The position numbers and the translations under genes are program-made. From assembly GCA_008632985.1 (NCBI GenBank), contig QPGO01000185.1, positions 62,001-126,000 of the forward strand: DNA of 64,000 nt. The letters run 5' to 3'. The notes under the pieces were generated by a model that was not told the DNA's origin, did no database searches, and worked only from the letters and a program-made list of their open reading frames with translations. How positions within the stretch are numbered: the first letter of the stretch is position 1; every line of letters begins with the position of its first letter. Below, piece after piece: positions 1 through 64,000 of this stretch. Source of the stretch: Psammoneis japonica (taxonomy: Eukaryota).

Positions 1-2
1 AT

Positions 3-1013
3 GTCATCTACGTTTCCAGTGCACTGGAGGCCAAGAGTTTAAACATTTCCACTCCGGGACGAGTACGTGCGAAACGTATTCTAGGAGAGAGTATCAATAT
101 TGAGGTTGTGGAGCAAGAGGCAGTCTCAAAGGAGTTGCTTGACGCGCGGCTCCTGCGAACCATGGACGATGATGATCAAGGCGCAGTCATTGATGTTAGC
201 TCCCTTTACGCCTCGGGTACCGGCGATGCGCATTTAGCAGCAATTCTAAGCAGAGAAATGCAGGAAGGCCAGAGGGCAGTAAGGGTCAAGTCCAGCCATG
301 GTCATGTTTCCGTCTTGACTAGACTTTTGTCGAGTACTTGTGATAATGCCGACACACCCATTGTTGCACTTGGCGGCGTGAACGGTAGCTGTGACGTTTC
401 CGTGGAAGGCGCCACACAGAGTCATGTTGCCGGTGAGGTTCATTTCGATAGCCTATCTCCGGGCTCTGTGAATGTAGTGAGCGCTGATGCTGGCAATCTT
501 TCCACTTCATTTGCTCAATCGGTGGTTTCTGATGTTCGACTAGCGTCCAGTCCATACATTACAACTATCGATGCGAGAGAGACATTGGTCGATGCCGACA
601 ATCCAGAAGACGTCGCTAGTGTTTTGAAAGAGCTTGGAGAATCAATTACCACAGAACTTGGAAAAAATACACTGGATGGCTCAAAGATTTCGATACAGAC
701 TAGTTCATTCTCGAATCGCCCAAAGCTCTGTTGCAGCTTGGAGAAGTCAAACGGAATTCTAGAGTACGTAGACGGATGGGTAGAGGACTCAGAAGGGGAA
801 AAGGATACTGGTCACGGTGGCAAGATTAGAATTGACAATGCTGCAGCCCAAGCGCTCCACGGATTTTCCAAATCCGAAAGTGTTGCAGAGAATGGTAGTC
901 GTCCGCTTGTCGTTGTTGCTACCAATGGACGAATTGCCGTTGATGTCATGAACTGGGTATCAAGTGTTGCGCGACGCTTCGGCATGAATATAAAAGAAGG
1001 GATACATAGATGA
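3..1013 (+). CDS. 5'-truncated protein, probably DUF4097/FAM185A-like beta-strand repeat protein
   Basis: Frame is open from base 3 (VIYVSSALEAKSLNISTPGRVRAKRILGESINIEV...) to TGA at 1013. It has repeated short beta-strand/Gly motifs, and the C-terminal 'VVVATNGRIAVDVMNW' resembles FAM185A-type ends. Family call is tentative. Confidence 0.4.
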   Translation, partial: VIYVSSALEAKSLNISTPGRVRAKRILGESINIEVVEQEAVSKELLDARLLRTMDDDDQGAVIDVSSLYASGTGDAHLAAILSREMQEGQRAVRVKSSHGHVSVLTRLLSSTCDNADTPIVALGGVNGSCDVSVEGATQSHVAGEVHFDSLSPGSVNVVSADAGNLSTSFAQSVVSDVRLASSPYITTIDARETLVDADNPEDVASVLKELGESITTELGKNTLDGSKISIQTSSFSNRPKLCCSLEKSNGILEYVDGWVEDSEGEKDTGHGGKIRIDNAAAQALHGFSKSESVAENGSRPLVVVATNGRIAVDVMNWVSSVARRFGMNIKEGIHR

Positions 1014-1713
1014 GGTGAAGAGTATCTGTGTATCCATTCGCGATGAAGATTGAAGATCGGGGATCTTGGGCTAGATCTCGAGAAGTCCAAAAAAGCGCTT
1101 GAAAGATCCAAGTAGGTAGAGTGCGGGAGAGTATGAAATAGAACGTCTCTTCTACTTCTGCTATGGTAAAAGGTAAAACTATCTTTTGAACTAACTGCTC
1201 TACGGTATCACAGTATAACTACTGTAACTTGGCATCTCTGCATTGGCGGATGACACTCATGGTCCGACCCTATGTACAGAAATTTCTGCAACGTCAAAAG
1301 CGAGGCCTCGACATTATTTGTTTATATTCAGATTCATATGTTTCAAAATCACTCAAAGTAACTATGGACTTGAAGATGTTTTTTTAAAATATGATATACA
1401 TAGTAATATTTTGAATGAATTTATTAGATCATTTATGATTTTGTACAAAGACTCGTACGCTATGGAATGTACCTACGATCACCTGTAGATCGGACAGATT
1501 GTTTTCGTGCAAAAAATCACACGACCGCGCGGCGGCTGGCATTTCCTCCGCGCCGCACCCCCGCAATGGACAACGGAGACTGACTTGTGGAGCGCTCCTT
1601 CTTGCGACGTCATTCAAGGCATCAAGCTTCCAAGAAAAGAGAGACTGACTAAAGGATTACCTGATATACTAGTTTGACCACAAGGTTGATCGAAAGCTCA
1701 CTTATCTTCAGCA

Positions 1714-3901
1714 ATGGACGTGTCGGTGGTCGCAGCTGTCGGGTCGTTTGTGGTTTCAGAGAGGGTACTCCGACCCAAGGCTACTATTCTTGTCATTCTT
1801 GGCTGTGTACTGTGTTACGACTTGACGACAAAGACGCATGATCCCTCCAGTTTAAGGGTTTATCGAGGTAGGTCATTCACCGTCACGTTTTTACGGGCTG
1901 AAAAAGAAAGAAAAATCTCACAAAACGCATTTTCCTATTCTAGGTCCTTCTTTGCTTGCGTTTACGCTAATGTGCTGTGCATACTCACTGAGAGTGTGGA
2001 GACGAAACGGTGTCGCGTGTGACGAGTTAATTTTTCTTCCTGGAACCGCGCATGAGACTCGCAGCTCTCACCCCTCGAGTCAATTGAGTGCCACATCATC
2101 ATCTGTACCAGCCTCGAAGGAAGGCGATGCGGCAGCCGGACCTGGACTTCGGAATGAAATGGATCGTAGCACCAGCTTTTCGGAAGAAAGAGTCCCAATG
2201 ATGGGCTCTCATAATGGACTCGATGATTCGAGCTCAGATTTGGGTCTTATGGATACGAGCGATACAGAAAGCAGAAGGAGGGAGGATATTATAGATGACA
2301 TCGTGAGAAGTCAGGGCGGTGCGGACGATGCTGAAAGTAGTGAGACGGACAGTGTCGAGGCTTCAGAAAGGCAATGTTTGGCGTGTACTTCATTAGAAGT
2401 GGAACAAACTGATGAAGGCGCAGATTCCCATTCTCGGACTGAACTTGGACGCTTTCGCAGTAATCACCCACGCATCACACGCATCGGAACCTTCTTCTTT
2501 TTCCGCTCACGGTCTTCACCTGAATCGGAGAACGCTGCCTACGCCCCATCGGGTCCATCGGTCTTTGGTGCAGCGCTTGATCTCTGTATGCCAATTCTTT
2601 TCAATTTTCATTTGTTTATTGAAGCATACAATCACTTGCCTTCTGCTGGTGGCGAAGCAACAGCCAAGGTTCTTCCGTTGATTTTTCTCAGCGTGCTGAT
2701 TGTGAGATCATTTATTCCACGATCACGTCGCAACAGATTCTGGTCCACTGTCAAATTCACAGCGCTTGCACCTTTCCATAGTGTACGCTTTCGAGACGCG
2801 TTTATTGGGGACGTGCTGACATCGTTGGTTCGACCAATCCAGGACGTTCTTTTTGCGCTCTCGTACTACTTGACTGTGATTTGGGGAACGCTTATTCAAT
2901 CGTATGGCTTGACAGAGGCATCAAGAAAGTTGGAGCGGAGCTGGTTTCTACACAATATTGTGCTTACAACTTGTGCGTTACTGCCGCTCTGGTGGAAGTT
3001 CCTTCAAACACTGCGACAGAGCTATGACGCAAAGCGACGGTGGCCATTTCTCGGTGACGCCTTCAAATACCTTACCGCTGCCCTGGTTATACTTTATGGG
3101 ATGACACATCCAGAAGATAGACTCTCCTTTTGGTGGCTCGTCTCATTTATCTGTTGTACCCTCTACCAGATTTATTGGGACGTGTTTATAGACTGGGAAT
3201 TGCTAGTCATTACTCCGAGAACGGACGCCCAACCATCAGAATCTCAGTGGTGCACAATATCCTCGTTGAGACCATCATCTTATATTCTCCTATCGGTACA
3301 AATGTACCTCATAACACCGATCGAAGACGCGTGTCGACGACTGAGCGCTGCTATTCCTAGTTTGGACCAAATAAATCTGCGACCGAGAAGACTATACAAG
3401 ACCAACGAGTTTTATTGGAGAATATTCTTCATAAACGCTCTCTTTCGGTTTACCTGGATGCTGTGTTTTATCCCTCCTTTCAAATTGACATCCTCTGGGG
3501 AAGAGAAAACGTTTTCGTCGGATGTTAGCAGCTACATTGGAGTTTTGCTACCAGTTGCTGAGATTATCAGACGGTGCTATTGGGGATTTCTGAAACTCGA
3601 AATGGAAACCATAAAGTTAATGGATTCGGATGCTTCGTATTCCTATGAACGAGTATTGAGTGGCTGCAGCGAGGGAGATGAATCAGATAAAGTTCGATCA
3701 TCTGGCTTTCGGCAATGCCTACCAACATGGCTAGACACACAACAAAAGCAGCAACATAGTGCTGCGACAGCTTCCCCGCCGTCAAGATTCTCCGAGTTTT
3801 TCGAGTGCTCAGAGTCTTTCTTGGAGAGGCTTTTTATTGCAGAGCTTTGTCTCTGGGCGGGAGCATTCGTAGGCCTTGGCTACTGGGTTGCGAGCGCGTG
3901 A
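1714..3901 (+). CDS. EXS-domain membrane protein (XPR1/SYG1/ERD1 family), no SPX domain
   Basis: Exon 1 from ATG 1714. GT-AG intron 1868-1943 joins in frame to give LRVYRGPSLL. Motifs VRFRDAFIGDVLTSLVRP, FLQTLRQSYD..WPFLGDAFKY, YWDVFIDW, LRPRRLY, EIIRRCYWGFLKLE. Confidence 0.9.
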
Positions 3902-4199
3902 GGGACAGTATTTTAGATCTCGTTATTCTAATTCTCGCCTCTCTATCTCGCTCAAGAGAAACCCATCTTTGAGCGACAGCTTCCTAAGACGGGTTTGCCA
4001 AACACTCAACAACTATTAACCTCCTCTTATCTCCTCTACCGTAGCTAAAGTAAGATGATGTACACTCCTCTCCTTGGTGTTTGGTCCACAGGCTCAAAGC
4101 AGTTCGGGCCTCTTTATAGCTACTGCTACTAAGTAGAGGGACAAACCGTTCATACTCGTAATTATTACTGTACGCGAGCCCCGCCCCCGTGTGGTGATC

Positions 4200-7100
4200 A
4201 TGAATGAAGGCGGTAAAATGTGCACCCGTTGATGTTTTGAATCGCCCTTTGCTCTGTCACACACACAACACCATGAGCAAGGAAGAAACGATGTTTGTAG
4301 AAGCCCCGGAGTTGTGCATGGAAGAACAATCAATGTGTCAATTGAGATGGGTTGGAATGCCACAGAGCTCTGGCTCCATCAACAAGAAGAGAACAAAAAC
4401 TTTGAAGAATGGTCGGGGGCAAAAACAACTGGGCCAAGTTCAGGAAGCACACCAGTGTGCTGTGTGACTTGGTTGAGATTCATGACTGTCATCAAGCACA
4501 TTTGTCATCCTCTTTGCAGGAAGCAAACCAGCACTTGATTGAGATGCATGACTGTGTCATCAAGCACACATTTGTTGTCCCCCATCTTTGCAGGGTGAAG
4601 TGTGTCTGGGCGTGAAATGCACAAAGAGGATGTGGCCAGGCAATTTCATGAGAGGTGGCTGACATTGCCTTGTGCTCAGACTCACCCTCAAAGGAGATTT
4701 GAAAATTGCTTCTCTGCAAAAACAAGCACTGCAAGTTGTTGTGAGTCTCTTGCTGATTTTTGTGTGCCACTTGGCTGATGCCAGATGAGTGCCAATCTTG
4801 ACCCAACAAAGCTGCTGGCACCATGCCAGCAAGCAAAAGAAGACCAGCTGTGAATTTGACCCAAAGCAATGTGTGGCTCTGTTTGCTTTGTTGCACTGAA
4901 AGGCAGCAAAGATTTGGAAAGATCAGCTGTGTCAGTGGTTTGTTTGGAGGACAATGAGTGCAGAGATGAGCTGATGTGGTGGTGAAAAGTGTTGGGGCAG
5001 CAGCAAGCTGCAAAACAATGTCAATCAACACAACACTGCAGCATGCATCAGACAACAGATGGGAGATGGAAAGCTGTGTCCTTTCCTTTGCAGCACTTGA
5101 AAATGACAACCACTGTGCTTGCTTCATGTGAAGAGCAAAACTTTGGGTTGAAGGGTGCTGAAGTGCCGCTGACTTGTTGCTGTCACACCTGCTGCAGAAA
5201 TGCCCAAAACTTTCCACTTTTCTTTTCAGCTTTTGTTGAGGAAGTGGAGGGAGATGCAGCTTTTCCATGCATTGTTGGCAGCATGGGAGCTGAGCAGATT
5301 TTGTTTTTGAGAATGACCGGAGGAGCTTCAGCATTGCTTTTGCTGGGATGGATGACATTCCCAGATGCCACATTGCCAGTTGCATGTGAAGTGCTGCAGA
5401 GTGGAAGAAAAAGGCTCTCTTGGCATGCACTGGGCATTGATGCTGATTTGGAAGGAACTTGCTTCAAAACACTTGGTGTCAAAACTTGGCAAGACATCAC
5501 TCAATCACATGCTTGTGAAGAGCGGCAAGGGGTGAGGGCTTTTTTTTGCCTTTTTTTGTCAGAGCACCTTGGCAAGAACCCATCTCTAAAGAAATGAAAG
5601 CCTTTTCCCACCACACAAACTTTGATGTCATCAATTTTCAAGAGCCCACCAAAATGTGCACCACATCAGCAGGGCTGTGCAGGGAGCCACCAATGACTGT
5701 GTGTCTCATCTGGCCATTCTCATGCCAAATGATCCAGCTGAGTGCCAGTGTGTCCATTTGGACCATCACATTGTCAAACATGGCTGTGCAGGACAGTGCT
5801 CAAGAATGTCCAAAAGCACAAAACAAAGAAGAAACAAGAGCAAGCTGCCAAGGCAAACAGATCAGTCATGAGCCAGTGTCTCTGGCGCTCCACTTGACTT
5901 CAGTTGTGCACTTTGCACAACCTTGCGCACATTGTTCTCAGCATCACCAAGACAGCATGGGACAATCCAGGTGACAGCACTGAGAAGGAGATTGAGTGCA
6001 GAAGTTTTGCTCAATGCCAGAAGCCACTTGTGACTTGCACTGTGCCACTGGGCTGCACGGCCAAGTTGAGACAGCAAGAGCTGGCCAGTCAAAAGCAAGA
6101 ATCTTGAGAATGCCAAGGAGGAAAAATTCAAAGCTCAGGAATCACTCCATGCCACTTGGAGTTAAGTTGCACTGAGCTTGGAAGTGGTGTAAAAGCCTCT
6201 CTGTTGCAAGCACATGGAGATTTGTGTGAATCAGCTGTGGGAGTGCACACACTCACAACTCACAAGTCAAGAGCAAGCACAACAAGACAGCCTGCTCTGC
6301 TCTGAAAGATCCATTTTCCAACACCAGTGCTTGCCTGAAACACCACTGTGGAACACATGAGAGCATGTTAGAATCTGTCGTTTGTGAATCTCCCATCGTC
6401 AGCACCAAGAAGCAAGCACAACCCGCTCTGTGAGATGGATCATTCAACAGAGACAACTGTCTCAGAATGCACAACCACAGCTCATTGTTCAGTGCCTGCA
6501 AGATGCATCCAAAGATGAGTCAGAAGATGTGAGAGTGACATTGAAAAATGTGGTGAGCAAACACAAGGAGATTTTTGGCTCATGTTCAAAGCTCTTGCAC
6601 CAAGGCTCAGATCTGCTGATGTGTCACAAATTAATTTGACATCAAGGGGTTCAAGGAGGATCTCACAAGATTTTCTGGGAGTTGCGCAACAGGTCCACAA
6701 CAACTGAGCTTTGCCAACTGATTGAGCAGCACATGGTGGAAATGTTGACCATGTGTGGCACAACAGGTTTCTTTGCCGAAGATGTGATGTTTTGAGTCTG
6801 CCGTCTGCACAGTGGCAAATTCCTTGGCCCAATGACATGCAGCCCCCTGGACAACAAGCACTTGGGTTCCAGGGGCAAGAAAAAACACAAAGCTGAACAA
6901 CAAAATGGAAAAACACAGGAGAAACATGGCTGAGTCGGGCAACAAAAGGTTGAAGAGATCCCAAGGGGGAAAGCAAGAAGCAGCACAGAAAAAAGTGAGA
7001 AAACAACAGAAGAAGATGTTGTGCCAATGCTCAGCTTGTTTGTGCACTTGCCAATTTCTTGGACAATGGGGTTGAGAGGATGCAGGAGGAAGATTAAGAT

Positions 7101-7450
7101 GTGATTTTCAAGTGCAAAGAGTTCATGCTGGCATGCTGCGTGAAATGCCTCAGCCACCTTTTGGGCTGGGCATGCCACGCCAGCAACGTTGGCGCCACAC
7201 TGCACAATCTCTTGGAACATGTTGTGTGGAGGCCTGCCCAGGATGCTGTGGAGCAGAGACACAGAACAAGAGGCAGAGGCGGCAACGTCTTCATCGGTGT
7301 TCGGTGGGAGACGAAAGTGGTGTCGTGGGCGTTGTGTTGTGAGAATGGGAGGAGTTGGGGGGGAAAGGACAGGAGGTCATGAGTTTTTGTTTTTTTACAA
7401 TTGAGCGAGGAGAGCGGAGCACGGCCGCCGGGATGGGATGGGTTGGGATG
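4200..7450. repeat. TpA/CpG-depleted hypermutated block 1 (degenerate repeat or gene relic, unclassified)
   Basis: Long stretches lack TA entirely (e.g. 4501-4800: no TA, one CG by eye) and TG/CA is in excess. ORFs in all frames are Tyr-free and rich in Cys/His. Boundaries are approximate. Confidence 0.8.
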
Positions 7451-7585
7451 GGCTCATCACTCATGCCGGGAGACTTGACGCTGCGCCTTGACCAGAGTCT
7501 CTTAACTTCTCTATTACCTATTCCTGCCTTCGTCGTCGCAATTCCTACAGTAGTTTAGCTTAAGACTTTTCAGCAATCGTCCGAC

Positions 7586-8319
7586 ATGTTTAAAAAGTTC
7601 GATGCGTCTTCTGACGTCTCGACGTCAACGCAAGTCAAAGCCTCAGTCCAACGCGCAATCAAATCTCAAATTGCTGAATCTCATCCCGACTTGACTGACG
7701 ATGTGCTTGATGACTTGCTACCCAAGAAACCACCGCTTGTTCAGTACAAAGTGGGGCCACATTTGATGCTTTATTGTCGACAAACATCAGATGGAGGTAG
7801 GGACGAACCAACATTCTTTCAGCAGCGAGATGGTCCGATTCTCCCATGCCTCAAGCTGGTGCATAAGTATCCCGACCTTACATTTACGCGCGTTACCGTC
7901 GACAAGGGCGCGATTCCTTTTATTCTTGGAGGTGCTCATATCATGTGTCCCGGTTTAACCAATCCTGGTGGTTCGATGCACAACGATGGAGGAAACGAGG
8001 GCGATTCACCTTCTGATTCAAAAGAGTTAGCCAAAGGAGATGGTGTCGTTGTATACGCGGAAGGAAAGGAGCACGCCATTGCTGTTGGCATTATGACATT
8101 GAGTGGCGCGGAAATGTAAGCAACAGGCGGCTATGGTTGAATCGTCATCAAATAAATTTGTAGTCTACTGTATGCACACCCTCACATCCGTGCCGTTATT
8201 GTTCTCGTTCTCTATCATCTTCTTCGTCAATCTTAAGCCGGACGAAAAACAAAGGCATCTGCATTGATGTGGCGCATTTTCTTGGTGATGGGCTTTACCA
8301 GACTGATGAAATTCATTGA
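7586..8319 (+). CDS. MCTS1: MCT-1/Tma20 translation reinitiation factor (PUA domain)
   Basis: MFKKF start, VDKGAIPFILGGAHIMCPGLT, VYAEGKEHAIAVG. Intron 8116-8237; exon 2 reads RTKNKGICIDVAHFLGDGLY..*. Confidence 0.93.
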
Positions 8320-8909
8320 CAGCGAACAATTCTTTATTCAAGGCCCCGGGAAGGGTTCTGTTCGGCAGCTTCCCTCACGCTACCTCTCTCTCTAGAGAGA
8401 GAGCAAAGTACTCTCGTCGTTTTTGGTGTCAAGTTGAGGCGAAACAAGATTGGCTCACAATGACTTGTTGCGTTTGCGAAGCAGTTCTTTATGAAGTTTA
8501 CGACATAAACATGCTAAGCGATACTTTTTATCCAAGTCTCAATTACCGGTACTGCCGATTTCAAGCAAACATGTTGCTTCATAATTCCTCTCTCGAGTTA
8601 CAGCTGCTAAGCAGAAATGCATCCGCACGACAGCATTCATTCGAACCACCGTACCGTTGTCGGACACTGTGTCCATCCACAATCCCACCTCCACAGAGAC
8701 AAGTCCGTTGCAGTAGAGATTCGCTATTCAGGCAGGTTGCATGTTCCACAATGATATTCTAGGTTTGCTAGAGAAAAATACAAAGCAATCAATGGAAGAT
8801 TACTATGATGTTGTTCATGACAGAACGACTCCTCACTCTAGCTAGAGAGAGGACAAGCGCTTTCCGTTCCAAGCTTCAGCATGCACGCAGCCTCCCATGA
8901 GCAGCAGCA

Positions 8910-10139
8910 TTACTGCGACACTGACGAAAGCTCCCTGGTCTTGACAAACACGCCCACCATGGAAGCAGTCTGTACCTTCTCGTCCGTTCCAGAGGCCAAC
9001 CGATACTCCACATCGCTTAAGCCATCCAAGAGCCGAGACAACATGCCTGCGGGCAAGTCCATACTCACAATCATAGTGGTCAAATCTTGGAGAATATCAC
9101 CCAGAGCGTATCCCTTGGTAAAGCAGGTGTCCACGATCTGGTCATATGCTTCCTTGAAGCTTTGATTCATGAGTAAGAGAAGCATGGCTTTCATGTCGGA
9201 AGGAAGGGGCGCCCCGGAAGTCAAGTACACAGCCTCTCCATTCACTTCGTCGGATGACATGGCTGTGGACTGCAAGAGATTCAGCACACGCCGCATGTCT
9301 CCTCCCGAGAGTGCGAGAATAGCGTCAATCCCGTCATCGGTGACATTACAGTTTTCTGCCTTGGCGACCTCCAGTAAGCGGCCACGAATCTGAGTCTGAG
9401 AAAGAGGTGCAAAGCGAAAGCGCGTACAACGGCTCTGAAGGGCCGGAATGATTTTGCTGACATAGTTGCAAATGAGACAAAACCTCGCGTTCTTGGTGAA
9501 CTTTTCAATGGTGCGTCGAAGAGCAAACTGGGCGTCACTCGTCATGGCGTCGGCCTCGTCCAGAATAATGAGCTTGACGCCTTTGGAAAAGAGCTGCCGG
9601 GTACCTGCAAACTCTTTTATCTCGTTCCGAACGACCTGTGCGATGCATGGCAAAAGACGCGCGTTAGAATAGGACGACAAGCTTACATAAGATGATACAT
9701 AGCACTGTAAGACAAACTTACGTCAATTCCACGGGCGTCACTAGCGTTCAATTCAAGAGCCATGCTGGAGTATGCCGCAGCGCTGCCGTACATTCGTTTC
9801 GCAGCCGCAACTATTGTCGATGTCTTGCCCGTCCCAGGAGGCCCATAGAGCAACAGGTGGGGTAGGTTATCATTGTCAATCAAATTCGTGAGAATCTCGA
9901 TAATTTCCTCATGAGCGACAAGGTCCTCTAGCCTTGTGGGAATAGAAGCGACGGCAAGATATCGAAAAAATGAGGTGAGATGCGTGCAAGAAGTGTCAAC
10001 GCACCGTCAAACAAAACTGCCACCGTTACGCCACTGCTTACTTTTCCGGTCGATACTTCTCAACCCATGGAAGTTGCAACTCTCCGTTTGGTCCAGAGGG
10101 TGACGATACCGGGTTGTCTCTGTCACTGCTGTCGGCCAT
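8910..10139 (-). CDS. RFC5: Replication factor C small subunit (human RFC5 / yeast Rfc3 type)
   Basis: LPWVEKYRP, Walker A GPPGTGKT, LELNASDARGIDVVR, Walker B LIILDEADAMT, SRC motif. Two GT-AG introns (~10041-9933, ~9721-9637). Confidence 0.92.
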
Positions 10140-10417
10140 GGTGGTATTGGGTACGGTATTGCGTCGTCTTTGGCAAAAATCTCGCGCCAAAACCAAGGCA
10201 ACGCTCGAGCGAGGACCGGCGCGCGCTTCTACCGGTATCTCGCTCGTACGACCGACGCACGCACGTTGGCTCTTTGCGTCGCCCGTCCGTCGCCCGACCT
10301 GCCATCCCAACTCCAGCAACTCCCCTCAAGCAGCAAGCGGCAGCGCAACGCAACTCGATGTTGTTGCGGTGTTTGTGTGTTGTTCTGCGTCCAATTAGTT
10401 GTTAATTGAAACGCTCG

Positions 10418-11401
10418 ATGGATAACATAAGAATAACACTGGTGGACTTGACGTCCGATGGATGTGATTCTGATGAGCAGTTGCAAGAATTGCTCACGGA
10501 AACCCTTGCGTGCTGCGCTACGGCCGAGAGCCTCCAGCAACGCCAGAAAATGAGCAAGATGTGCTGTCTTGCTTCTACTCCGCCCGGAAAAGAAGAAGAT
10601 GACATCTGCACGACTTTAAAGGAAAAGATAAATCGATATATCAAGAATGCAGACAAGTACGTGGCGTTCACATCACTATTGCTGAAAAGCCGAGCGTTTC
10701 ACTTGTCTTGTTCTGACGAGGACCTCGAGGAAGAAGGGTGTTTACCGGTCGTAGAGCTACCTCGTACTCGGCATGGCAAGCCATTTATTCCGGACCCCAC
10801 AAGTGGAACTCGTTGGACCTTTAGTGTTTCGCATCAGTTTCCTTTTGTTGGTATAGCGCAATCGCAAAAGAATGAAGAAATTGGAATGGATATTGTGGTG
10901 TTTGAGCCCCCCAACAAGAAATTATACGATTCCACTGACAGATTCGTTCGTGTTTTTCGAGACTGCTTTACGGAATGGGAATGGAGTAGAATACATTGTA
11001 CAGACAACGACGAAGGCCTATTGAAGGAGTTTTATCTGAGATGGTCCATGAAGGAATCGTATACCAAGGCCTTGGGAATGGGCATGGGCTTCGACTTTGG
11101 TGCGTTCGAAACTCGACTGCAGAATATCGACGACAATGAAGAGACGAGCAAAGGAATCTGGCCAAGTCTAGAGAGCAAGGAAGGAATCATTCTTGGTGGT
11201 GATGTCGTTTCGGGCGAGGACAAAGACAGTACGTGGAGCTTTGTCTTTTTGCCTTTGTGCAGCGCCGATCATCAAATAAGTGGTTGCGTTTGCGTGTGCT
11301 TGCGACACACAAGAGAGACCAATGCATATCAGAACCTTCCTAAAAGAGAATGGTTATCGCTGAGTGATTTGGCTTTGTGGCACAGGAAGTCTAAGGGCTA
11401 G
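10418..11401 (+). CDS. Sfp/AASDHPPT-type 4'-phosphopantetheinyl transferase
   Basis: Motifs TRHGKPF, FSVSHQ, IGMDIV, FYLRWSMKESYTKALGMG. Divergent from RFC5. Confidence 0.9.
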   Translation: MDNIRITLVDLTSDGCDSDEQLQELLTETLACCATAESLQQRQKMSKMCCLASTPPGKEEDDICTTLKEKINRYIKNADKYVAFTSLLLKSRAFHLSCSDEDLEEEGCLPVVELPRTRHGKPFIPDPTSGTRWTFSVSHQFPFVGIAQSQKNEEIGMDIVVFEPPNKKLYDSTDRFVRVFRDCFTEWEWSRIHCTDNDEGLLKEFYLRWSMKESYTKALGMGMGFDFGAFETRLQNIDDNEETSKGIWPSLESKEGIILGGDVVSGEDKDSTWSFVFLPLCSADHQISGCVCVCLRHTRETNAYQNLPKREWLSLSDLALWHRKSKG

Positions 11402-12123
11402 AAAGACAACCGCTACTCGATCAACTTGTCTACGCCAAGCTTGGGGTGTGTTGGAACAGACTAATTTGGTATAAGAAGGAGCCGTCAACGGTAACTTCGA
11501 AACCGTTTCCAACTGTTTTGACACGAGGCAAGTGACTGCAAGGAAGTCTATAGCGTTGTGCTCTCCCAAGAACCGAAAGTTTAAAATCATGAATAACTTG
11601 AATTCCGCATAAGCTCGAGCACGATAGTTCGAGTTCTACGACCTTGAGGGCGTTAAAGGTAGTGGCTTTTGGCAAACGGTATATTGCGGAGGAACACAAA
11701 GGATGCTTTCCGTACCGGGAGCTTCACAAGTTGGAGTGGGCCAAAGGAGACGATGGGACCATTCCGGAAAATTAGGGTGACACGAAAGCGAGGTTCCGTA
11801 GCTACGCCGGTACCGGTAAGATGATTCTTGCTAACCTTGAAGGAACAGACGCAAAGGCTTGGTTTGAAGAGAGAAACATGCTAGCAACGGCAAAAGCCTC
11901 TCGTCAACGGCGCTCGAAACATGTAGAATGCCTCTTTTCACGAGCAGCATCCCATGTTAGGAAGAATATCTGCATAAAGGAAATATCCTTGCAGCAAAAG
12001 CTGGCCCTCTTGCTTTGAATGAGGACGACCGAGACGATACAGAAAACATATCATCCAGCCTGCCTTCTCGGGAGAGTTAGCCCAACAAAGCAGAGATGCT
12101 CGGCGCCCGACGCCATTGCACGA

Positions 12124-12173
12124 TAGCCGGTCCTGTTGTTGGTCTTACTAGCCGGTCCTGTTGTTGGTCTTAC
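12124..12173 (+). repeat. Perfect 25-bp tandem duplication
   Basis: tagccggtcctgttgttggtcttac at 12124-12148 and 12149-12173. Confidence 0.95.
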
Positions 12174-13159
12174 CGGCAATGCTTCCGAAGACTCGGAGGA
12201 CGACTCATTTTGAGTTATGTGATGAAGAACCTGACTTGGACAACCGTGCTGACAGCTTCATCTTGGCGTTGAAAGTGAAGAAACCAGCGAAGAAAGAGAC
12301 AGCGGGTGCGATGGCCTGTAATTTGTTTAGACGGAGAAGACCAGGTTAAGGGTGCGGTCGCGGTTTCATAGCACCTCATGCATGGTGCCGTTCGGATTCA
12401 AGGATTATAGAATAGAGATGTCTCGTGTGCAATCCATCCAAGAGAAAAAGGTGCTCTGACAGCCTCTCTTCTCTTATGACGAAACTGATTATCCGTTTCG
12501 CATGGCCTGTTAAGTTTTCTTCGTTTCGTACGCCGGCTTGTTGGTATACAGTCTTCGAGTCTCCGCACGAAGGCTGGTAAAGCTTCTGTGGTATAGTACC
12601 GGAAAGTCTCGACCGCACTACAATTCGAGACCACTCCCATGAGTATTCGTCGATTGCTCCTGAGAGTACAACGGTAAAAAGGAAGAGATGCGAGTCGACT
12701 GGATTCGAATCCCGTCGCGGTTCTACTGGAAAGCGTCGGCGTGCTTTTGTGAATCTTAAAGGCAATGAATCTGGTGATGGAAACAGACATGAACGCGGAG
12801 ATGACTGCGATAACGAACCGGTGGATCTCATTGCGAACAAGTGTGTCAGGATGGTGAGAGCCTCTCAATAGTAGAAACCAGTAAAGCTCCCCGTGAGGTA
12901 CACACGCACGCCGGCAGCATTGGTGCCAATGCCGGCGTTCACCATCAACACTTCTAGCTAGAAGTTAAGTACCATACTGTACAGACACGCACTGTACTTA
13001 CTCCTACCAGCAACACCACGCTCTGGCGTACCGATGTGACCCAAGTTGTCGGCAACACCACGACGCTCAGGTGTGGCGGCAGGGGACTGCGACGAAAGAA
13101 GGCGGTTCATTGCGGTGCATTGATGCGAGCGTTCTCAGTTCCAGTCGGTTTTCATCTTG

Positions 13160-13456
13160 TTTTCATGAGCAAAAAGTGAGAAAAGTGACAGAACAACTCA
13201 TGAGCATCCATGAGCAAATTCCATCTCCACAAATTTTTGGCATGATGAGCAAATTCCTTTTTTCGAATTTCTACGGAGTTTACTACTTAGAATCAATACA
13301 CTGTAAAGGAATTTGCTCACAGATTTCGGGGGAAATGTGGAATTTGCTCATGGGTTTATGGAATCTGCTCATGGTTTTTTTGTCTTGCTCATGGGTTTTT
13401 GGAATTTGCTCATGGTTTTTTTGTCTTGCTCATGGGTTTATGGAATCTGCTCACGA
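13160..13456. mobile_element. MITE-like insertion made of short repeats in inverted orientation
   Basis: The left part has catgagc/gagcaaattcc units (~13164, ~13199, ~13209, ~13243). The right part has the reverse-complement units ggaa(t/c)tgctca(tgg) in ~20-bp tandem copies (13308-13455). It abuts the kinesin relic. Confidence 0.55.
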
Positions 13457-13459
13457 CTT

Positions 13460-14245
13460 TCTTCGTTGGCTCATCACTCATCAGAGGCGGTCTTCGAGCA
13501 CGTTTCTGAATTTCTGCAAAGCGCGATTGGATGGCGACTATTCGTGCCTCTCTCTTATGGCCAGATGGGCTCGGGTGAAACTCACTCGATGCTGGGCTGT
13601 GGCAAGGAGTCAATCTATCACCCCTGGCGCCGACTATGTACTTCTTTCGAGAATACTTGAGACCTGCGGAGCCAGCAGTGGAAATACACAACGGAAGTCA
13701 TCTCTTTGGAAATTTACAACAACGAACGGAAGCACTTGCTGGTCGATCTCGAAATATCAAAATGAAGGCGGCCAAGAATATGGTTCAGAAGGCGACAAAG
13801 GAGAAAAGCGATCGGACCAAACTAGTGGTCGGAACCACGGACGGTAAACTCGTCATCAAAGGTGTTAGTGAGGTTGAGATAGATTCTTCAAATAATGGAG
13901 TTGGCGTTGATCCATTGAAGTGGTGCATGGAATATGCCGCAAGGACACTTGCGGTCAATTCTCAAAGTTCACGCAGTCACTCTGTTCTCATTCTGAGTTT
14001 GATGGCAGAGAACACAGAGACTGGCGCCATAGTCAGTGGTGTGCCAGATCTCCAGCGGAGTTGCGGCTGACCAGAATTGCTTGCAGGAAGCGAAATCTAT
14101 CAACAAGAACCTGATTTGCCTCGATGATGTGTTTGGTGCGCTTCCCAGCGGCGTCTCTCATGTGCCTAATCGTAATTCCAAGCTCACGTACTTGCTTTAA
14201 GACTGCCTGAGTGGTGATGAGAAGGTGATAATGTTTATGAACTAC
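13460..14245 (+). pseudogene. Kinesin-14 (C-terminal motor) pseudogene
   Basis: Frameshifted fragments: EAVFEHVSEFLQSA, SYGQMGSGETHSM (degraded P-loop GQTGSGKT), NSQSSRSHSV (switch I), EAKSINKNL, HVPNRNSKLTYLL*DCLSG with an in-frame TAA. Confidence 0.85.
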
Positions 14246-14540
14246 GCAGGGCTAACCACCGTGAGAGACAACGATGAAGCAAGTAACCCTCGTGAACTGC
14301 TGGTTGAGGCTATTCGGCGGAGTTACTATCCCAACCCCCTTCTACAGCACATTCACGGCTCCGCTCATAAGGAACCAAAGAAGGACAACTCCTTTGTGGT
14401 TTAAGATGAAGAAGAGTATGGATAGTACTGAACAAGTTTTATTGTAGTCCTGATTTGGTCAAGCGAAAACTAATGAATCCTACATAGTATATGCAATACG
14501 GTGTGGTTTGTTCCCAATTTCCCACGCAACACTTGCCTAC

Positions 14541-16519
14541 CTAAGAAACTCGAGGCCGAATAATGGTCCACGTCAAGGTTGCCTCTGTCGTTTTCGAGTG
14601 GTTCTGAATACGATAACTGTTTCCTGGTGGTACCCGAAACATATCTCCGGGACTGAGCAAGTATCGAATCGCCGTGTCTGGGTCAAAGTCGCCCTCGTCC
14701 TCGTGTGGATCGGCAAACGCCAGCTCGATTGCCCCGTGCTGGCCGTTGCAAACGGTAAAGGTTTGGGCACACTGGCCAACGGATTCGTGGTCCTTGATTC
14801 CCTTGGGAGGGAGAACAAGTTGTCCCATAATGTAACCCATGAACAACTGCTGGTCATCCGTAGGCACATTGAATGCCTGAGCTGCCTCGGCAACGACCTT
14901 GCCCTCGCCCCTGCGGCGATCCTTTGGAAGCGGCAGTTTGGTTTGAACCAAGTTATTAGCGTATGCGACCACCTCTGTGGATTCAAGAGAGAGTAATGGA
15001 GAAGTGAGACGTGGTTGCGTAAAACTCATTCGATCAAGCCAACACGATGAACTCACTCATATCGGATTCAGCGTCACGAGCTTCGTCCCACAGACAAGCA
15101 GTTTCTGAATCCTGATACTTGTACTTCTGCGAGTAGGAAAGGACACCAGAGTGAGCATACTCATGACATGCAAATGCATATTCCGAAGAAAGATATCAAT
15201 TCAGAATGACAACATACCCTTTTGAGCTTGCGATCGTCAAACACCGCCTCCTCAACGGCATCAACCTCCTGGCGAGCAGATGGTCGCTTACCAGACTTGT
15301 TGTTGTTGTTGTTGCTACCAGCCCTGTGAGTCACTTTGCGTTTCTTGTAGGGGGTAGGCAACCCTTTCTGGACACCGGTCACCATGGGCATGTTGCCCAT
15401 GGCTTTACCTAATTCTCCCTCTTCGTTGTGAGCTTCGAATACAAGTTGCTCGTTCTTCCAAAATTCCAGCGGTGGGAATCGGGCGCGACGAGAACGACGA
15501 ACACCCTTTTCAGGAGAAGCCTTATATTCTGAGACTGGTATGATTTCAAATTGCCGATCGGCAACTTGATATCCGGGTGGCGATGAAAAGGGTCCCTTTC
15601 TCTTGGATTCCTTCGTGTTTGTCTTGCGAGGGGCCTTTTCTTTCTTTTTCTTCTTCTTACTCCTCGGCTTTGCTGCAGGTACAGGCTCAGACTCTAAAGA
15701 TTCTTGAGCTGACTCTGGCGTCCTCAAATCGTGAGAGCCTGCCAATGCATCGTCGTCGTCGCCTTCGTCGTAATCATCTTGCACTTCGTTGGGAAAGTCC
15801 ACACCTGGGGAAGTCGGCCCAACATTATCGTCCTTAGCATTATCCTGCGCCTCTTCCTCGACTTCTTCATCTTCTGAATCATCGGGTGGTGGTGGTGGTA
15901 CCAAATCGTCATCATCCGACAATTCATCGGGCGGGGGAAAGTCATTGTTTCCACCGCCCATAGGAGAAGTGGGAGCAGGCGACGGATGTTGCTCTTGTTC
16001 CTGTGAGAGCTTGTGAGTCTCCTCGAGAGTCTCCTCTGGCGACGATCGTGCCTCTTCTGGTGAGAGAGGAACAGTATCGTCGTCGTTAGCTCCAAAGTCA
16101 CCATCGTCGTCACCCCCGGCAGGAAACTCAGGCTCTTGTTCTTGAGGAGAAGGAGGCGCTGTGGAAACTCTGCTAAGCTCTGACGGACTCATCACGCGTC
16201 GTCCGTTCTTTCCCGGTTGACTCAGATTGCTTCGAAATGCCGTCAATTCCTTTGACTGACGAGAAGCGTTGGCGTCTCCATCTTTTGCGTTGGGGAGAGA
16301 GTAACGAGGCTTTATCGTTTGCTGCTTTGCTGTTTGCTGATGATTTACATCTGCGGGCTGAAGAGGAGGAGGACTCTTTGCCGCATTCCAGAACTCGTTC
16401 ACGTCCTGCATACCATGCTTGTCGCTATCTACGGATCCCTTTTGACTGTACAAGACACCGGTTCGTCTACCGCGCAACATGGCAACCGCCACCGCGGCTG
16501 ATAGATCCTCTTCCGTCAT
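14541..16519 (-). CDS. CENPC: Centromere protein C (CENP-C/Mif2)
   Basis: N-terminal RGRRTG...DKHGMQDVNEFW, CENP-C motif VRRSRRARFPPLEFWKNEQ, C-terminal cupin domain (LLSPGDMFRVPPGNSYRIQN). Introns near 15215-15160 and 15058-15000. Confidence 0.9.
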
Positions 16520-16940
16520 GGTCGATACAAGTATTGCTGATGAAATTGAGAGCTTTCGCGGAGAGCGGAGTTTTGTCCGTTTGCTGTTGAACCGGGGCTG
16601 GAGTTTCACGTAGAAATAATACCAGATCGTGTGTAGAGAAGCTCCAACAAACCGGCGCGCCCGAGCTAGCACGACGATCTATTGATAATTGCATTTATTC
16701 ATGACATGAGTTTACAAAATAAGAATTACTTTATGCGCGCATAAAGGTTTTATTAAAATCTAACATGCATATTCATCCATACTCCTATCAGTATATAAAA
16801 AATTTTAGAGCAGGTCAACTGACGGCTCATATCCCATCCGCGCCAACCATCAGACAATCTCGCGCAATTCAAACGGCAGATGGAAGATGAATCCAAAGTA
16901 AACAACAATTGAAACTATATACAAAAAGTACAGCAGCGGC

Positions 16941-17832
16941 ATGGTCAAGGAAACCAAAGAAGAAAAGGCGGAACGGAAAAAGAGAAAGAAGGAAAGGAAA
17001 AAGGAAAAGAAACGAGAAAAGAAGAGGGAAAGGAAAAAGGAACAAAAGGAAGCAAAGAGGAAAAAGCGAAAGCTAGAAAAGAGTGCTGCTGCATCAACAA
17101 CTACAACAGCAAAAGCATCAACATCGACGACAACTGTGGTAGAAGTCGATACTGGCTTACCAACCAGTGGTGTCTCAATACAAGATCATGACGACGAAAC
17201 TCTAGTTTTTGAACGCAAAAAGGTCGAGCTGGTGGTGTCTTTGTTTCCTTTTGCTCTCGGCGACGTTCTGTTGCACGTCAAGGAATCGATTCGATCCTTG
17301 CTTCTCAAATACTCAGATAGAGTTGGGGGTGTGCTGTTAGCTTTTGATCATGTCGCGCTGGTCAAGGACTCGCATGGAAACCAAACTCGAGGAGTCATTC
17401 TGGACGAAATGCCTCACATTCATTATCGTGTTGAAATGGATGCGCTCGTCTTTTGTCCAACAGAAGGAGTCAAGGTGCGATGTGTTTCTTTTTTTATTGG
17501 AAAGGTGCTTTTATTGCTTGTGCATTAAAACATTCAGCCCCGGTGTTACTATCGTTCTTTTTGTTCTTTTCGCACAGCTCAAGGGGACAATCAACGAATG
17601 CTTTCCTTCTCATGTCGGATTGTTGGTCCATAGTTACTTTAATGCCATGGTGTCGTCGGACGACTTGGAGGCAGCGGGTTACGAGTTTGATCAGGATTTG
17701 TATCAATGGATTGCAAAGGGTACAGCGCTAGGAAGCGGTGATGTAATAACATTTACCGTGCAAAAGTTGCACGAATGTGCGGGTGCCATTTCCATGGAAG
17801 GATCGCATCCGCAACTTGTTCCTGTGGATTGA
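16941..17832 (+). CDS. RPA43: RNA polymerase I subunit RPA43
   Basis: LLLKYSDRVGGVLLAFD, intron 17475-17577, LKGTINECFPSHVGLLVHSYFNAMV. Lys/Glu-rich N-terminus. Confidence 0.85.
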
Positions 17833-18239
17833 GCAAAGTTTGTATAAATGATCTGGTTTTGTTGATCGTTGCCAAAAAAAAAGAACTTTCTAGAGGATCT
17901 TTCGTGTTCGGGCAAGTTGGTTCGGGGTGATCGATGAAGTTGCATTGACTCGCCGAGGAGACGGAGCACCGTGCATCGGACTATGTTATCCATACTGTAG
18001 CACGACATCGCTATTTCTTAACAGTCTTCTACCGCGAATTGTTATTCCAAAATCAAAACTGTTTTCTCAAGTTGAAAGGCTTTTGGTCGTAGTCCAGACT
18101 CGGATGGACTGGTGCATGACGGCAGTTGACTATGGCTCGAGGATGAAAGAAAGTCCGGAGACAAGTATCGCAGTTGTACTGTAATGGCAAAGCGAAGATT
18201 ACCAATAGAAGCTTATGCTCAACAAGGTGCCCACGCAAC

Positions 18240-19327
18240 CTATGTTGATGTTTCCAAGCGAGTGCTTCTTCGCAACTTCTGGATGGATACGGAGTCCGAT
18301 TCCTTTGCCACTGGTTTTCGTTTCTTTGACGACTTCTTTTTTGCATTCGCTAAGGGCTCTCTAGTCATATTGCGCTTGCTGCGCTTTGCTAGTTTTTGAA
18401 TGGATGGAACAATAGCGGTCGTCCGTCCTCCCAACTTGATGAACGAAATTGCTCGGTTCTGAGAATCCTTTACCTTCGCCTGTCGCTTTTTGTTCCATCG
18501 ATAGTGAAACAACCATTCCTTCGGATATTCTCGACTGGACTGCAAGCAATCTATTGCAGTTGTCAGAATGATGTGTAACTTGTCAAGCAACGATTTTGAC
18601 TCGGTGGTCGTTAAAAAGGATTGCTGAGGGTGGAGTTCACATTGGTAGCAAACTTCGTCGGCGACCCAATTTCCAATCCCGCTCATGACACGTTTTTGAT
18701 CCATCAAAATAGTTTTGATACTCGTCGACTGGTTCGAAAGATCATCTATAATATTCTGTGGGCACGTCAAGGACACATCCAAGGCGTCGGGTGCAGTGTC
18801 GACTTGGAATTCATCCGACAACGTGACGGATCCAAACTTTCGTGGATCAGAAAAACAAGCACGCTCGGAACCGCACTGAAACTCAAGGCATGTCCATGGT
18901 GGAGGGTACCTATCTTTATCAGAAAGAGATTCTAGCTTCAGAATATCTCCAGGCGTTGATATCCTTCCTGTCATTCCCATGTGTAGACAAAGATATTGCT
19001 TTTCTGCGAGAGATGCAACGAAGCAGGAAAGAACAAATAAGGATAAAATCTGACGTCGGCCATTGTAGACGTTGAAAAGCAGACTCGGCACTGACGTTTA
19101 CAAGTTTCTACTTGTGGCTTTGAACCATCCAACTCCATGCAAATCAACTTGCCGTGGCGAATGACATTCGATACGTGATACCTGTTGTTTAAGCTCTCAA
19201 CCTGCGATGCGCTCAAGAATTTTCGCGGAGCCAGGTCCATTTTCGCAGTCACTAAGAGCGGTTCTGTCGGAGAGACAAGTACCAGTAGCAATTGACGAAA
19301 GTGCTCCACCTCTGGAAGTTCGGGCAT
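18240..19327 (-). CDS. FPG: Formamidopyrimidine-DNA glycosylase (Fpg/MutM, plant/fungal-like)
   Basis: N-terminal MPELPEVE, RHGK, LHMGMTG, FSDPRKFG, H2TH motif LMDQKRVMSGIGNWVADE. Intron 19095-19004 (GTCAGT..CAG) restores the frame. Confidence 0.92.
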
Positions 19328-19544
19328 GGTTGAAATAAGAAGTCTATGCTGCTATCCTAGAGTATACTAAAATAAATATAGCTCCTCTTCACTCTCTTCC
19401 GGGTTTCTTGTATCCAATCCTCCACGTGGCGCGCCCCGAGCCCGAGCGTGTGGGAGATGGTTTGTTTCTCTCACTTTTAATTTTGCATTCTGCCTTCGCT
19501 AATAACTTCTTTCCGTGTCAAGGTGTTGACATCCACAGAGAGAT

Positions 19545-22500
19545 GTGGCACTTGAAGGGGTCGTAAGCTTGTGGATACTTTTCTTTGGCCTTATTTCATT
19601 TGCTTCATCGAAGAAGCACAACATTCTCCGTTCTCCTGCCTTTCCATCAACATCATGGTTTGGGTTCAACAAACGACCAAAATCTGTACTCCAGCGTGAA
19701 GAAACGTCGCCATTGCATAATGCGCTTCGTATTCTATCCGGAGGTGATCAGACAGATCCGATGTCTCCCATCATGAAACAGACGAAGAACGATACAGTCG
19801 ACAAGTTTATACTCTTGGGGCGAGAGCCCATGGGCTTGTACGGGCGGCCACAATCTACCTTGATGGCCCATCAACATCGGGTCTCGTGTATGAGTGTAGC
19901 AAGAATCTGGCGTTGTCTGGCGTGGGTCAAATCGTAATACTTACAAATGACGATGCCAATACACGGCCAGAAGATATGTATCATAATAAAGAACTGGATG
20001 ATTTAGGTCGGGGATATGAAAAGGCTGCTCGATCGAGCTAGGTATTGAGGTGGAGGAGGAGGCCGATGCGACGGACGTTCTCGTGAATTATTTGCAGAGA
20101 TTGAACCCTTCCGTTGGTGTTTCAAAAATGACTAGATCACAATTGAAAGAGAGACGAGATGTAGAGGGCGGGATACTCGTATGCATGGATCGCCCAAAAT
20201 CCACTCAATGAATCTGAACTATGTTTGCCGTGAAAAGAGCATGCCTTTTGTCGCCTTAGAGACTGCAGGCGTGTACGGACGCACATTTTGTGACTTCGGT
20301 CCTTCGTTTCAAGTAGTTGATTCCGATGGTGAAACTCCACTGGTCGTGCCGCTAGATCATGTAGAGATAGTGGGAGACAAGCTGAAGGTTTGCTGTCTCG
20401 AGGGCGAAAAACATGATGTTTCCAAGGGCGACGAAATTGTTTTCCAGCTTGGGAATGGCAGCAAAATGGCGAATCGTTGTACGGTGATGGAAGTACTCAA
20501 TCCAATAACCTTTACTGCTCGATTGGAATCAACTGAGGGAATCCCAGAGACTGACCTGGTCAACGAAATCAACGAGAACGCATCGTGCTTCAGTCGAACT
20601 AAATTCCTCAAAAGTTACATTCGAGCCTCTTGACGTGGCTTCAGAGAAATGCAAAGAAGACCCTTCTCTGTTTGCATTTTGTGATTTAGACAAGAGCATT
20701 GACACGACAAGGAATGCCGCAATCCTGACTTGCTTCGATGCGATGCAAGATTTTCAGCGGAGCCATGGTCGTTTGCCGTCGAAGGAGGATGTAGCTACGT
20801 TTTTGGACACCGCGTGCTCAATAAGTGGCACGCTTCGTCAAGATATCGATGAATCCCGATGGAAATCCATTGTGGAATCGTTTGGCTCTTGTTGTCAAGC
20901 GAAGTTCACTCCTCTTCAAGCAATGTTTGGTGCCGTCGGAGCTCAGGAAGCCCTCAAGGCAGCAAGTGGACTCTACAATCCAGTAAAGCAGTTTCTATTG
21001 TACGACTGTGACGAGGTACTCGAATGTCGCCCTTCATCTTCCGATGAGAAAGATACGGAAGACAGGATCGCTCCTGGACAGACATATATCTTGGGAAGTC
21101 GCTTACTGACAAGCTGGCTTCGAACCGGCTATTCGTTGTCGGAGCGGGAGCAATAGGGTGCGAGCTACTGAAAAACCTGGCAGCGATGGGAGCCGGAACG
21201 GCACTGGATGCATAGTTCTCACCGATATGGATACAATAGAACGGTCAAACTTGAGCCGACAGTTACTGTTTCGAGATTCGGACATTGGGAGCTTCAAGAG
21301 CATTGCAGCTCAGCGGGCGGTGCGTAGATTCAACCCTAATGTAAAGGTTGAAGTACACACAAGCAAAGTGGGAGACGACCACGGCCCTTTTAATGATATG
21401 TTCTGGTCGGAGGGCTTAGATACTGTGTTGAACGCTCTTGATAATGTTGAGGCTAGACTACATATTGACGGACAGTGTGTGGCTCACAGAAAGGCTCTTG
21501 TCGACGCCGGAACGCAAGGATCAAAGGGGAACGTCCAAGTGGTGGTCCCTGGCAAGTCGGAATCATATGGTGCGAGTGCGGATCCGCCAGAACAGGCCAT
21601 ACCAGTGTGCACCTTGAAGAACTTCCCCTACGCTATTTCGCATACCATTCAATGGGGACGAGATATGTTTGACGGCTATTTGAACGAAGACCAGCACAAG
21701 CAAACGAGTATGCAGATCGTTTCACTTCATCTACAAGCGACGAGTTTGCAGAATATTTGGTCGGGAAACTGGGCGAAGATGCGGCGATCGAAGCCGCTGA
21801 GGAACTTGCCGAAGATCTTGGAATGACGAATGACAGCATTGACGACCTACGAACACTAAGAGAATCGTCAATTCAATGGGCGGTTGATTTAGCCAAGACA
21901 TTATTTTGCGACTCCATCGACGCGCTTATCAAAGAGCACCCAAGAGATAGTGTAGACGAAGATGGCGAGCCGTTTTGGTCAGGCACCCGACGCGTACCGC
22001 AAAGGCTGTCCTACTCCCGCAAGAAAGAGAGAATGCAGACCAGGCGACGATAAATAAGAATCTGGTTGATTTTGTCAGGAATGCTGCTCGCTTGCGAATA
22101 GAAAGTTTCACCGAGGTGCATGCAGACAAATCATGTGTGTCACCTGAAGAAGCTGCTTCTGCTCTGAAGAAAAAGTTGGGAAGATGTTTGCGTGGAAGAC
22201 ACAAAAGACGATAGCTCAGACGCTGTTACAAGAATTGCCAACATTGTCGGTTCGGGATCGCTAACAGAATCGCGTAAAATGCAGGAGATCGAGTTTGAGA
22301 AAGATGACGAAACGAATGGGCACGTTGCATTTGTCACAGCAGCAAGTAATTTACGAGCCTTGTGCTATGGAATACCTCCCGTTGACGCAATGGAAACCCG
22401 TCGAGTTGCAGGCAAGATCGTCCCGGCTATGATCACAACGACGGCTTTCGTGTCGGCTCAGTCATGTATAGAGATGATCAAACTGTTGCAGCAAGCACCT

Positions 22501-23022
22501 TTGAAGCTCCATCGGAATGCTTTCATCAACCTCGCTCTTCCGTTTTTCGCGTTTACCCAACCGCTGCCGGCTGAAGAGTTTCCGGGTTTACGAGGAGGGG
22601 TATACACTTTGTGGGACCGAATAATTGTCAAGGAAGGGAAGAAGTCAGCGTCGAAAGGCGGGATATCATTGCGACGGTTCCTTCGTCAAGTACGCAAGAA
22701 GGCTACTTCTGATCCCGATTCGATAGTTGTCTCAAATTTGTCATACGGGCCCTACATGATTTATGCCAGCTTTTTGCACGAAGACGAAGACGATATGCTG
22801 GACCGTCCATTCCTGGAGCTGCTAAAGGAAGCGATTGTATCTGGTGATGAGTTTGATGATGAGTTCTCGCGTGATGACAACAACTCCCATTCGGTGTCGG
22901 TTGATGTAGAAGGGCTCGACGACAAGTTGTTCATTGATACGACAGTTGTTGTAGAAGAACAAGAAACAGGGGAAGAAGTAGAGCTGCCTCCTGTACGGTT
23001 TATAAAACACAGAAAAAAATGA
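19545..23022 (+). CDS. UBA1: Ubiquitin-activating enzyme E1 with signal+transit presequence (probable SELMA sUba1); multiple 1-bp frameshifts in this assembly
   Basis: DEERYSRQVYTLG, KNLALSGV, VVGAGAIGCELLKNL, TDMDTIERSNLSRQLLFR, catalytic PVCTLKNFP, FEKDDETNGHVAFVTAASNLRA, AGKIVPAMITTTA. Hydrophobic N-terminus, then a Ser/Arg-rich segment ending LRILSGG. Exact start codon uncertain. Confidence 0.88.
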
Positions 23023-23120
23023 ACGCCTACAACAATGATAATAAATCCCCGCTATTTTCTGCTACTCGAACTCGTTCCCTAACTGCCATCTCCTCCCCAA
23101 CTTCAACCTACAATGTTTCG

Positions 23121-23555
23121 TTAGCTCTTGCCCTCCAAATCATCAATTTCCTTGTCAATATCACCGTCCACAATTGCCTTTCGCAGCGTTTTGTATTGAT
23201 CTAAAGTGAGCGAAATACCTTTCTTCCCCGGCAACACTTTCCCATCCTTTTCATAAACCTTGGAGCAAACAGAAGAAGGAAAATGAGCGGGTACGGGGTT
23301 AGTCGGAGAAACGCGTCGTTTGTCCAGGCCGCTGAAGCCTAATAAAGTACATAAGTTCATCATCCACGTACCTCACGAATGTCACGAGGACATTTCCCTT
23401 CCATTTCCTGACAGTGCACCGTCTCTTCGCCGATAGTTCGAAGAACGCGTCCCCTTCCGGTGTGCGGGCTACGGTGCTTTCGCCGCCGTCTTCTGTCGTG
23501 CCAGCTCTCCTTCTTCTTTCTTTGCTCTCTTTGGAGAGGGTTCTTCTTCCGACAT
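23121..23555 (-). CDS. SUB1: Transcriptional coactivator PC4/Sub1 (ssDNA binding)
   Basis: [21 protein letters not shown](D)IRE, intron, [22 protein letters not shown]. Two apparent 1-bp deletions in exon 1. Confidence 0.88.
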
Positions 23556-23840
23556 GGCTGAACTGTCTTTGCTTATGGAGCGAATTGAGGCCGACCTCAA
23601 GGATGTATGATCAATGATGATGTATGATGTTGCGTTGCGTTGCGTTGCATTGATTGATGAGAAAAAGAAATGAAAGACGAACGCCTATGATTTGTAACTC
23701 AATGTGGAATACCACGACGTAAGTAGAATCTCATGTATGTAGAGACCAGTATGGTTGTTACGTTCAGGTGTGCGTACTTCTTGTGTGCAAAGGGCTTGTG
23801 TCAAGAGTTCGTTGTTTTTCGCTCTCTCAATCATCACACC

Positions 23841-24510
23841 ATGAGCATCAGACCAGACACCCGACCTCCCGTTCAGGACATGCCCCCTCCGGGAGGGTTC
23901 CCAAAGGTAAGGCTCTGTGGAATATTGGAGGAGAAAGCGGAAAACAAAAAACATGCTTCAACAGCGACAACGAACGATGGGAAACCGTGTCGCTGAAGCA
24001 CGAAGGATGCGGGTCGTTCGGAAGACGTCCAGACTACTGCTGGAAGGTATTCCGGCCATACTAACTGTAACCTTACTGCGTTGTTGGCTTGTTGATTGTG
24101 TGCCAGTCGTCTTTAAATTATTACTTTTGTAGCTCACAATCATCTCTTCGCTTGTCTTCGCTTCACTACTGTAGGTCGATACGGTAAGGTCTCTTCCTGC
24201 ACGAGGCCCCAAAGGATGGCAGATTTGGGCCGGTGTGTCTGTTGCGATCATGTATGGGTTTTACCAGATTGGAAAAACAAATAAGGAACGGAGCCAGCAG
24301 AAGCTGGAGGAGCGCAGAATCAGATATGCGATTGCTCCCATTATGCAGGCCGAAGCTGATCGCGAGTACGCCGAAAGAGAGAAGGCGATCCTGCAAAGGG
24401 AAGCAGAAATAATGAAGAACGTGCCCGACTGGACTGTCGGAAAAAGTCCGTACTTCTCTGGACGCTGGATGCCGCGTGCCGTAAACCAATTGGACAAGAG
24501 CGCGCGGTGA
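23841..24510 (+). CDS. NDUFA13: NADH dehydrogenase subunit NDUFA13/GRIM-19 (B16.6)
   Basis: VQDMPPPGGF, intron 23907-24174, LPARGPKG, IAPIMQAEADR, EAEIMKNVPDWTVG. Confidence 0.93.
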
Positions 24511-24713
24511 ATGCGGTGATCATTCAAAGCTTTCCCGTATCTATGTCACCAACAGAATAGACTTAGCTATCTGTTATCTACTTCTCTGTTTTATCCATGC
24601 CTGGATAGATAGCGACGGGTCTGTCGTTAACCTCGCGAGTGGATTCCGGGTGGTTGCGGTCTCACTCGCGGTAGATTGCGTTTCTGTTGCAACGCAAGAT
24701 CGAACGGCAAAAT

Positions 24714-26008
24714 TCAGCCCGACACATCCCATTCAGTAAAGGCCCATCGATCCACGTCCTTGTTGCTTTCAGAAGCGCTGCCACTCAAACTTAGAACTCC
24801 TCCTTCTTCACTAATGATAAATCCGCCATTCCCCCAATTTGCCGAGCAACAGCATAGCCGAGTGTCCTGCCAGTCATCGTAGGTCTCCCATTCTTCGCGC
24901 TTTCCAAAGGCCTTTGAACTGCATGCCAAATACCCGAGAAGGTTTGTCCTGCCCAGTGTTGGGTAAATCGATGTTGAAGACCAATGTTGTTGGCCTGTTT
25001 TGTCCAAACCCCAAAAACACAAGAATCCGGATGAAATACCTTGGACAACACAAGCGATCCATCCGAACATGAAAGAAAGTCGCCAGAAGACGTGTGTTTT
25101 ATGGTGTACCACCCTTGAAATGTTTTTGGGACGGGCCTCCATGACTTTGCTTGGACCATTCTGTTTGCTTTTCTCGTTACTAGCTTTGACGCGTCTAGAT
25201 TTGCATCGGCCTTTTCGGATATCGTATCAAGCGCCTCATTCTGGTCGGCAATTTCTTGGCCCAAAGTTCGACCAATAGAAGTAAGTTCTCCTAGGCTCCT
25301 CGAAAGCTTGTTCAAGTGATCGTCCTGTAGAGCCTTTTGCTTCAAAGTTGGGTCATTCTGCTCGGACAAAGACGATGATCCAAGTTCCACCCCCCTCGAG
25401 TCCATTGTCCTTTTTCCAGATGAGACGGAAAAATTGTTATCACTTTGTCTTTGCTGAATTTTGTTTTGAATGTCTCTCGTCACGGACAAGTCGGCATTTA
25501 GTTGGGATATAACGTCGTGAGAAATCGTTTCCTTGTCGATCGCGTCAATTTCTTTAGCGGCTTTCGCATAAGTTGCATCGCATATCTCTAAACACATGTT
25601 CTTCTGTTCGTCCGTCTCAGACGTCTTCAATGCTACCACGTTGCAGCGGTAATTGAGGATTGCTTGAGCTGCAGCTTGGCAAGCTTCTGGAAGACTCTGG
25701 TACTGAAAATGGTTCTGAGGCATGTTGCTCGTCTCGTCCGTTCCCAGAGGTTGAACATCGTTGGTGAACATATTGGAGATCCACCCTGACCATGTCATTC
25801 CTCGAATGAGCCTTGCTGACTTTTTGATTGCATACTGCGCTTCGTCTGCCATTCGATTGGCATGGCCAATTTGTTCGCTTTGCGTTGCCGCGACCAACAG
25901 CGTCTCCCGTCCAACATCGATTGCCTCTGCCGCTGCAGATTGAGCCGAAATATATTCCTCCTCGTTCGTCTCATGAGATAAATCTGAAACTGTGTCTCGC
26001 GTAGTCAT
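24714..26008 (-). CDS. SNAP-25/Sec9-like Qbc-SNARE with C-terminal Trp/Gly-rich beta domain
   Basis: Qb helix (AIDVGRETLLVAATQSEQI) and Qc helix (QDDHLNKLSRSLGELTSIGRTLGQEIADQNEALD). A probable 1-bp deletion near 24945 shifts the C-terminus to the frame ending at 24714. Confidence 0.8.
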
Positions 26009-26288
26009 CGGGAGAGAGGCGAATTCGTAACTGGCAATCAATCACTGTCAGCTTATGTGCGATGTGTCTTGTTGAGTTGTTGACAAGGTTGCGGCCTTGT
26101 GCCTTGCGTCGTCGCGAGTCGTGGCGATTGAGTCGTGGGAACACTTTTTGCGCGCGCGAACTGAACGAGGAACGGAACGGCAGTCAACCGTCAGAGAAAT
26201 GGCGTTGCGAATGCGAAAGAGCGGCAGCGGCGGCCTCCATCCGTCCCTGATTCATTAGAATTGATCAGCTAAGGCATCGCATCTGACC

Positions 26289-27887
26289 ATGCAATCTGGT
26301 TCCAATGGCTCTCAACTTCGTCCTTCTAAATTATTTGTGTCGAGTTGCATGGTCTGGATTACTTGCGTGAAAATCCTTTGCATGAGATCTTACCGATCTA
26401 CTGACTTTGACGTGCACCGCAACTGGCTTGCAATTACGAAGAACTTACCACATGATCAATGGTACTTTGACAGCGTTAACGGAACCACGGTGCATACGCT
26501 TGACTACCCACCAGGTTTCGCTTATTTTGAGTTGCTCTTGAGCAGCAACGCTGTGACCAACTATTTGCTAGGAAATGATATTCTGGACGAGCGATGCCTA
26601 GCCCTCCTTCCAGACACCGACAATGAGCCATCGCGGGCTTGCATAGTCTTTCAAAGGGCCACGGTTATCATTTCGGACTTGGTGCTATGGCTCGGAGCAT
26701 ATGTACTTTGCTATGCAAATAGTGAAGGGAACGCATCATCAAGACAGATTCAGAAATCACGAGTTTCATTCCTCCTCATCACAATGAATACCGGACTCTT
26801 TTGGTTGGATCACATGCACTTTCAATACAACGGCATGCTTCTTGGTCTTCTGCTCCTTTCTGTTGGATTTTTTGTTCGGGGTTCCGAATCAAATAGTGGC
26901 TATTCTCATCATTTCAATCACCTGATGGGAGCAATCACGTTCGCTGTTCTCTTGACATCGAAACATCTCTATCTTCCGTTGGCGCCCTTTTACTTTGTCT
27001 ACCTGCTACGCAAGTATTGTGTAGTCAACGATTCCTTTTCACTGAAGCGATTCATGGCGCTAGCGTTGGTAACGGGCTCTACCTTAATCCTTCCGTTCCT
27101 TCCTTTTCTGAGAACCGATCCAAGAGCACAAATGTCGCAGATGCTTTCACGACTCTTCCCGTTTGTCCGTGGTCTTTGTCATGATTACTGGGCAGCAAAC
27201 GTCTGGGCACTGTACATGGCAGCTGATAAAGTCTTGTCTTTTCTTGGACGCAAGTTGAAAATACCCTTCAGCCTACCCACGGTCCCGCCCAGCGCAACTG
27301 CCATCCTGCTTGTGATTGGGTTGGTTCCTGCACTGGTGTGCGCATGGCAAAATGCCGCGAAAGCCTCCAAAAGTCGTGCCACGGGATTGATGTATACTGT
27401 GATATTTTGCTCCTTGACAGCTTTCATGTTGGCATATCATGCACATGAAAAAGCAATCATGACCGCTGTCATTCCCATGACATATCTCGCGGTGACTACA
27501 GAGGAAAATGCGCGACTTTACATGAGAATGTGTGCGCTTGGGCTATTTGGATTGACACCTTTATTGTTTCGACCAACTGAATTGCTGTTCAAGACTTTTT
27601 CCTACATTGGATTTTTGGCATTCGCTGTGAACGAGCTTGAAAAGCTATTTGGATGCAAGCTGCTGTGCAAATGGGATTATGTCGGCATGGTGCTACTGCT
27701 AGCCGTCTCTCTTTTCCTGGAGGTCATTCATCCACTTGTTTTGCAGCCTCATGGACTTTTTGAATTCTTGCCGCTAATGATTGTTTCTATCGTTTGCGCC
27801 GTTGGATTGGTTGGATGCTGGTTTCAACTTGGGTGGCTAATGATACGCACGAATTCACGTTCTATTGCGTCTGACAAACGGGCGTGA
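26289..27887 (+). CDS. ALG8: Dol-P-Glc alpha-1,3-glucosyltransferase ALG8
   Basis: YRSTDFDVHRNWLAIT, TLDYPP, DHMHFQYNG, SRLFPFVRGLCHDYWAANVWALY, HAHEKAI. Confidence 0.95.
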   Translation: MQSGSNGSQLRPSKLFVSSCMVWITCVKILCMRSYRSTDFDVHRNWLAITKNLPHDQWYFDSVNGTTVHTLDYPPGFAYFELLLSSNAVTNYLLGNDILDERCLALLPDTDNEPSRACIVFQRATVIISDLVLWLGAYVLCYANSEGNASSRQIQKSRVSFLLITMNTGLFWLDHMHFQYNGMLLGLLLLSVGFFVRGSESNSGYSHHFNHLMGAITFAVLLTSKHLYLPLAPFYFVYLLRKYCVVNDSFSLKRFMALALVTGSTLILPFLPFLRTDPRAQMSQMLSRLFPFVRGLCHDYWAANVWALYMAADKVLSFLGRKLKIPFSLPTVPPSATAILLVIGLVPALVCAWQNAAKASKSRATGLMYTVIFCSLTAFMLAYHAHEKAIMTAVIPMTYLAVTTEENARLYMRMCALGLFGLTPLLFRPTELLFKTFSYIGFLAFAVNELEKLFGCKLLCKWDYVGMVLLLAVSLFLEVIHPLVLQPHGLFEFLPLMIVSIVCAVGLVGCWFQLGWLMIRTNSRSIASDKRA

Positions 27888-28117
27888 TTGGCTATTGCTT
27901 GAACGGCGTAACCATGCCGGTACCTATATGTGCTAGAACATCTCAATGATAAACCAAACGACACTACTTGAGAACACTGCTACTTTAGACTTTGAAGAAA
28001 TCAAAAGAGTTGTGTATTTAGTTTCCCAGATGAGAGCGTCCGAGGAAAGAGAAAAAACCAAGGTTTGGGTTGTTATACTTCTATTGTGCGCGAAGGTTGT
28101 TGACTTGTTTTCAGGTG

Positions 28118-29234
28118 CTAACGTGAGCCTTCGTCTATAGCTTTTTGTAACACCATCATCACTGTCATGGACAACGTCGAGATAACTCCGGTTGTGACAG
28201 CATCGGTGTCTTCATATGCCTCTCCCAATAGCTCAAAGAAAGCTACCCAAGCCATTGCACCGCCAGCAAAGCCCAAACCTACAGGGAGGACGGGGATGAA
28301 GTAGTCAACAAAAAGATATGCTGGGACAGCCATGATGGGTTGTGGGATACTAGTCACAATAGCCCATAGAGCCGCAGTGAGGTTTGCATTCTTTCGTGGC
28401 AGCAACGCTACGGCAATGGCTAGTCCTTCCGGAATGTTATGCACAGCAAGGCTTGCAGATATAAACACACCCAACTCGTGGCCATTGGAACCCCCAAAGC
28501 TCACCCCGATCCCTACTCCTTCGGAAAAAGAGTGAAGAGTCATCACAAAGAAAATAAGCAACGCCCGTCGAGCATCAGCGCCTCCCAGCCCTTCCACCTT
28601 GTATTCCTCATGATGTTCCAGGAAAGTTTTCGTCAAATAAATAAAGCCAAGACCGAGGAATGCTCCCATAGCAGTGCGCACCTCACTTGAGATATGCGTC
28701 GTGTCTTCAGCCTCATCGAAAGTGTAACCCTCGAGCATCAGAGAGTAACTGGCAGACACCATCATACCCGCAGCCACGGCTGAGATAAGCGGGAAGAAAG
28801 TCAGCTTGGTGTTACCATGAACAAAGACGGTCCAAAACAAAGCTGCGTAGAGGTAACTTACCGTTCGAGACACCAACCCAATACGTGTCCAAGTCTGGGA
28901 CAAATACAAGAGGAAGGACGCCGAGCCCGGTACTTATAGCGGTGATCCAGCCGTAGTACCAAACATGCTGAATTGTCGGCTTCCCTATTGGTTGGAATGG
29001 TTCAGGGAGAGTAACGTAGCTCACAATAGCAATAACAGCGGCAGCCATTATAGCCATCTTGGGTGTTTTCACTGGGCCGTGTCCTCCATCTTGCTGTTTT
29101 GTTGTGTCAGCCGATTTGCCATTTCTAGATTCAGCCGTTTCCTTAGATTCACCGCCTGTAGGCATGTCTTTAGATTCATCGGCTGCATTTTTCCCTTTCG
29201 CGTTTTCACTCTTCTGGCTTCTTGTCTCGACCAT
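28118..29234 (-). CDS. ZIP-family metal transporter (ZupT/GufA type)
   Basis: STGLGVLP, AAGMMVSAS, TLHSFSEGVGIG, AVHNIPEGLA, GFAGGAM. Intron 28861-28780. Confidence 0.92.
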
Positions 29235-29851
29235 CGTTCCTTACAGTACTATCGAAGACTCGCCAATCGTTTTCAAGCAGGAAGTATACAATTATAAGGA
29301 GCAACGACCGGATGTCACCGTTCCACGCCAAAATGACTGAGAACAAAAAGTCACAAACTTCTTGTCGAAACTTGGTCGAAAGTACCAAAAATTGTCGCGC
29401 TTGCCGCTCCAATAAAGATCCTCTGTCGGCCTTGAGATGTCTGTAAAGAAATAACTCTACTCTAGAGTAAAGAAAGAGCAAGTTTGTCACCTAGAACTTC
29501 CAATGGCAACAGAAATGCTTCACGTTGTTATTGCGTACGTTCGATGTTCGATTGTTGAACACCATCGTTTTGCATGCGACGCCGGTAGCGGTCGACGTCC
29601 ACACGGGCGAGGTGACGATACTTCTCGCGCGCGCCACCGTTTCACGCGCGGACTGACTGTGAGGTTGCATCCCAGACTGCGCGGAGTCGAACGATTCAAT
29701 CAAAACTGTCCGTTGAAAAGTGCGAACCACCACGCGCCGTGCGGACGATTCCCTTCACAAGATTCAAAAAAATGTGAGACAAGATAGAGGCAAACAAAAA
29801 CTCCAAAACAGCACAGTCGGTACATATCATACCAGCTATAGCTACCTCCTC

Positions 29852-31348
29852 ATGATGAGCACTCTTTTTCTTATACTGATAGCGTTGATATTACATACAG
29901 TGATATCTACTGTCTATGTCGACGACGGCTTTGAGCCACCGATCAATTCCTTCTTGGCCGATTCTCCTTGGCCTCAATCGCAACGCAACTCATACGCCCA
30001 AGCCAGCAGTCCTTTTGCGGGGCCCACCCAAGCCGACGAGTTAGAGGTAGACTACCTGGAGTCCGCCCCGGGAGGCATAACGCTTTCGTATTCTAACCCC
30101 GACAGTAATGGCGACCGTTCCTTGTGGCAAAACAATGTCGTGTGCGCCGGCACGGTCGACACAAGGAATGAAGAACTAAAAGACAGTGGAAAGCACTGCG
30201 ACAGCGTTCCTACCCTGGATCCCATTGCAGGAGCTTATACATTGCTCGATGTCGACGGCATCTTTTATGCTCCCCGAGAAGCCACCTTGCGATCCTTCCA
30301 AAACGAAGTAGCAGGAGATCCTTTTTCGAGTGTGATCCCAGTGCAGGAATTCCCGCTGCCCGACTCGGCCAAAGGCGGTCCGGGAGACAACGTGAGGGGC
30401 ATTGGAATGCTGTACGATGGCAATTTGGTGTTCTCGACTGCAATGGGCGTAGTTGGAGTGATTGGACGAGATTTTACTGGTCTTCAAACTCTGAAACTAG
30501 AAGGCGAAGAAATCTCCAACTCATTGTCTTTGGACGAGGAAGGCGGAATCTACGTTGTCACCAGTAAGAAAATGCATCGAATCCAGTGGGACAGCAATTC
30601 GCTTAGCATCGCGTGGTCGGCCGATTATGACGTGGGACCCGATAATCCAGCAGGAGGACGTCTCGGGCCAGGTTCCGGGTCGACTCCAACTCTGATGGGC
30701 ACAGGTAGCGACACTGACAAATTCGTGGTCATCACCGACGGACAAGAGCTCACGCACCTGGTTTTGTTTTGGAGGGACAAGATTCCAGCCGACTGGAAGC
30801 CCATTGCTCCTGGTAAGGACATTCGGATAGCAGCCGAAGTTCCCGTTACCTTCGGAGATCCCAATGCGGTCACGGCCGTGACAGAACAATCCGTCTTGGT
30901 CCGGGGATATGGTGCAATGGTGGTAAACAATGACTATGGGGTTAACTTTCCTGGTTGGGTACCAGCTTTGTTCCAACAGCTCTTTGTAGTAGTTACTAAT
31001 AAGAGACCCTTCGCCCCGTACGGAGTGGAGAAGTTTGAATGGGATTCCACTACTCGTACCTTGGAGAGCGTATGGTCCAATGACATTAGCTGTCCCAACG
31101 GCATCCCGACAATGAGCGCCGCCACCAACTTGGCCTATTGCGTTGGTCAACGTAAGGGCGTTTGGAATATTGAAGCAATGGACTGGAGTACTGGTGAGAG
31201 TGTGTTTTTTAAAGAATTGGGTCAAAACGTCGTAGGGAAATCATCCGTTGTCTACAACAGTGCATACGCAGCTACTACGGTTGGAATCAATGGGGAGATT
31301 CTTAGCGGGGTCTTTTCCGGCATTGTTCGAGCACGTATAAAGGCATGA
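29852..31348 (+). CDS. Secreted intronless protein, probable beta-propeller, bacterial-like hypothetical family
   Basis: Signal peptide MMSTLFLILIALILHTVIS, 498-aa ORF, motifs DSPWPQSQRNSYAQAS, GSGSTPTLMG, FVVITDG, LFWRD.IP.DW. Function unknown. Confidence 0.65.
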   Translation: MMSTLFLILIALILHTVISTVYVDDGFEPPINSFLADSPWPQSQRNSYAQASSPFAGPTQADELEVDYLESAPGGITLSYSNPDSNGDRSLWQNNVVCAGTVDTRNEELKDSGKHCDSVPTLDPIAGAYTLLDVDGIFYAPREATLRSFQNEVAGDPFSSVIPVQEFPLPDSAKGGPGDNVRGIGMLYDGNLVFSTAMGVVGVIGRDFTGLQTLKLEGEEISNSLSLDEEGGIYVVTSKKMHRIQWDSNSLSIAWSADYDVGPDNPAGGRLGPGSGSTPTLMGTGSDTDKFVVITDGQELTHLVLFWRDKIPADWKPIAPGKDIRIAAEVPVTFGDPNAVTAVTEQSVLVRGYGAMVVNNDYGVNFPGWVPALFQQLFVVVTNKRPFAPYGVEKFEWDSTTRTLESVWSNDISCPNGIPTMSAATNLAYCVGQRKGVWNIEAMDWSTGESVFFKELGQNVVGKSSVVYNSAYAATTVGINGEILSGVFSGIVRARIKA

Positions 31349-31903
31349 GAGACGCTGGAAGTGAAAATAATGATGGTAACATTTGCCAAGCATTCTAGTT
31401 AGATAGACATTGCTGCTAGTTTTAGAGTAATTTGCAAAATTCGCTGCTTTCGCCAATCGTCATGGGTGTAAGAAAACGAGTTCTCCAATTCCCGCTCCAG
31501 CTTTGTGCATTCGTCGGGGTTTCCACGATAGTGCCATCCACTTCATGCAGGAAAAGCACAGCAGGTATAACTCCAACAGTGATAATCCTTTTGACCAGAA
31601 GAAGACAGTGCGGGGTAGACCAACCACTTTGTGATGACTCGGCTAACATGATGGATGGCAGGCACAGCATTCAAACTGGAAAAACAATCCCGTGGTGTAG
31701 ATGAGTTTGCGAATGACAAAAGCTTACTTAGCTTCCCGATGTGTACCTATTTTAGACACAGCCCCAGAGATTAAATAATATGAAAAAAGTTTCAACCAGG
31801 GATGAAGGAACGGACAAGGCAAATATACCACGCATCTGTCAGCCCGGGATGTGATACAGAAACAGAGTTACAAGCGTACTGTTGCGACATTGTCCTGAAG
31901 GTC

Positions 31904-34182
31904 TTATGAATCGGAGTCTGCTGAGGTCGAATCTTCTTCTGAAACAGTCTCGTCTCCATCTTCGGCATCTTCCTCTTCCCCGTTTACTTCACTTTCGTCG
32001 TCAGTGACGTCGTGTTCAAACAGTGTGCCACCTCCACCATCAATCAATTCGCCCTTGTTTTTATCATCTTTAGCATAGATCCCTATCGACTGCATTGTGT
32101 GACTACCTTTCTTTCGGTTCTTTTTTGCCGCTGCACGTTCGGCAAGCATACTTGCTGACGAGGTCGCTGCTTCCTCTTTGTCTCCAACCACTTTGGCGAC
32201 TATGAATGCTGCGGGCAAGAGTCCGTGTTCACGAAGTGACTTTTGCATAGATGAATCGTCAGTGGACTTGACAACCAGACGCTTTGCGATGCAAGTCAAC
32301 TGGATTTCTTCTCCCTCCTCTTGCGAAATTGGAAGCAAAGCTAGTATCGCACTGAGAGGCTCATCTCCGTCTATACTGGACTCAATGACTTTGTTTTTTC
32401 CTTCCACCCGAAGTTTTAATCTGCAGATGTTCTTGGCACTTTCATCTTCTTCTCCCTCTTTCTCCTCCTCGACTTCTTCCGCAGGTTTTGCAGCGGCGAG
32501 ACGGGATCTCTCGATTTCATCCCTTCGTTTGCGTTCCGCTTTTGCAATTGCTGACCGGTTCTTGTCTATCCACTTATCAATGTAGTCCCTCACCACAATA
32601 AGTGGAGCCACGTTTACAACGGCCTTGCTCTTCCCCATGACCAGCGTGTTAGGACCATCTTGGACAAAACCGACAGATTTCAGAATAGCAATACATTGAG
32701 GGAACGCAGCAACTTTAGCGGCAATGACTTTATTCTGTAGATTCACTTTTCGAAACTTGGTTTCGTACGGATCGCGAATGATATTCGACATGAGCGACCG
32801 CAAAACCTTTGCTGATTCTCCTGCATCCACCATGTCACCTGCGTCAACGAGAGCGTCAAGGGAGTCCGAGGTCCGTACTTGCAATCTCTCGCGCTGCGAA
32901 AAAGAAAAGGAAGCCGTCCCCGCTGCCTTGACCAACTTCGAAGAAAGGTTAGCATAGTTTTCTTTATCTTCTTTCGAGACTGGTGGATCAAACGGTGCTC
33001 CCGGCATTAAAAGTCCCATCATGAAATTCTTCATAAAGTCCTGGCTATTCGGCATCCCTTGAAAACTGTTGAGTATCTTTCCCTTGCTGACAGCAAACAC
33101 AGTCGGAAGTGCCTTTACCTCCAGCGCTGCACTGATTGGTCTCTCATTGTCTGTGTTGACCTTGACAAGACGAAATGCCCCTCCTGCCTTTACTGCCATC
33201 TCTTCCAATGCAGGCGAAAGTGTCTTACACGGGCCACACCAATCGGCGTACACATAGAGGAGTAGAGGGACGGGTGATTCAACCACCAGCTCGTGAATTT
33301 CGGACGACTTGGCATCAAACACAACATCAGCTTTCTTGGCTGGCGCTGGTGGCGTCATGGCTGGTTTCGGCTGTGGTGCTGGCACGGTAACCTTTGGTTC
33401 CACAAACGTTTGAGGAAAGTCTGCTGCCGGGATTTCTACGCGAGTCTTTTCGACAGGTTGTGGCGACGTAGGTGGTGCTGATGCCGCCTCTTCTTCCTCG
33501 TCCTCTTGATCTGCAATCAGAATGGCGCGCGCATTGTTTATATCCATATCGGCAAACGCCAACGCCCTCCGACTCAAAAAACTGCTGTATCCCTCCCCAA
33601 CGAGTTGCTTTACCTGGTTGGAAAAACATTTTAAAAAATGTGAGTACAGAAAACCAAAGCTTCAATAGTCCTGTCCGCGGTTTTCATTCCACCTACCTCT
33701 GCCGCTTCTTCCGACACTTGCCCAATCATGTCTAGCTCTTGCTGAATCATGGCTCGTGCGGCATTTTCGTCATATTTGGGCTCATCTTCGAGTGCGTTAT
33801 GCGCTGTCGCGCCTACTGCAGCCATGACCAGATTCTTGTCAACCTTCATGTCTTTTGCAATACGATCCACCATTGCATGGACTCCTTCTTCCTTCACTAA
33901 TGTTGTAGGAGCCTTCGATTGTTCTGTTGAAGCAGATGATAACATGCTTTTCTTTCCTGAAACTGGACTATCCGCAGTCTCGTCAGCCGATGGCACGCTG
34001 AGCCCTAGTTTTCGCATCGCAGCCTGCACCTTTTTATCCAAATCTTCTTCGGTTGAAGCTTCTCCTCCTCGAATACTCCAGAATGCTGGCATGTTTGGTC
34101 TACAGTTGCCCCACGCAGCACGATGTGCATGTGACGTATGAGCTTGAAAAGCCAAAGCAAAAAGTAACCAATACTTCTTCAT
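31904..34182 (-). CDS. Signal/RGG-presequence UBA-thioredoxin-PUB-UBX-like protein (sPUB-like, SELMA-associated)
   Basis: Signal peptide plus WSIRGG, intron 33696-33614, UBA-like VKQLVGEGYSSFLSRRAL, thioredoxin WCGPC, PUB domain NIIRDPYETKFRKVNLQN..ILKSVGF, ubiquitin-like CRLKLRV segment. Confidence 0.85.
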
Positions 34183-34881
34183 TTTGACGTAAGGGACGGT
34201 TGACGCGTGTCAATTGCAAAAAGCGTGAGATGATCAGGGACGCGATATCAATTGAAAGATCTTGCGATTCTTTCTGTGACCTGTGATTGACTCGTATGAC
34301 TTTCACAATAGGTGAGACGGTCGGGGGATGAGGTAGTGATAAATGCTTCAAAGTATCAATTGTAAAGGAACAAAAATGATTTACGGATCTACTCGCGTTG
34401 ATTTGTTTTCGTTGTCGAAAGCGTGAAAGAGCTTGTCAGTTTTCAATTTTGTGCGGCTGTGACGCAAGTTGAAGTGTCGTGAATATAAAACCTTCATGTC
34501 TGAGGTTAGATAACTTAAAGATTCATAGAAACCCGGAAACCATGAAATTTCATTCGCATTTGTCCGTTGCGTCAGAGGCATACTACGGTAATTGCTACCG
34601 GTACATACCAAATTTTGGTACACAAATACTGTACTGTAGACGTATGATAGACTTGCATCTGTCATTGGGGGCAGTTGGACTGAGTTGGACGAACCCAAAC
34701 CATCCACGGGGTCTCTGACAGCCATACAGACACCACGGTAAGGTATTTTTTCGTTTCTCGAACGGCTATCGCCAGAACAAAAGACGCCATCACTACCTAC
34801 TGTATCAGCTATCAGTGTAGACTAGAATTGTTACTTGTAGTCGAAAAGATCGAGAGTTTGGTCAGAAAAGCAATCCAAACC

Positions 34882-36544
34882 ATGGCCTCAGAGGTATGGT
34901 TGGTTGGAATCGATTTGTTGGTTGTTGCGCTGGTCTTGACAATGGACAGGTTGTCGCGTGGGAGCAACGTGCTTTTGGCGCGAATCGAGAAAATGCCTGA
35001 ACAAATCATGCTCTGACCCAGGTTCTGATCAGTACTTTCGCCACACTGTAACTCAAAACCGACTCTTTTCAACTTTTTTGAAACATATAGGACGATACAA
35101 AGAACGAGGCACAAGAAGCCACGGCCGAGGGGGAGAAAGAAGAAGACGAAGAAGCTGTCGAACCTGAGATCGAAGCTGAAGAGAGCGAGAGAATTCGAGG
35201 AGGAGGAAAAGTGAGTGGAGCTGGTGGATCGTCGAGAGGAAGTCGCCGACACACTCCTTATGGACGCAATACGTCAGACTCCAGGGCTGGTGACGGCTCG
35301 AAAAATCGTCGTGTCTATGTAGGAAACCTTTCTTGGAATGTTTCGTGGCAGGATCTGAAGGACCACATGAAGACTACAGGCTGTGAAGTTACGCGAGCCG
35401 ATGTCATGTCCACAAACGATGGCAGATCGAAAGGTTGTGGTATTGTCGAGTTTGCCACTGCAGAAGATGCTGAGAAGGCAGTTCTCACTCTCAATGATAC
35501 GGAACTCAACGGACGCCAGATTTTCATTCGTGAAGATAGGGAGGATCAGGCAGGAAGGGGTGGCAGTTTTGCAGCAAATCCCCACCGCTTTTCTTCAGGA
35601 GAACAAGCCCAGAGCCGCAGAGTTTACGTAGGTAACCTCAGTTGGGACGTTGCTTGGCAAGATTTGAAGGATCATATGCGTCAAGCTGGGGAAGTGGTTC
35701 ACGCCGAAGTTATTACGGAAGGAAGCGGTCGCTCAAAGGGTTGCGGAGTTGTGGAGTTTGCAACTGCCGATGAAGCAGAAGAGGCGGTTCGTACCTTGAC
35801 TGACACTGAGCTTAAGGGCCGCATGATCTTTGTGAGAGAGGATAGAGAGACAAGTAGTGGAGCGGCTGGTGGGTTTTACAAGGGTGGAGGCCATCGTCAG
35901 GGGACTTCAGTATATGTTTGGAACCTGTCCTACGATACGTCCTGGCAGACTCTAAAAGATCACATGCGCGCTGCTGGAAACGTTGACCAGGTTAGTTTCA
36001 CAGCTAGTCATCGTTACAACTTTGTTGTTCATTTTTAGTTTGCTAAACCTGCTGCCTCTGCGTCTCTTTGCAAATGCAGGCAACGATACTCAGTGACCGC
36101 GACGGACGTTCGATTGGTTGTGGAGTCGTTGTTTATCAGCGTCCACAAGAGGCTGCAAGAGCCATTCGTGAGCTTCAGGATTCAGAGCTCGACGGACGCG
36201 AGATTTCCATTCGTGAAGACCGAAACCAGTCTGGAGGTGGTGGCGGACGTTCTCGAGGTGGACACGGTGGTGGTGGACATGGTGGAGGCGGCGGCGGCGG
36301 TTTCCAACTTTTCGTTGGAAACCTTTCCTACGACACCACTTGGCAAGATCTCAAGGATCACTTTAGGACGTGTGGCGACGTGGAACGTGCCGAAGTTATG
36401 GAGACGGCAGAAGGCAGGAAGAAAGGATTTGGTACCGTACGATTCTATCAGAAGAGCGATGCGGAGAACGCCATTCGTGAGCTAAACGGCGTTGAACTAC
36501 AGGGAAGGGCGCTGGATGTCCGCCTGGATCATAAGGCGCATTAA
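34882..36544 (+). CDS. Four-RRM RNA-binding protein (Gbp2/Hrb1/hnRNP-M-like)
   Basis: Repeated VYVGNLSW..SWQDLKDHM and GRSKGCG.VEF. Introns 34894-35090 and 35991-36079. Gly-rich linker. Confidence 0.92.
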
Positions 36545-37089
36545 GTCTTTTCAGATTCTTTGCATGGATCGAAGATAGTATGGGGGTACTTGTTCCTTTT
36601 GGGTGAGGGAACAGTAATTGAATGGATTGTATTGCTTGACTGTCTGACCTTGTGAGGGTGTCATTGCGTTTTGATGACAAATGTGGACTTTGACCCCCTC
36701 AGAGCCAGGAATAGATTATGATTATAGGGCCCTAGTGTCGAAGTACCTACAATGCCATTTGTGACATACTTAGATACAAGTACCGTGTATTTAGGAGCAA
36801 GAGCCCTCTTGGTTAGTTTGGTAGACAAAAGTTGTCCCTTGCACAAGCGGGTGGACACGGATCTACGACCAGGTCCAGAGATTGGAGAAAGCCTCGCCAC
36901 TGAAACTTGAAGCAAGAGAATTGAAGCACATCTCTTGGTTCTACTTGGTTCTACAAAGGAATTCGTACCGGCATGTCTCGGGTGAAACTAAAAGTATGAG
37001 TCGTGATGATTGATTGTTGCTTGTCATCGACGTGAAGCAAGGAAAGCTGCCCTCATGAGCGTTTTAGCGTCCGGTTTGCTTGGCTGACA

Positions 37090-37700
37090 CTTCATTTCCG
37101 CATGCTTTCTTGTGGCCGCCCTCCTTCCAGTGTTTCACCCGGGCAGTCTGTTGAACAGTGGATGGTCTTTTTACACCTGGAGCATTTCTGCAATGCATTT
37201 GGCCGATGCCCCAAGCAGTTGCACCCATGAGAGGAAGCCTTCACTTTTTCGTGTTGCGCAGCATGCCTTTGATCCTCAGAGATGGGCCATGACCATTGCT
37301 TCCTTTGGCATGTGGCAGCAATGGTGATCAAGGTCAAACAGAAATGGATCAAAGTCTGTGATCGCCCCCCACGTGTCATTGTGAGCAGCTCAGATGTTGC
37401 TTCTTGGATTCTTTCTGTGCACCACTGGAAACTTGGTGCAACCAAGGCACACTCTTTTTTCTGTTCCCTTGCCATTCTCTGGCAGACAAGGAGTGCCACT
37501 TCTTCTCCCAAGATTTGGACAGAAGAGTCGTTGTTGCTCTCCCAAGAAATTTGTTCTGTGGCTGTCTTGTGTGCCCACTGTTCCAATGAGAAACACAAGT
37601 GGTGTGACAAACCCACTTTGCACACAGGCATGAGCAGAGCCAACAGAACCTCTCAATCATCCATGGTGCAACAACAGCCCAACCAAGATGCCATCACATC
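37090..37700 (-). pseudogene. Decayed MYND zinc-finger gene
   Basis: LQKCSRCKKTIHCSTDC, then after a 1-bp shift RVKHWKEGGHKKACG. Matches MYND consensus C..C....YCS..CQ..HWK..HK..C with Y->H. Confidence 0.75.
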
Positions 37701-40700
37701 CAAGTGGCTCAGACATTTTCCTTTGAAAGGGCAGCTGCCTAGAACCATGCTGTCCTTTGGGATCTTCAAAGATGCATGCTTTGTGATGCCTTGGCCAACC
37801 TGTGAATGGACAGAGAACTTGATCATGGAGTTTGGACAAGTCAGGTGGGACTTTGGCAAACTTCCAACAAACATCTCTTTTGTTCTCACAAAGCTGAATT
37901 TTCAGCACAAAAGACAGACCAAGTGCTGCTTGCATGGTGCTGTCACTGTTGGGGTCCTCCTTTGCTCTGCTTTTCTCCAAGAAAGATGAATGAATTGTTT
38001 TGGTCAGCTTCTTAGCTCTGCTTTCATTGACGCAGATGTGTCATGCCACTTGCTGTCCCAACACATGGGCACTGAAGCAAGCAGATCATGGTTGTCTGCA
38101 AAGTCTACAATGCCCCATTTTGCAACAGCGCTTTTCTCAAATTCACCAGTGTTTGAAACAAAAGACATTGGAACCTTCTTCCAGCATGACCAGTGAGTGC
38201 ATCAAGAGAAAAAAGGCCCACTTTCAGGGCAAGCATGACTCTTCTGCAAGTTCTGGGAGGCACTTCTTTCCCTGTTGTCACTGTGCACTGTGCAAGAAAT
38301 CTCAGCATCAGCAGCATGGGGGTTTGCCCAAAGTGTCAGCAAGCATTCTTGAACCCAGAGTGTCAGCAAGCACTCTTGAAGTCACTCCCAAGCAAGTTTG
38401 ACAGTGGGAAAACCTGCACACATCCCAAAGACACATCCAGTTGCCAAGGCCACATGCCCATGCCATTGCTGCACAAGTCTTGGGATCCCTCCCACCATTT
38501 TTCTTGGAGTTGGCTGGGAAATGTGCCTGCCTTCCTTTGTCTGTTCAAGTTGATGAAAATGACAACTTTGTTTCAGCAATGATGCCAAATGCCAACAGGA
38601 CAGGTTCCCATTGGAGAGCAAACATCATGATGCGACCAGTGCTGGCATCAAAACTTGGAATTTTGTGAAGCCACAGAGCAGCTGAAAAATCAAGGACCCA
38701 GAGGTGTGTTCTGGCAAGCATTGTTGGGAAAAAAAAAGAGCATGGTGTTGGTCATGATGACTTGTTGTGCAACAGCTTTGCCAGTCATGCTTTTGCCATT
38801 GTGTGGCTTTTTGAAAAAGTTGAAAAAACACAGCAACACAAGAAAGATTGCAAAACCTCCCATGCCCCAAGAAAAGCCACACACAGTTGTGGTGATTGCC
38901 TGCTTGCAGTTTTCTGTGCACTTCTTTTTCACAGGGCATGGAGTTGTCACAATTTTTCCCCCTGCCCCAGCTCACAGTTGTCTGACAATGCATGCGCCTG
39001 TTGCTTGCTCTTTTCACCATGGCACTCTCATTGTCATCACCATGGTGGTTGCCACTGGTCTGAACTTGGGCACGTTTGTCAAGAAGCAAGCTTGCTGGCT
39101 GCATCTCCAAAAAAATGCTCTGAGAGGATCATTTGCTGAGGGAGCCATTGTTGTCAAACAACAGTGTGGACATTGGCGCACCAGCATCTGAGACTTTTTT
39201 TGGCAGGGTCACACTTTGCTCATTGCAGCTCTGCCACAGGTGGTGTCAACTGTTTGCAACATGAGAAGGAGAAGCCATTTTGCATCATTTGAAGTTTGTC
39301 CTTTTGCAGCACATCTTTCACATTTGACATTTTCCAATGTGACAACAAGCTTGAAGGATTGCTTCTGGTTGAGAGGAGCAACTTGCTCATGGCACTTTAC
39401 AACTTCAGGCAGGAGCAGGTGGCAGGTGACAGCATCTCATCAGATTGAAGTGCTGCAGCTCTGGGCACAAGTTGTCATGCCAGTTGTCACCAGCATTGTG
39501 TGCATGCTGGTTGGCTCCATCCTAATGTCCCCTTTTTCCCAAGTCTGCAGAGACAGGAAGTTGCCACACAGCAAGACCATTCAAAAGGACAAGAGCTCTG
39601 CACATGCTGCAAGTCTGGTTTTTTAAGTTGCCACTCTGCAAGACCATTTGAAAGGACAACAGTTCTGCACATGATGCCACATGTCTGGTTGGTGCATCAA
39701 TCTGATGCTGAGCATGGGTGTGCAGAGTGGTGGCCAAACTGCAGCTGTCATCTCGTGTGTCTTTTCATTGCCAACTTCTTGAATGACAAACCATCAGAGA
39801 GCAGTGAAGATTGGCTGGCCACGCCACTTTTGAACACACATTCAGCCACAAGCAGACAAGAAAGGGTGTTGTCAACAACAACAGGGTGGCTGTTGGATCT
39901 TGAGTGAGCACCCCACAACACCCAGCAGGAGCACCTGTCCTTTGGCCCATTGACAGAGTTCCAGTGCAACAAAACTTGAACACAAATGAGACAATTTGAT
40001 TTCCCACACCACACCAAGCAGCACACATTGTTTTTTGCCTTCTGAAACAATGCCTTTGCAGCACACTTCCAATTTAGCAAACCAAATGATTGGCTCCAAA
40101 GAGTGACATGAAAGTCAAACAAGGCAAGAGATTGGCAATGATGAAATCTTGCTTGTGAAGTTGCCAAATGAGCCAGCCATGCCAGAAGCCACAGCATGTT
40201 GTCTTCAACACATCCACAGGTTCTTTGCATTTTCCTGCTCTGGTGTTCCATCACACTCCTGCCACTTGCATTGATGTTCTGCCAGCAAGACAGGTCCAGC
40301 TGATTTTGAAAGGAAAAAGATCCCTCTGGTGCAGTGACCCAATTGGTGTCACACTCACCTCTTGCCCCACAGCTGACACCCTGCAACTCAGACACATGCA
40401 AGCTGACACACTGCCCATTGTCAGAACAATCAGCCATGTGCCATCAAACAAGTGTGACATGTCTTGTGCACACTCCACAAAATCCTCCACATGAGTGCAA
40501 CAAAATCTCTCTTTTGTGACTTCACTGTTTGAACCATCAATCAGGTCCACAATCCAACCATTGACCATCTCAGGAGTCAAATCTAAGAACTCCATTCCAC
40601 TGTGGAAACACCCATGCATGGGGTTCACATGGTCAATGTGATGGTGTTGGAAGAGCAACATCAACTTCCCAGCATCACAAATGGTGCCACATGCCCCACA

Positions 40701-41559
40701 TTTGTCCACACAAGGTGGGAAAACTGACACTCAACATCTTGCATGGGTTGCAGATGTTGTTCTTGTCTGGGGCTGGCTGCAACTGATTGCCCATTGATCT
40801 GGTGGTGCACTCATTTCTCATGTGCTCCTCACCATCATCATTGTGTTGGTGTCCGCAACAAGAACACAGTTCGCCTTGCCTCCCAGCTCAACCTCCCATG
40901 ACTTGCCAATGTTCTTTGTGGTCTTGTGTGCTTTGCAAGCATGTTGTTTAATCTCAGATGCTCTCCTTGGATCATTGTGGATGGAGAATGTCAGTGTGGC
41001 AGTGGACACACATGTGTGCACTTCAAGACTTCACACTGGTGCCCATTCATCCACATGGGTCCCACACCACAAAACCAGAGCATCATCTGGTTTCCCTCCA
41101 ATGGCCAATGGGGAGGTGTGTCCACAGAATCTCTCTTCATTTCATCAATGATGTCTCCCACATGAGACAGGTCTGTGACATCACGGCAGAGACATGGGTT
41201 GAAAGTAACCACATCTTGCTGCTTCTGACCCATTTGATTTGATTGATTCTTTCAATGCTCTGCCACAACAATCCTTGTCCACAGCCACTCATCTTTCATC
41301 TCCTGCCAAGTCTGCAAGTTTGTGAAACTTGCTCCAGCAGTTCCATGGCCATCACTGCCCCCCCACATTGTGCAGCACAGCAAACTCATTCTTGTCAAGT
41401 GCATTCATGGCAGATGTTGCTCTGAAGAACAAAATTGTGGCTGGTTGAACAGCATGGTTCATGACCCTTTCTGGGTTGCAGGGATCTTTCATCCATGTGA
41501 ATCAGAACTCTCGTCTGATGTGACAAACAGGAAACACTCTTGTTGCACTTAAAGTGGAC

Positions 41560-44500
41560 AGCCCACAATGGCTCATTTGAACTTTTGAAACTTCTTGCCC
41601 TGCAATGGTTTCTTGTTGGTCAGGAAGTCTCCAACAAGCACACCATTGGTTGGACAATGCTGTGCTCTGAAGTTGCCCTTCTCAACCTGATCAGTGGCAA
41701 AGAAACACCAAATGTTGAGTGCTCTGGACAGCTTTCCAGCACTCCTGCACCCATCAGTTTCCAATGGCACAGCAATTTCATTGTCCTGATGCAGGACATT
41801 CTTGTTCAATGGGATGCCCCTGATGCTCCATGAACAACTTTTTACACTGCGTCGCTGTCCCTGCATCATTGAATCCCACAAGTTCAGCCTCTGTGCTGCT
41901 TCCAGTGTTGAGCTTCTGGCATGTTGACAGAGCCTGCACTGCTCCATTGCCCACTGTCACAACCCCTTCTGTGTGGCTCTTAAAGTCTGTGGGTGAAATT
42001 GTTTGGTGTCTGGTTTTAACCTTGAGACAATGGACTGGCTTTCCCCAGTCCCCACTGGTGGGATCACTGACTCATGTGCACAATGCAGTGACAGTGGGGT
42101 GCACATGTGTGCAGCCTCTCTTGGACACAAACAGTGCCTTGGCCACCAACACATGGAATGTCTTCACTTTGGTTGTCAGTCGGCAATCTTGTGACACTGG
42201 CATCAAACAGGTTCTCTCCAGCTGGCATCATGGCAGCATCCATGCTCTTGATCTCTTCCAGGGATTGACAAATCATCCTGTGAAAGCAGCTGGCAATGTT
42301 GACCTTCACCCTGCCCTTGTGGTGGAGGTCCATGTGGTCACACCAAGGCAGCCATGCTTCTTCTCTTGCTCACCACAGCTCCCATGCATCTTGTTCTTTG
42401 GCCAGCTTGGAAATTTGTCATTTGTGCTTGGGTTCATGTGGCTGGAGATGGCATCATGGCAGCATCCATGCTGCTCTTGATGTCTTCTGGGAACTGACAA
42501 ATCATCCTGTGAATGCAGTTGGTCATGTCAACCTTCACCTTGCCCTTGTGGCAGAGGTCCAGGGTCACTCCAAGACAGCCATGCTTCTTCCCTTGTTCAC
42601 CATGGCTCCCATGCATCTTGTGGGCTGGCTTGGAAATTTGTCATTTGCTGCTTTTGGGTTCACGTGGCTGGCCAAGAACAGGTCACCCACATGGAATTGC
42701 ACACTGGTGTGTTGCTTCCCATTGATGGTTTGATTGCATGGATTGCATGGGTTGAACTCAAATACTTGATCTTCTCCAATTCTTTGCAAAATTGCACATG
42801 CTGCAGCAGAGCTGTGACCAACATGCCATGCACAGCTCCCAACAAGAGAACTCTTTTTCCCTTCTCTGTGACCAGATGTGGTCTGCACTGGTTGGGATCA
42901 ATGGTTGCAGGCATGTCAACCAACTCTCCTGCAATCTTCATCATGATCTGGTTTTTGCCTTTCTGAGGCTCCAGAGTCAGAATCTGCACAAGTGTGCTGG
43001 GCACATTGGCACTCATTGCATTGTGATCTTTCACATTGATGATGGCTGTCACTGGCATTCCTTCTGACAATGCTGTTGGGCTGGCTGACTCATCCTTGTC
43101 TGGCCATTCTCCAGTCAGCAACAATCTGCCCTTTGATGCAACTGTCTTGTTTCTCCATTGTGAACACCAAGGCAGCCATGGTCTTGTTGGTCCTCTCAGC
43201 CAAAGTCACATGTCCTTGACAAATGCTGGTGCAAAGCAGCACACTTGGTTGCGCACTTGTTTGACATCTTTTTTTGGGTGTTGCACCCCTTCTAGCCAAA
43301 TGCTTTTAAGCCTTCATGCAGCAAGTGTTGTTGGGCAAAGGAAAACCCCTTCCCTGGTTGGAGTTGGCCATTGATCTTGCACATGAATTGTGCCACTGCC
43401 ATTGCTGTTTCTGCATTGCCCTTGACATCATCCTCTGGATTGGGACTCATGTTCATTCAGAAATGGCAACAGCACTTGAGTCTGTTTTGCCATTGTTCTG
43501 CTGCTGCTTTGATGATGTCTGCCACTCCTGAGAACCAAACTTTCTTTTCTGTGTGCTTGTGTGATTTTGCATTTGAGGGTGCACCACTCCTTGTTTCTGC
43601 CAGGTGTGGCTGTTGCCTCTTCCTTCAACATTTCTCCTTCCTGTCTTCCATCTTCTTGAAATTCATTGTCATCTTCAAACTCTTTGTCATCTTTGTCTTC
43701 TGACTCTTTGTTGTCTTCATCTCCTTCATTGTTTTTTCTTTGACTTCTTGGTTCTTGTGCTGCTCACCAGTGCTGGATCTTTCATTGGCTGGGATCTTGT
43801 TTCTTGCTCCATGTTGTGTGACTCTGCTTTGTTGTCTTCTTAATCTTCACATTCTGACTCAGACACGTGGCCAGTGTTGTTGTTGTGCTTGTTTTTATTT
43901 TCATCTTTGTTTTCATTCTTTTTGGCATCACTTTCACTTTTGTCATTGTCCACTCCTGCAGCCCATTCAGCATCATGCAGATTGTCTCTGCATTTGCCCA
44001 TGAATTTGAGCTCTCCATGATGCCTTGTGATGTGGCCATTTTCTAGACAGCTCATGTGTGCGTGTCAGTCAAGGGTGTGGCAGTGCACTTGCAGGAACTC
44101 AAAAGCTTGCCTGTGTGCAAGTTCACAGTGCAGTGGCCACCACCCTTGGGCAAATCAAAACCTGGTTGCAGGCAGACACTGTCAATGCCATGCACATCCA
44201 TGTTGTTCACCAGGTTTTTCTCAACATGAGAGAATGCAAATTCCCCGAATGTGAACTCAAAGTGTTTGTTGCAATGAAGGTTTCTTCATTGCATGACAGT
44301 GTGTGGACTGCAAGAGTTGGAAATTCCCTCCTTCTGTGATTGCACATTCAGCATGACAGTGTTCTTGGTCACAGCATGCTTGTGTGTCAACTTTGGTGCC
44401 ATCTTGCATGGCAGACAGTGTGCAGTGGCTCAAGTTTGCTTCTTGATGGTCTGCATGCTCCTCTCAACTTTGGAGACATGATGGCCACTTGTGTTTGTGG

Positions 44501-46500
44501 ACATCAGCTCTAGACTCATGCCATCTGTGACTTCCACAGCATTGCTTTGAACTCAGTGGGATCACAATCAACAAAATTGATCTTGAACAAAGCTGTGCAG
44601 CACTGTCTGAGAATCATGTCCAGCACATCTTAAACATCAGCATGCTTTTTGGACTTCAGTCTCACACTTGATCAACATTTGACAGTCTTCTTGTCTGCTG
44701 CATGGAGCAGCTCAACACCACATGCTTCCATGATGTCAATGCAAAGGACTGTGCCTTCTCTCTGCTTCTCATGTGTCTTGGGTGGTGTGGCTGCAATGTC
44801 GCTCCTCTCATGGGAGAGATGTGCAGATTTGGCTTTGCTTTTTAATGTGTCCATTGGTGGGCCCCAAATGGCCACCATCCTGTCCACATCCTTGGGCATG
44901 ATGGACAAGTTTTTCACCCAGTTTGAATGTAAAATGGCTCAAAATCCCTCACATTGAGCATTCCAGCCTCATGTTGCAATCTGAGTGCTTGCTCAGCATT
45001 TGCCACCTCCCTCTTAGTGCAGCCTGTGCTGGAGTTCTGCTCCGCTGTTGGAGCCACAGTTCCAGATGCACACCATTGGGCTTCTTGTTCTTGTTCTTCT
45101 TTTGACAGCACATTTGCACACAACTTGCTTTCTTGGAGATCTTTTGCATGGTTGAAGAACTTCTTCTTGCTTGGTGCAAAAGCACATGGCCCAATGTCAC
45201 TCACTTTGAACATCGCAACTTGCGCGCCAGTTTTCTTGTCCAACAGTTGGAGCTTGTCTGCTGCGTTCTGCAATCTGAGCTTTGCACACCCTGTCCCCTG
45301 TCCAGGCATGGCACAGGCTTCATCTAAAGTGTCCATTCCTGAGTTTGTGGACAGATCAATCTTGATCTTTGTGGGTCGCACATTGCGCACTGGTCTCTGG
45401 CTTGCTGCCATGCTGAGGGCAGAACCATCCTCAAGGATGATTTCATCCAGTTTGATGCCTGCTGCATTGGCTTGGTTTGTGCTTGTCTCTGGTCTCTCAT
45501 TTGCCAGTTGCAACCCACGCAATGCAGTGCTCCTGCTTTGGACAGAATGGGTTGATCAGTTTGATCTAGCGCTGTCAACACTCATGTTGTCACTGTCTGC
45601 TGACAAATGGTCATTGCCTTGTGTCTGTGCATGACTTTGTCCCCTGATGTCCAGCTTCTTTCTGGTGTTCTTGAACCAATTTTCAAATGCAATGTCACTT
45701 CAATGCTTGCAGTCTGGGGACCTGTGGTTTTGCTCACCACAGCAGCGACAGTGTCATCTTGGCTGCCCTTCTGGGCATGGCTCTGGTCTCTTGGGTTGTT
45801 GGACTTTTCACTCTTGTGTTCTCATTGTTGCCATTCCTGTTCTTGTTGTTCATGCATTTGTTGGTCCTCTTGTTGTGTCATTTGTGAGGATTGTTGCTGT
45901 TTGGATGGTCAGATGGCACATCATCCATTGCCTTGTCTGGGGTCTTTGGACAGGCGTCCTTGCCCGGGCTGCAGTGTTCTCTTTGAACTGCTTGGTCTCA
46001 TGGTTGTTGTGGCACATTCATGCAACTCTGCTTTGTGCTGGCACCCCAGCTCCTTGTCTTTTTGCTGCTTCTCTGACAGGTTGACTTGGTGTGTCACACT
46101 GAAGCTGGCTGGCAGTGTTGTTGTCTTGAACATGTTTAAGTTGGGTCTCTTGGAAGCAAAATCCTTGCACATTTCATGTCTTCTAAAGATCTCACCAGGT
46201 GCACACCTTTTGTGCACTCTTTCTGCATGTGACAGATGACATTCTTCTTGACATCTTTGCACTTTGCATTGTGAGCATTGCCATTCAGTGACAAAGGATG
46301 GAGCTTCATCTCAGGCTGAAAGCTCTTCTCAAAGTCAGTTTTCTTTGCAGAGCAAAGAGATCTTGCAACTCTTGTCACCTCTGCCATCATGACCACAACC
46401 TCAGCCTTGATCTCATCCACTTGTTCCATGCTGCCTCCTCCACTGGCACCACTCATTGTGCTGGGTTCCTGCATTGGTCAACTGCATGAAAGTCAGTGTC
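41560..46500 (-). mobile_element. Degenerate Ty1/copia LTR retrotransposon (diatom CoDi-like), gag-PR-IN-RT-RNaseH order
   Basis: PR-like IILEDGS..TNSG (~45.4 kb). Pre-integrase/IN segment IWGP..TLKSK, VLCIDIM (~44.7-44.9 kb). RT motifs ASPT, MKIAGELVD, EFNPCNPC, QFHVGDL, KHGCLGVTLD (~42.5-43.1 kb). RNase H motifs SSTEAELVG, LHQDN, RALNIWCFF, DFLT.KPLQG (~41.6-41.9 kb). LTRs not confidently located. Confidence 0.9.
42223..42671 (+). repeat. Diverged ~226-bp tandem duplication inside copia RT
   Basis: Copies at 42223-42445 and 42449-42671 both start tggcatcatggcagcatccatg and end gtggctgg. Confidence 0.92.
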
Positions 46501-48379
46501 TGCAAGCACTGAACACAGTGCTGTTGACTCTTTGGAGTGAGTGTTGAGCCAGCAAGTCAACGTCACCAAAGGGGGTCCCACTGGGCCACCTGTGCCACTC
46601 AATGCACTTGCCTTGGTTGCTTGCAGCAGCTGTGGGTTGCTCAGAAGCTGTCAAACATGCTCAAAACTTGCAGTGCAACAGACACCCAGTGGTGCCAAAT
46701 GATGCCAAATCATGCAAACCAAATGATTCACTCCAAAGAGCAAGGCAAAACTAAAGGGTGAGAGGAAATTGGTGCCAATGAAATCTCACTTATCAAGAGT
46801 CACCAAATGAGCCATGTCAGGACCACAGTGTCTTTTTCTGTGCATCCAGGTTCTTTGCATGTCCCATGACCCAGATGTTCCAACAGCCTTGGGGTGTGGC
46901 TTGACCTTTGAAGGAGGAAATTGACTGAAAAGCCATTGACAGCCAACAAGAGGTGGCTTCCAATGGAGCACTTGTGGACCAGCCAGCCAGTGTCTTCATC
47001 CAGGATTGTGCCAACAACAGATGGCAGGAGGAACACAGTGATCAATTGGAGCTGGGCCTTGGCTGCCAACCCGGTGCAGGCTGGAAGTGTGCATTCTTCT
47101 CAGCATCTGAGAGGTGGGCTCAGTGTTCCTGCCACTGTCCCAGGCTGTGATGGGGCATCAACATCCAGAGTCTTGAAAAGGCTTTTTGGGTTTGCCAACA
47201 CTGGGCAAGCATGCACTGCCCCCCCCTCCCCATGGTGACAATCAGAGCAGCATGGAGGGGTGCTCTCTGTGACTGGTGGCTGGAGTCATGTGCCCCCCCC
47301 ACTGCTGCACAGCTGTGGAGCAAAGCCACAGCTGTGGAGCAAAGATTGGGGTCACCCATGCAGGGCCCAGCAAGCAAGAGACACCTGGAAACACTGTGTT
47401 TTGTTCTTGTTTCATTGACTGCAATGAATCCACAGAAAAGTCATCTTGCACAGAGTTGGGCACAGCGAGTTGAGTTGACAACACAACTTGAGTGTTGCCA
47501 CTTGATGGCCAACTCTGGAAAAACACTTTCCAGCTGTTTGCCAGCACTGGTCAACAGGCAGCTGTTCAAACAACAAACAGCGCAACTCTTGAGCTGTGAC
47601 ACATGATGCAGATTCGTTGCCACATCGTCAATCGTTGATGTCCACAATGTCTCGAGGTGATGACAGTTGACTTTTGGTGCATGAAATTGAAGCACTGAAC
47701 ATCTGCAGCAGCCCAGGCAGGGCGTGCCCTCTCTAACTCTCTGCTCTCTACTGCAGCTAGTCTAGAGAGCCCCGCTGCAGCCACCGGGTAGCAGAAGATG
47801 GCAGTGAGGACACTGGATGCACTCCTCCGCTTGTGCGCTTGGCCGAATTGTTGGCAAAGCATCATTCACGGTTCTCCAGTTCACTGTGCTCACATCTCGC
47901 AACTCGCAACTCGCAAGTGACATGGGCCATGGGAGCCCAATTTGCAATCAACACTTCTTTCTTCTTGTCCTCTGCTGGTGGTCATCCGCACAGATGCCAT
48001 GATGCCATGTGTGGCATCTCTGGCCTGCGGCAATCCTGGCATTGATTCTACGAGATGCCATGTGAGATGCCACATTTGTTTGTGACGCAGTCATGTAGAA
48101 CTTGCACCACTCCAACCGGTCCATGCCTGAAAGGTGAAAGTTGCGAGATGTGAGACACTGTTGTCATGGGTTGCAACTGTTGGAAGTGGTGCACAATGTG
48201 TGTCTGCAGCAGCTGGTCTTTTCTTGATGGTGTTGAGGATGCATGGCAACAGCTGACCCTGCGGGAGATGGAAGTGAATCTGGTGATGCCATGCAGCAAA
48301 CGCCAAGTCATGTTGTGGTCGCAATGAATCAGGCCAGCACCATGCAGCAAACACTGTCACACAGTCACACCACATGCTG

Positions 48380-50870
48380 TGCATCACTCTTAAGTTCATT
48401 GGGAAATTGACCCTTCTTGCACCCAGGTTGGCAGTGGATGCGTGGGTTGCTGCTTGTCCTGTGCTGTCATTGCAGGTCAACCCTTGGCCCCGATTCTTTT
48501 GACACAGCGGCGTGTCACACTCCGCACAGCACCATGATGTTGTGGTGCAATTGTTGTGCTTCAATTGTTGTGCTTCCGACACATCCAACAATTTTGTTGA
48601 TGCGGTTGACCAACATTGTGCCCGCTCTGAAGTTGCTTCTCTGTTGGAGGTCTCGTTGCATCGCCAGCATCATCAGTTGTTCGCTTGAGTGTTCCCACTG
48701 CCGGCTTGGATGGTGGAGTTCGAGGGAGACGGTCCCGGTCAGACCTGCGCTTGAGGCCTTTGCAGAGCATGTCTGAGAATTTTCTAGCCGTCATGGCTCC
48801 CCCATGAGTTGTTTGGTCATGGTGCCGATGGAGCCAGTGAAGATCCACAACTGACATTCCAACAGCAGTGACAAGAAGCCGGAACCAGCAACAACGTGTT
48901 GGCCATGAATTCTCCAGACCAAGAATGTCTTGTCTTTGTTTGTTGTGTTGGTCAATGATTGGCAGACACTCGTGTAGAAATTCGCAAAGTTTTGGGCACG
49001 GCAGTTCCTTCGATGCTGCTTCTCCATGCTCATTCTCGAAGTTCGACACACAAGGCACATCCGACGGAGAGGTTAGTCCACACATTGAAATGAAGTGTGC
49101 AACGCTTGATTCGCTCCACGCGTGACCCATGGCAATCAGCTGCACTCCAGCGATTGTCGTCGAGAACGTGACCCACTTTCCAGCCAAACGATTGCTGTGT
49201 CGTGCCATCATGACTCTGCGGATGGCAGCCCTTGGAAAGAAAGAAGTGTCATTCTTCACAACGAAGGTCGAGTGAACTTTGAACCGTTTTGACACCTCGA
49301 CGCAACTCACAACACTGCCGAACCATGCATCGCCTCCGACCCAACCGCCTTCCTTCACTCCTGCATGCTCCACTTGCCGCAGTGTTTCAGCCACATGCGC
49401 AGGAATGTTTGATCCATCAGGTAGACTGGATTGCTCACCGTGGCACTTCTTCATTTGCTGGTGTTCTGGCAGCTGAACCGGGTCGTTGCACACTAGAATG
49501 CCAGCAGTGCATTCGGCCCCATTTCGAAACATCGTTCCAAGAGGCACAGGCTTGCGGGGCTCACAGGTGCAATTCGGGAGTCCACCCAACTTGGATGTCT
49601 TGGGTCTCCAGCCAGACATAGACTCATCTAATGCCAGCAAGATGAGGGATTTGACAAGTTGTCGTCTCCTGTCATTGAATCCTTTCAGCGCCGGCAGAAA
49701 CACTTCCCATGGCATGTCGCGTTTGTCACGAAACCAGCATTGTGGGTCGGCCCAACAAAATGCAGCTGCGCTTTCGAAACACTTGAAAGTTTTCACGTCA
49801 ACATGTTGCCCAAAGTCGGGGTAGAACGAGCGACCCTCTGAAGCTCCCGACTTCCACAGATTTTCAACTCCACATTCAATTGTAGAAGCAGCTGCAATGA
49901 GCACTGTATGACACTGCTTCACTGTCCAATCTGGATCTTCAGCATCCGGATCATGGAAAGTGCGGTCAAGCTGAAGGCATGTAGCATGATGGCTTGCTCT
50001 CCTGTCACTCAGGTGTCTGTCCAAAATCTTTCCGTGACCAGTGACATCCGGGAGCACGTGATCAAAGAAATTCTCTTGAATGCTCTCATTGGCGAAGTCC
50101 ACGTCCTTTAATTCAACAGGTGGGTCCGGCACTGTAAGTGGAGACTCCATTACGTACTCCGTCTCGCCGTGCATCTTCCACACAACCTTCTTTTCAACGC
50201 ATCGCGGATCGGCTCCATGCCTCGTTTCAAAGATGGATTTTTGAGTGACTTCTGCATCTTTAAGCTCACAGAATTCATCCAATGATTGAAGTGCCAAAGT
50301 CTTCCTTGATTTTTTTGCTGCAGGTTCATTATCGTCGCCATCTTTCGAGCGGCTCCTACGTTCCTGTTCTGACATGGGGTTTTCCTCTTCCCAGTCCTGC
50401 ACGACGGTGATCTTGTTGGCGGTGACATGACGAACTCGTTCATCCGATTCAGGAAGGGTGTCAAAATCAACATCCCAACCTACTTTCGAATTTCCGCCCT
50501 TGACGGTTCCAAAAAAAAGAAAGTCGTTGGGGGCGTCGCGAGGCATTGCTTGTCGTTGCACCTCACTGAGAATGTGGCAGAGGTCCGTTCGTTTGACTTT
50601 CGCTCGACGGCCGATTTTCATTCGCTTTTTTGAACCTGTCTTCCTTTTCGTTCGAGATGTTGTCAGGGGCGGTTTCTGTGATCCAGAATTATTGCTTCTG
50701 CTGCTCCCTTGGTCAGATGCTTGAGGAGGCTGCACGGGAGTGCCTTCAACATCATTTGCAGGAGTCTCAGCAGCAGCAGCATTTAGTTGCAGAGCCAGGT
50801 CCATTTGAGCTCTTTCAACCACTCCAGTGGACGCTTGAGGTGTTGATCCATGTTCACCAATGGATTGCAT
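48380..50870 (-). mobile_element. piggyBac-like DDD transposase (PGBD/DDE_Tnp_1_7), inactivated
   Basis: 769-aa ORF 50870-48561 with LDESM, EPRKPVPLG, GDAWFGSV, IDQHNKQRQ..LE..WPT..CWFRL. The Cys-rich domain (CWMCRK..WCCAECDTPLC) is split by a frameshift. TIRs and TTAA TSD not identified. Confidence 0.9.
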
Positions 50871-51117
50871 GGGGGGGAGACACTCTCGGAGGCAGCGACG
50901 GCGGTCGCTTCTTGTCCGCTCATGGTGCCGGCACGCATTTGGCGTCTCGGAGACGCTATTTTTCAGTCAACTTCAGACGACTTCCAATGCAACTTCCGAC
51001 CGAAGACACCTTATGTAATGCATATGCCCCTGTTCTCTGAGTTGTTTAACGATTTTCTGTCAACGGAAAAAGACTTGGGGAGCACATGAAGCATTGTTCT
51101 GGTGTTTTGGATGGGGA

Positions 51118-51440
51118 TACTACAAATTGCAAAACAATTGCGCGATACACGTGCCCGAAGGTCGAATATCGTTGCCCGAAGCAACATTCTTCCTTCGCGC
51201 AGAATGTCCATTCTACATAGAATATGGTATTGAAAATCTCATTGTAGTCGCATGAGTCGTTGAAGTAACTTCATCAATGACCTCTGTGGTACTGTGCTAC
51301 GTGATCTACACAAATCGGACATTCTCGAATGCTGGTATATTTTCTACGGTCTCTACGTGCGCGAAGCTCTAATTTCGTGCCCGAAGCAACAATCACCCTT
51401 CGGGCACGTGTATCGCGCAATTGTTCAGCAATTCGTAGTA
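51118..51440. mobile_element. MITE with 44-bp terminal inverted repeats (terminal TA included, probably a TA target-site duplication, Tc1/mariner-like)
   Basis: 51118-51161 tactacaaattgcaaaacaattgcgcgatacacgtgcccgaagg matches the reverse complement of 51397-51440 with 3 mismatches. Internal direct repeat tgcccgaagcaaca. Confidence 0.85.
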
Positions 51441-51518
51441 CCACATTGACACCATATTTGGTCGAAATATGGTATGTGTACGGATAACCACTAGAGCTAG
51501 TCTCTACTATCGTTGGTA

Positions 51519-52667
51519 ATGTCTTTCAAGGTTGAAACATCCTGTCCTAGTGACAGGAGCTACTGGTTACGTAGCAGGCGTTCTGATAAAGCAGTTGTTG
51601 GAGGCGGGAGTCAAGGTCCACGCCGCGGTTCGCGATCCTTCGAAGAAGGACCGTCTCGAATATCTTGTCAAACTTGCCGACAAGTCCCCCGGCAGCATTC
51701 AGTTCTTCCAAGGAGACTTGCTCCAGCCTGGAAGCTATGCAGAAGGAATGAAGGGGTGCTCCATCGTATTTCATACAGCGTCCCCTTTTGTAGTGAGCGT
51801 CAAAGATCCAGTCAAGGATCTTGTTGAACCAGCCGTCGAGGGTACCAAGAATGTACTTGAGCAGGTCAACCAGACTCCGTCTGTGAAGCGCGTCATCTTG
51901 ACTAGTTCCTGTGCTGCAATTTACACGGATGCATCTGAGACATACGATGCCCCAGGAGAGATTCTGACCGAGGAAGTATGGAATCGAACAGCCTCTTTGG
52001 ATTATCAGCCTTACTCCCTCTCCAAAACGTTGGCAGAGCAGGCTGCATGGGTGATTGCAGGATCGCAAAAGCAGTGGACCTTGGCAACGATCAACCCTTC
52101 CATGGTCATGGGACCTGGAGTCAAGTATCACGGCTCTTCCGAGTCCTTCTCCATGATCAAATCCATCGGAGGAGGCGAAATGGCGAGCGGGTGCCCCAAC
52201 TTTGCCATTGGTGTTGTGGATGTACGCGATGTAGCCCGAGCTCATATCGCAGCAGCCTACAAGGAGGGTGTCAAGGGGCGTCACATTCTCTGTGGCCATA
52301 ACATGCTTCAAATGGCACAGGCTCTCAAACCCAAATATGATGAATACCCCTTGCCACCACGCACTCGTAAGTATTTTTTGTCCTTATTGTTGTTTGTTAG
52401 AGAAGGAATCTTGTCTAACATTACATGGTGCACCTCGCTGGTTTCTTACGTGCAGTTCCAAAGACAATCGTTTGGGCCATTGCTCCATTCATTACAGAGG
52501 GACTCACGCGTCAAATGATAAAGAATAATGTCGACGTCCCCATCAAGTTTGACAACACTAAGTCCAAGGAAGAGCTTGGAATCGAATACAACTCGCTGGA
52601 GAACACCATGCAGGACATGTTCCAGGTGCTTGTTGATGAGGGTGTCGTAGAAAAGGCCAAGAAGTAG
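51519..52667 (+). CDS. NAD(P)-dependent epimerase/dehydratase (extended SDR, DFR/CCR-like)
   Basis: VLVTGATGYVA, VFHTASPF, VILTSSCAAI, YSLSK catalytic motif. Intron 52367-52455. ATG 51519 is out of frame with the body (apparent indel near 51540). Confidence 0.9.
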
Positions 52668-53049
52668 ACCAGAGTAGTTGCCGAGTAGGGACGGATTGCG
52701 GAAGAAAACGAGTATGAGTATGTAGAGCAATCAAGCAAAGCTATCTTAAAACAAAAGATAGAACTATCTTAACCCCATTTATGTTTGTAAACAATGAAAC
52801 CTATATCGTGTTTGACATGACTTCCTACTGCGTACAGGTAGGTAACTGCTGCTAGCACTCTAGCTAGCGGGCAAGCAATTAGAAGATAGCATTATTACTA
52901 CCACTTTAATCTATCGCTTGCTGCTACCTTGAAGAACACCTGTGCCTAAGGCCTCTAGAGTCCCACTCGAAGAACTGAATCACGCACGCTCACGATACGA
53001 TGAGAGATCGAGCTTGAAAGACAACGGCCGCTTTTGCATAGATCGAAAA

Positions 53050-55900
53050 TGCCGGTGCGATCAATGCCCGTAGATTTTGTACTCATTTTGCCCCAGGAAC
53101 AGAAAGACCTTCACGAGCATCTGTGATCACATTTTGGAGTTTCTACAACGTCATCTCACAAACTTTGCCCTGAAGACCGGCACAGCAAGGCACAACCAGC
53201 TGCCACAAAGCCTTTTCATTCATCTCGTTTGTGTGATCCGATCACTGTTGGGGATGAGGGCCAGCCCTTTTCTCAAACAAGGAACAAGAAGCAAGTGTGC
53301 TCAGTCTTCCAAAACTGGTTGGCACTGATCCTTGCTGCAAGCATGGTGCTCTTGTGTTTGCAAGATGTGAGTGCTCAAACAGTCATGAGGGCAAACTTTG
53401 GTGTGCAATGGATGTGGCAGCTTGTTGGGCAAGTGCTGCTGTGGAGGAGAGTTTGGGGCTGTTGTGGAGATGCTGGTGCCGACTCTGCCTCTACAGGCCA
53501 CATGTCCAGACCAGCTCATTGGCCAGGCAAATGATTGCAGGTCTTGCTGAAAACAGCTGCAGTGCTGTCATGAGGGATTTGACAAAATCTTGCGCCAGTG
53601 GTGGTGGCAAAAATTGTGATGCCACTGCGGGCATCTTGAACCCCTGCCATTGCCAGAGCACATTTGATCTCACATGTTGCTTGTCAACCCTGGTCTGTTT
53701 GTTGACAGGCACCCAAGCACTTTCTTGATGGGTTTGATTGTGTGCAAGTTGTTGACAAGAAGCACATGTGATTTGGTCATTTGTGATGCTGTGTCATGTG
53801 CCAGATGTGCCGACTCTGCACCTGCCAACAATTTGGTGGCCGCTGGACATTTGGCACCCACTGAGTTGAAAAGGAAACGTGAAGACAAGTCAAAAAGGCA
53901 ACTGAGTTGTGGTGGTGTGAGGCAGTGCTGGTGCAGGAGATTGATGTAGAAGCAACTGAGAGCAAGGTAATGAGGGAGCTGCCATAAAAACTGTTTTTTG
54001 AGAAAGGCCCCAGATTTTTCTATGCACAGAGCAATGACTTTGGTCAAAAGGAGGCAGATCTTTTGAGATGCTGCAATGAAGTGACTGCAATGGCTCTGCC
54101 CTGACCATGTTGTCAATTTGAAGAGAGTTGGGCTGGAGTGAAAATGCAGAACAAGTTTGCTCACAAAATCCTTGCTTGGCATGTGGCTCAACAAAAAAGC
54201 ACTTGAGCAATGTTGACATGATCATGTTGATGCCACCACTCCCACAGAATGGCAAAATTTGCTGAAATTAGCTTCTGTTGTTCTTTTGTCTGCTCTGGAT
54301 TGACCCCAGAGATGCGCAATGTCATGTCTAAAAACCAAAAAGTGGGCAGCCCTTGCAGCAAGTTTTGACAGATTGCGTGGCACATTTTTGGTGTGCAGGG
54401 CAGGCAAAACATGGCCGCCAGCAACCGCAAGGATTTGGCAGCATGATGTGAAATGGAAAGTTGCCACAAAAGTGGGTTTTACATTGATGTTGTTGTTTGT
54501 CTTGGCATTGAAAAAAAAGATCAGCTCCCCTTCATCACACCTTTCACCACAAGTTGTGAATCCTGCACAATCTGCTTGACTCAAACATTTGAAAGTGTTG
54601 GCTGGATTTTGACCCTGCACCCCTCTGCCAGCCAGAGACAGAAACACCCCCAAGAGATGCAAGCACCATTGGTCTCCCACTCTCTTTGAGAATGGCACAT
54701 GTGAGAAAGAAAGAGGTGTGTGCATTGTTCATGGTGCCGTGCATTTGAAAATGGTGGAGCTGGCTTTTGCCAAAGGCAGCACCTTTCTCACAGGAGAGAA
54801 AGCAGCTGTGCAGGACAAATTTTTTCATGGCTCTGTGTGACCCCCAGCACACCCCTCTGCTGTTTCTTGAAGCCCCAAAAGATGTCAGGACCTCTCCACT
54901 GGCTGGTGTGATGTCAGCTGGTTTTTTTGGAAATGCACTCTGGTGAAAAACAGGGCTTTTGTGATCACACACAGCACCACATGGGATTGGGCAGAGCATG
55001 GCTGCTGCTGCCATGTGTTGATGCTTTGCAGTTAGCTGGCACAACAACAATTCAACCAAGTTCCACACAAGCAGCAACATGGTTGCTTGCTGTCCCAACA
55101 GAGAATGGTTTCCTGTGCACTGTTGGCCAATCCTCCTCAAGCACTGCTGGCTTCACAAATTTTTCACAACATTCAAGAAGTGCATTGCCAAGACAAGCAG
55201 CACAATGATTTGCTGCTGGAGTGTGAGGTGTGTGTGTTTGTTCTAATTTCTGTCTTGTTGTGCTGGTTGTGGTGCCAGAAATCAGCTGCAACAGAGACAC
55301 CTGCCAGCTTGCAGAGCGCCCAAGCTGCACATGTGAGAATTTTTTTCATGCTGCCCCCAAACTTGTGATGTGGTGAAGAGTGTCTTGTGTGCTGCCCAAG
55401 CTGTGTTTGCAAGGATGTGAGGCATGAACTTGCCAAGCTTCCATGCTGGTTTGCTGGCAATTTTACAAAAAAGCAGCGGCAATGAGCGCCACCCAGCAGA
55501 GCTGCAAAAACCCCCCATGAGCCACAGAGGGGGGCTTGCTTTGAGCACTATTTTCAGCCTTCCCTTCCCACATTTCATCTCAGAACTCCTGTTGCCACAA
55601 AGAAGCAACATAAAAAATGCACAGCACTTGAAAAGGCGGGAGTGCCAAAATGCTCCCCTGAAGTGCTGCATTTTTTTGTTCTCCTCAACCAGCACCACCA
55701 TGCTGGAGGAAGGGTTGAGAGTCTCTCAACTCACCTCATGGGCCGGCTCTTTTCAAGTCTCTTTTCAACTCTCTTTTCAACTCACCTCACAATCCAGGTA
55801 GAAGCCACACAAGCCTTTGGTGCAGAAAGACACCTGTCGAATGTCATCACAGTTCGAACGGCGCGAACGGAGATGCAAGGATTGCATGATGTGTCACGCA
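53050..55900. repeat. TpA/CpG-depleted hypermutated block 3 (unclassified relic)
   Basis: Strong TA and CG depletion with TG/CA excess and Tyr-poor ORFs in all frames. Sits between two normal genes. Confidence 0.8.
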
Positions 55901-56158
55901 AGCACCAGAGACACGATGGACAGACGGTCGATCTGGTCGAACGAATCCATCCAGCTAGTTACCATAGCTACCGGTAGCACAGAGGACAAAGTTTGAAAGT
56001 TATTGCACACCAACACACCATGGCCCATGGGCTTCCCGTTTAGCATTCTTATTCAAAATAATGTTGATCGAAAACGGGCCATACTCATCGTTAATATTGT
56101 TTCTCTGAAAGCCAGATCTTGATGTCGGGTTTTGGAAGCAGCGAAACGAATCGATCAA

Positions 56159-58946
56159 ATGGGACCGGGACCGGCAAAGACGACTCCGCCGCATCATCCC
56201 ATCGGAGAATCGCATTATCATGGCGGATCTTCTTACCGCGGGACTGTCTTTTCCCCGTCAGAGTCCTTTCAAAAGCTGTCTTTGGCGAACTCTACCGAGT
56301 CGTTTCCGACGTCGCCGTTGGGTAAAAGAATTTTGCAGCGAACGAGAAACATCGAACAACAACAGACGCTGCATGTGCCACAGCTACCCGAAGATTTCTT
56401 GCGAATACCTTGCGATGTGGCTGTACTGCGAAGAAATTCTTTGACTGGAGAAAACGAATATCGACTAGTTTCTGAGATGGAACAGATTGTCCTGGAAGAG
56501 CAGCAGCTGCAGATGAACTTGAACCGAGATCAAATATTCAGCCGATCTCTTTGTCGCAATCCACAGATAGGCTTGGGCATGACGCTCTGCGATACAGAAT
56601 CATTCATACTGGTGCATTCTCTTATTTCTAAGGATGGCAATCGATGGCTTATTGCCCCTTCCCACGAAGAGATGGGAAGTCCTGCTATCGATGCACAGAT
56701 ACTTCCTGGCGATTTGGTTTTGGGTGTAAACGGAAAAGCATTTGTTCGAAAGTCATTGGTGGGCGCCGCAAGCAATGGTCTCTTTAGGGAGGTAATCAAC
56801 GAGATTCAAAAGTCGCCAGAGCCCGTGGTTTTTCACCTTTACCGGCCCGAATCGGAAGAAATTAGCTTAGTCCCTATGCAAGAGACTTCGAGCTTGTTGA
56901 GGCCTACCAATGTGGAACGAGGAAGCAACAAGAGAAAGACTTTGGTGCATCCGTTTGCACATGTTCTTGCGAAACGACGCTTGATTCATTATGGTGCAGG
57001 TGAGCCTTATGGAATGTCGAATTGTCGCTTTGACGATAGCGGTGCGATTGATGTACCTTATGCAATTCTTGTGTTCATTTTTGTAACAACGCACGTCCTC
57101 TTAGACGAGATCTCGGTAACCCAAAAGCTTTCACAACTGTCATATAGCGCTCGGCAATGGAATGCAACGTCAGAAAAGAAAGTAGGTCATTCGGGAACTT
57201 TTGTGTCGGGGTCATACCGAGTGGGAGGTGAAGGAATGAGCCACCATTCCACGTCTAGGTTTGCTGACACGAGCTTCCCTGGCTCCAAGGTGGGAAGATA
57301 TTCTGAGGCACCCACGGACGCGAAGATGAGCAGAAATGAAGATGTATCGTTATTTGGAGTACGAAGAGCGCTGTGTGTTCGAATTTTGAACTCTTTCATG
57401 GAGGGAAATACGAGGGCATACACCATTTGGGTCTTCGACATTGAAAGTGGATCGGAGTGGTACGCACCTGTAAGGAACTATGGCGACTTTTGCGATCTTA
57501 GAGCTTCCACTCAGCTTCTGAGCCCACTCGTTTCAGAAATCTCATTCCCGTCTGCGAAATGGAGTGTCTTTGGCACCAATGGGAAGGGAGCTTCTGGTAG
57601 AGAATCTGATGTGTGCCGAAAACTCGAACATTTCTTGAGAGTTTTATGTTCAATTGTCTATCGTGAGGAGTTGCGACCCGGTCTCGTTGAGGTGGCCATA
57701 CATGTGCAATCATTCCTTGGATGCGATATTGCTCTACGAACACCCAACCGGGTTGACATTTGTGTGGCTGACGCCCAGTATCTCCCTCCCAACAAGGCGG
57801 AGCTGCAGGCAAAGGATGTCGTGCTTCTCAAAAGATCCATCCAGCATCACGCACACCTAGTCTTTCTTGTGGACGTTATGGAGCAAATTGTTTGCCAGTT
57901 TGTCGACGAAGTACAAGCAAAGAGAAAGAATTCAACAGATTTGATGACGCCTGAAAAAGAGAGTTTCGGGGCGATAAAGCGGAAGTCGCGGAACGAATTA
58001 AACATCATTCGAGCGTTTCTAGACCAATTGCAGGAAATAATTATCGAGGGATGTATGGTAAGAATGAATCCATTCAATGAACTTGATTACGTGTCATAAC
58101 ATGCTGACTGGAAGTGCGCGTTTGCCTTCTATTCAGGCCGACTTTGAATCGATCTCTCGTAAAACGGAGTTTATTCGGATAAGAGAAATTCTTGACGCCG
58201 AAGAAGGGCACCTGATCTGGAATCAAATCGTACGAGATGCTGTGCGGGAACGTGTAGAGATTGAAGTCTACGTGCCGGTTCGAAGTGTGGTGTCTAGTCA
58301 TTTGGTGAATGGATGGAAACAGGACGACACGGAAATAAATTTCAAAATGCAGGTACGTTTTGCCGCTCTGCACTCAACAAGACTGCGTCTTTGCCCAATG
58401 CCAAACTCACACCCGACGGATTCTAGGTACTGCGAAATCGACCTACAGGCTTTTTCGGGATCCCGGGCGATAGGAAGGATTGGATATCAGTGTCAAAGAT
58501 CCTGGAAGATGGCGTGGGCAGAAGTACGTTACCGTGCGTAAAGCTTCGTGCCATTGTGAATGCATCAAAGGAGATTACGAGACTCTACTCCGGGATCAAA
58601 CGAACAGCATCAGTTGACTATGCGGAATCAGCACACCCTAGTTTCCCGGCCCTCGGTGCTGACGACTTTCTCCCAATTTTCATCTATTGCGTCGTTCAAG
58701 CTCGGATCGAACGACCCTGCGCCCTGTGTAAGCTTCTATCGATTCTCTGCTTTGCGCTCTGCGTCTTCGTTGTTTTCGGAAGCTTCACTGACAAGGCTTT
58801 TGTTTGCGATTTTGCTTACGGTAGGCGTTCTCTTGAGCACATTATGTGATCGTGCAAGTCGAATTGGAGAAGTTGGATACTACCTTTCTTCCTTCGAAGC
58901 TGCGATCGCACACATAAAAGAGATCGACTTGTCAGACTATGGTTGA
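56159..58946 (+). CDS. PDZ-PX-VPS9 domain protein (putative Rab5 GEF)
   Basis: PDZ: IGLGMTL..SPAIDAQILPGDLVLGVNG. PX: YTIWVFD..EWYAPVRNYGDFCDLR. VPS9: KLRAIVNASKEI, GADDFLPIFIYCVV, GEVGYYLSSFEAAI. Several introns; start codon uncertain. Confidence 0.85.
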
Positions 58947-59185
58947 TCCTTGTCGCACAGCCGCAATTTAAGTCGAGAAAGATATCGCCCTCGGTCTGGA
59001 AAAGACAGTGAGTCGCACAGCCATTCCAAGAGCTGAAAAGACTGACTTACGGGGAAGTCAATCAAACAAAACAGCAAAACTAAACTTGCATTACGCTACA
59101 TGTGCGGTGAAAACCAGAAAAAGAGGGCCCTGCTACATTCGCCGGAAACCACAGTTCTAGTCGCGCCATTTTGAATAAAATCAAA

Positions 59186-60680
59186 TTACAATTCATCACC
59201 CAGTTCGTCGTCCATGTCCATGTCGTCCATCATATCATCGTCATCGCCAGCGTCTCCCTGCGAAACAAATAATACAGGCGATCAAGAGCGTTAGTTAACC
59301 CCCTTGATAAAAGAGAATAAAAAACACAAGGCAAAAAGGAGAAACTTACAAATTCTTCTTCATCCTTCTTTCGCTTCTCTTCCTCTTTCTTGTCGAACAT
59401 TTCCTTTTCTGCGTCCTTCTTCTTGAAGAAAGTCTCCTCAGCAAATTTCTTCGCTTCGTCCAAGCTGTCTGTTACGATAATGTCATCAAACAAGGTACCA
59501 CTCTTGACTTGCCAAAGCTCGAATCCAACGTGGGTACATCCATCGGCACAGACCTTGTACATGCCCTCGTCGTACACGTAATCTGGGTTGGCAATCATGG
59601 GGTGCTCCCATGGTCCCTTGTAGTCAGGGTTGGGGATCATTTTTGGAACCCACGGTCCTTCGTAGTCGGGGTTGTCAATCATGGGTGGCTCCCACTCGCC
59701 ATCATCCTCATCATCCCAGTCGTCAGGCTTGACGGCATCCGGGTCGGGAATTTCCTCGGGAATATCATCGTATCCCTCAGGCTTGACTGCCTCTGGATCC
59801 TCAATCTGCGACTCATCGACCCAGTCGTCGGGCTTCTTTTCGTTCGGGTCCTTGATCTCTTTGGGCTCCAAAAAGTCGAATTCTTCGTCGAGTTTTCCCG
59901 TTCGCTTGGACTCGTTGTCAATAAAGACTTCAAACGTGTTGTCTGGGCGAATCACAAGCGTGTAAAGATGGCTGACCTGGTCCGTCTCGCATGGAACCTG
60001 CTTTTTGATGAGCAGGTTGTCGTCCTTCTTGTCCGAGTGCAAAATGACGTGAGTCTTCTTGTTGCTGCTTCCGCAAATATCAGGCCCAAACATGACTGCG
60101 TAAGGAGTGTCTCCTCCGAATTTGGCAGAGTCAAACTTCTTTCCGCCAGGCAAGAGTTTCAGATAAGCACCGCCGCAGTCAAGGACCTGTTCGTGCTTGA
60201 CCGTGTACTGGATGACAAGGTCCTTGTCACCGCTAGTGAAAGTTTTGCTAAGGGGGGCACTGATACCGTAGAATCGAGCGTCTTCCGAGGTCTTGATACC
60301 CTTATCATTCTCGTCTCCATACCATTCTCCGGCAGTGTGCTCCAATTTACCCATTTCCTCTTTGGGCTTCCACTTAGTCGACTCAGTCCAGCGCTTCGTC
60401 CAGCCCTGTTTGAAGCATAAGACAGTCGGATAAGGTGGTTAAGCGTCTATTAATTCAGTAAACATAAATTGCATCGACCCAGCTATTCGAACAAGCGCCG
60501 CAATGTTTGATTGCAGAAAGATCGCACGACACAAAAAGTCACCATGCAAATACTCTCCCGGTCCACACACCACCACCGCCAGCTCCTTACCTCATCATTG
60601 AACTGTTCTTTGAAGTACGTCTCGGCCGTAGCAGGGACGGCGGCGGCTAGAGCAAGAGTTGCAAGGGCAGGAAATCTCAT
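59186..60680 (-). CDS. CALR: Calreticulin
   Basis: Signal peptide, KHEQVLDCGGAYLKL, MFGPDICG, P-domain KPDDWD repeats, GFELWQVKSGTLFD, acidic tail ending GDEL*. Two introns. Confidence 0.97.
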
Positions 60681-61190
60681 GGTGAAAATGCTTAGGATGG
60701 TTGATTGTGACCGTTCTCGCCACCGCCTCCCTCCAGGCCAATGCCGCTGAGTGCCGTTTTACGAGTGACGTACAGGCGGATTACGTAGATTCTACGGGAG
60801 TCTGTGGTACATGAAAATCGGTTTTTCGAATGATTTCGATTATGACTTATGTGTACATGATCCTATAGAAGCTACATACGATAAGATTGTACTAAAGAAT
60901 CCTGCACATACCAAACAATGATGACTTTCAAGGTTGTAGAAAATAAGTTGACACGTGGCGCGATCTGGAGAAACGAATATTGGCAAACATCGTGACACGT
61001 AGAAGTGAACGGTGCCGTCGCGGTACTGACATGCGCGATCCAAAAAGATCGCGCGAAGCCCATCGTCTTGCTTCGACCGGCGCACCTCGCGCTCCGCATC
61101 GCCCTTGAATCCTCACTCCCGCAGTCCGCAGTCACTGCCCATGGCGAGTGGCGAGACAAACACTTCAGCCAGGCCAGATCGATCTCCACC

Positions 61191-61628
61191 ATGACTTCGT
61201 ATCCATCTCAAGAAGCAATCGCAAAATATCAGCAAATGACTCAGGAATGTCAGCAGCTAATTTCGAAATTGACAGAGCTCGAGATGGATCGGAATGAACA
61301 CAAGTGAGTTGCTGTTGGCGTTGCCTTGATCACAGCGACACGTCTTCTTGACGACGATCAATGATAAGCTCTTACCATTCAACTATTTTTTCCTTTACAA
61401 TGTAGATTAGTGGAAGACGCTCTCGCGCCCTTGGATCCAAATAGAAGGGCTTTTCGTTTGGTTGGTGGACTGTTGGTGGAACGAACGGTAGCAGAAGTGT
61501 TGCCGTCGGTTGCGTCCAATCGAATAAACTTGGATAGTGTCATTGCGAATCTTCAGGAGCGTTTGGAAACAAAACAAAAAGAAGCAGAAAAGCATCGCAC
61601 AGATCATAATATACGAGTTGAGCGGTAA
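61191..61628 (+). CDS. PFDN2: Prefoldin subunit 2
   Basis: KLTELEMDRNEHKLV, RRAFRLVGGLLVERTVAEVLP. Intron 61304-61405. Confidence 0.93.
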
Positions 61629-61744
61629 AATGGGACAGTTGCGTGCATAATACATGGGATAGAACGAAGCGAATATCAACAACGGGTACTGCTTAATCAG
61701 ATGGTCTCATTTATTGAAAAACTCCACATTCAATACAATTGATT

Positions 61745-63283
61745 CTATATCCAAAGATTCTTATTCTGCAAAAGTAGTTCGTCTAGTTCTGAGCCTTCTA
61801 ATCCTCCCTGTATGAAGCCGTCACTACTTGTATCCTCTATCCGTCCGGATACAGACCAAAGTCGTTCCATGTCTTCCTCGTCTAGCTCAAATCGGAAGAC
61901 TTCACGAAGAGCCATTTGCCGCTTGTGAGGGCGCCCATCCGATCTTCCAAGGGTGCACGATGAAACTACACTTCCCATGTGGTCAAGCTGCATTGACCAT
62001 CTTGTTGCAACAGATGATAATGAAACCTCATGCTTGAATGCAATCTCTTCGAGTGTCTTTATCACCAACCGTTGATATCTCTGCCACGCTGTACCTTTTG
62101 CATCTTCATGATTGCTGGCCCATTTCCGTTGCGTTGACTGAAGGTGCGCTCGTTCAGATGGGGTCATTTCCCATGGCATGGGTGGTTCGCGTTCTTTGTT
62201 TAAATGACGTTCCGTCAGTAGTCCTCCACAGAGTGGACCAGACATCAAAAGCTTTCCTCCAAAGTCAGAGCAAATCTGTCTCATGTCGCGAGAGTATTCC
62301 GTTGGATCAAGTAGGTTGCACGCTATTTGGAGACTATCAAAGTGGAACCCACAGTCTTCCGCTGATCGAACAAGACCTACCGGCATTTGTGAACCAGAAA
62401 TTGAACGCACCAAGCCGTCTCGTTGAAGATCACTTAACATATCTAGAACGTCAAGGTGGTAATGAGAAGTGGGTAAATCTTGGGTATTCAGTCAACAATG
62501 AGCACGGGTGAGAAACTTTGTACAATGATCAAACAACGCATCCATAGGATCATTACGCTTACATTTCAGTTGCACACTGTCGGCGCAGTCAGACCCCATT
62601 CGATGCAAGGAACTGAGCAATGAGCGCCGAGCCGAAGAGACAGGGTCGATCGAGTCATTAGACGGCATTTGCAGTGGGACAACAAAATGACAATCACGCA
62701 ACACTGACGGCGGAGTTTCATGTCGAAGTCGACCATACACATTCGCTTCTCCCCATTCTTGCAGGAGCACTGAAGATTCCATCTCATCCTCGGTACTGAT
62801 CGCATCTGTCAATAGGTCAGATTTCAGCTGAAAGGTCGTCAAGCCAGAATCAATGAATTTTTGCATATCTTTCACGATACCATCTGGATCTAAAGTATAA
62901 GATTCAGTTTCAGAAAATGATAAGCCTTGCTTTGTTAGATCAACCGCCACGGTGGAGAGACATGTTCGAACAGGATGGTATTGAGGAAGACCGAGAAGGC
63001 GGTATGCGTTGGGAGGGAGAGGGCCATCCGCATCAAGGGAACGTACACTGGGCACTTTCTGATCCGCAGAATTGTCGACTTTTTCTGTAACAGTGAACCA
63101 AAAGTTGGACTCCGATTTCAGGTGCACGGAACCGTCGGGTGCCACCTTTGTTTCTTCCTGGCTCTCGTGCAATCGGGATCGAGAAACACTCTTAGTTCTT
63201 CCAGGCCATGATGGGGAGAAGCCATCCCCTAAAGTCACGAAGAACCCAATCCCAGTACCAACCAGACAAATGTTAACTTTCAT
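61745..63283 (-). CDS. Aldo-keto reductase-fold protein, probably plastid-targeted
   Basis: Signal peptide followed by GFSP, FIDSGLTTF, SLHRMGSDCADSVQL, LSDLQRDGLVRSI, NLLD, GPLCGGLL, IAFKHEVSLSSVATRW. Intron 62562-62479. Confidence 0.78.
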
Positions 63284-63840
63284 TGGTACAGTATCACCTT
63301 TAGCAATGGATAAGCTCTTCTTTAGAGTCGCCGCCGCTCATCTTGTTGTTGACGATACTCTAATACAAGCAGATGAAGTTTTAAATAGAAGATTAAGGGA
63401 GCCTATGTAGAGCGGAAGGGAACAGCAGAGGGAGGCACGGAGGTAGCTGTAGAGACGGTAGAGTAGAAGGGTCGAAGGACGCAAGACGAAGGGCGTTTTG
63501 AGGAAGTAAGTTTCAATTTTATTTTCGCTAACAGATCTGAAAGAGCACACGAGACCATGCCTGATTCACGCTTCGAACATTGCACGTCATTTTTGCGTCA
63601 CGCCAAAATTTTCGAAAAAGCAAAATTCCCTCCGACGACAGTGAAGAAAGGAAGAGCGTCGCCAATGGTAAAAGGCCGTATGAAATACTGTAGCCGCAAG
63701 GGACCCCCACACTACTAGTAAAACCCTACCATCGGTCACTTGCTCCTTTTGCACCAGATCTCGAATTCCTGGAGTCAGTCAGAAGCTCTGACGACGAAGC
63801 GTAGATCCATCCTCAATCCAGGGGGGCGACTTCCGACACG

Positions 63841-63973
63841 ATGAAAACTTCCGATGAGGGAGCTTGGGATAGTTGGCATGAGAATGATGGGAAATCTCAG
63901 TATGGTGGTCGTGATGTGAAAGGATACGCCAACGCTCCGCCTCATGTAAAATGGCCGGGTGGGGCGAAGGTTG
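63841..63973 (+). CDS. First exon of a PuuE-type allantoinase / polysaccharide deacetylase (truncated by window end)
   Basis: MKTSDEGAWDSWHENDGKSQYGGRDVKGYANAPPHVKWPGGAKV followed by a GTAGGT donor. The RD..GY...PP...WPGGA pattern is typical of the PuuE N-terminus. Confidence 0.7.
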
Positions 63974-64000
63974 GTAGGTAACTGTTGGTGTCTGGCAGCC

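What the first reader, a model, noticed from the sequence alone, without database searches (positions are those of the whole stretch)
37080..47750. Candidate RIP-like genome-defence process that erases TpA (A:T->G:C) as well as CpG in repeats
Seen: over ~10 kb both TA and CG are nearly absent and replaced by TG/CA, while flanking genes a few hundred bp away are normal. Against familiar diatom copia motifs, conserved Tyr codons became His or Cys (GYP->GHP, LYQDN->LHQDN, YCPT->HCPT, NPYDPC->NPCNPC, HDYLG->HGCLG, IYGML->VHGML). Arg codons became Trp (IRYFF->IWCFF). Established: CpG->TpG/CpA follows from 5mC deamination (diatoms methylate TE CpGs via DNMT5), and fungal RIP makes C->T changes that CREATE TpA. 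Neither explains TA->TG/CA. Inference: a second, region-targeted mutator converts A->G within TpA. Candidates are a DNA adenine deaminase, or error-prone Y-family (pol eta-like, WA-biased) repair synthesis triggered by T:G mismatches in methylated DNA. I do not know of a description of this in diatoms.
Basis: partly seen in the sequence, partly recalled or inferred. Interest (0 to 1): 0.93.

Follow-up and report, generated by a model that had tools for sequence, protein, structure and literature searches.

The report
TpA-erasing hypermutation of diatom transposons
Dead transposons in this diatom genome have had nearly every TA and, more slowly, every CG rewritten to TG or CA, so a TpA-specific DNA mutator so far reported only in one unrelated alga probably also works in diatoms.

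Summary
Three tracts (about 4.2-7.5 kb, 37.0-51.0 kb, 53.1-56.0 kb) have TA O/E 0.03-0.15. Their cores have CG O/E 0.07-0.11 and TG/CA about 1.9, with total YpR steps and GC unchanged. Genes a few hundred bases away are normal. Short-read-like contigs of a public run match the sequence exactly.

The tracts hold a copia relic and a PiggyBac relic. Conserved Tyr became His or Cys (1 of 14 and 0 of 8 kept). In the copia relic, CGN Arg codons became CAA, TGC, TGA, CAT and TGG.

TA loss and CG loss are separable. The PiggyBac relic and four unrelated metagenomic PiggyBac elements lost TA but kept CG. Survivors and products point to a strand motif T-A-Y to T-G-Y.

Best reading: a TpA-specific A:T-to-G:C hypermutator aimed at long mobile DNA, with ordinary methyl-CpG decay on top.

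The same TpA process was measured in Bigelowiella natans in a 2026 preprint. My searches found no diatom report. So this is a new member of a just-described kind. The enzyme is unknown. A pol-eta or mismatch-triggered route is disfavoured.

The parts
37000..51010 (.). Main TA-depleted zone, a TE island. TA density is normal up to 36,995 and again from 51,012.
   Evidence: TA positions and 250-bp counts. TA O/E is 0.045 in 37305-47533 and 0.15 in 47534-50966.
37260..47580 (.). CG-depleted core nested inside the TA-depleted zone. CG recovers gradually to the right of 47,580.
   Evidence: CG positions. CG O/E is 0.067 in the core against 0.68 in 47534-50966. 250-bp counts are.
41555..45441 (-). 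Frameshifted Ty1/copia-type polyprotein relic in which both TA and CG are erased.
   Evidence: tblastn of 7 public copia proteins; residues 250-1447 of P0318 map to 45441-41555. Conserved Tyr: 0 of 8 kept (4 Cys, 3 His). Conserved Arg: 4 of 15 kept, all AGA. Eight of the 11 changed Arg codons are CAA x3, TGC x2, TGA, CAT, TGG.
42220..42671 (.). Tandem duplication (2 x about 226 bp, 84% identical) inside the copia relic.
   Evidence: 5 of the 6 adjacent double differences between the copies are TG versus CA, as expected if an ancestral TA or CG resolved independently in each copy. Overall 19 transitions and 7 transversions.
48564..50966 (-). PiggyBac-type transposase relic: an 801-codon frame that is still open and ends in TGA. 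TA is erased but CG is largely kept.
   Evidence: 156 relatives at E<=1e-5, the best at 51% identity, many carrying PF13843. Tyr is 2 of 801 residues against 2.2-4.6% in 32 relatives. Of 14 conserved-Tyr columns, 1 is kept, 8 are His and 3 are Cys. Arg is kept in 20 of 24 columns. The homology span is 48385-50900.
4215..7502 (.). Tract 1: TA-depleted, with a CG-depleted core at about 4,308-7,138. Unclassified sequence.
   Evidence: In 4344-7093, TA O/E is 0.026 and CG O/E 0.099. No Pfam or homologue hits.
53145..55955 (.). Tract 3: TA-depleted, with a CG-depleted core at about 53,240-55,837. Unclassified sequence.
   Evidence: In 53245-55511, TA O/E is 0.072 and CG O/E 0.107. No Pfam hits.
51118..51440 (.). 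Unaffected control: a MITE-like 323-bp element with 44-nt terminal inverted repeats, high copy number and normal TA and CG.
   Evidence: Inverted repeat, 93% complementary. Summed word depth is about 1,700-2,200 against about 60 for single-copy flanks. It holds 21 TA and 25 CG in 323 bp.

Best explanation
The tracts are islands of dead mobile elements in a diatom genome: a copia relic, a PiggyBac relic and unclassified sequence. Two separate context-specific transition processes have rewritten them.

(1) A fast, locally targeted DNA hypermutation converts TpA to TpG or CpA (A:T to G:C). Its strand motif is close to 5'-T-A-Y-3' going to T-G-Y. It stops within about 100-250 bp of the element edges. 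This is the same kind of process that was measured directly in mutation-accumulation lines of Bigelowiella natans.

(2) A slower loss of CpG to TpG/CpA occurs in the tract cores, as expected from deamination of 5-methylcytosine in methylated diatom TEs.

Shown here: the dinucleotide pattern, its mutational origin, the separability of the two losses, the extended motif, and recurrence in unrelated elements.

Inferred only: the chemistry (adenine deamination by a TadA/ADAT2-like or other deaminase-fold enzyme acting on DNA), the targeting cue (chromatin state or element length), and that CpG loss is methylation-driven.
For: Pattern and statistics. Total YpR steps are 235-249 per kb in the tracts against 236 per kb elsewhere, so TA and CG were converted into TG/CA.

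Specificity: only TA (plus CG in the cores) falls and only CA/TG rises. AA/TT is 1.16-1.30 against 1.15.

Mutational origin:
- PiggyBac relic: conserved Tyr kept in 1 of 14 columns (8 His, 3 Cys). Other residue classes are kept at 67-100%, except Ile at 36% and Met at 38%.
- Copia relic: Tyr kept in 0 of 8 columns. The surviving Arg are all AGA, and 8 of the 11 changed are CGN-decay codons.
- Tandem duplicate: 5 TG-versus-CA double differences.
- Paralogous contigs differ from the locus mainly by transitions (277 of 355). The 24 differences listed inside 41.8-50.6 kb include 9 CG versus TG/CA, 1 TG versus TA, and 2 CA-versus-TG doubles.

A DNA-level process: PiggyBac is a cut-and-paste element (established knowledge), and both strands are hit.

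Separability:
- The TA-poor zones extend beyond the CG-poor zones at 5 of 6 tract edges.
- The PiggyBac segment has TA O/E 0.15 but CG O/E 0.68, and its GC has risen to 0.514.
- 6 of 80 metagenomic PiggyBac loci (4 distinct elements) have TA O/E 0.11-0.23 with CG 0.73-0.84 and sharp element-sized boundaries. The other 74 have TA O/E 0.37-0.83.
- Public proteins P0094 and P0042 have His or Cys at 13 and 12 of 15 conserved-Tyr columns, with Arg and Trp kept.

Motif:
- Surviving TAs are YTAR in 31 of 47 core-tract sites (66%), against 16% of flank TAs. Pooled with the PiggyBac segment, YTAR is 42 of 77 against 281 of 1757 in flanks (Fisher p 6e-14). RTAY is 2% of core survivors against 30% in flanks.
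- The same holds in metagenomic tracts: 53 of 98 against 156 of 718 (p 1e-10).
- Products of A edited in the T-A-Y context exceed those of the T-A-R context by 6.4-18.4 per kb in 5 erased tracts, against 2.1 +/- 7.3 in 54 intact loci (Mann-Whitney p 6e-4).
- The largest product gains are TGC/GCA at +16.8 per kb and TGT/ACA at +9.5. TGA is +0.2 and TGG +2.7.
- ApT falls and GpC rises in the cores, as TAT to TGT and TAC to TGC predict.

Sequence is real: contigs of run X1 (word depth about 60) match 6 stretches of the tract with 0 differences.

Precedent: in B. natans, 20 of 20 and 210 of 211 de novo mutations in two integrated viral regions are A>G or T>C. The text states that all of these GC-biased mutations fall on TpA, at about 6e-7 per site per generation. 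TE-type Pfams are enriched among TpA-depleted CDS (abstract and passages read).
Against: - No per-generation rate, methylation map or enzyme could be examined. No whole genome is held, so genome-wide targeting and comparison with intact copies of the same families are missing.
- Ancestral states are inferred from relatives at only 20-58% identity. The 7 copia references are not independent.
- The product-based motif analysis uses intact loci as a stand-in for the ancestors. These are somewhat AT-richer, and one expectation fails: the ATGT/ACAT gain is +0.8 where about +5 was expected.
- His at two of the cited copia Tyr positions is also common among public fragments.
- Run X1 may be the very sample from which the window was assembled, so it excludes assembly error but is not independent biology.
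- Tracts 1 and 3 and 37.0-41.5 kb could not be shown to be TEs.
- Surviving CGs also show a context bias (RCGY 44% against 22%), which plain spontaneous deamination does not obviously predict.
Confidence: 0.8

Rival explanations
1. The same A:T-to-G:C change at TpA, but made on the thymine. A TET/JBP-type oxidation of T in R-T-A to 5-hydroxymethyl- or 5-formyl-uracil would mispair with G and give T to C. No adenine deaminase would be involved.
For: The sequence data cannot tell which base of the pair is attacked. The motif T-A-Y on one strand is R-T-A on the other. From recall, not from a call: 5-hydroxymethyluracil in dinoflagellate DNA is enriched at TpA, and 5-formyluracil is mutagenic.
Against: No evidence here for modified thymine in diatoms. 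The B. natans authors favour deamination and name an ADAT2-like candidate (section 11 read). That too rests only on prediction.
Confidence: 0.15
2. One machinery erases both palindromic YpR steps. A single enzyme or repair pathway acts on TA and CG alike within silenced chromatin.
For: In the three cores both dinucleotides are lost to a similar degree (O/E 0.03-0.11) and share nearly the same borders.
Against: TA-only erasure occurs in the PiggyBac relic (CG O/E 0.68, Arg kept 20 of 24) and in 4 distinct metagenomic elements (CG 0.73-0.84). TA zones overhang CG zones. The context biases of survivors are opposite: YTAR for TA and RCGY for CG. B. natans shows the TpA process alone; the word CpG does not occur in that text (listing).
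Confidence: 0.07
3. Error-prone pol-eta-type (WA-motif) patch synthesis, triggered by T:G mismatches from 5mC deamination.
For: It would put A-to-G changes at TA inside methylated DNA. The cores lose both dinucleotides.
Against: TA is erased where CG is intact, so no T:G trigger is needed. AA/TT is not depleted, although WA includes AA. The changes are almost purely transitions to TG/CA, with YpR totals conserved. There is a strong 3' pyrimidine preference. That this last feature is not a known pol-eta trait is from recall.
Confidence: 0.03
4. RNA-level A-to-I editing of TE transcripts or double-stranded RNA (ADAR- or TAD-type), fixed in DNA by reverse transcription.
For: A 5' U preference is typical of A-to-I editing enzymes (stated in the preprint's discussion). 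The copia relic does replicate through RNA.
Against: The PiggyBac relics are DNA transposons with no RNA intermediate. Both strands are hit about equally: TG 1240 against CA 1172 in the core, with no strand runs. Erasure covers whole nested islands with shared borders.
Confidence: 0.03
5. Native composition or selection. These element families avoid TA and CG, as many RNA viruses avoid UpA and CpG. Alternatively, the tract is an assembly or base-calling artefact.
For: The 801-codon frame is open. UpA and CpG avoidance is known in viruses (paper titles).
Against: Conserved Tyr and CGN-Arg positions are replaced by exactly the transition products. The copia frame is broken. An open frame is expected anyway, because TA to TG/CA cannot create a stop codon (codon logic). 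O/E values of 0.03-0.07 are far beyond known avoidance. Accurate-read contigs match exactly, and independent metagenome assemblies show the same signature.
Confidence: 0.02

Closest known systems
TpA-restricted hypermutation of integrated viral DNA in Bigelowiella natans (Mettrop et al., bioRxiv 10.64898/2026.01.13.699255, 2026)
   Same: Only TpA is hit, giving TpG or CpA depending on strand. The bias is towards GC. The process is confined to foreign or mobile DNA beside a normal genome. The long-term footprint is TpA depletion with CpA+TpG enrichment in clustered windows, and TE-type domains are enriched among depleted CDS.
   Different: - The host is a diatom (stramenopile), not a rhizarian.
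- The targets here are transposon relics, not giant-virus or virophage inserts.
- Erasure is near complete (O/E 0.03-0.15 against a Rho of 0.45 for their NCLDV region).
- It is overlaid by CpG loss, which that text never mentions.
- A 3' pyrimidine preference (T-A-Y) is derived here. The passages I searched give no flanking-base motif. Their Table S2 and other supplements could not be opened and may hold it.
- No rate was measured here.
Fungal repeat-induced point mutation (RIP)
   Same: A DNA-level, transition-only, locally confined mutational inactivation of mobile elements with sharp borders.
   Different: RIP makes C-to-T changes, mainly at CpA, and so creates TpA and lowers GC. Here TpA is destroyed and GC rises where only this process acted (0.514 against 0.478). 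Dependence on duplication and on a sexual phase could not be tested. A high-copy 323-bp element is untouched.
Decay of methylated CpG by 5-methylcytosine deamination (diatom TEs are CpG-methylated; Hoguin et al. 2023, PMC9998398, seen as a search listing and abstract only)
   Same: CG goes to TG/CA, restricted to TE cores. Arg CGN codons became TGN or CAN.
   Different: The depletion is far deeper (O/E 0.07-0.11) than is usual for methylated genomes (recall). Surviving CGs are biased to RCGY. Methylation itself was not observed here.
Deaminase-based restriction in animals (APOBEC3 on retroviral cDNA; ADAR hyperediting of dsRNA)
   Same: Context-specific deamination-type hypermutation used against mobile or viral nucleic acid. 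A 5' U/T neighbour is preferred, as for ADAR (preprint discussion).
   Different: The target here is resident chromosomal DNA, including DNA transposons. The base change is A:T to G:C, not C to U. The 3' neighbour preferred is a pyrimidine. ADARs are metazoan proteins (recall).
TadA/ADAT2-ADAT3 tRNA adenosine deaminases, and stramenopile-specific deaminase-fold proteins (Iyer et al. 2011, PMC3239186)
   Same: The T-A-Y motif resembles U33-A34 followed by C in the anticodon loop edited by bacterial TadA (recall). ADAT2 is the B. natans candidate. Iyer et al. list stramenopile-restricted deaminases fused to SAM and 1-22 tudor domains, and a Rossmann-fused CDD/CDA branch for which they consider DNA-mutagenising activity (passages read).
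   Different: No such gene lies in this window and no genome could be searched. No natural chromosomal DNA adenine deaminase of this kind has been demonstrated in algae.

Membership tests
TpA-specific hypermutation of foreign/mobile DNA (B. natans type) | Changes are A>G/T>C and confined to TpA | tested here: met
   Only TA falls and only TG/CA rises in TA-only tracts, and AA/TT, AC/GT, AG/CT and GA/TC stay near background. Tyr TAY became CAY or TGY. This is an indirect footprint, not de novo mutations.
TpA-specific hypermutation of foreign/mobile DNA (B. natans type) | Local restriction to foreign or mobile sequence beside a normally mutating genome | tested here: met
   Borders lie within about 100-250 bp and genes 0.5-1 kb away are normal. 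There are element-sized TA-free tracts in L046, L069 and L080.
TpA-specific hypermutation of foreign/mobile DNA (B. natans type) | Mutation rate orders of magnitude above the genomic baseline, active in only some lineages | not testable with these tools
   This needs mutation-accumulation lines or time series. There is only an indirect hint: about 85% of TAs are gone from a 2.4-kb frame that has no frameshift or stop and keeps CG O/E 0.68.
TpA-specific hypermutation of foreign/mobile DNA (B. natans type) | Same enzyme or homologous machinery | not testable with these tools
   The enzyme is unknown in both organisms, and no genome is held for this window.
Fungal RIP | C-to-T at CpA, creating TpA and lowering GC | tested here: not met
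   TpA is destroyed (O/E 0.03-0.15). GC is unchanged or raised.
Fungal RIP | Triggered by sequence duplication above a length threshold | tested here: inconclusive
   Repeated segments (depth 100-625) and segments at single-copy depth (59-70) are equally erased. A 323-bp element at depth of about 2,000 is untouched. That is compatible with a length threshold but does not prove one.
Methyl-CpG deamination decay | CG to TG/CA in the affected DNA | tested here: met
   CG O/E is 0.07-0.11 with the YpR total conserved. Eight of the 11 changed conserved-Arg codons are CAA, TGC, TGA, CAT and TGG, and the 4 survivors are AGA.
Methyl-CpG deamination decay | The DNA is 5mC-methylated at CpG | not testable with these tools
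   No methylation data were available. Methylation is inferred from published diatom TE methylation (PMC9998398, abstract only).
Pol-eta / WA-motif error-prone repair | Both TA and AA are hit, with transversions, downstream of T:G or U:G mismatches | tested here: not met
   AA/TT is 1.16-1.30 against 1.15. TA is erased where CG is intact.
ADAR-type RNA hyperediting fixed by retrotransposition | Requires an RNA intermediate, so retroelements only | tested here: not met
   PiggyBac DNA-transposon relics carry the signature.
PiggyBac transposase (PF13843, DDE_Tnp_1_7), for the 801-codon frame | Significant similarity to family members over the transposase core | tested here: met
   E = 2e-238 and 51% identity to P0001 over 92% of the query. 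Many hits carry PF13843. The Pfam model itself did not score on the relic at E<=0.001. Catalytic residues were not checked.
Ty1/copia LTR retrotransposon, for 41,555-45,441 (minus strand) | Collinear similarity to copia polyproteins | tested here: met
   P0318 residues 250-1447 map collinearly in several frames at 20-58% identity. LTRs were not identified. Pfam gave no hit on the read-through frames.

The most novel reading that the evidence does not exclude
Diatoms and chlorarachniophytes share an old, possibly SAR-wide genome-defence enzyme. It would be a chromatin- or length-guided DNA adenine deaminase (ADAT2/TadA-like, or one of the stramenopile tudor-fused deaminases) that edits T-A-Y to T-G-Y on both strands of long mobile or viral DNA. 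It would act independently of cytosine methylation and far faster than background mutation. It would wipe out Tyr codons, TATA-like and TTAA/TA target sites and all TAA/TAG stops, while leaving 'ghost' open reading frames.
Probability: 0.35. Interest if true: 0.9.

Novelty: new member of a known kind. Interest (0 to 1): 0.72.

Why it matters
A natural, sequence-specific A:T-to-G:C mutator acting on chromosomal DNA is known from one 2026 preprint in one alga, and its enzyme is unidentified.

- **Wider distribution:** the same footprint, near saturation, occurs in a diatom and in unrelated environmental PiggyBac elements. The process may therefore be widespread in a major phytoplankton group, and comparative genomics could be used to find the enzyme.
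- **A testable specificity:** the derived T-A-Y preference can be checked against the B. natans mutation list and against candidate deaminases.
- **Relation to methylation:** the TA-only tracts show the process does not depend on CpG decay.
- **An annotation hazard:** TA erasure cannot create stop codons and removes TAA and TAG. Dead elements therefore keep long open frames that are being deposited as predicted proteins without Tyr (for example P0094 and P0042).
- **Possible application:** a natural DNA adenine editor would interest base-editing technology.

Tried and rejected
- **Whole genome:** none is held. No genome-wide scan, no search for deaminases, and no alignment to intact copies of the same families were possible.
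- **Pfam on the tracts:** 133 ORFs of 75 aa or more gave only 4 sub-threshold hits (DUF4803, CxC1, PHD_NSD, TMEM219), treated as noise. Six read-through frames of 37.0-48.4 kb gave 0 families. Twelve frames of tracts 1 and 3 gave 0 families.
- **Tract 1's 323-aa frame:** no homologue. It is probably a chance ORF, since TA-free DNA has only TGA stops.
- **Self-comparison:** the three tracts are not similar to each other at DNA level. The TE proteins hit nothing outside 41-51 kb.
- **Protein atlas:** on calreticulin it gave no useful taxon.
- **Strand clustering of TG versus CA (runs test):** z = 0.3, -2.2 and -2.6 in the tracts against -1.8 and -1.3 in the flanks. No clear processive strand runs.
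- **Expression:** no RNA holder is listed for the tract. Run X2, which looks like RNA because its contigs skip GT..AG introns, has no cover in 37-50 kb. I draw no conclusion from this.
- **Earlier notes of this scan:** nothing for this genome or for these words.
- **Literature searches for a diatom report:**
  - 'diatom + transposable elements + TpA + CpG': 2 papers, neither relevant.
  - 'diatom + repeat-induced point mutation + transposable elements': 8 papers hold the terms, 6 listed, none relevant by title or abstract.
  - 'TpA + Phaeodactylum': 130 papers hold the terms. The 15 listed were terephthalate or unrelated.
  - 'TpA dinucleotides/hypermutation/integrated/algae': only the B. natans preprint.
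  - 'TpA/A-to-G/hypermutation/genome defense/adenine deaminase': nothing relevant.
  - The single 'TpA' in PMC4504042 is the word 'Tpase'.
- **Supplements:** the bioRxiv supplements (Table S2, the mutated sites) could not be opened. The T-A-Y prediction could not be checked there.

Full report
**Observation.** A 1-kb scan shows three tracts in which both TA and CG almost vanish, while TG and CA nearly double and GC stays at about 0.47-0.48.

| Segment | TA O/E | CG O/E | TG / CA O/E |
|---|---|---|---|
| Rest of window | 0.59 | 0.99 | 1.12 / 1.11 |
| 4344-7093 | 0.026 | 0.099 | 1.88 / 1.81 |
| 37305-47533 | 0.045 | 0.067 | 1.83 / 1.99 |
| 53245-55511 | 0.072 | 0.107 | 1.94 / 1.80 |

At the background rate, the main core should hold 411 TA and 580 CG. 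It holds 31 and 39 (log10 Poisson P of -131 and -190). All 29 core-tract 500-bp windows have 0-4 TA. All 84 background windows have 10-45. The sum of all four YpR steps is conserved at 235-249 per kb against 236, so TA and CG were turned into TG/CA by transitions. After strand symmetrisation, only TA (and CG) fall and only CA/TG rises. AA/TT stays at 1.16-1.30 against 1.15.

**Is the sequence real?** One public run (X1) holds 95% of the sampled words of 40-46 kb. Its contigs have a word depth of about 60 on single-copy flanks, so the reads are accurate. Six contig pieces (701-1,060 bp) match the tract with zero differences and a seventh (1,273 bp) with three. X1 may be the sample behind the assembly, so this excludes a consensus or base-calling error but is not independent biology. 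Independent support comes from other assemblies, described below.

**Organism and setting.** The flanking ORFs are ordinary, intron-poor eukaryotic genes: EXS, ALG6/8, thioredoxin-PUB, RRM, an epimerase and calreticulin. Every named relative of the ALG6/8 protein is a diatom at 44-52% identity. The best hit, at 64%, is unnamed. So this is a diatom that is not close to the named ones.

**What the tracts are.**
- On the minus strand, 45,441-41,555 is collinear with copia polyproteins in several frames.
- An 801-codon open frame at 48,564-50,966 (minus) is a PiggyBac-type transposase. It has 156 relatives at E<=1e-5, the best at 51% identity, and many carry PF13843. Named hits come from Seminavis and Thalassiosira.
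- The stretch 37.0-41.5 kb and tracts 1 and 3 could not be classified.
- Summed read depth is 100-625 over most of 38-47 kb, but 59-70 at 37-38 kb and 47.0-47.6 kb.

**The composition is mutational.**
- In an alignment with 32 PiggyBac relatives, I counted columns with at least 20 residues and at least 60% agreement. The window's copy keeps Tyr in 1 of 14 conserved-Tyr columns (8 His, 3 Cys, 1 Trp, 1 Phe).
- It keeps the other residue classes at 67-100%, except Ile at 36% (3 of 11 became Met, as ATA to ATG predicts) and Met at 38%.
- Overall it has 2 Tyr in 801 residues, against 2.2-4.6% in the relatives.
- In the copia relic I counted columns with at least 3 of 7 references agreeing. Tyr is kept in 0 of 8 columns (TGY x4, CAT x3).
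- Arg is kept in 4 of 15 columns, all of them AGA. Eight of the other 11 are CAA x3, TGC x2, TGA, CAT and TGG, which are the products of CGN decay.
- The two copies of an internal tandem duplication (42,220-42,671) differ by 19 transitions and 7 transversions. Five of their 6 adjacent double differences are TG against CA. That is the mark of an ancestral TA or CG resolving independently in each copy.
- Paralogous contigs differ from the locus by 277 transitions and 78 transversions.
- The 24 differences listed inside 41.8-50.6 kb include 9 of CG against TG/CA, 1 of TG against TA, and 2 CA-against-TG doubles.

**Two separable processes.**
- TA-poor zones are wider than CG-poor zones at five of the six tract edges; the left edge of tract 1 is the exception.

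| Tract | TA-poor zone | CG-poor zone |
|---|---|---|
| 1 | 4,215-7,502 | 4,308-7,138 |
| 2 | 37,000-51,010 | 37,260-47,580 |
| 3 | 53,145-55,955 | 53,240-55,837 |

- The PiggyBac segment has TA O/E 0.15 but CG O/E 0.68. Its GC has risen to 0.514, and Arg is kept in 20 of 24 columns.
- Its frame is still open. By codon logic, TA to TG/CA can never create a stop codon, whereas CGA to TGA can.
- The same state recurs elsewhere. Among the best 120 public PiggyBac hits, P0094 and P0042 have 0.26% and 0.46% Tyr. They carry His or Cys at 13 and 12 of 15 conserved-Tyr columns, and keep Arg and Trp.
- Of 204 confirmed metagenomic relatives, the best 80 were fetched. Six of these have TA O/E 0.11-0.23 inside the transposase, with CG at 0.73-0.84. 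The other 74 have TA O/E 0.37-0.83.
- The six represent four distinct elements, because L045, L046 and L047 are 99.7% identical. None resembles the window at DNA level.
- The depletion is element-sized with sharp edges. In L046, positions 5,501-10,500 have 0-9 TA per 500 bp, against 7-38 outside.
- PiggyBac moves as DNA, so the change is made in DNA and not through edited RNA.

**Extended motif.**
- Surviving TAs in the window's cores are YTAR in 31 of 47 cases (66%), against 16% of 1,757 flank TAs. RTAY is 2% against 30%. With the PiggyBac segment pooled in, YTAR is 42 of 77 (Fisher p 6e-14). The TG/CA sites in the tracts are 23% Y..R, so new TAs arising from them would not give this bias.
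- The four metagenomic tracts show the same: YTAR in 53 of 98 against 156 of 718 (p 1e-10), and RTAY in 6 of 98 against 188 of 718 (p 2e-6).
- YTAR is the only class in which neither strand reads T-A-Y (equivalently, R-T-A).
- Products separate the two positions. I chose 24 of the 74 non-erased loci as a baseline, avoiding near-duplicates and short matches. Against it, the 5 TA-only tracts gain products of an A edited in the Y-T-A-Y context (43.3 to 48.5-59.0 per kb). They do not gain those of the R-T-A-R context (41.0 to 38.8-44.1).
- The difference between the two classes is 6.4-18.4 per kb, against 2.1 +/- 7.3 in 54 of the 74 loci, with 20 near-duplicates or short matches dropped (Mann-Whitney p 6e-4). 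It is 17-34 in the window's cores against 0.2-7.0 in the flanks.
- By 3-mer, the gains are TGC/GCA +16.8, TGT/ACA +9.5, TGG/CCA +2.7 and TGA/TCA +0.2 per kb.
- By 4-mer, GTGC (z 5.3) and GTGT (z 3.3) lead and ATGN gains little.
- The fall of ApT (0.73-0.84) and the rise of GpC (1.18-1.43) in the cores fit TAT to TGT and TAC to TGC.
- Limits: the baseline loci are AT-richer than the likely ancestors, and one expectation fails (ATAT products are +0.8 where about +5 was expected). The +1 pyrimidine preference is therefore well supported. The -2 preference (G favoured, A disfavoured) is only suggested.

**Targeting.**
- The borders are sharp, and genes 0.5-1 kb away are normal.
- A MITE-like 323-bp element with 44-nt inverted termini lies about 100 bp beyond the tract. 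Its summed depth is about 1,700-2,200, yet it has 21 TA and 25 CG.
- Segments at single-copy depth are as erased as repeated ones.
- Copy number alone is therefore not the cue. Element length, chromatin state or small RNAs remain open.
- TG and CA outcomes show no clear strand runs.

**Comparison with what is known.**
- The closest match is a 2026 preprint on Bigelowiella natans. I read the abstract, sections 11 and 12, and searched passages.
- In mutation-accumulation lines, two integrated viral regions mutate at about 6e-7 per site per generation, roughly 1000 times the baseline. Of their de novo mutations, 20 of 20 and 210 of 211 are A>G or T>C. The text states that all of these GC-biased mutations fall on TpA.
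- The authors propose a DNA adenine deaminase and name an ADAT2-like candidate.
- That text never mentions diatoms or CpG (listing). The passages I searched give no flanking-base motif.
- Fungal RIP runs the other way (C to T at CpA, creating TpA).
- CpG loss fits 5mC deamination in methylated diatom TEs (PMC9998398, abstract only), but methylation was not observed here.
- The pol-eta and RNA-editing routes are disfavoured, as set out under the rival explanations.
- Iyer et al. 2011 (PMC3239186, passages read) list stramenopile-restricted deaminases fused to SAM and tudor domains. They also list a Rossmann-fused CDD/CDA branch for which they consider DNA-mutagenising activity. These are leads, not evidence.
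- The resemblance of T-A-Y to the U33-A34-C35 site of bacterial TadA is from recall.

**Novelty and verdict.** Five literature searches found no report of TpA erasure in diatoms. The only description of the kind is the B. natans preprint (first found). I therefore file this as a new member of a just-described kind. It adds three things: a second, distant host lineage; the relation to CpG decay (separable, with the TpA process wider and apparently faster); and a candidate T-A-Y specificity shared by unrelated elements.

**What remains open.** The enzyme, the targeting cue, the rate, whether methylation accounts for the CpG loss, and the nature of the unclassified tracts all remain open.

Noticed in passing
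window 51118-51440: MITE-like element of 323 bp with 44-nt terminal inverted repeats (93% complementary). Summed read depth is about 30 times that of single-copy flanks. TA (21) and CG (25) are normal although it lies about 100 bp from the erased tract. RNA-like contigs of run X2 also cover it.
   Followed up: partly
window core tracts (4344-7093, 37305-47533, 53245-55511): Surviving CGs are biased to RCGY (30 of 68, 44%, against 22% of 2,485 flank CGs), and YCGR is depleted (15% against 25%). This context effect on CpG loss is the opposite of the one for TA and is unexplained.
   Followed up: partly
L046:5501-10500, L069:3001-5500, L080:2001-4500, L040:715-2754: Metagenomic contigs unrelated to the window at DNA level carry PiggyBac elements with TA erased but CG kept, with sharp borders. 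L069 also has a second TA-poor 500-bp bin at 6501-7000. The host organisms are unknown.
   Followed up: partly
P0094, P0042 (public predicted proteins); window 48564-50966 and 4495-5463: TA-erased DNA has no TAA or TAG, so dead elements keep long open frames. Public databases hold Tyr-free 'ghost' transposases of 775-861 aa. The 323-aa frame in tract 1 has no homologue and is probably such a chance ORF.
   Followed up: yes
window 39751-40443 (minus): Weak, sub-threshold Pfam hit to CxC1, the cysteine cluster of KDZ transposases (E 0.0014, 19 bits against a cut-off of 26.9). It may be spurious, because Tyr-to-Cys and Arg-to-Cys changes inflate the cysteine content.
   Followed up: no
window 35987-36077 and 52366-52456: Contigs of run X2 skip these intervals (89 bases; the second is listed with GT..AG ends). 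This suggests short introns in the RRM gene and the epimerase gene, and that X2 is an RNA data set.
   Followed up: no
P0283, P0298, P0299, P0332 (public copia fragments): 4 of 146 public copia RNase H-tail fragments have His or Cys at all three conserved Tyr positions and 0-1.7% Tyr overall. They may be further erased copies in other data sets. The query itself carries His or Cys there, which biases the retrieval.
   Followed up: partly

Follow-up and report, generated by a model that had tools for sequence, protein, structure and literature searches.

Which TA dinucleotides survive in DNA that has lost nearly all of them, and what do the survivors say about the process that removed the rest? 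The question is raised by an old transposon block (37144..47718, no strand) in the 64,000-nucleotide stretch of Psammoneis japonica DNA analysed here, which we call the window. TA and CG are almost gone from the block (32 TA and 47 CG in 10,575 bases) and CA and TG are about doubled, at the GC content of its flanks (0.48). An earlier note on this DNA had proposed that the remaining TA sites are mostly YTAR and betray the sequence preference of a mutator. We are highly confident that an A:T->G:C mutator is directed at the transposons of this diatom and that YTAR is its cold context.

Surviving TA sites in the window and its Copia family

Where they could be identified, the depleted blocks of the window are transposons, and the flanking genes are normal in TA and CG. 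Depletion starts within a few hundred bases past about 37000, beyond an RRM gene region (35091..36544, + strand) of normal TA and CG content, and an equally normal NAD-dependent epimerase gene (51520..52518, + strand) sits between two depleted elements. Inside the block lies a decayed Ty1/Copia pol remnant with stops and frameshifts (41561..44944, − strand), in which the Ty1/Copia order of integrase region, reverse transcriptase and RNase H is preserved. It gave collinear tblastn matches (E down to 2e-34) to polyproteins bearing RVT_2 (PF07727), and its DNA likeness to other copies spans about 41479 to 46597. Scanning the remnant's decayed frames directly against Pfam returned no match; the element was named by a library search, and not by Pfam, tblastn with other Copia clades or a local profile. 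A frame at 39751..40443 (− strand) with a weak CxC1 (KDZ-associated) match (E 0.0014; 19 bits, under the Pfam cut-off of 26.9) is possibly a second element type within the block and is offered as a lead only. The younger piggyBac-like element next to the block (47914..51124, − strand; 801-residue frame at 48561-50966) is TA-poor with CG mostly retained and represents an intermediate stage of erasure. In one 1.5-kb alignment, 15 TA still present in the window are gone from its 94% paralogue on C271.

A full count in 37700-46900 gave 31 remaining TA sites (37739..46793, no strand): 10 TTAA, 5 CTAG, 5 CTAA, 3 TTAG, 5 YTAY, 2 RTAR and 1 RTAY. The 23 YTAR sites, given by the base before TA, are at 37739, 38012, 39522, 39623, 40074, 40583, 40948, 41549, 41980, 42016, 43292, 43306, 43840, 44043, 44510, 44630, 44842, 45014, 45324, 45566, 46136, 46183 and 46751. 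The count agrees with the earlier by-eye estimate of about 22 in about 30; all nine example coordinates cited for the region were correct. The bias-free YTAR share had been put too high, at roughly a quarter. The real background is 16-17%. In the non-depleted DNA of the window, 293 of 1797 TA sites are YTAR (Fisher p 3e-12 against the block), or 266 of 1660 once the piggyBac region is set aside (chi-square 73.7, 3 df, p 7e-16); three Copia copies still rich in TA give 185 of 1094 sites summed over both strands. Equal depletion of all 16 NTAN contexts, named beforehand as the outcome that would speak against the claim, was absent; retention in the window runs from 0.62 for TTAA down to 0 for ATAG, ATAT, GTAC and GTAT. 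Block 1 (4313..7274, no strand), likewise TA- and CG-erased, leans to YTAR as had been claimed, at five of its six remaining TA (5586, 6162, 6368, 6631, 7094).

Block 3 (53152..55835, no strand) is also TA- and CG-erased. It has YTAR at 4 of 14 remaining TA sites and no RTAY, a weak excess that counts against the pattern.

TTAA, the target of piggyBac, accounts for more survivors than any other context (10 of 31), a piggyBac-like element adjoins the block, and some YTAR sites are newly arisen TAs that escaped rather than old survivors. These points would suit an explanation with no special mutator, by GC-biased gene conversion, copying from mutated paralogues, stop-codon selection, piggyBac TTAA targets or an assembly artefact. 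We give it almost no credence and consider it already refuted. At 19 window TA sites (41400-46700), aligned copies read TG 89, CA 60 and TA 28 times out of 242, with TA below 1% at CA/TG sites, and these sites are therefore element positions. Short-read contigs from run X1 agree with six pieces inside the block (687-1060 bases) without any differing letter, which argues against an assembly artefact, though the run may be the assembly's own sample and is not independent biology. Conversion, moreover, is blind to the dinucleotide and would not also turn CG into TG.

The window's Copia family has 45 matches in genome G000, and all 30 examined are TA- and CG-erased. We used 27 of these 30 loci as a replication set (self and two near-duplicates removed; 103,844 depleted bases). 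Their 289 surviving TA comprise 186 YTAR, 45 YTAY, 56 RTAR and 2 RTAY, and 59% (vs 26%) have T two bases ahead of TA, i.e., they are TTTAAA-like. Because none of the 45 matches (30 examined) proved to be a TA-rich copy of the family seen in the window, the mutation spectrum was borrowed from three other Copia families.

Mutation spectrum in three younger Copia families

In the younger families, kilobase tracts have lost 80-90% of their TA to TG or CA after insertion, on both strands. For family 1, 27 copies were compared with a real TA-rich copy (L091); its young copies, with transversions at or below 0.13%, have lost 36-73% of TA, with 0-2 TA>CG double hits per copy. The tracts of nine copies contain 1124 A>G changes (1000 after T), 152 C>T changes (111 at CG) and 24 transversions. 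A>G occurred at 1000 of 2308 As preceded by T (43%), compared with 40/3241 after A (1.2%), 56/4072 after C and 28/4135 after G. Transversions amount to 24/28,221 (0.085%) inside tracts vs 7/14,173 (0.05%) outside, CH transitions are flat, and CA>TA is found at 9/4069 sites inside and 4/2019 outside.

This spectrum bears on the idea that methylated or damaged transposon DNA is repaired again and again, with a polymerase eta-like enzyme filling the gaps in an error-prone way. Polymerase eta has a hotspot for A>G at TA, its WA motif covering AA and TA (PMC11817618, accessible part); five Y-family loci occur in genome G000, and the coupling to CpG loss described below would suit T:G mismatch repair. 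The near-absence of change at AA, the low transversion level, the flat CH transitions and the lack of same-strand patches all stand against it, so that, unless a diatom polymerase makes errors at TA only, we regard it as largely refuted and very unlikely.

Of the nearest neighbours, the base that follows the changed A is the only one with an effect. The A>G rate with a +1 pyrimidine is 3.87 times that with +1 A (95% 3.06-5.43, site bootstrap), while a purine vs a pyrimidine at −2 has no effect (1.04, 0.84-1.25, site bootstrap). RTA and TAY are thus one motif seen on two strands: A>G in 5'-TAY is equivalent to T>C in 5'-RTA, and YTAR is cold on both. The A with the 3' pyrimidine is the one changed at 108 of 126 asymmetric sites (p 8e-17), and events favour it by 259:104 in family 2 and 709:298 in family 3; strand bias of A>G is absent (ratio 0.95, 0.82-1.11). 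A small off-motif tail follows the same rule inside tracts (VAY 59/5367 vs VAR 10/6064; outside, 4/2943 vs 6/3349). How well each of the 10 symmetric NTAN classes has survived in the old family follows the ranking of the rates in young copies (Spearman 0.90). The earlier note was right about the hot contexts, RTA/TAY, and mistaken in reading them as recognition of alternating purine-pyrimidine steps. Both symmetric recognition of that kind and an A-in-RTA motif were rejected on the −2 ratio. Its view of a sequence-specific process, as opposed to drift or GC-biased conversion, is borne out: one flanking base sets direction and rate, AA, CA, GA and transversions stay near background, the GC content of the block equals that of its flanks, and copies were mutated independently after insertion. 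From this specificity we infer that TA loss is "enzymatic", as the note had worded it.

The target-site duplication is legible in 12 of 15 copies even though their two LTRs differ, and in L092, 18 of 19 LTR differences are changes toward G/C in the 5' LTR. Copies agree on direction at the same site in only 45-74% of cases, which also counts against copying from mutated paralogues; the exception, L097 and L100 (100%), reflects shared descent. Same-strand neighbouring hits are in excess at short range (z 2.6 at 2-6 bases, 1.9 at 7-15) and at about 0 beyond 15 bases. Survival showed no nucleosome-scale periodicity at 8-13 or 140-220 bases among the 266 sites available. In family 1, TA loss begins just past the 5' LTR and falls from 0.84-0.89 at 0.5-1.5 kb to 0.18 at 5.5-6.5 kb. 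A general 5'->3' gradient was rejected, being clear in family 1 and weak in family 3, whose first 0.5-1 kb is spared. Spreading from mutated neighbours was rejected on one copy, L092, which is unhit beside its TA-poor 3' flank and hit beside its normal 5' flank.

The gradient of family 1, which starts past the 5' LTR and fades 3' as if linked to transcription, could point to an ADAR/ADAT1-type (A_deamin) enzyme that acts on DNA paired with sense and antisense transposon transcripts in RNA:DNA hybrids, or to RNA editing before reverse transcription. Genome G000 has two A_deamin genes, and ADARs are able to act on the DNA of such hybrids (PMC11817618, accessible part). We nevertheless judge this improbable. 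At +1, ADARs slightly favour G or A (PMC9600606, accessible part), the cold neighbours here; an RNA-stage edit predicts one strand and equal LTRs, both of which fail; DNA transposon copies are mutated as well; and same-strand clusters are absent.

Coupling to CpG loss and candidate lesions

Over 18 copies, TA loss follows CG loss closely (rho 0.92) and is unrelated to CH transitions (−0.14) or transversions (0.10). Over the same stretch, 499/587 TA are lost vs 55/966 CG, TA decaying about 15 times faster. CG methylation of diatom transposons by DNMT5 has been described (PMC9998398, accessible part), and genome G000 has 27 matches to PF00145 (C5 methyltransferase). The CpG decay of methylated transposons resembles the present pattern in that CG becomes TG/CA in the same blocks; it accounts for the CG loss, not for the TA loss.

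A>G in the sequence alone is indistinguishable from T>C on the opposite strand.

One alternative therefore places the chemistry on the thymine of 5'-RTA, modified for instance to 5-hydroxymethyl- or 5-formyluracil that mispairs with G, or processed through a repair route, so that T>C at R-T-A would parallel C>T at R-C-G. Its footprint would be identical by symmetry; TA, like CG, is palindromic and could bear a maintained mark, and the distributive both-strand pattern fits a mark on double-stranded DNA. The tight coupling to CpG loss is in its favour, as is the higher CpG loss after A in young tracts (ACG 44/950, GCG 26/790, TCG 24/956, CCG 17/798). A frame on C79 that carries both a deaminase domain and a DIOX_N/2OG-Fe(II) oxygenase also speaks for this route; the likeness of that frame to base-salvage enzymes speaks against it. 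A Tet_JBP search of genome G000 gave no match and is uninformative, since the control likewise matched nowhere. Thymine oxidation is not known to us to cause T>C at near-saturating levels, and we consider this route unlikely.

Our best guess, rated a little above even, is adenine deamination of DNA by a TadA/ADAT-like enzyme acting on silenced DNA. When the signature is compared, as the earlier note had suggested, with TadA and polymerase eta, the former agrees in rank order and the latter fails. TadA-type enzymes require a single-stranded substrate and should leave same-strand clusters; the diatom tracts have no excess beyond 15 bases, though many separate rounds could mask clusters. In the accessible part of PMC8989541, the TadA-derived editors ABE8e and ABE8.20 prefer a preceding T and work better with a following C and worse with a following A, so that A>G on DNA with T before, C after best and A after worst is common to both. 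These editors are engineered, act on single strands opened by Cas9 and have a weak 5' T preference (25-52%), whereas the diatom preference is roughly 35-fold. For ADAR and fungal Tad2-Tad3, U/T at −1 is the main determinant, strongly so in fungi, as in the diatom; their substrate is RNA and their +1 preference is for A/G (a purine in Fusarium Tad2/Tad3), where the diatom favours C/T (PMC9600606, accessible part). Genome G000 contains no expanded or clearly special deaminase family. Its candidate genes are an ADAT2 (C26), a TadA-like gene (C38), the two A_deamin genes (C40, C79) and the deaminase-oxygenase frame (C79).

In the pattern shown by the copies, kilobase tracts lose most TA to TG or CA after transposon insertion, and either A of the TA palindrome can be hit, once, on either strand and one site at a time. 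How fast an A changes depends on the base after it (C = T > G > A, in the ratio of about 3.9 : 1.9 : 1); the rate drops further within A/T tracts and depends almost absolutely on a 5' T (43% vs about 1%). A site survives only where both As are cold, i.e., at YTAR, with TTTAAA surviving best, while CpG in the same tracts decays more slowly. Stop codons cannot arise; TAY tyrosine codons become Cys or His, and this stripping of tyrosines removes the catalytic YxDD tyrosine of reverse transcriptase. In the mechanism we propose, the tracts may be CG-methylated, silenced chromatin, the lesion may arise when a TadA/ADAT-fold enzyme deaminates A in DNA to hypoxanthine, the change becoming fixed by replication in the course of many divisions, and the process would serve genome defence.

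Known systems and biological meaning

Repeat-induced point mutation (RIP) of ascomycete fungi makes TpA from CpA. It resembles the diatom process as a dinucleotide-specific, tract-wise transition hypermutation of transposons after insertion that spares genes, but its polarity is opposite: the diatom process erases TpA and makes no stops, and no CA>TA gain is seen. Diatom copies that are 98-99% alike range from 0 to 73% TA loss and can thus remain unhit, so that repeat pairing alone is probably insufficient.

Among known systems the nearest is TpA hypermutation in the chlorarachniophyte Bigelowiella natans: Mettrop et al. (bioRxiv 10.64898/2026.01.13.699255, accessible part) followed in real time how TpA in integrated NCLDV and virophage DNA turns into TpG/CpA (231 mutations), and they too propose an ADAT-type deaminase. 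Both processes act on both strands, far over background, are limited to foreign or silent DNA and are switched on or off by lineage; the diatom shares the near-exclusive A:T->G:C transitions on TpA and the sparing of genes, and the TpA-poor coding sequences of B. natans include reverse transcriptase and DDE domains. The diatom differs in near-saturating change on LTR and DNA transposons. The 3' pyrimidine rule, the A/T-tract effect, the off-motif VAY tail and the CpG coupling are absent from the accessible main text of that preprint, which reports TpA only. A single-copy target is enough in B. natans; the diatom targets studied were all repeats. Openly licensed PubMed Central and bioRxiv texts yielded no report of such TA hypermutation in a diatom. 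A metagenome scan with a TA-rich query found eight loci, none erased (TA o/e 0.69-0.86 in six, 0.37 and 0.52 in two); its patterns contained tyrosines, and erased copies are not expected to match.

The present findings add a second eukaryote lineage, and ordinary transposons, to a phenomenon described in a single preprint, and they tie TA loss to CpG decay. TA erasure would be a barely described kind of genome defence. With about 85% of TA erased in kilobase tracts, the motif T-A-C/T, in which change is slow when A follows and within A/T tracts, is a fingerprint for testing candidate enzymes and a marker for scanning other algal genomes. For annotation it is a warning: mutated copies retain long open frames without stops and pass as genes, and their divergence exaggerates their age. 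Hardly any natural enzyme is known to edit genomic adenine, and adenine base editors had to be evolved. We tentatively suggest, at somewhat less than even confidence, that a natural editor of DNA adenine exists in diatoms and, counting B. natans, perhaps in much of the SAR supergroup: a deaminase that is recruited to CG-methylated or otherwise silenced chromatin, converts TAY to TGY on double-stranded DNA, kills retroelements through tyrosine loss rather than stops, and has driven some element lineages to shed dispensable TA. If true, such an editor would mirror fungal RIP on A:T pairs and be a natural counterpart of engineered base editors.

Surviving TA sites in the depleted blocks

The gene-rich DNA of the window, in which TA observed/expected is mostly 0.4-0.8 and CG about 1, alternates with depleted blocks where the frequencies of TA and CG are each about a tenth of the expected value or lower and those of CA and TG are doubled at the same GC content. 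Two-state segmentation places these blocks at 4313-7274, 37144-47718 (the main block), 47914-48967 and 53152-55835. For one gene of the window, the homologues that bear a name come from diatoms. A full count of 37700-46900 yielded 31 TA sites: 23 YTAR (Y, C or T; R, A or G), 5 YTAY, 2 RTAR and 1 RTAY. This bears out the YTAR excess claimed in the earlier note, which had assumed an unbiased share of a quarter; since the measured background is 16-17%, the excess (Fisher p = 3e-12) is stronger than first supposed. The same tendency, also claimed for block 4313-7274, holds there (YTAR at 5 of 6 TA sites); block 53152-55835 has just 4 YTAR among 14 TA sites and no RTAY.

The main block carries a decayed Ty1/Copia pol on the minus strand (41561-44944). 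TA and CG are erased in all 30 matches to this element fetched from the assembly (91 Mb, 597 contigs), so that an unhit copy of its family has no example among them. Across 103,844 depleted bases of 27 of these loci (the element itself and two near-duplicates being dropped), 186 YTAR, 45 YTAY, 56 RTAR and 2 RTAY sites survive, and TTTAAA-like surroundings are favoured. At the 19 TA sites of the window in 41400-46700, aligned copies read TG in 89, CA in 60 and TA in 28 of 242 cases. Some sites, at 44510 and 44842, are old survivors; those at 42762 and 44043 look like new TAs that escaped, and those at 43292, 45014 and 45566 probably do too. Two internal tandem duplications, 84-90% alike, occupy 42243-42621 (about 229 bases) and 39558-39677 (about 67 bases). 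Six pieces of the block are matched letter for letter by contigs from short-read run X1, possibly from the same sample as the assembly. Full-depth differences between the two occur at 41850, 44512, 47724, 47743 and 47815 (TA/TG and CG sites), with one surviving CTAG read as CTGG and TA in place of TG at two; these may reflect alleles, paralogues or mutation still under way between DNA samples.

A search for Copia reverse transcriptase turned up younger families, some with normal TA and CG, some that have lost TA but retain CG and some that have lost both. The second of these three states is represented inside the window by a piggyBac-like element at 47914-51124 (DDE_Tnp_1_7, assigned by Atlas features with high confidence), in which TA is erased and CG mostly kept; a paralogue (94%) on contig C271 differs largely at TA, CG, TG and CA steps. 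A 323-base element with 44-base inverted ends (51118-51440) has normal TA and very high read depth, and one short-read contig lacks it (joint 51116-51441). It is a young MITE-like insertion not hit by the mutator.

Mutation spectrum and flanking-base rule

For the spectrum, we used actual copies on both sides: each was compared with a TA-rich copy from its own family. In Copia family 1 (6.6 kb, 348-base LTRs, 27 copies), copies with transversions of at most 0.13% have had 36-73% of their TA sites turned into TG or CA, the losses lying in kilobase tracts, with 0-2 TA>CG changes per copy; TA loss in sibling copies is 0-9%. Within the tracts of nine copies, A>G occurred at 1000/2308 adenines after T, 40/3241 after A, 56/4072 after C and 28/4135 after G, and transversions at 24/28,221. 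The comparison with polymerase eta that the earlier note had suggested fails on AA and on transversions, and a polymerase as mutator seems to us highly improbable. By trinucleotide, A>G affected 475/788 TAC, 272/599 TAT, 156/502 TAG and 97/419 TAA.

Survivor counts alone do not separate an effect on the A in TAY from one in RTA, so the direction of change was used: a 3' pyrimidine flanks the top-strand A at YTAY and the bottom-strand A at RTAR. In family 1, YTAY became TG 582 and CA 250 times, and RTAR became CA 104 and TG 42 times; per site, the A with a 3' pyrimidine was favoured at 108 of 126 asymmetric sites (p = 8e-17). Events ran 259:104 toward this A in family 2 (10 loci, two overlapping) and 709:298 in family 3 (body; 20 copies). 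A competing-risk model with site bootstrap (2241 site-copies, 266 sites, 12 copies; locus L097 omitted as twin of L100) gave 3.87 (3.06-5.43) for +1 Y versus A, 1.85 for +1 G, 0.57 for +2 A, 0.55 for -3 T and 0.95 (0.82-1.11) for sense versus antisense. The motif is A>G in 5'-T-A-Y-3', equivalent to T>C in 5'-R-T-A-3', damped by A/T tracts. The RTA/TAY preference proposed earlier is thus real as a context effect, but its two motifs are one, read on either strand (-2 R versus Y, 1.04; 0.84-1.25); with -2 taken as four separate bases, A is somewhat favoured (others 0.6-0.7). A TA persists only when both As are cold, hence YTAR as the survivor context. Rates from young copies put the 10 symmetric classes in nearly the same order as their survival in the main block's old family (Spearman 0.90), where GTAC lies below its predicted frequency.

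Off-motif, with variants common to more than two copies or present in little-hit copies removed, A>G was found at 59/5367 VAY and 10/6064 VAR (V, non-T) within tracts, and at 4/2943 and 6/3349 outside. Among the few CG of the old blocks RCGY is enriched (176 versus 81 YCGR), which the 3'-pyrimidine rule acting off-motif, from CAY to CGY, may explain.

Timing, CpG coupling and mechanism

Target-site duplications are legible in 12 of 15 copies, yet within a copy the LTRs are unequal (for L092, 18 of 19 changes run toward G or C in the 5' LTR), which shows that the change was made in place, after insertion. Directions at shared sites agree between copies at 45-74%, one twin pair excepted, showing that hits are independent rather than copied; same-strand neighbouring hits beyond 15 bases show no excess over the context prediction, which indicates many separate events, not a single pass along an opened strand. 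In family 1 the fraction of TA lost rises from 0.41 over the first 0.5 kb to 0.79-0.89 between 0.5 and 3 kb, and is 0.18 at 5.5-6.5 kb; in family 3 the first 0.5-1 kb is spared and the gradient is weak. L097 and L100 have every TA change in common where both are hit and identical 5' flank letters, L100 being hit further 3'; they represent one insertion, duplicated or allelic, seen at an earlier and a later stage.

CG>TG occurred at 88/3494 within tracts versus 5/1468 outside, with CH flat. Over 18 copies, TA loss has rho 0.92 with CG loss, -0.14 with CH and 0.10 with transversions. Over a single stretch of 2 kb, the losses were 499/587 TA and 55/966 CG for hit copies and 21/222 and 6/365 for little-hit ones. 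Given that DNMT5 methylation silences diatom transposons (parts of PMC9998398), we infer that the tracts are methylated. Several C5 methyltransferase-like frames at L155-L157 (contigs C297 and C301) lie within TA-erased DNA and are almost tyrosine-free, which makes multi-copy methyltransferase genes targets in their own right.

We lean, by a little, toward DNA adenine deamination, which would turn TA to TG/CA in transposon tracts. Chemistry on the thymine side, to which the T>C form of the motif would correspond, is unlikely. A stop-free frame uniting a zinc deaminase domain with a DIOX_N/2OG-Fe(II) oxygenase (L172:2819-4291, contig C79) bears on both leading mechanisms and may be a salvage enzyme. 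The assembly also has two A_deamin (ADAT1/ADAR-type) genes (L170 on C40, L171 on C79; no dsRNA-binding domain was found in scanned frames neighbouring them), 27 C5 methyltransferase matches, five Y-family loci and what we take, from their motifs, to be dCMP-deaminase-, TadA-, ADAT2- and RibD-like genes; no single gene stands out. An A_deamin enzyme on hybrids is doubtful: ADAR and fungal Tad2-Tad3 prefer a +1 purine (parts of PMC9600606), the reverse of the +1 pyrimidine here. RNA-stage editing is ruled out by strand symmetry and unequal LTRs. Adenine deamination finds a closer parallel in TadA-derived editors, the other comparison suggested earlier: these prefer T before and C after and dislike A after, the same rank order, although their 5' preference is far weaker (parts of PMC8989541).

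The TA-erasing signature is real and quantified. In its manner of action the process resembles RIP, from which it is nevertheless distinct. As a kind, TpA hypermutation has one prior description, from which the P. japonica case differs as a variant: about 1000-fold, TpA-only A:T to G:C hypermutation of integrated viral DNA in Bigelowiella natans, for which ADAT2 was proposed (parts of Mettrop et al., bioRxiv 10.64898/2026.01.13.699255). The main text of that preprint mentions neither flanking context nor diatoms; the flanking-base rule may be affected by what its table of mutations contains. No diatom report of TpA hypermutation was found in open-licence PubMed Central and bioRxiv.

Element proteins and other organisms

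TAY is the tyrosine codon, and TA>TG or TA>CA turns a sense-codon pair into a stop in no case; a frame of 1145 residues, none of them tyrosine, is still open in one hit copy. The YxDD motif, in which loss of the tyrosine is known to inactivate reverse transcriptase, was inspected in 14 frames; 8 of them read CVDD, HVDD or HTDD, including that of the otherwise TA-normal L033. The family 3 pol frame has 25.6 TA-type positions per kb, 60/127 in tyrosine phase, and that of family 1 has 44.3, 46/190 in phase; the former may mark a lineage that shed dispensable TA. In the twenty young family 3 copies (L174-L193) the coding body is GC-rich and TA-poor and the 5' LTR and leader are TA-rich and mostly spared, a layout that is possibly the element's adaptation to the mutator.

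Among 176 outside Copia proteins, two (P0277 and P0264) are nearly tyrosine-free. In their clusters His or Cys occupies 13/14 and 11/14 conserved tyrosine columns; two columns vary between His and Cys among members, and one has Arg in two members. Their best matches in the P. japonica assembly, among the best candidates scored, are only 49% and 50% identical, so the TA-erasing process is probably active in other organisms as well. The same trend appears in 4 of 58 further proteins (P0314, P0332, P0402 and P0446), which may themselves derive from this assembly. Replacement of tyrosine by His or Cys is a protein-level marker for mapping the process across genomes.

Follow-up and report, generated by a model that had tools for sequence, protein, structure and literature searches.

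A piggyBac-superfamily transposase pseudogene, probably hypermutated at TpA, in a diatom-like nuclear genome

How can a transposase frame of 769 codons stay open after almost all of its conserved tyrosines have been replaced, while many of its CpG sites persist? This question is raised by the minus strand of the window, the whole stretch of 64,000 nucleotides of DNA analysed here. The frame probably belongs to a defunct member of a multi-copy family of piggyBac-superfamily DNA transposons, hit by TpA hypermutation at the DNA level in a diatom-like nuclear genome. The diatom character of the host is judged from named homologues: those of the transposase come from Seminavis, Nitzschia and Thalassiosira, and those of a neighbouring gene from Epithemia and Seminavis.

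The transposase frame and its fold

The frame occupies positions 48561–50870 (minus strand) and was assigned to a piggyBac-superfamily transposase pseudogene from the list of open reading frames, its homologues and its predicted fold. Searched against Pfam, it matched no family, even at E ≤ 10. There are 182 homologues, the best 57% identical, and many of them carry PF13843 (DDE_Tnp_1_7); P0001, P0002, P0003, P0060 and P0088 pass that family with 23.6–37.3 bits (cutoff 22.4). By this comparison of sequences, the missing match would fit a family that was divergent to begin with and has been eroded by mutation in this copy. Searches of PDB sequences with the frame and with profile A1 produced no relevant match, and a fold search was therefore needed. 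The AlphaFold model (pLDDT 73) retrieved 6x67_C in Foldseek (E 8.3e-11), and VIA-align superposed it on this piggyBac structure with Z 22.5 and rmsd 3.8 over 385 aligned residues (model 250–720); the scores were Z 20.5 for piggyBat (9c0f) and Z 14 for Tn5. The frame runs from an N-terminal region through a Tudor-like domain to a catalytic RNase-H-like core with an insertion domain, the latter two as in solved piggyBac structures. Homologues and predicted fold together confirm the piggyBac identity proposed by the first-pass annotation, although the query itself has no Pfam match. The likeness to piggyBac and piggyBat (6x67, 9c0f) lies in the fold of core and insertion domain, three invariant Asp and a C-terminal cysteine-rich region. 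However, the window family is very divergent from them (10–13% identity) and has an extra N-terminal Tudor-like domain, and the window copy is a pseudogene.

The three Asp are invariant in 22 of 22 aligned sequences and are all retained here, as had been noted on first reading. From motif position and the strand and helix layout of the model they would form a putative catalytic triad. Asp415 (49626–49628, minus strand; motif LDES) stands after strand 409–414 as the putative first catalytic residue, Asp514 (49329–49331, minus strand; motif GGDAWFGS) follows strand 505–513 as the putative second, and Asp640 (48951–48953, minus strand; motif IDxHN) lies in helix 627–650 as the putative third.

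The frame had been described as still open, and over 769 codons it is; it is not intact. It ends inside a tandem duplication of 14 nt (48547–48574, minus strand; 13/14 identical), read directly from the sequence, which shifts the frame and provides the terminating TGA. The same duplication is present in a contig of run X1 (48449–48828, 0 other letters), a set of contigs from raw reads that may come from the same sample as the window assembly. Downstream, tblastn with P0001 and P0002 located the C-terminal cysteine-rich DNA-binding domain as a remnant out of frame with the ORF (48389–48558, minus strand), corresponding to homologue residues 767–827 and split over 48558–48490 (frame -2) and 48466–48389 (frame -1). 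The same-locus X1 contig has one extra C behind 48465, so the second frame shift could be polymorphic or stem from misassembly. With 10 of 11 conserved Tyr changed and the cysteine-rich tail cut off by the duplication, the window copy is a pseudogene.

TIR and TSD searches around the element gave no convincing terminal inverted repeats or TTAA target duplications. The best inverted-repeat candidate (15 nt at 46917–31 and 50960–74) and a purine/pyrimidine-coded 24-nt match (48002–25 and 50998–51021) are both at chance level, about 0.5 and 0.1 such cases being expected by our own estimate. Conversion of TpA would itself destroy TTAA.

Tyrosine loss and the conversion of TpA

The frame contains 21 TA (O/E 0.15) and 115 CG (O/E 0.78), with TG at O/E 1.58 and CA at 1.31; the window background stands at 0.58 for TA and 1.00 for CG. 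Depletion is limited to TA and CG and enrichment to TG and CA, the other 12 dinucleotides staying within about 0.25 of background O/E. Exactly two Tyr are encoded, both by TAC (0.26%), and the initial impression of a protein with only two Tyr and many CG was accurate. The 21 aligned homologues contain 2.3–4.7% Tyr, which answers the comparison that had been proposed: the family is not Tyr-poor. Among Tyr columns conserved at 70% or more, 10 of 11 are changed in the frame, 8 to CAY and 2 to TGY, and at 50% or more 14 of 17 are changed. Replaced positions are Tyr in 14–21 of 20–21 homologues, for instance C434 (14/21), H356 (17/21), H583 (21/21), H592 (18/21), H633 (18/21) and C635 (17/21). Five of the six His/Cys examples picked out by eye indeed fall on homologue Tyr positions; the sixth, in MARHS, was a misreading, its His being conserved in the consensus ARHxDRP. 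The alignment supports Tyr loss as mutational and no family trait.

Direction can be read from two metagenomic relatives of the element, L047 and L079, which are 92.5% identical over 1408 bp and from which, rather than from the window element, the direct per-site count was taken. From L047 to L079, 28 of 47 TA are converted, 15 to TG and 13 to CA, and the reverse change is found at 3 of 22 sites. Both strands are thus affected about equally; strand clustering of the 28 conversions was not significant (12 runs against about 15 expected, computed by hand). TpA→TpG/CpA change on both strands is seen likewise in the Tyr columns and in the dinucleotide composition. Over the same alignment 13 of 81 CG become TG/CA (reverse 1/67), a smaller share than for TA (p=5.9e-7). 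Within the window frame, Tyr codons were lost at 10 of 11 positions and CGN Arg codons at 3 of 14, to Cys, Trp and His (p=0.001). These counts support the claim of the first-pass annotation that TpA loss outpaces CpG decay: site for site, TpA is lost faster, by our own estimate from surviving fractions some 6–10 times faster than CpG→TpG/CpA decay. The order is also visible along the window, where 256 bins of 250 bp comprise 65 that are TA-low and CG-low, 17 that are TA-low and CG-normal and 0 that are TA-normal and CG-low. The three TA-low bins that stand alone within genes, at 13001, 16001 and 26001, look like chance.

Conversion favours R-T-A-Y and spares Y-T-A-R. Between L047 and L079, all 11 RTAY sites were converted, 4 of 8 RTAR (all to CA), 10 of 19 YTAY (7 TG, 3 CA) and 3 of 7 YTAR. 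The survivors tell the same story: RTAY accounts for 3 and YTAR for 43 of the 81 TA left in the window islands, against 523 and 284 of 1772 in the background, and three independent TA-depleted relatives retain 0 RTAY and 38 YTAR among 61 TA, with 232 and 224 of 1014 in their TA-normal siblings. This flank rule predicts that Tyr→Cys should be at least as frequent as Tyr→His, contrary to the 28 His and 10 Cys found when conserved Tyr columns are pooled over four elements. Purines were not in excess directly before the Tyr codons that became His (5 purines vs 4 pyrimidines).

The element had also been described as caught mid-process. Such luck was overstated, as four independent environmental relatives (L044, L048/L049/L050, L074 and L079) share its state, with TA O/E 0.11–0.25 and CG O/E 0.73–0.84, and the state therefore looks like a common, long-lived stage. 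Their Tyr content is 0.14–0.35% in L044, L048/L049/L050 and L074 and 1.63% in L079, the least converted. Stop-free frames of 578–791 aa persist in L044, L048/L050 and L074, the longest in L079 being 245 aa. That TA→TG/CA cannot create stops, as had been argued, follows from enumeration over codon positions and agrees with the three long frames. The first approximately 150 bp of the repeat shared by L048 and L050 are without TA depletion. A second group (L054, L071, L072 and L076) shows CpG loss alone, with CG O/E 0.19–0.26 and TA O/E 0.69–0.78.

Islands, copies and competing explanations

The piggyBac zone, with TA depleted and CG largely kept, extends around the transposase over 47580–50960 and holds 30 TA (O/E 0.15) and 155 CG (O/E 0.69). 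CG density changes abruptly near 47581, and the TA boundary lies at 50957–51012; TA is scarce in the element's non-coding flanks as well. Adjoining it is a fully converted island (37250–47580), in which 31 TA and 41 CG remain in 10.3 kb and TG/CA reach about 1.9 times expectation. Two further islands are fully converted, at 4250–7250 (7 TA, 21 CG) and 53250–55750 (13 TA, 16 CG). Across the converted DNA of the window, TpA O/E is 0.05–0.15 and CpA/TpG O/E 1.45–1.91. At island edges TA counts jump from 0–2 to 10–20 per 250 bp, as they do in L048, L050, L074 and L044. Depletion is confined to regions with sharp limits, presumably of selfish or foreign DNA, and among these the piggyBac zone is the one demonstrated transposon. 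The neighbouring island had been called a fully converted copia element. Fully converted it is; the copia label found no support, since Pfam returned only weak sub-threshold matches (zf-MYND, CxC1 and similar) for the 51 frames of at least 110 aa of all three islands, including those that lie in 37.0–48.4 kb, and for 82 frames of 62–109 aa from 37.0–47.6 kb, and a scan tolerating Tyr→His/Cys met no reverse-transcriptase or protease motifs there. Stop-free frames in the neighbouring islands look like noise, and no island copy is repeated within the window.

The first-pass annotation took the retained CG as the mark of a younger element, which beside its converted neighbour would give a time series. 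That is only one reading, and CG retention could equally reflect the edge of a CpG-methylation domain. The alternative in full is that CpG methylation and decay end at about 47.58 kb but the conversion of TpA extends beyond that point, an arrangement in space with no time series in it; as a complete account it is unlikely, although it has more in its favour than any other rival. The abrupt CG change at ~47581 suits it, as do TA-low, CG-normal 250-bp bins at three other island margins (7251, 37001 and 53001) and the narrow CG O/E range of the TA-depleted relatives, which looks as if CG loss had stalled. However, CpG-type changes have occurred inside the frame, at the three lost Arg codons, and in L079 at 13 of 81 sites. 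Other copies in run X1, moreover, carry TG/CA at 6 listed sites where the window copy keeps CG, vs 1 the other way, which indicates that CG decay does act on the piggyBac family.

That the family is multi-copy follows from the summed depth of X1 contigs, which rises to ~170–300 from ~47836 to 51008 vs 56 in the flank. The paralogues are 84–87% identical and show CA↔TG double differences; among the listed places, 381 of their differences are transitions and 129 transversions. Multiple copies and a transition excess of this kind could be expected of a premeiotic process like fungal RIP, triggered by duplication and carried out by a DNMT4/RID-type enzyme that would explain the loss of TA as well as of CG, and diatom DNMT4 is described as grouping with fungal RID, with no known function (PMC9998398). 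This explanation is nonetheless improbable. RIP converts C to T and raises TpA, whereas TpA is destroyed here by A:T→G:C change, which is impossible for a cytosine methyltransferase or deaminase; the fungal signature of C:G→T:A at CpA with raised TpA is absent from the converted DNA. In addition, a neighbouring 323-bp element of very high copy number (51118–51440, summed depth 4000–6000) is without TA depletion, and the fully converted stretch 46834–47580 lies within a span of single-copy depth in run X1 (46834–47835).

An artefact of assembly or base calling, in which modified bases of silenced DNA were read as TG/CA, is very improbable. The window and the same-locus X1 contig (46715–47987) are identical at 1270 of 1273 positions, and of the 3 differences two are TG in the window vs TA in X1 and one is a CG/CA site; these differences, and the extra C behind 48465, are what an artefact could point to. 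But the raw-read contigs are TA-poor as well, both at this locus and in three further contigs with 0–1 other letters, and X1 contigs generally reproduce the depleted sequence (records with 0–3 other letters). Even if X1 is the window's own sample, the TA-depletion signature recurs in independent metagenome assemblies from several projects.

Editing of transposon transcripts at U-A by an ADAR-like enzyme, with the edited RNA then reverse-transcribed and reintegrated, is hardly credible. Known adenosine deaminases acting on RNA have a 5′ U/T preference. The resemblance of the TpA context to this preference is discussed in bioRxiv 10.64898/2026.01.13.699255, but piggyBac moves by cut and paste as DNA, with no RNA step, the two strands have changed to about the same extent (13 CA vs 15 TG) and the non-coding flanks have lost TA too. 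Just as implausible is an active, Tyr-poor piggyBac lineage that avoids TA through selection or codon usage: its long open frame and three preserved Asp are outweighed by the Tyr content of 21 of 21 aligned homologues, the frameshift loss of the cysteine-rich domain, the one-directional TA loss between L047 and L079 and a PF13843 match that the homologues have and the query no longer has.

Related systems and a possible route of conversion

The preferred reading, a dead multi-copy transposon hit by TpA hypermutation, has its closest known system in the viral case of Bigelowiella natans. There, integrated NCLDV and virophage DNA is described as hypermutated from A/T to G/C at TpA only, and DDE-endonuclease and reverse-transcriptase domains are over-represented among TpA-depleted coding sequences (Mettrop et al., bioRxiv 10.64898/2026.01.13.699255). 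The de novo rate in mutation-accumulation lines is given as raised ~1000-fold locally, in a study that counts 231 de novo mutations. In the DNA studied here, the three sites in 1273 bp that separate the window from its same-locus X1 contig, two of them TA/TG, are the only hint on de novo change. The two cases are alike in A→G and T→C change on TpA, on either strand, confined to foreign or selfish regions. They differ in host, B. natans being a chlorarachniophyte (Rhizaria) and the window coming from a diatom-like stramenopile, and in stage: the B. natans rate was measured de novo and depletion there is partial (region Rho_TpA 0.45), whereas the window offers the end product alone, near saturation (O/E 0.05–0.15). 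The window differs also in that complete CpG loss is coupled to TpA loss in its oldest islands and that an R-T-A-Y preference is visible; no flank preference is reported in the text of the preprint consulted.

Fungal RIP resembles the present case in its role, that of defending the genome by inactivating transposons, and in its marks: dense transitions that favour certain dinucleotides, sharp regional limits and strongly skewed dinucleotide indices. Its chemistry is the opposite: RIP changes C:G to T:A mostly at CpA and makes TpA and stops, whereas the window process changes A:T to G:C at TpA, removes TpA and makes no stops. Decay of 5-methylcytosine likewise turns CG into TG/CA in islands of transposon DNA, a loss that three islands of the window show in full, and CpG methylation of diatom transposons is on record (PMC2806351, PMC9998398). 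However, such decay cannot explain TA loss, is the slower of the two processes in the window and is seen alone in the second group of environmental relatives. In the literature search, neither TpA loss nor RIP-like mutation was found described for diatoms. SPLASH (PMC9258296), also checked, is irrelevant.

A sequence of events may be proposed. After insertion, or in the lineage of copies, TpA would be turned into TpG or CpA by A:T→G:C change on either strand, within transposon-derived islands with sharp edges, R-T-A-Y being preferred and Y-T-A-R spared. No stop codon could arise, so the transposase would be killed by missense, Tyr→His/Cys among others, and its long frame left open. CpG decay would follow more slowly, probably driven by methylation through deamination of 5-methylcytosine on silenced transposons, and the end state would be the TG/CA-only sequence of the three other islands. 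The process is presumably enzymatic and transposon-directed. Possible editors are a DNA-acting adenine deaminase and an enzyme that modifies thymine, since A- and T-editing look the same in these data.

A wider proposal is held tentatively, with somewhat less than even confidence: diatoms, and perhaps with Bigelowiella much of the SAR supergroup, would possess a dedicated transposon-directed R-T-A-Y editor that makes A:T→G:C changes soon after an element is silenced and at a high rate, before CpG-methylation decay and independently of it. The TTAA and ends of piggyBac elements would be erased and stop-free 'zombie' ORFs left for gene callers to report as proteins, and the Tyr→His excess would reflect selection among copies during editing.

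The locus points to fast transposon-directed DNA editing, so far described, in the literature searched, only in one unrelated alga. If true, diatoms would have a type of genome defence not known from this major phytoplankton group, with a chemistry opposite to that of fungal RIP. It would supply a motif open to testing, R-T-A-Y, and the order of its rate against that of CpG decay. Since diatoms lend themselves to genetics and have served in mutation-accumulation work, the enzyme could be hunted directly. The process would also explain how old diatom repeats escape homology-based annotation, as illustrated by an ORF without a Pfam match despite 57% identity to intact relatives and by neighbouring islands that are unrecognisable. 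Hypermutated elements keep their frames open and find their way into protein databases: among 202 homologous predicted proteins, 8 contain at most 1% Tyr.

The piggyBac transposase pseudogene

On the reverse strand at 48561-50870, a transposase frame of 769 codons stands open with 21 TA (O/E 0.15) and 115 CG (O/E 0.78) dinucleotides, TG and CA being at O/E 1.58 and 1.31, against a window background of 0.58 for TA and 1.00 for CG. Two Tyr codons are present, both TAC. The first-pass annotation had read the ORF in the same way, as an open frame with two Tyr that lost TpA and kept many CpG, and this observation is confirmed. The gene itself is not intact: its frame stops within a 14-nt tandem duplication (48547-48574), borne out by contigs of the public sequencing run X1, and a cysteine-rich tail resumes beyond it in two other frames. 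The X1 contigs have one additional C behind 48465, so the second frameshift may be polymorphic or an error of the assembly.

A Pfam search with the ORF gave no match even at E ≤ 10, and PDB sequence searches gave none. Relatives in large protein collections number 182 and 2402; the best is 57% identical, PF13843 is pre-annotated on many, and all of the five that were rescanned pass this family (23.6-37.3 bits). Those that are named belong to the diatoms Seminavis, Nitzschia and Thalassiosira. An AlphaFold model from a 22-sequence alignment (pLDDT 73) matches the piggyBac transposase 6x67_C (Foldseek E 8e-11; VIA-align Z 22.5, 385 residues aligned, model 250-720) and piggyBat 9c0f (Z 20.5). Homologues and structure settle the assignment to piggyBac, and the transposon copy is in itself ordinary. 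Asp 415, 514 and 640 are retained, invariant in 22 of 22 sequences, and are inferred to be a putative DDD triad. Residues 81-160 (50391-50630, reverse strand) form a small N-terminal beta domain resembling Tudor domains; its match to the PHF1 Tudor domain 8h43_B (Z 7.1, rmsd 2.2, 55 residues) scores below the level of a safe match, and chromatin-guided insertion would be suggested if the likeness is real.

Tyr makes up 0.26% of the ORF versus 2.3-4.7% of 21 aligned homologues, and 8 of 202 homologous predicted proteins of at least 300 aa have 1% Tyr or less. Eleven columns are Tyr in at least 70% of homologues; in the ORF these read CAY (His) eight times, TGY (Cys) twice and TAC once. Of the 17 columns in which Tyr is at least 50% conserved, 14 hold His or Cys in the ORF. 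Judged from these alignments, the Tyr shortage is mutational in origin. Five of six His/Cys residues previously singled out do lie at Tyr positions, the sixth (in MARHS) being a naturally conserved His.

Loss of TpA and loss of CpG

Eleven of 18 conserved Arg columns in the ORF are still CGN, four are AGA and three are now TGC, TGG or CAC, so that CGN codon loss is at most 3/14. TAY loss, by comparison, is 10/11 (Fisher p=0.001). Among 80 metagenomic loci with relatives of the transposase that were kept by the scan, six have a whole-locus TA O/E of 0.17-0.37 and the other 74 of 0.48-0.89. One depleted locus, L079, is 92.5% identical over 1408 bp to the TA-normal L047. TA sites of L047 are TG or CA in L079 at 28 of 47, versus 3 of 22 in the opposite direction; for CG sites the counts are 13/81 and 1/67, and the two rates differ (p=5.9e-7). 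By our own arithmetic from the surviving fractions, TA loss per site is estimated to be about 6-10 times faster than CG loss.

Four independent depleted elements were compared in the transposase region (L044, L048/49/50, L074 and L079), with TA O/E of 0.11-0.25 and CG O/E of 0.73-0.84. Their Tyr content is 0.14-1.63%, the highest value belonging to L079, the least converted, and the others having 0.14-0.35%. Stop-free frames span 578-791 aa in L044, L048/L050 and L074, and the longest in L079 is 245 aa. Four further environmental relatives (L054, L071, L072 and L076) have CG O/E of 0.19-0.26 with normal TA (0.69-0.78). Since CG is lost alone in these, the two processes are separable, and the conversion of TA to TG or CA seems lineage-specific. 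The codon counts, the paired loci and the CG-only relatives thus support the earlier proposal that TpA loss is separate from CpG loss and faster.

Conversion of TA can create no stop at any of the three codon positions, as TAA→TGA remains a stop; the one CpG change able to do so is CGA→TGA, and the ORF retains 12 intact CGA codons. Together with the change of Tyr to His or Cys, this supports the view that missense changes inactivated the element while its frame stayed open.

Flanking bases, strands and copies

Both strands are hit about equally in the L047/L079 pair (13 CA, 15 TG), which excludes transcript editing. By flanking purine (R) or pyrimidine (Y), conversion in this pair reached 11/11 RTAY sites (7 TG, 4 CA), 4/8 RTAR (all CA), 10/19 YTAY (7 TG, 3 CA) and 3/7 YTAR (1 TG, 2 CA). 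The changed A favours a 3' pyrimidine (22/50 versus 6/44, p=0.0015); because the rule can equally be written as R-T*-A, editing of A and of T are indistinguishable. Surviving TA in the window islands are RTAY in 3 and YTAR in 43 of 81 cases, versus 523 and 284 of 1772 in the background (chi-square p=4e-18). In three depleted relatives the counts are 0 and 38 of 61, versus 232 and 224 of 1014 in their TA-normal siblings (p=1e-12). New TA arising by C→T at YCA sites could account for part of these survivor counts. Under the flank rule, Tyr→Cys should be no rarer than Tyr→His, and TG does gain more on the coding strand, with CA/TG ratios of 0.76-1.00 for depleted elements versus 1.08-1.18 for siblings. 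Contrary to the rule, conserved Tyr columns pooled over the four elements give 28 His versus 10 Cys (binomial p=0.005). One idea is that copies with the milder change survived.

Contigs of X1, a run from which the assembly itself may have been built and which is not fully independent, show the same TA-poor sequence, in records with 0-3 other letters. Their depths sum to about 170-300 between roughly 47.84 and 51.0 kb versus 56 in the flank, and paralogous pieces are 84-87% identical. Among the differences listed (40 of 512), 21 lie inside 47.7-50.95 kb; these include four sites with TG/CA in the window and TA in another copy, six with CG in the window and TG/CA in another copy, one of the reverse kind, and two CA↔TG double differences between copies. 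A same-locus contig (46715-47987) has three differing sites; at two of them the window reads TG where X1 reads TA. At 47734-47789, five TA occur within 55 bp of an otherwise TA-free stretch, and near them the same-locus contig has two more (47743, 47815) that are TG in the window.

One TA-depleted element is common to L048 and L050, with 99.6% identity over 5.7 kb and differing left flanks (about 2354-2360); its first ~150 bp are TA-rich, and two sites there are TG in L048 and TA in L050. L049 differs from both at 15 positions clustered in 350 bp (alignment columns 1432-1781) and is elsewhere 99.6% identical; five of these have TA in L049 versus TG/CA in the others. The cluster has the look of a conversion tract, or of a chimera between two copies at different stages.

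The closest known case, from a 2026 preprint, is Bigelowiella natans, in which two integrated viral regions yielded 231 de novo mutations, 230 being A→G or T→C, all on TpA (bioRxiv 10.64898/2026.01.13.699255). The preprint also describes DDE and RT domains as enriched in TpA-poor coding sequences and puts forward an ADAT2-like deaminase as the enzyme. Fungal RIP is opposite in direction, making TpA by C→T, whereas here TpA is removed. Diatom DNMT4 enzymes, which resemble RID (PMC9998398), could not produce A:T→G:C. Full-text literature searches found no report of a TpA-loss signature in diatoms. The process seems to be a further case, from a diatom-like genome, of a hypermutation that a single preprint has described in a different lineage; the flank motif and the rate order are added here, and both are testable.

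Islands and neighbouring features

The ORF sits at the right-hand end of a 14-kb near-TA-free stretch (37-51 kb), which the fully converted islands at 4.25-7.25 and 53.25-55.75 kb resemble. In the three fully converted islands, O/E is 0.05 for TA, 0.09 for CG, 1.91 for CA and 1.84 for TG, the other twelve dinucleotides staying within about 0.25 of background. When the window is cut into 256 bins of 250 bp, 174 are normal in TA and CG, 65 are low in both, 17 are low in TA alone and none in CG alone. Of the 17, the piggyBac zone (47501-51000) accounts for eleven; three more are at the margins of other islands, and three stand isolated in genes. The TA-depleted stretch reaches to 50957-51012, and CG density shifts at about 47581; neither TIRs nor TTAA duplications could be defined around the zone.

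The neighbouring island (37.25-47.58 kb) is fully converted and contains, at 42220-42671, a stretch of about 226 bp duplicated in tandem with 84% identity. The island had been called copia, an identification not established by the stop-free frames scanned there, which matched no relevant Pfam family and showed neither an RT nor a protease motif. That the piggyBac element is younger than this island is plausible; the edge of a methylation domain would give the same appearance, and the proposed time series of young element beside old is accordingly not established.

Directly beside the piggyBac zone, a 323-bp element (51118-51440) with normal TA and CG has 44-nt terminal inverted repeats, 93% complementary, and a summed X1 depth of 4000-6000 versus 56 for single-copy DNA. 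One X1 contig links 51116 to 51441 with three letters between and looks like its empty site. Probably this element is a MITE in very high copy number that evades the TpA process. Further along, at 51532-52518 on the forward strand, lies an NAD-dependent epimerase or dihydroflavonol-reductase-like gene. Its best named eukaryotic matches are from Epithemia and Seminavis, and bacterial proteins (about 60% identity) score about as well as diatom ones. Over its last ~70 codons, the ORF seems to run on into an intron or untranslated sequence.
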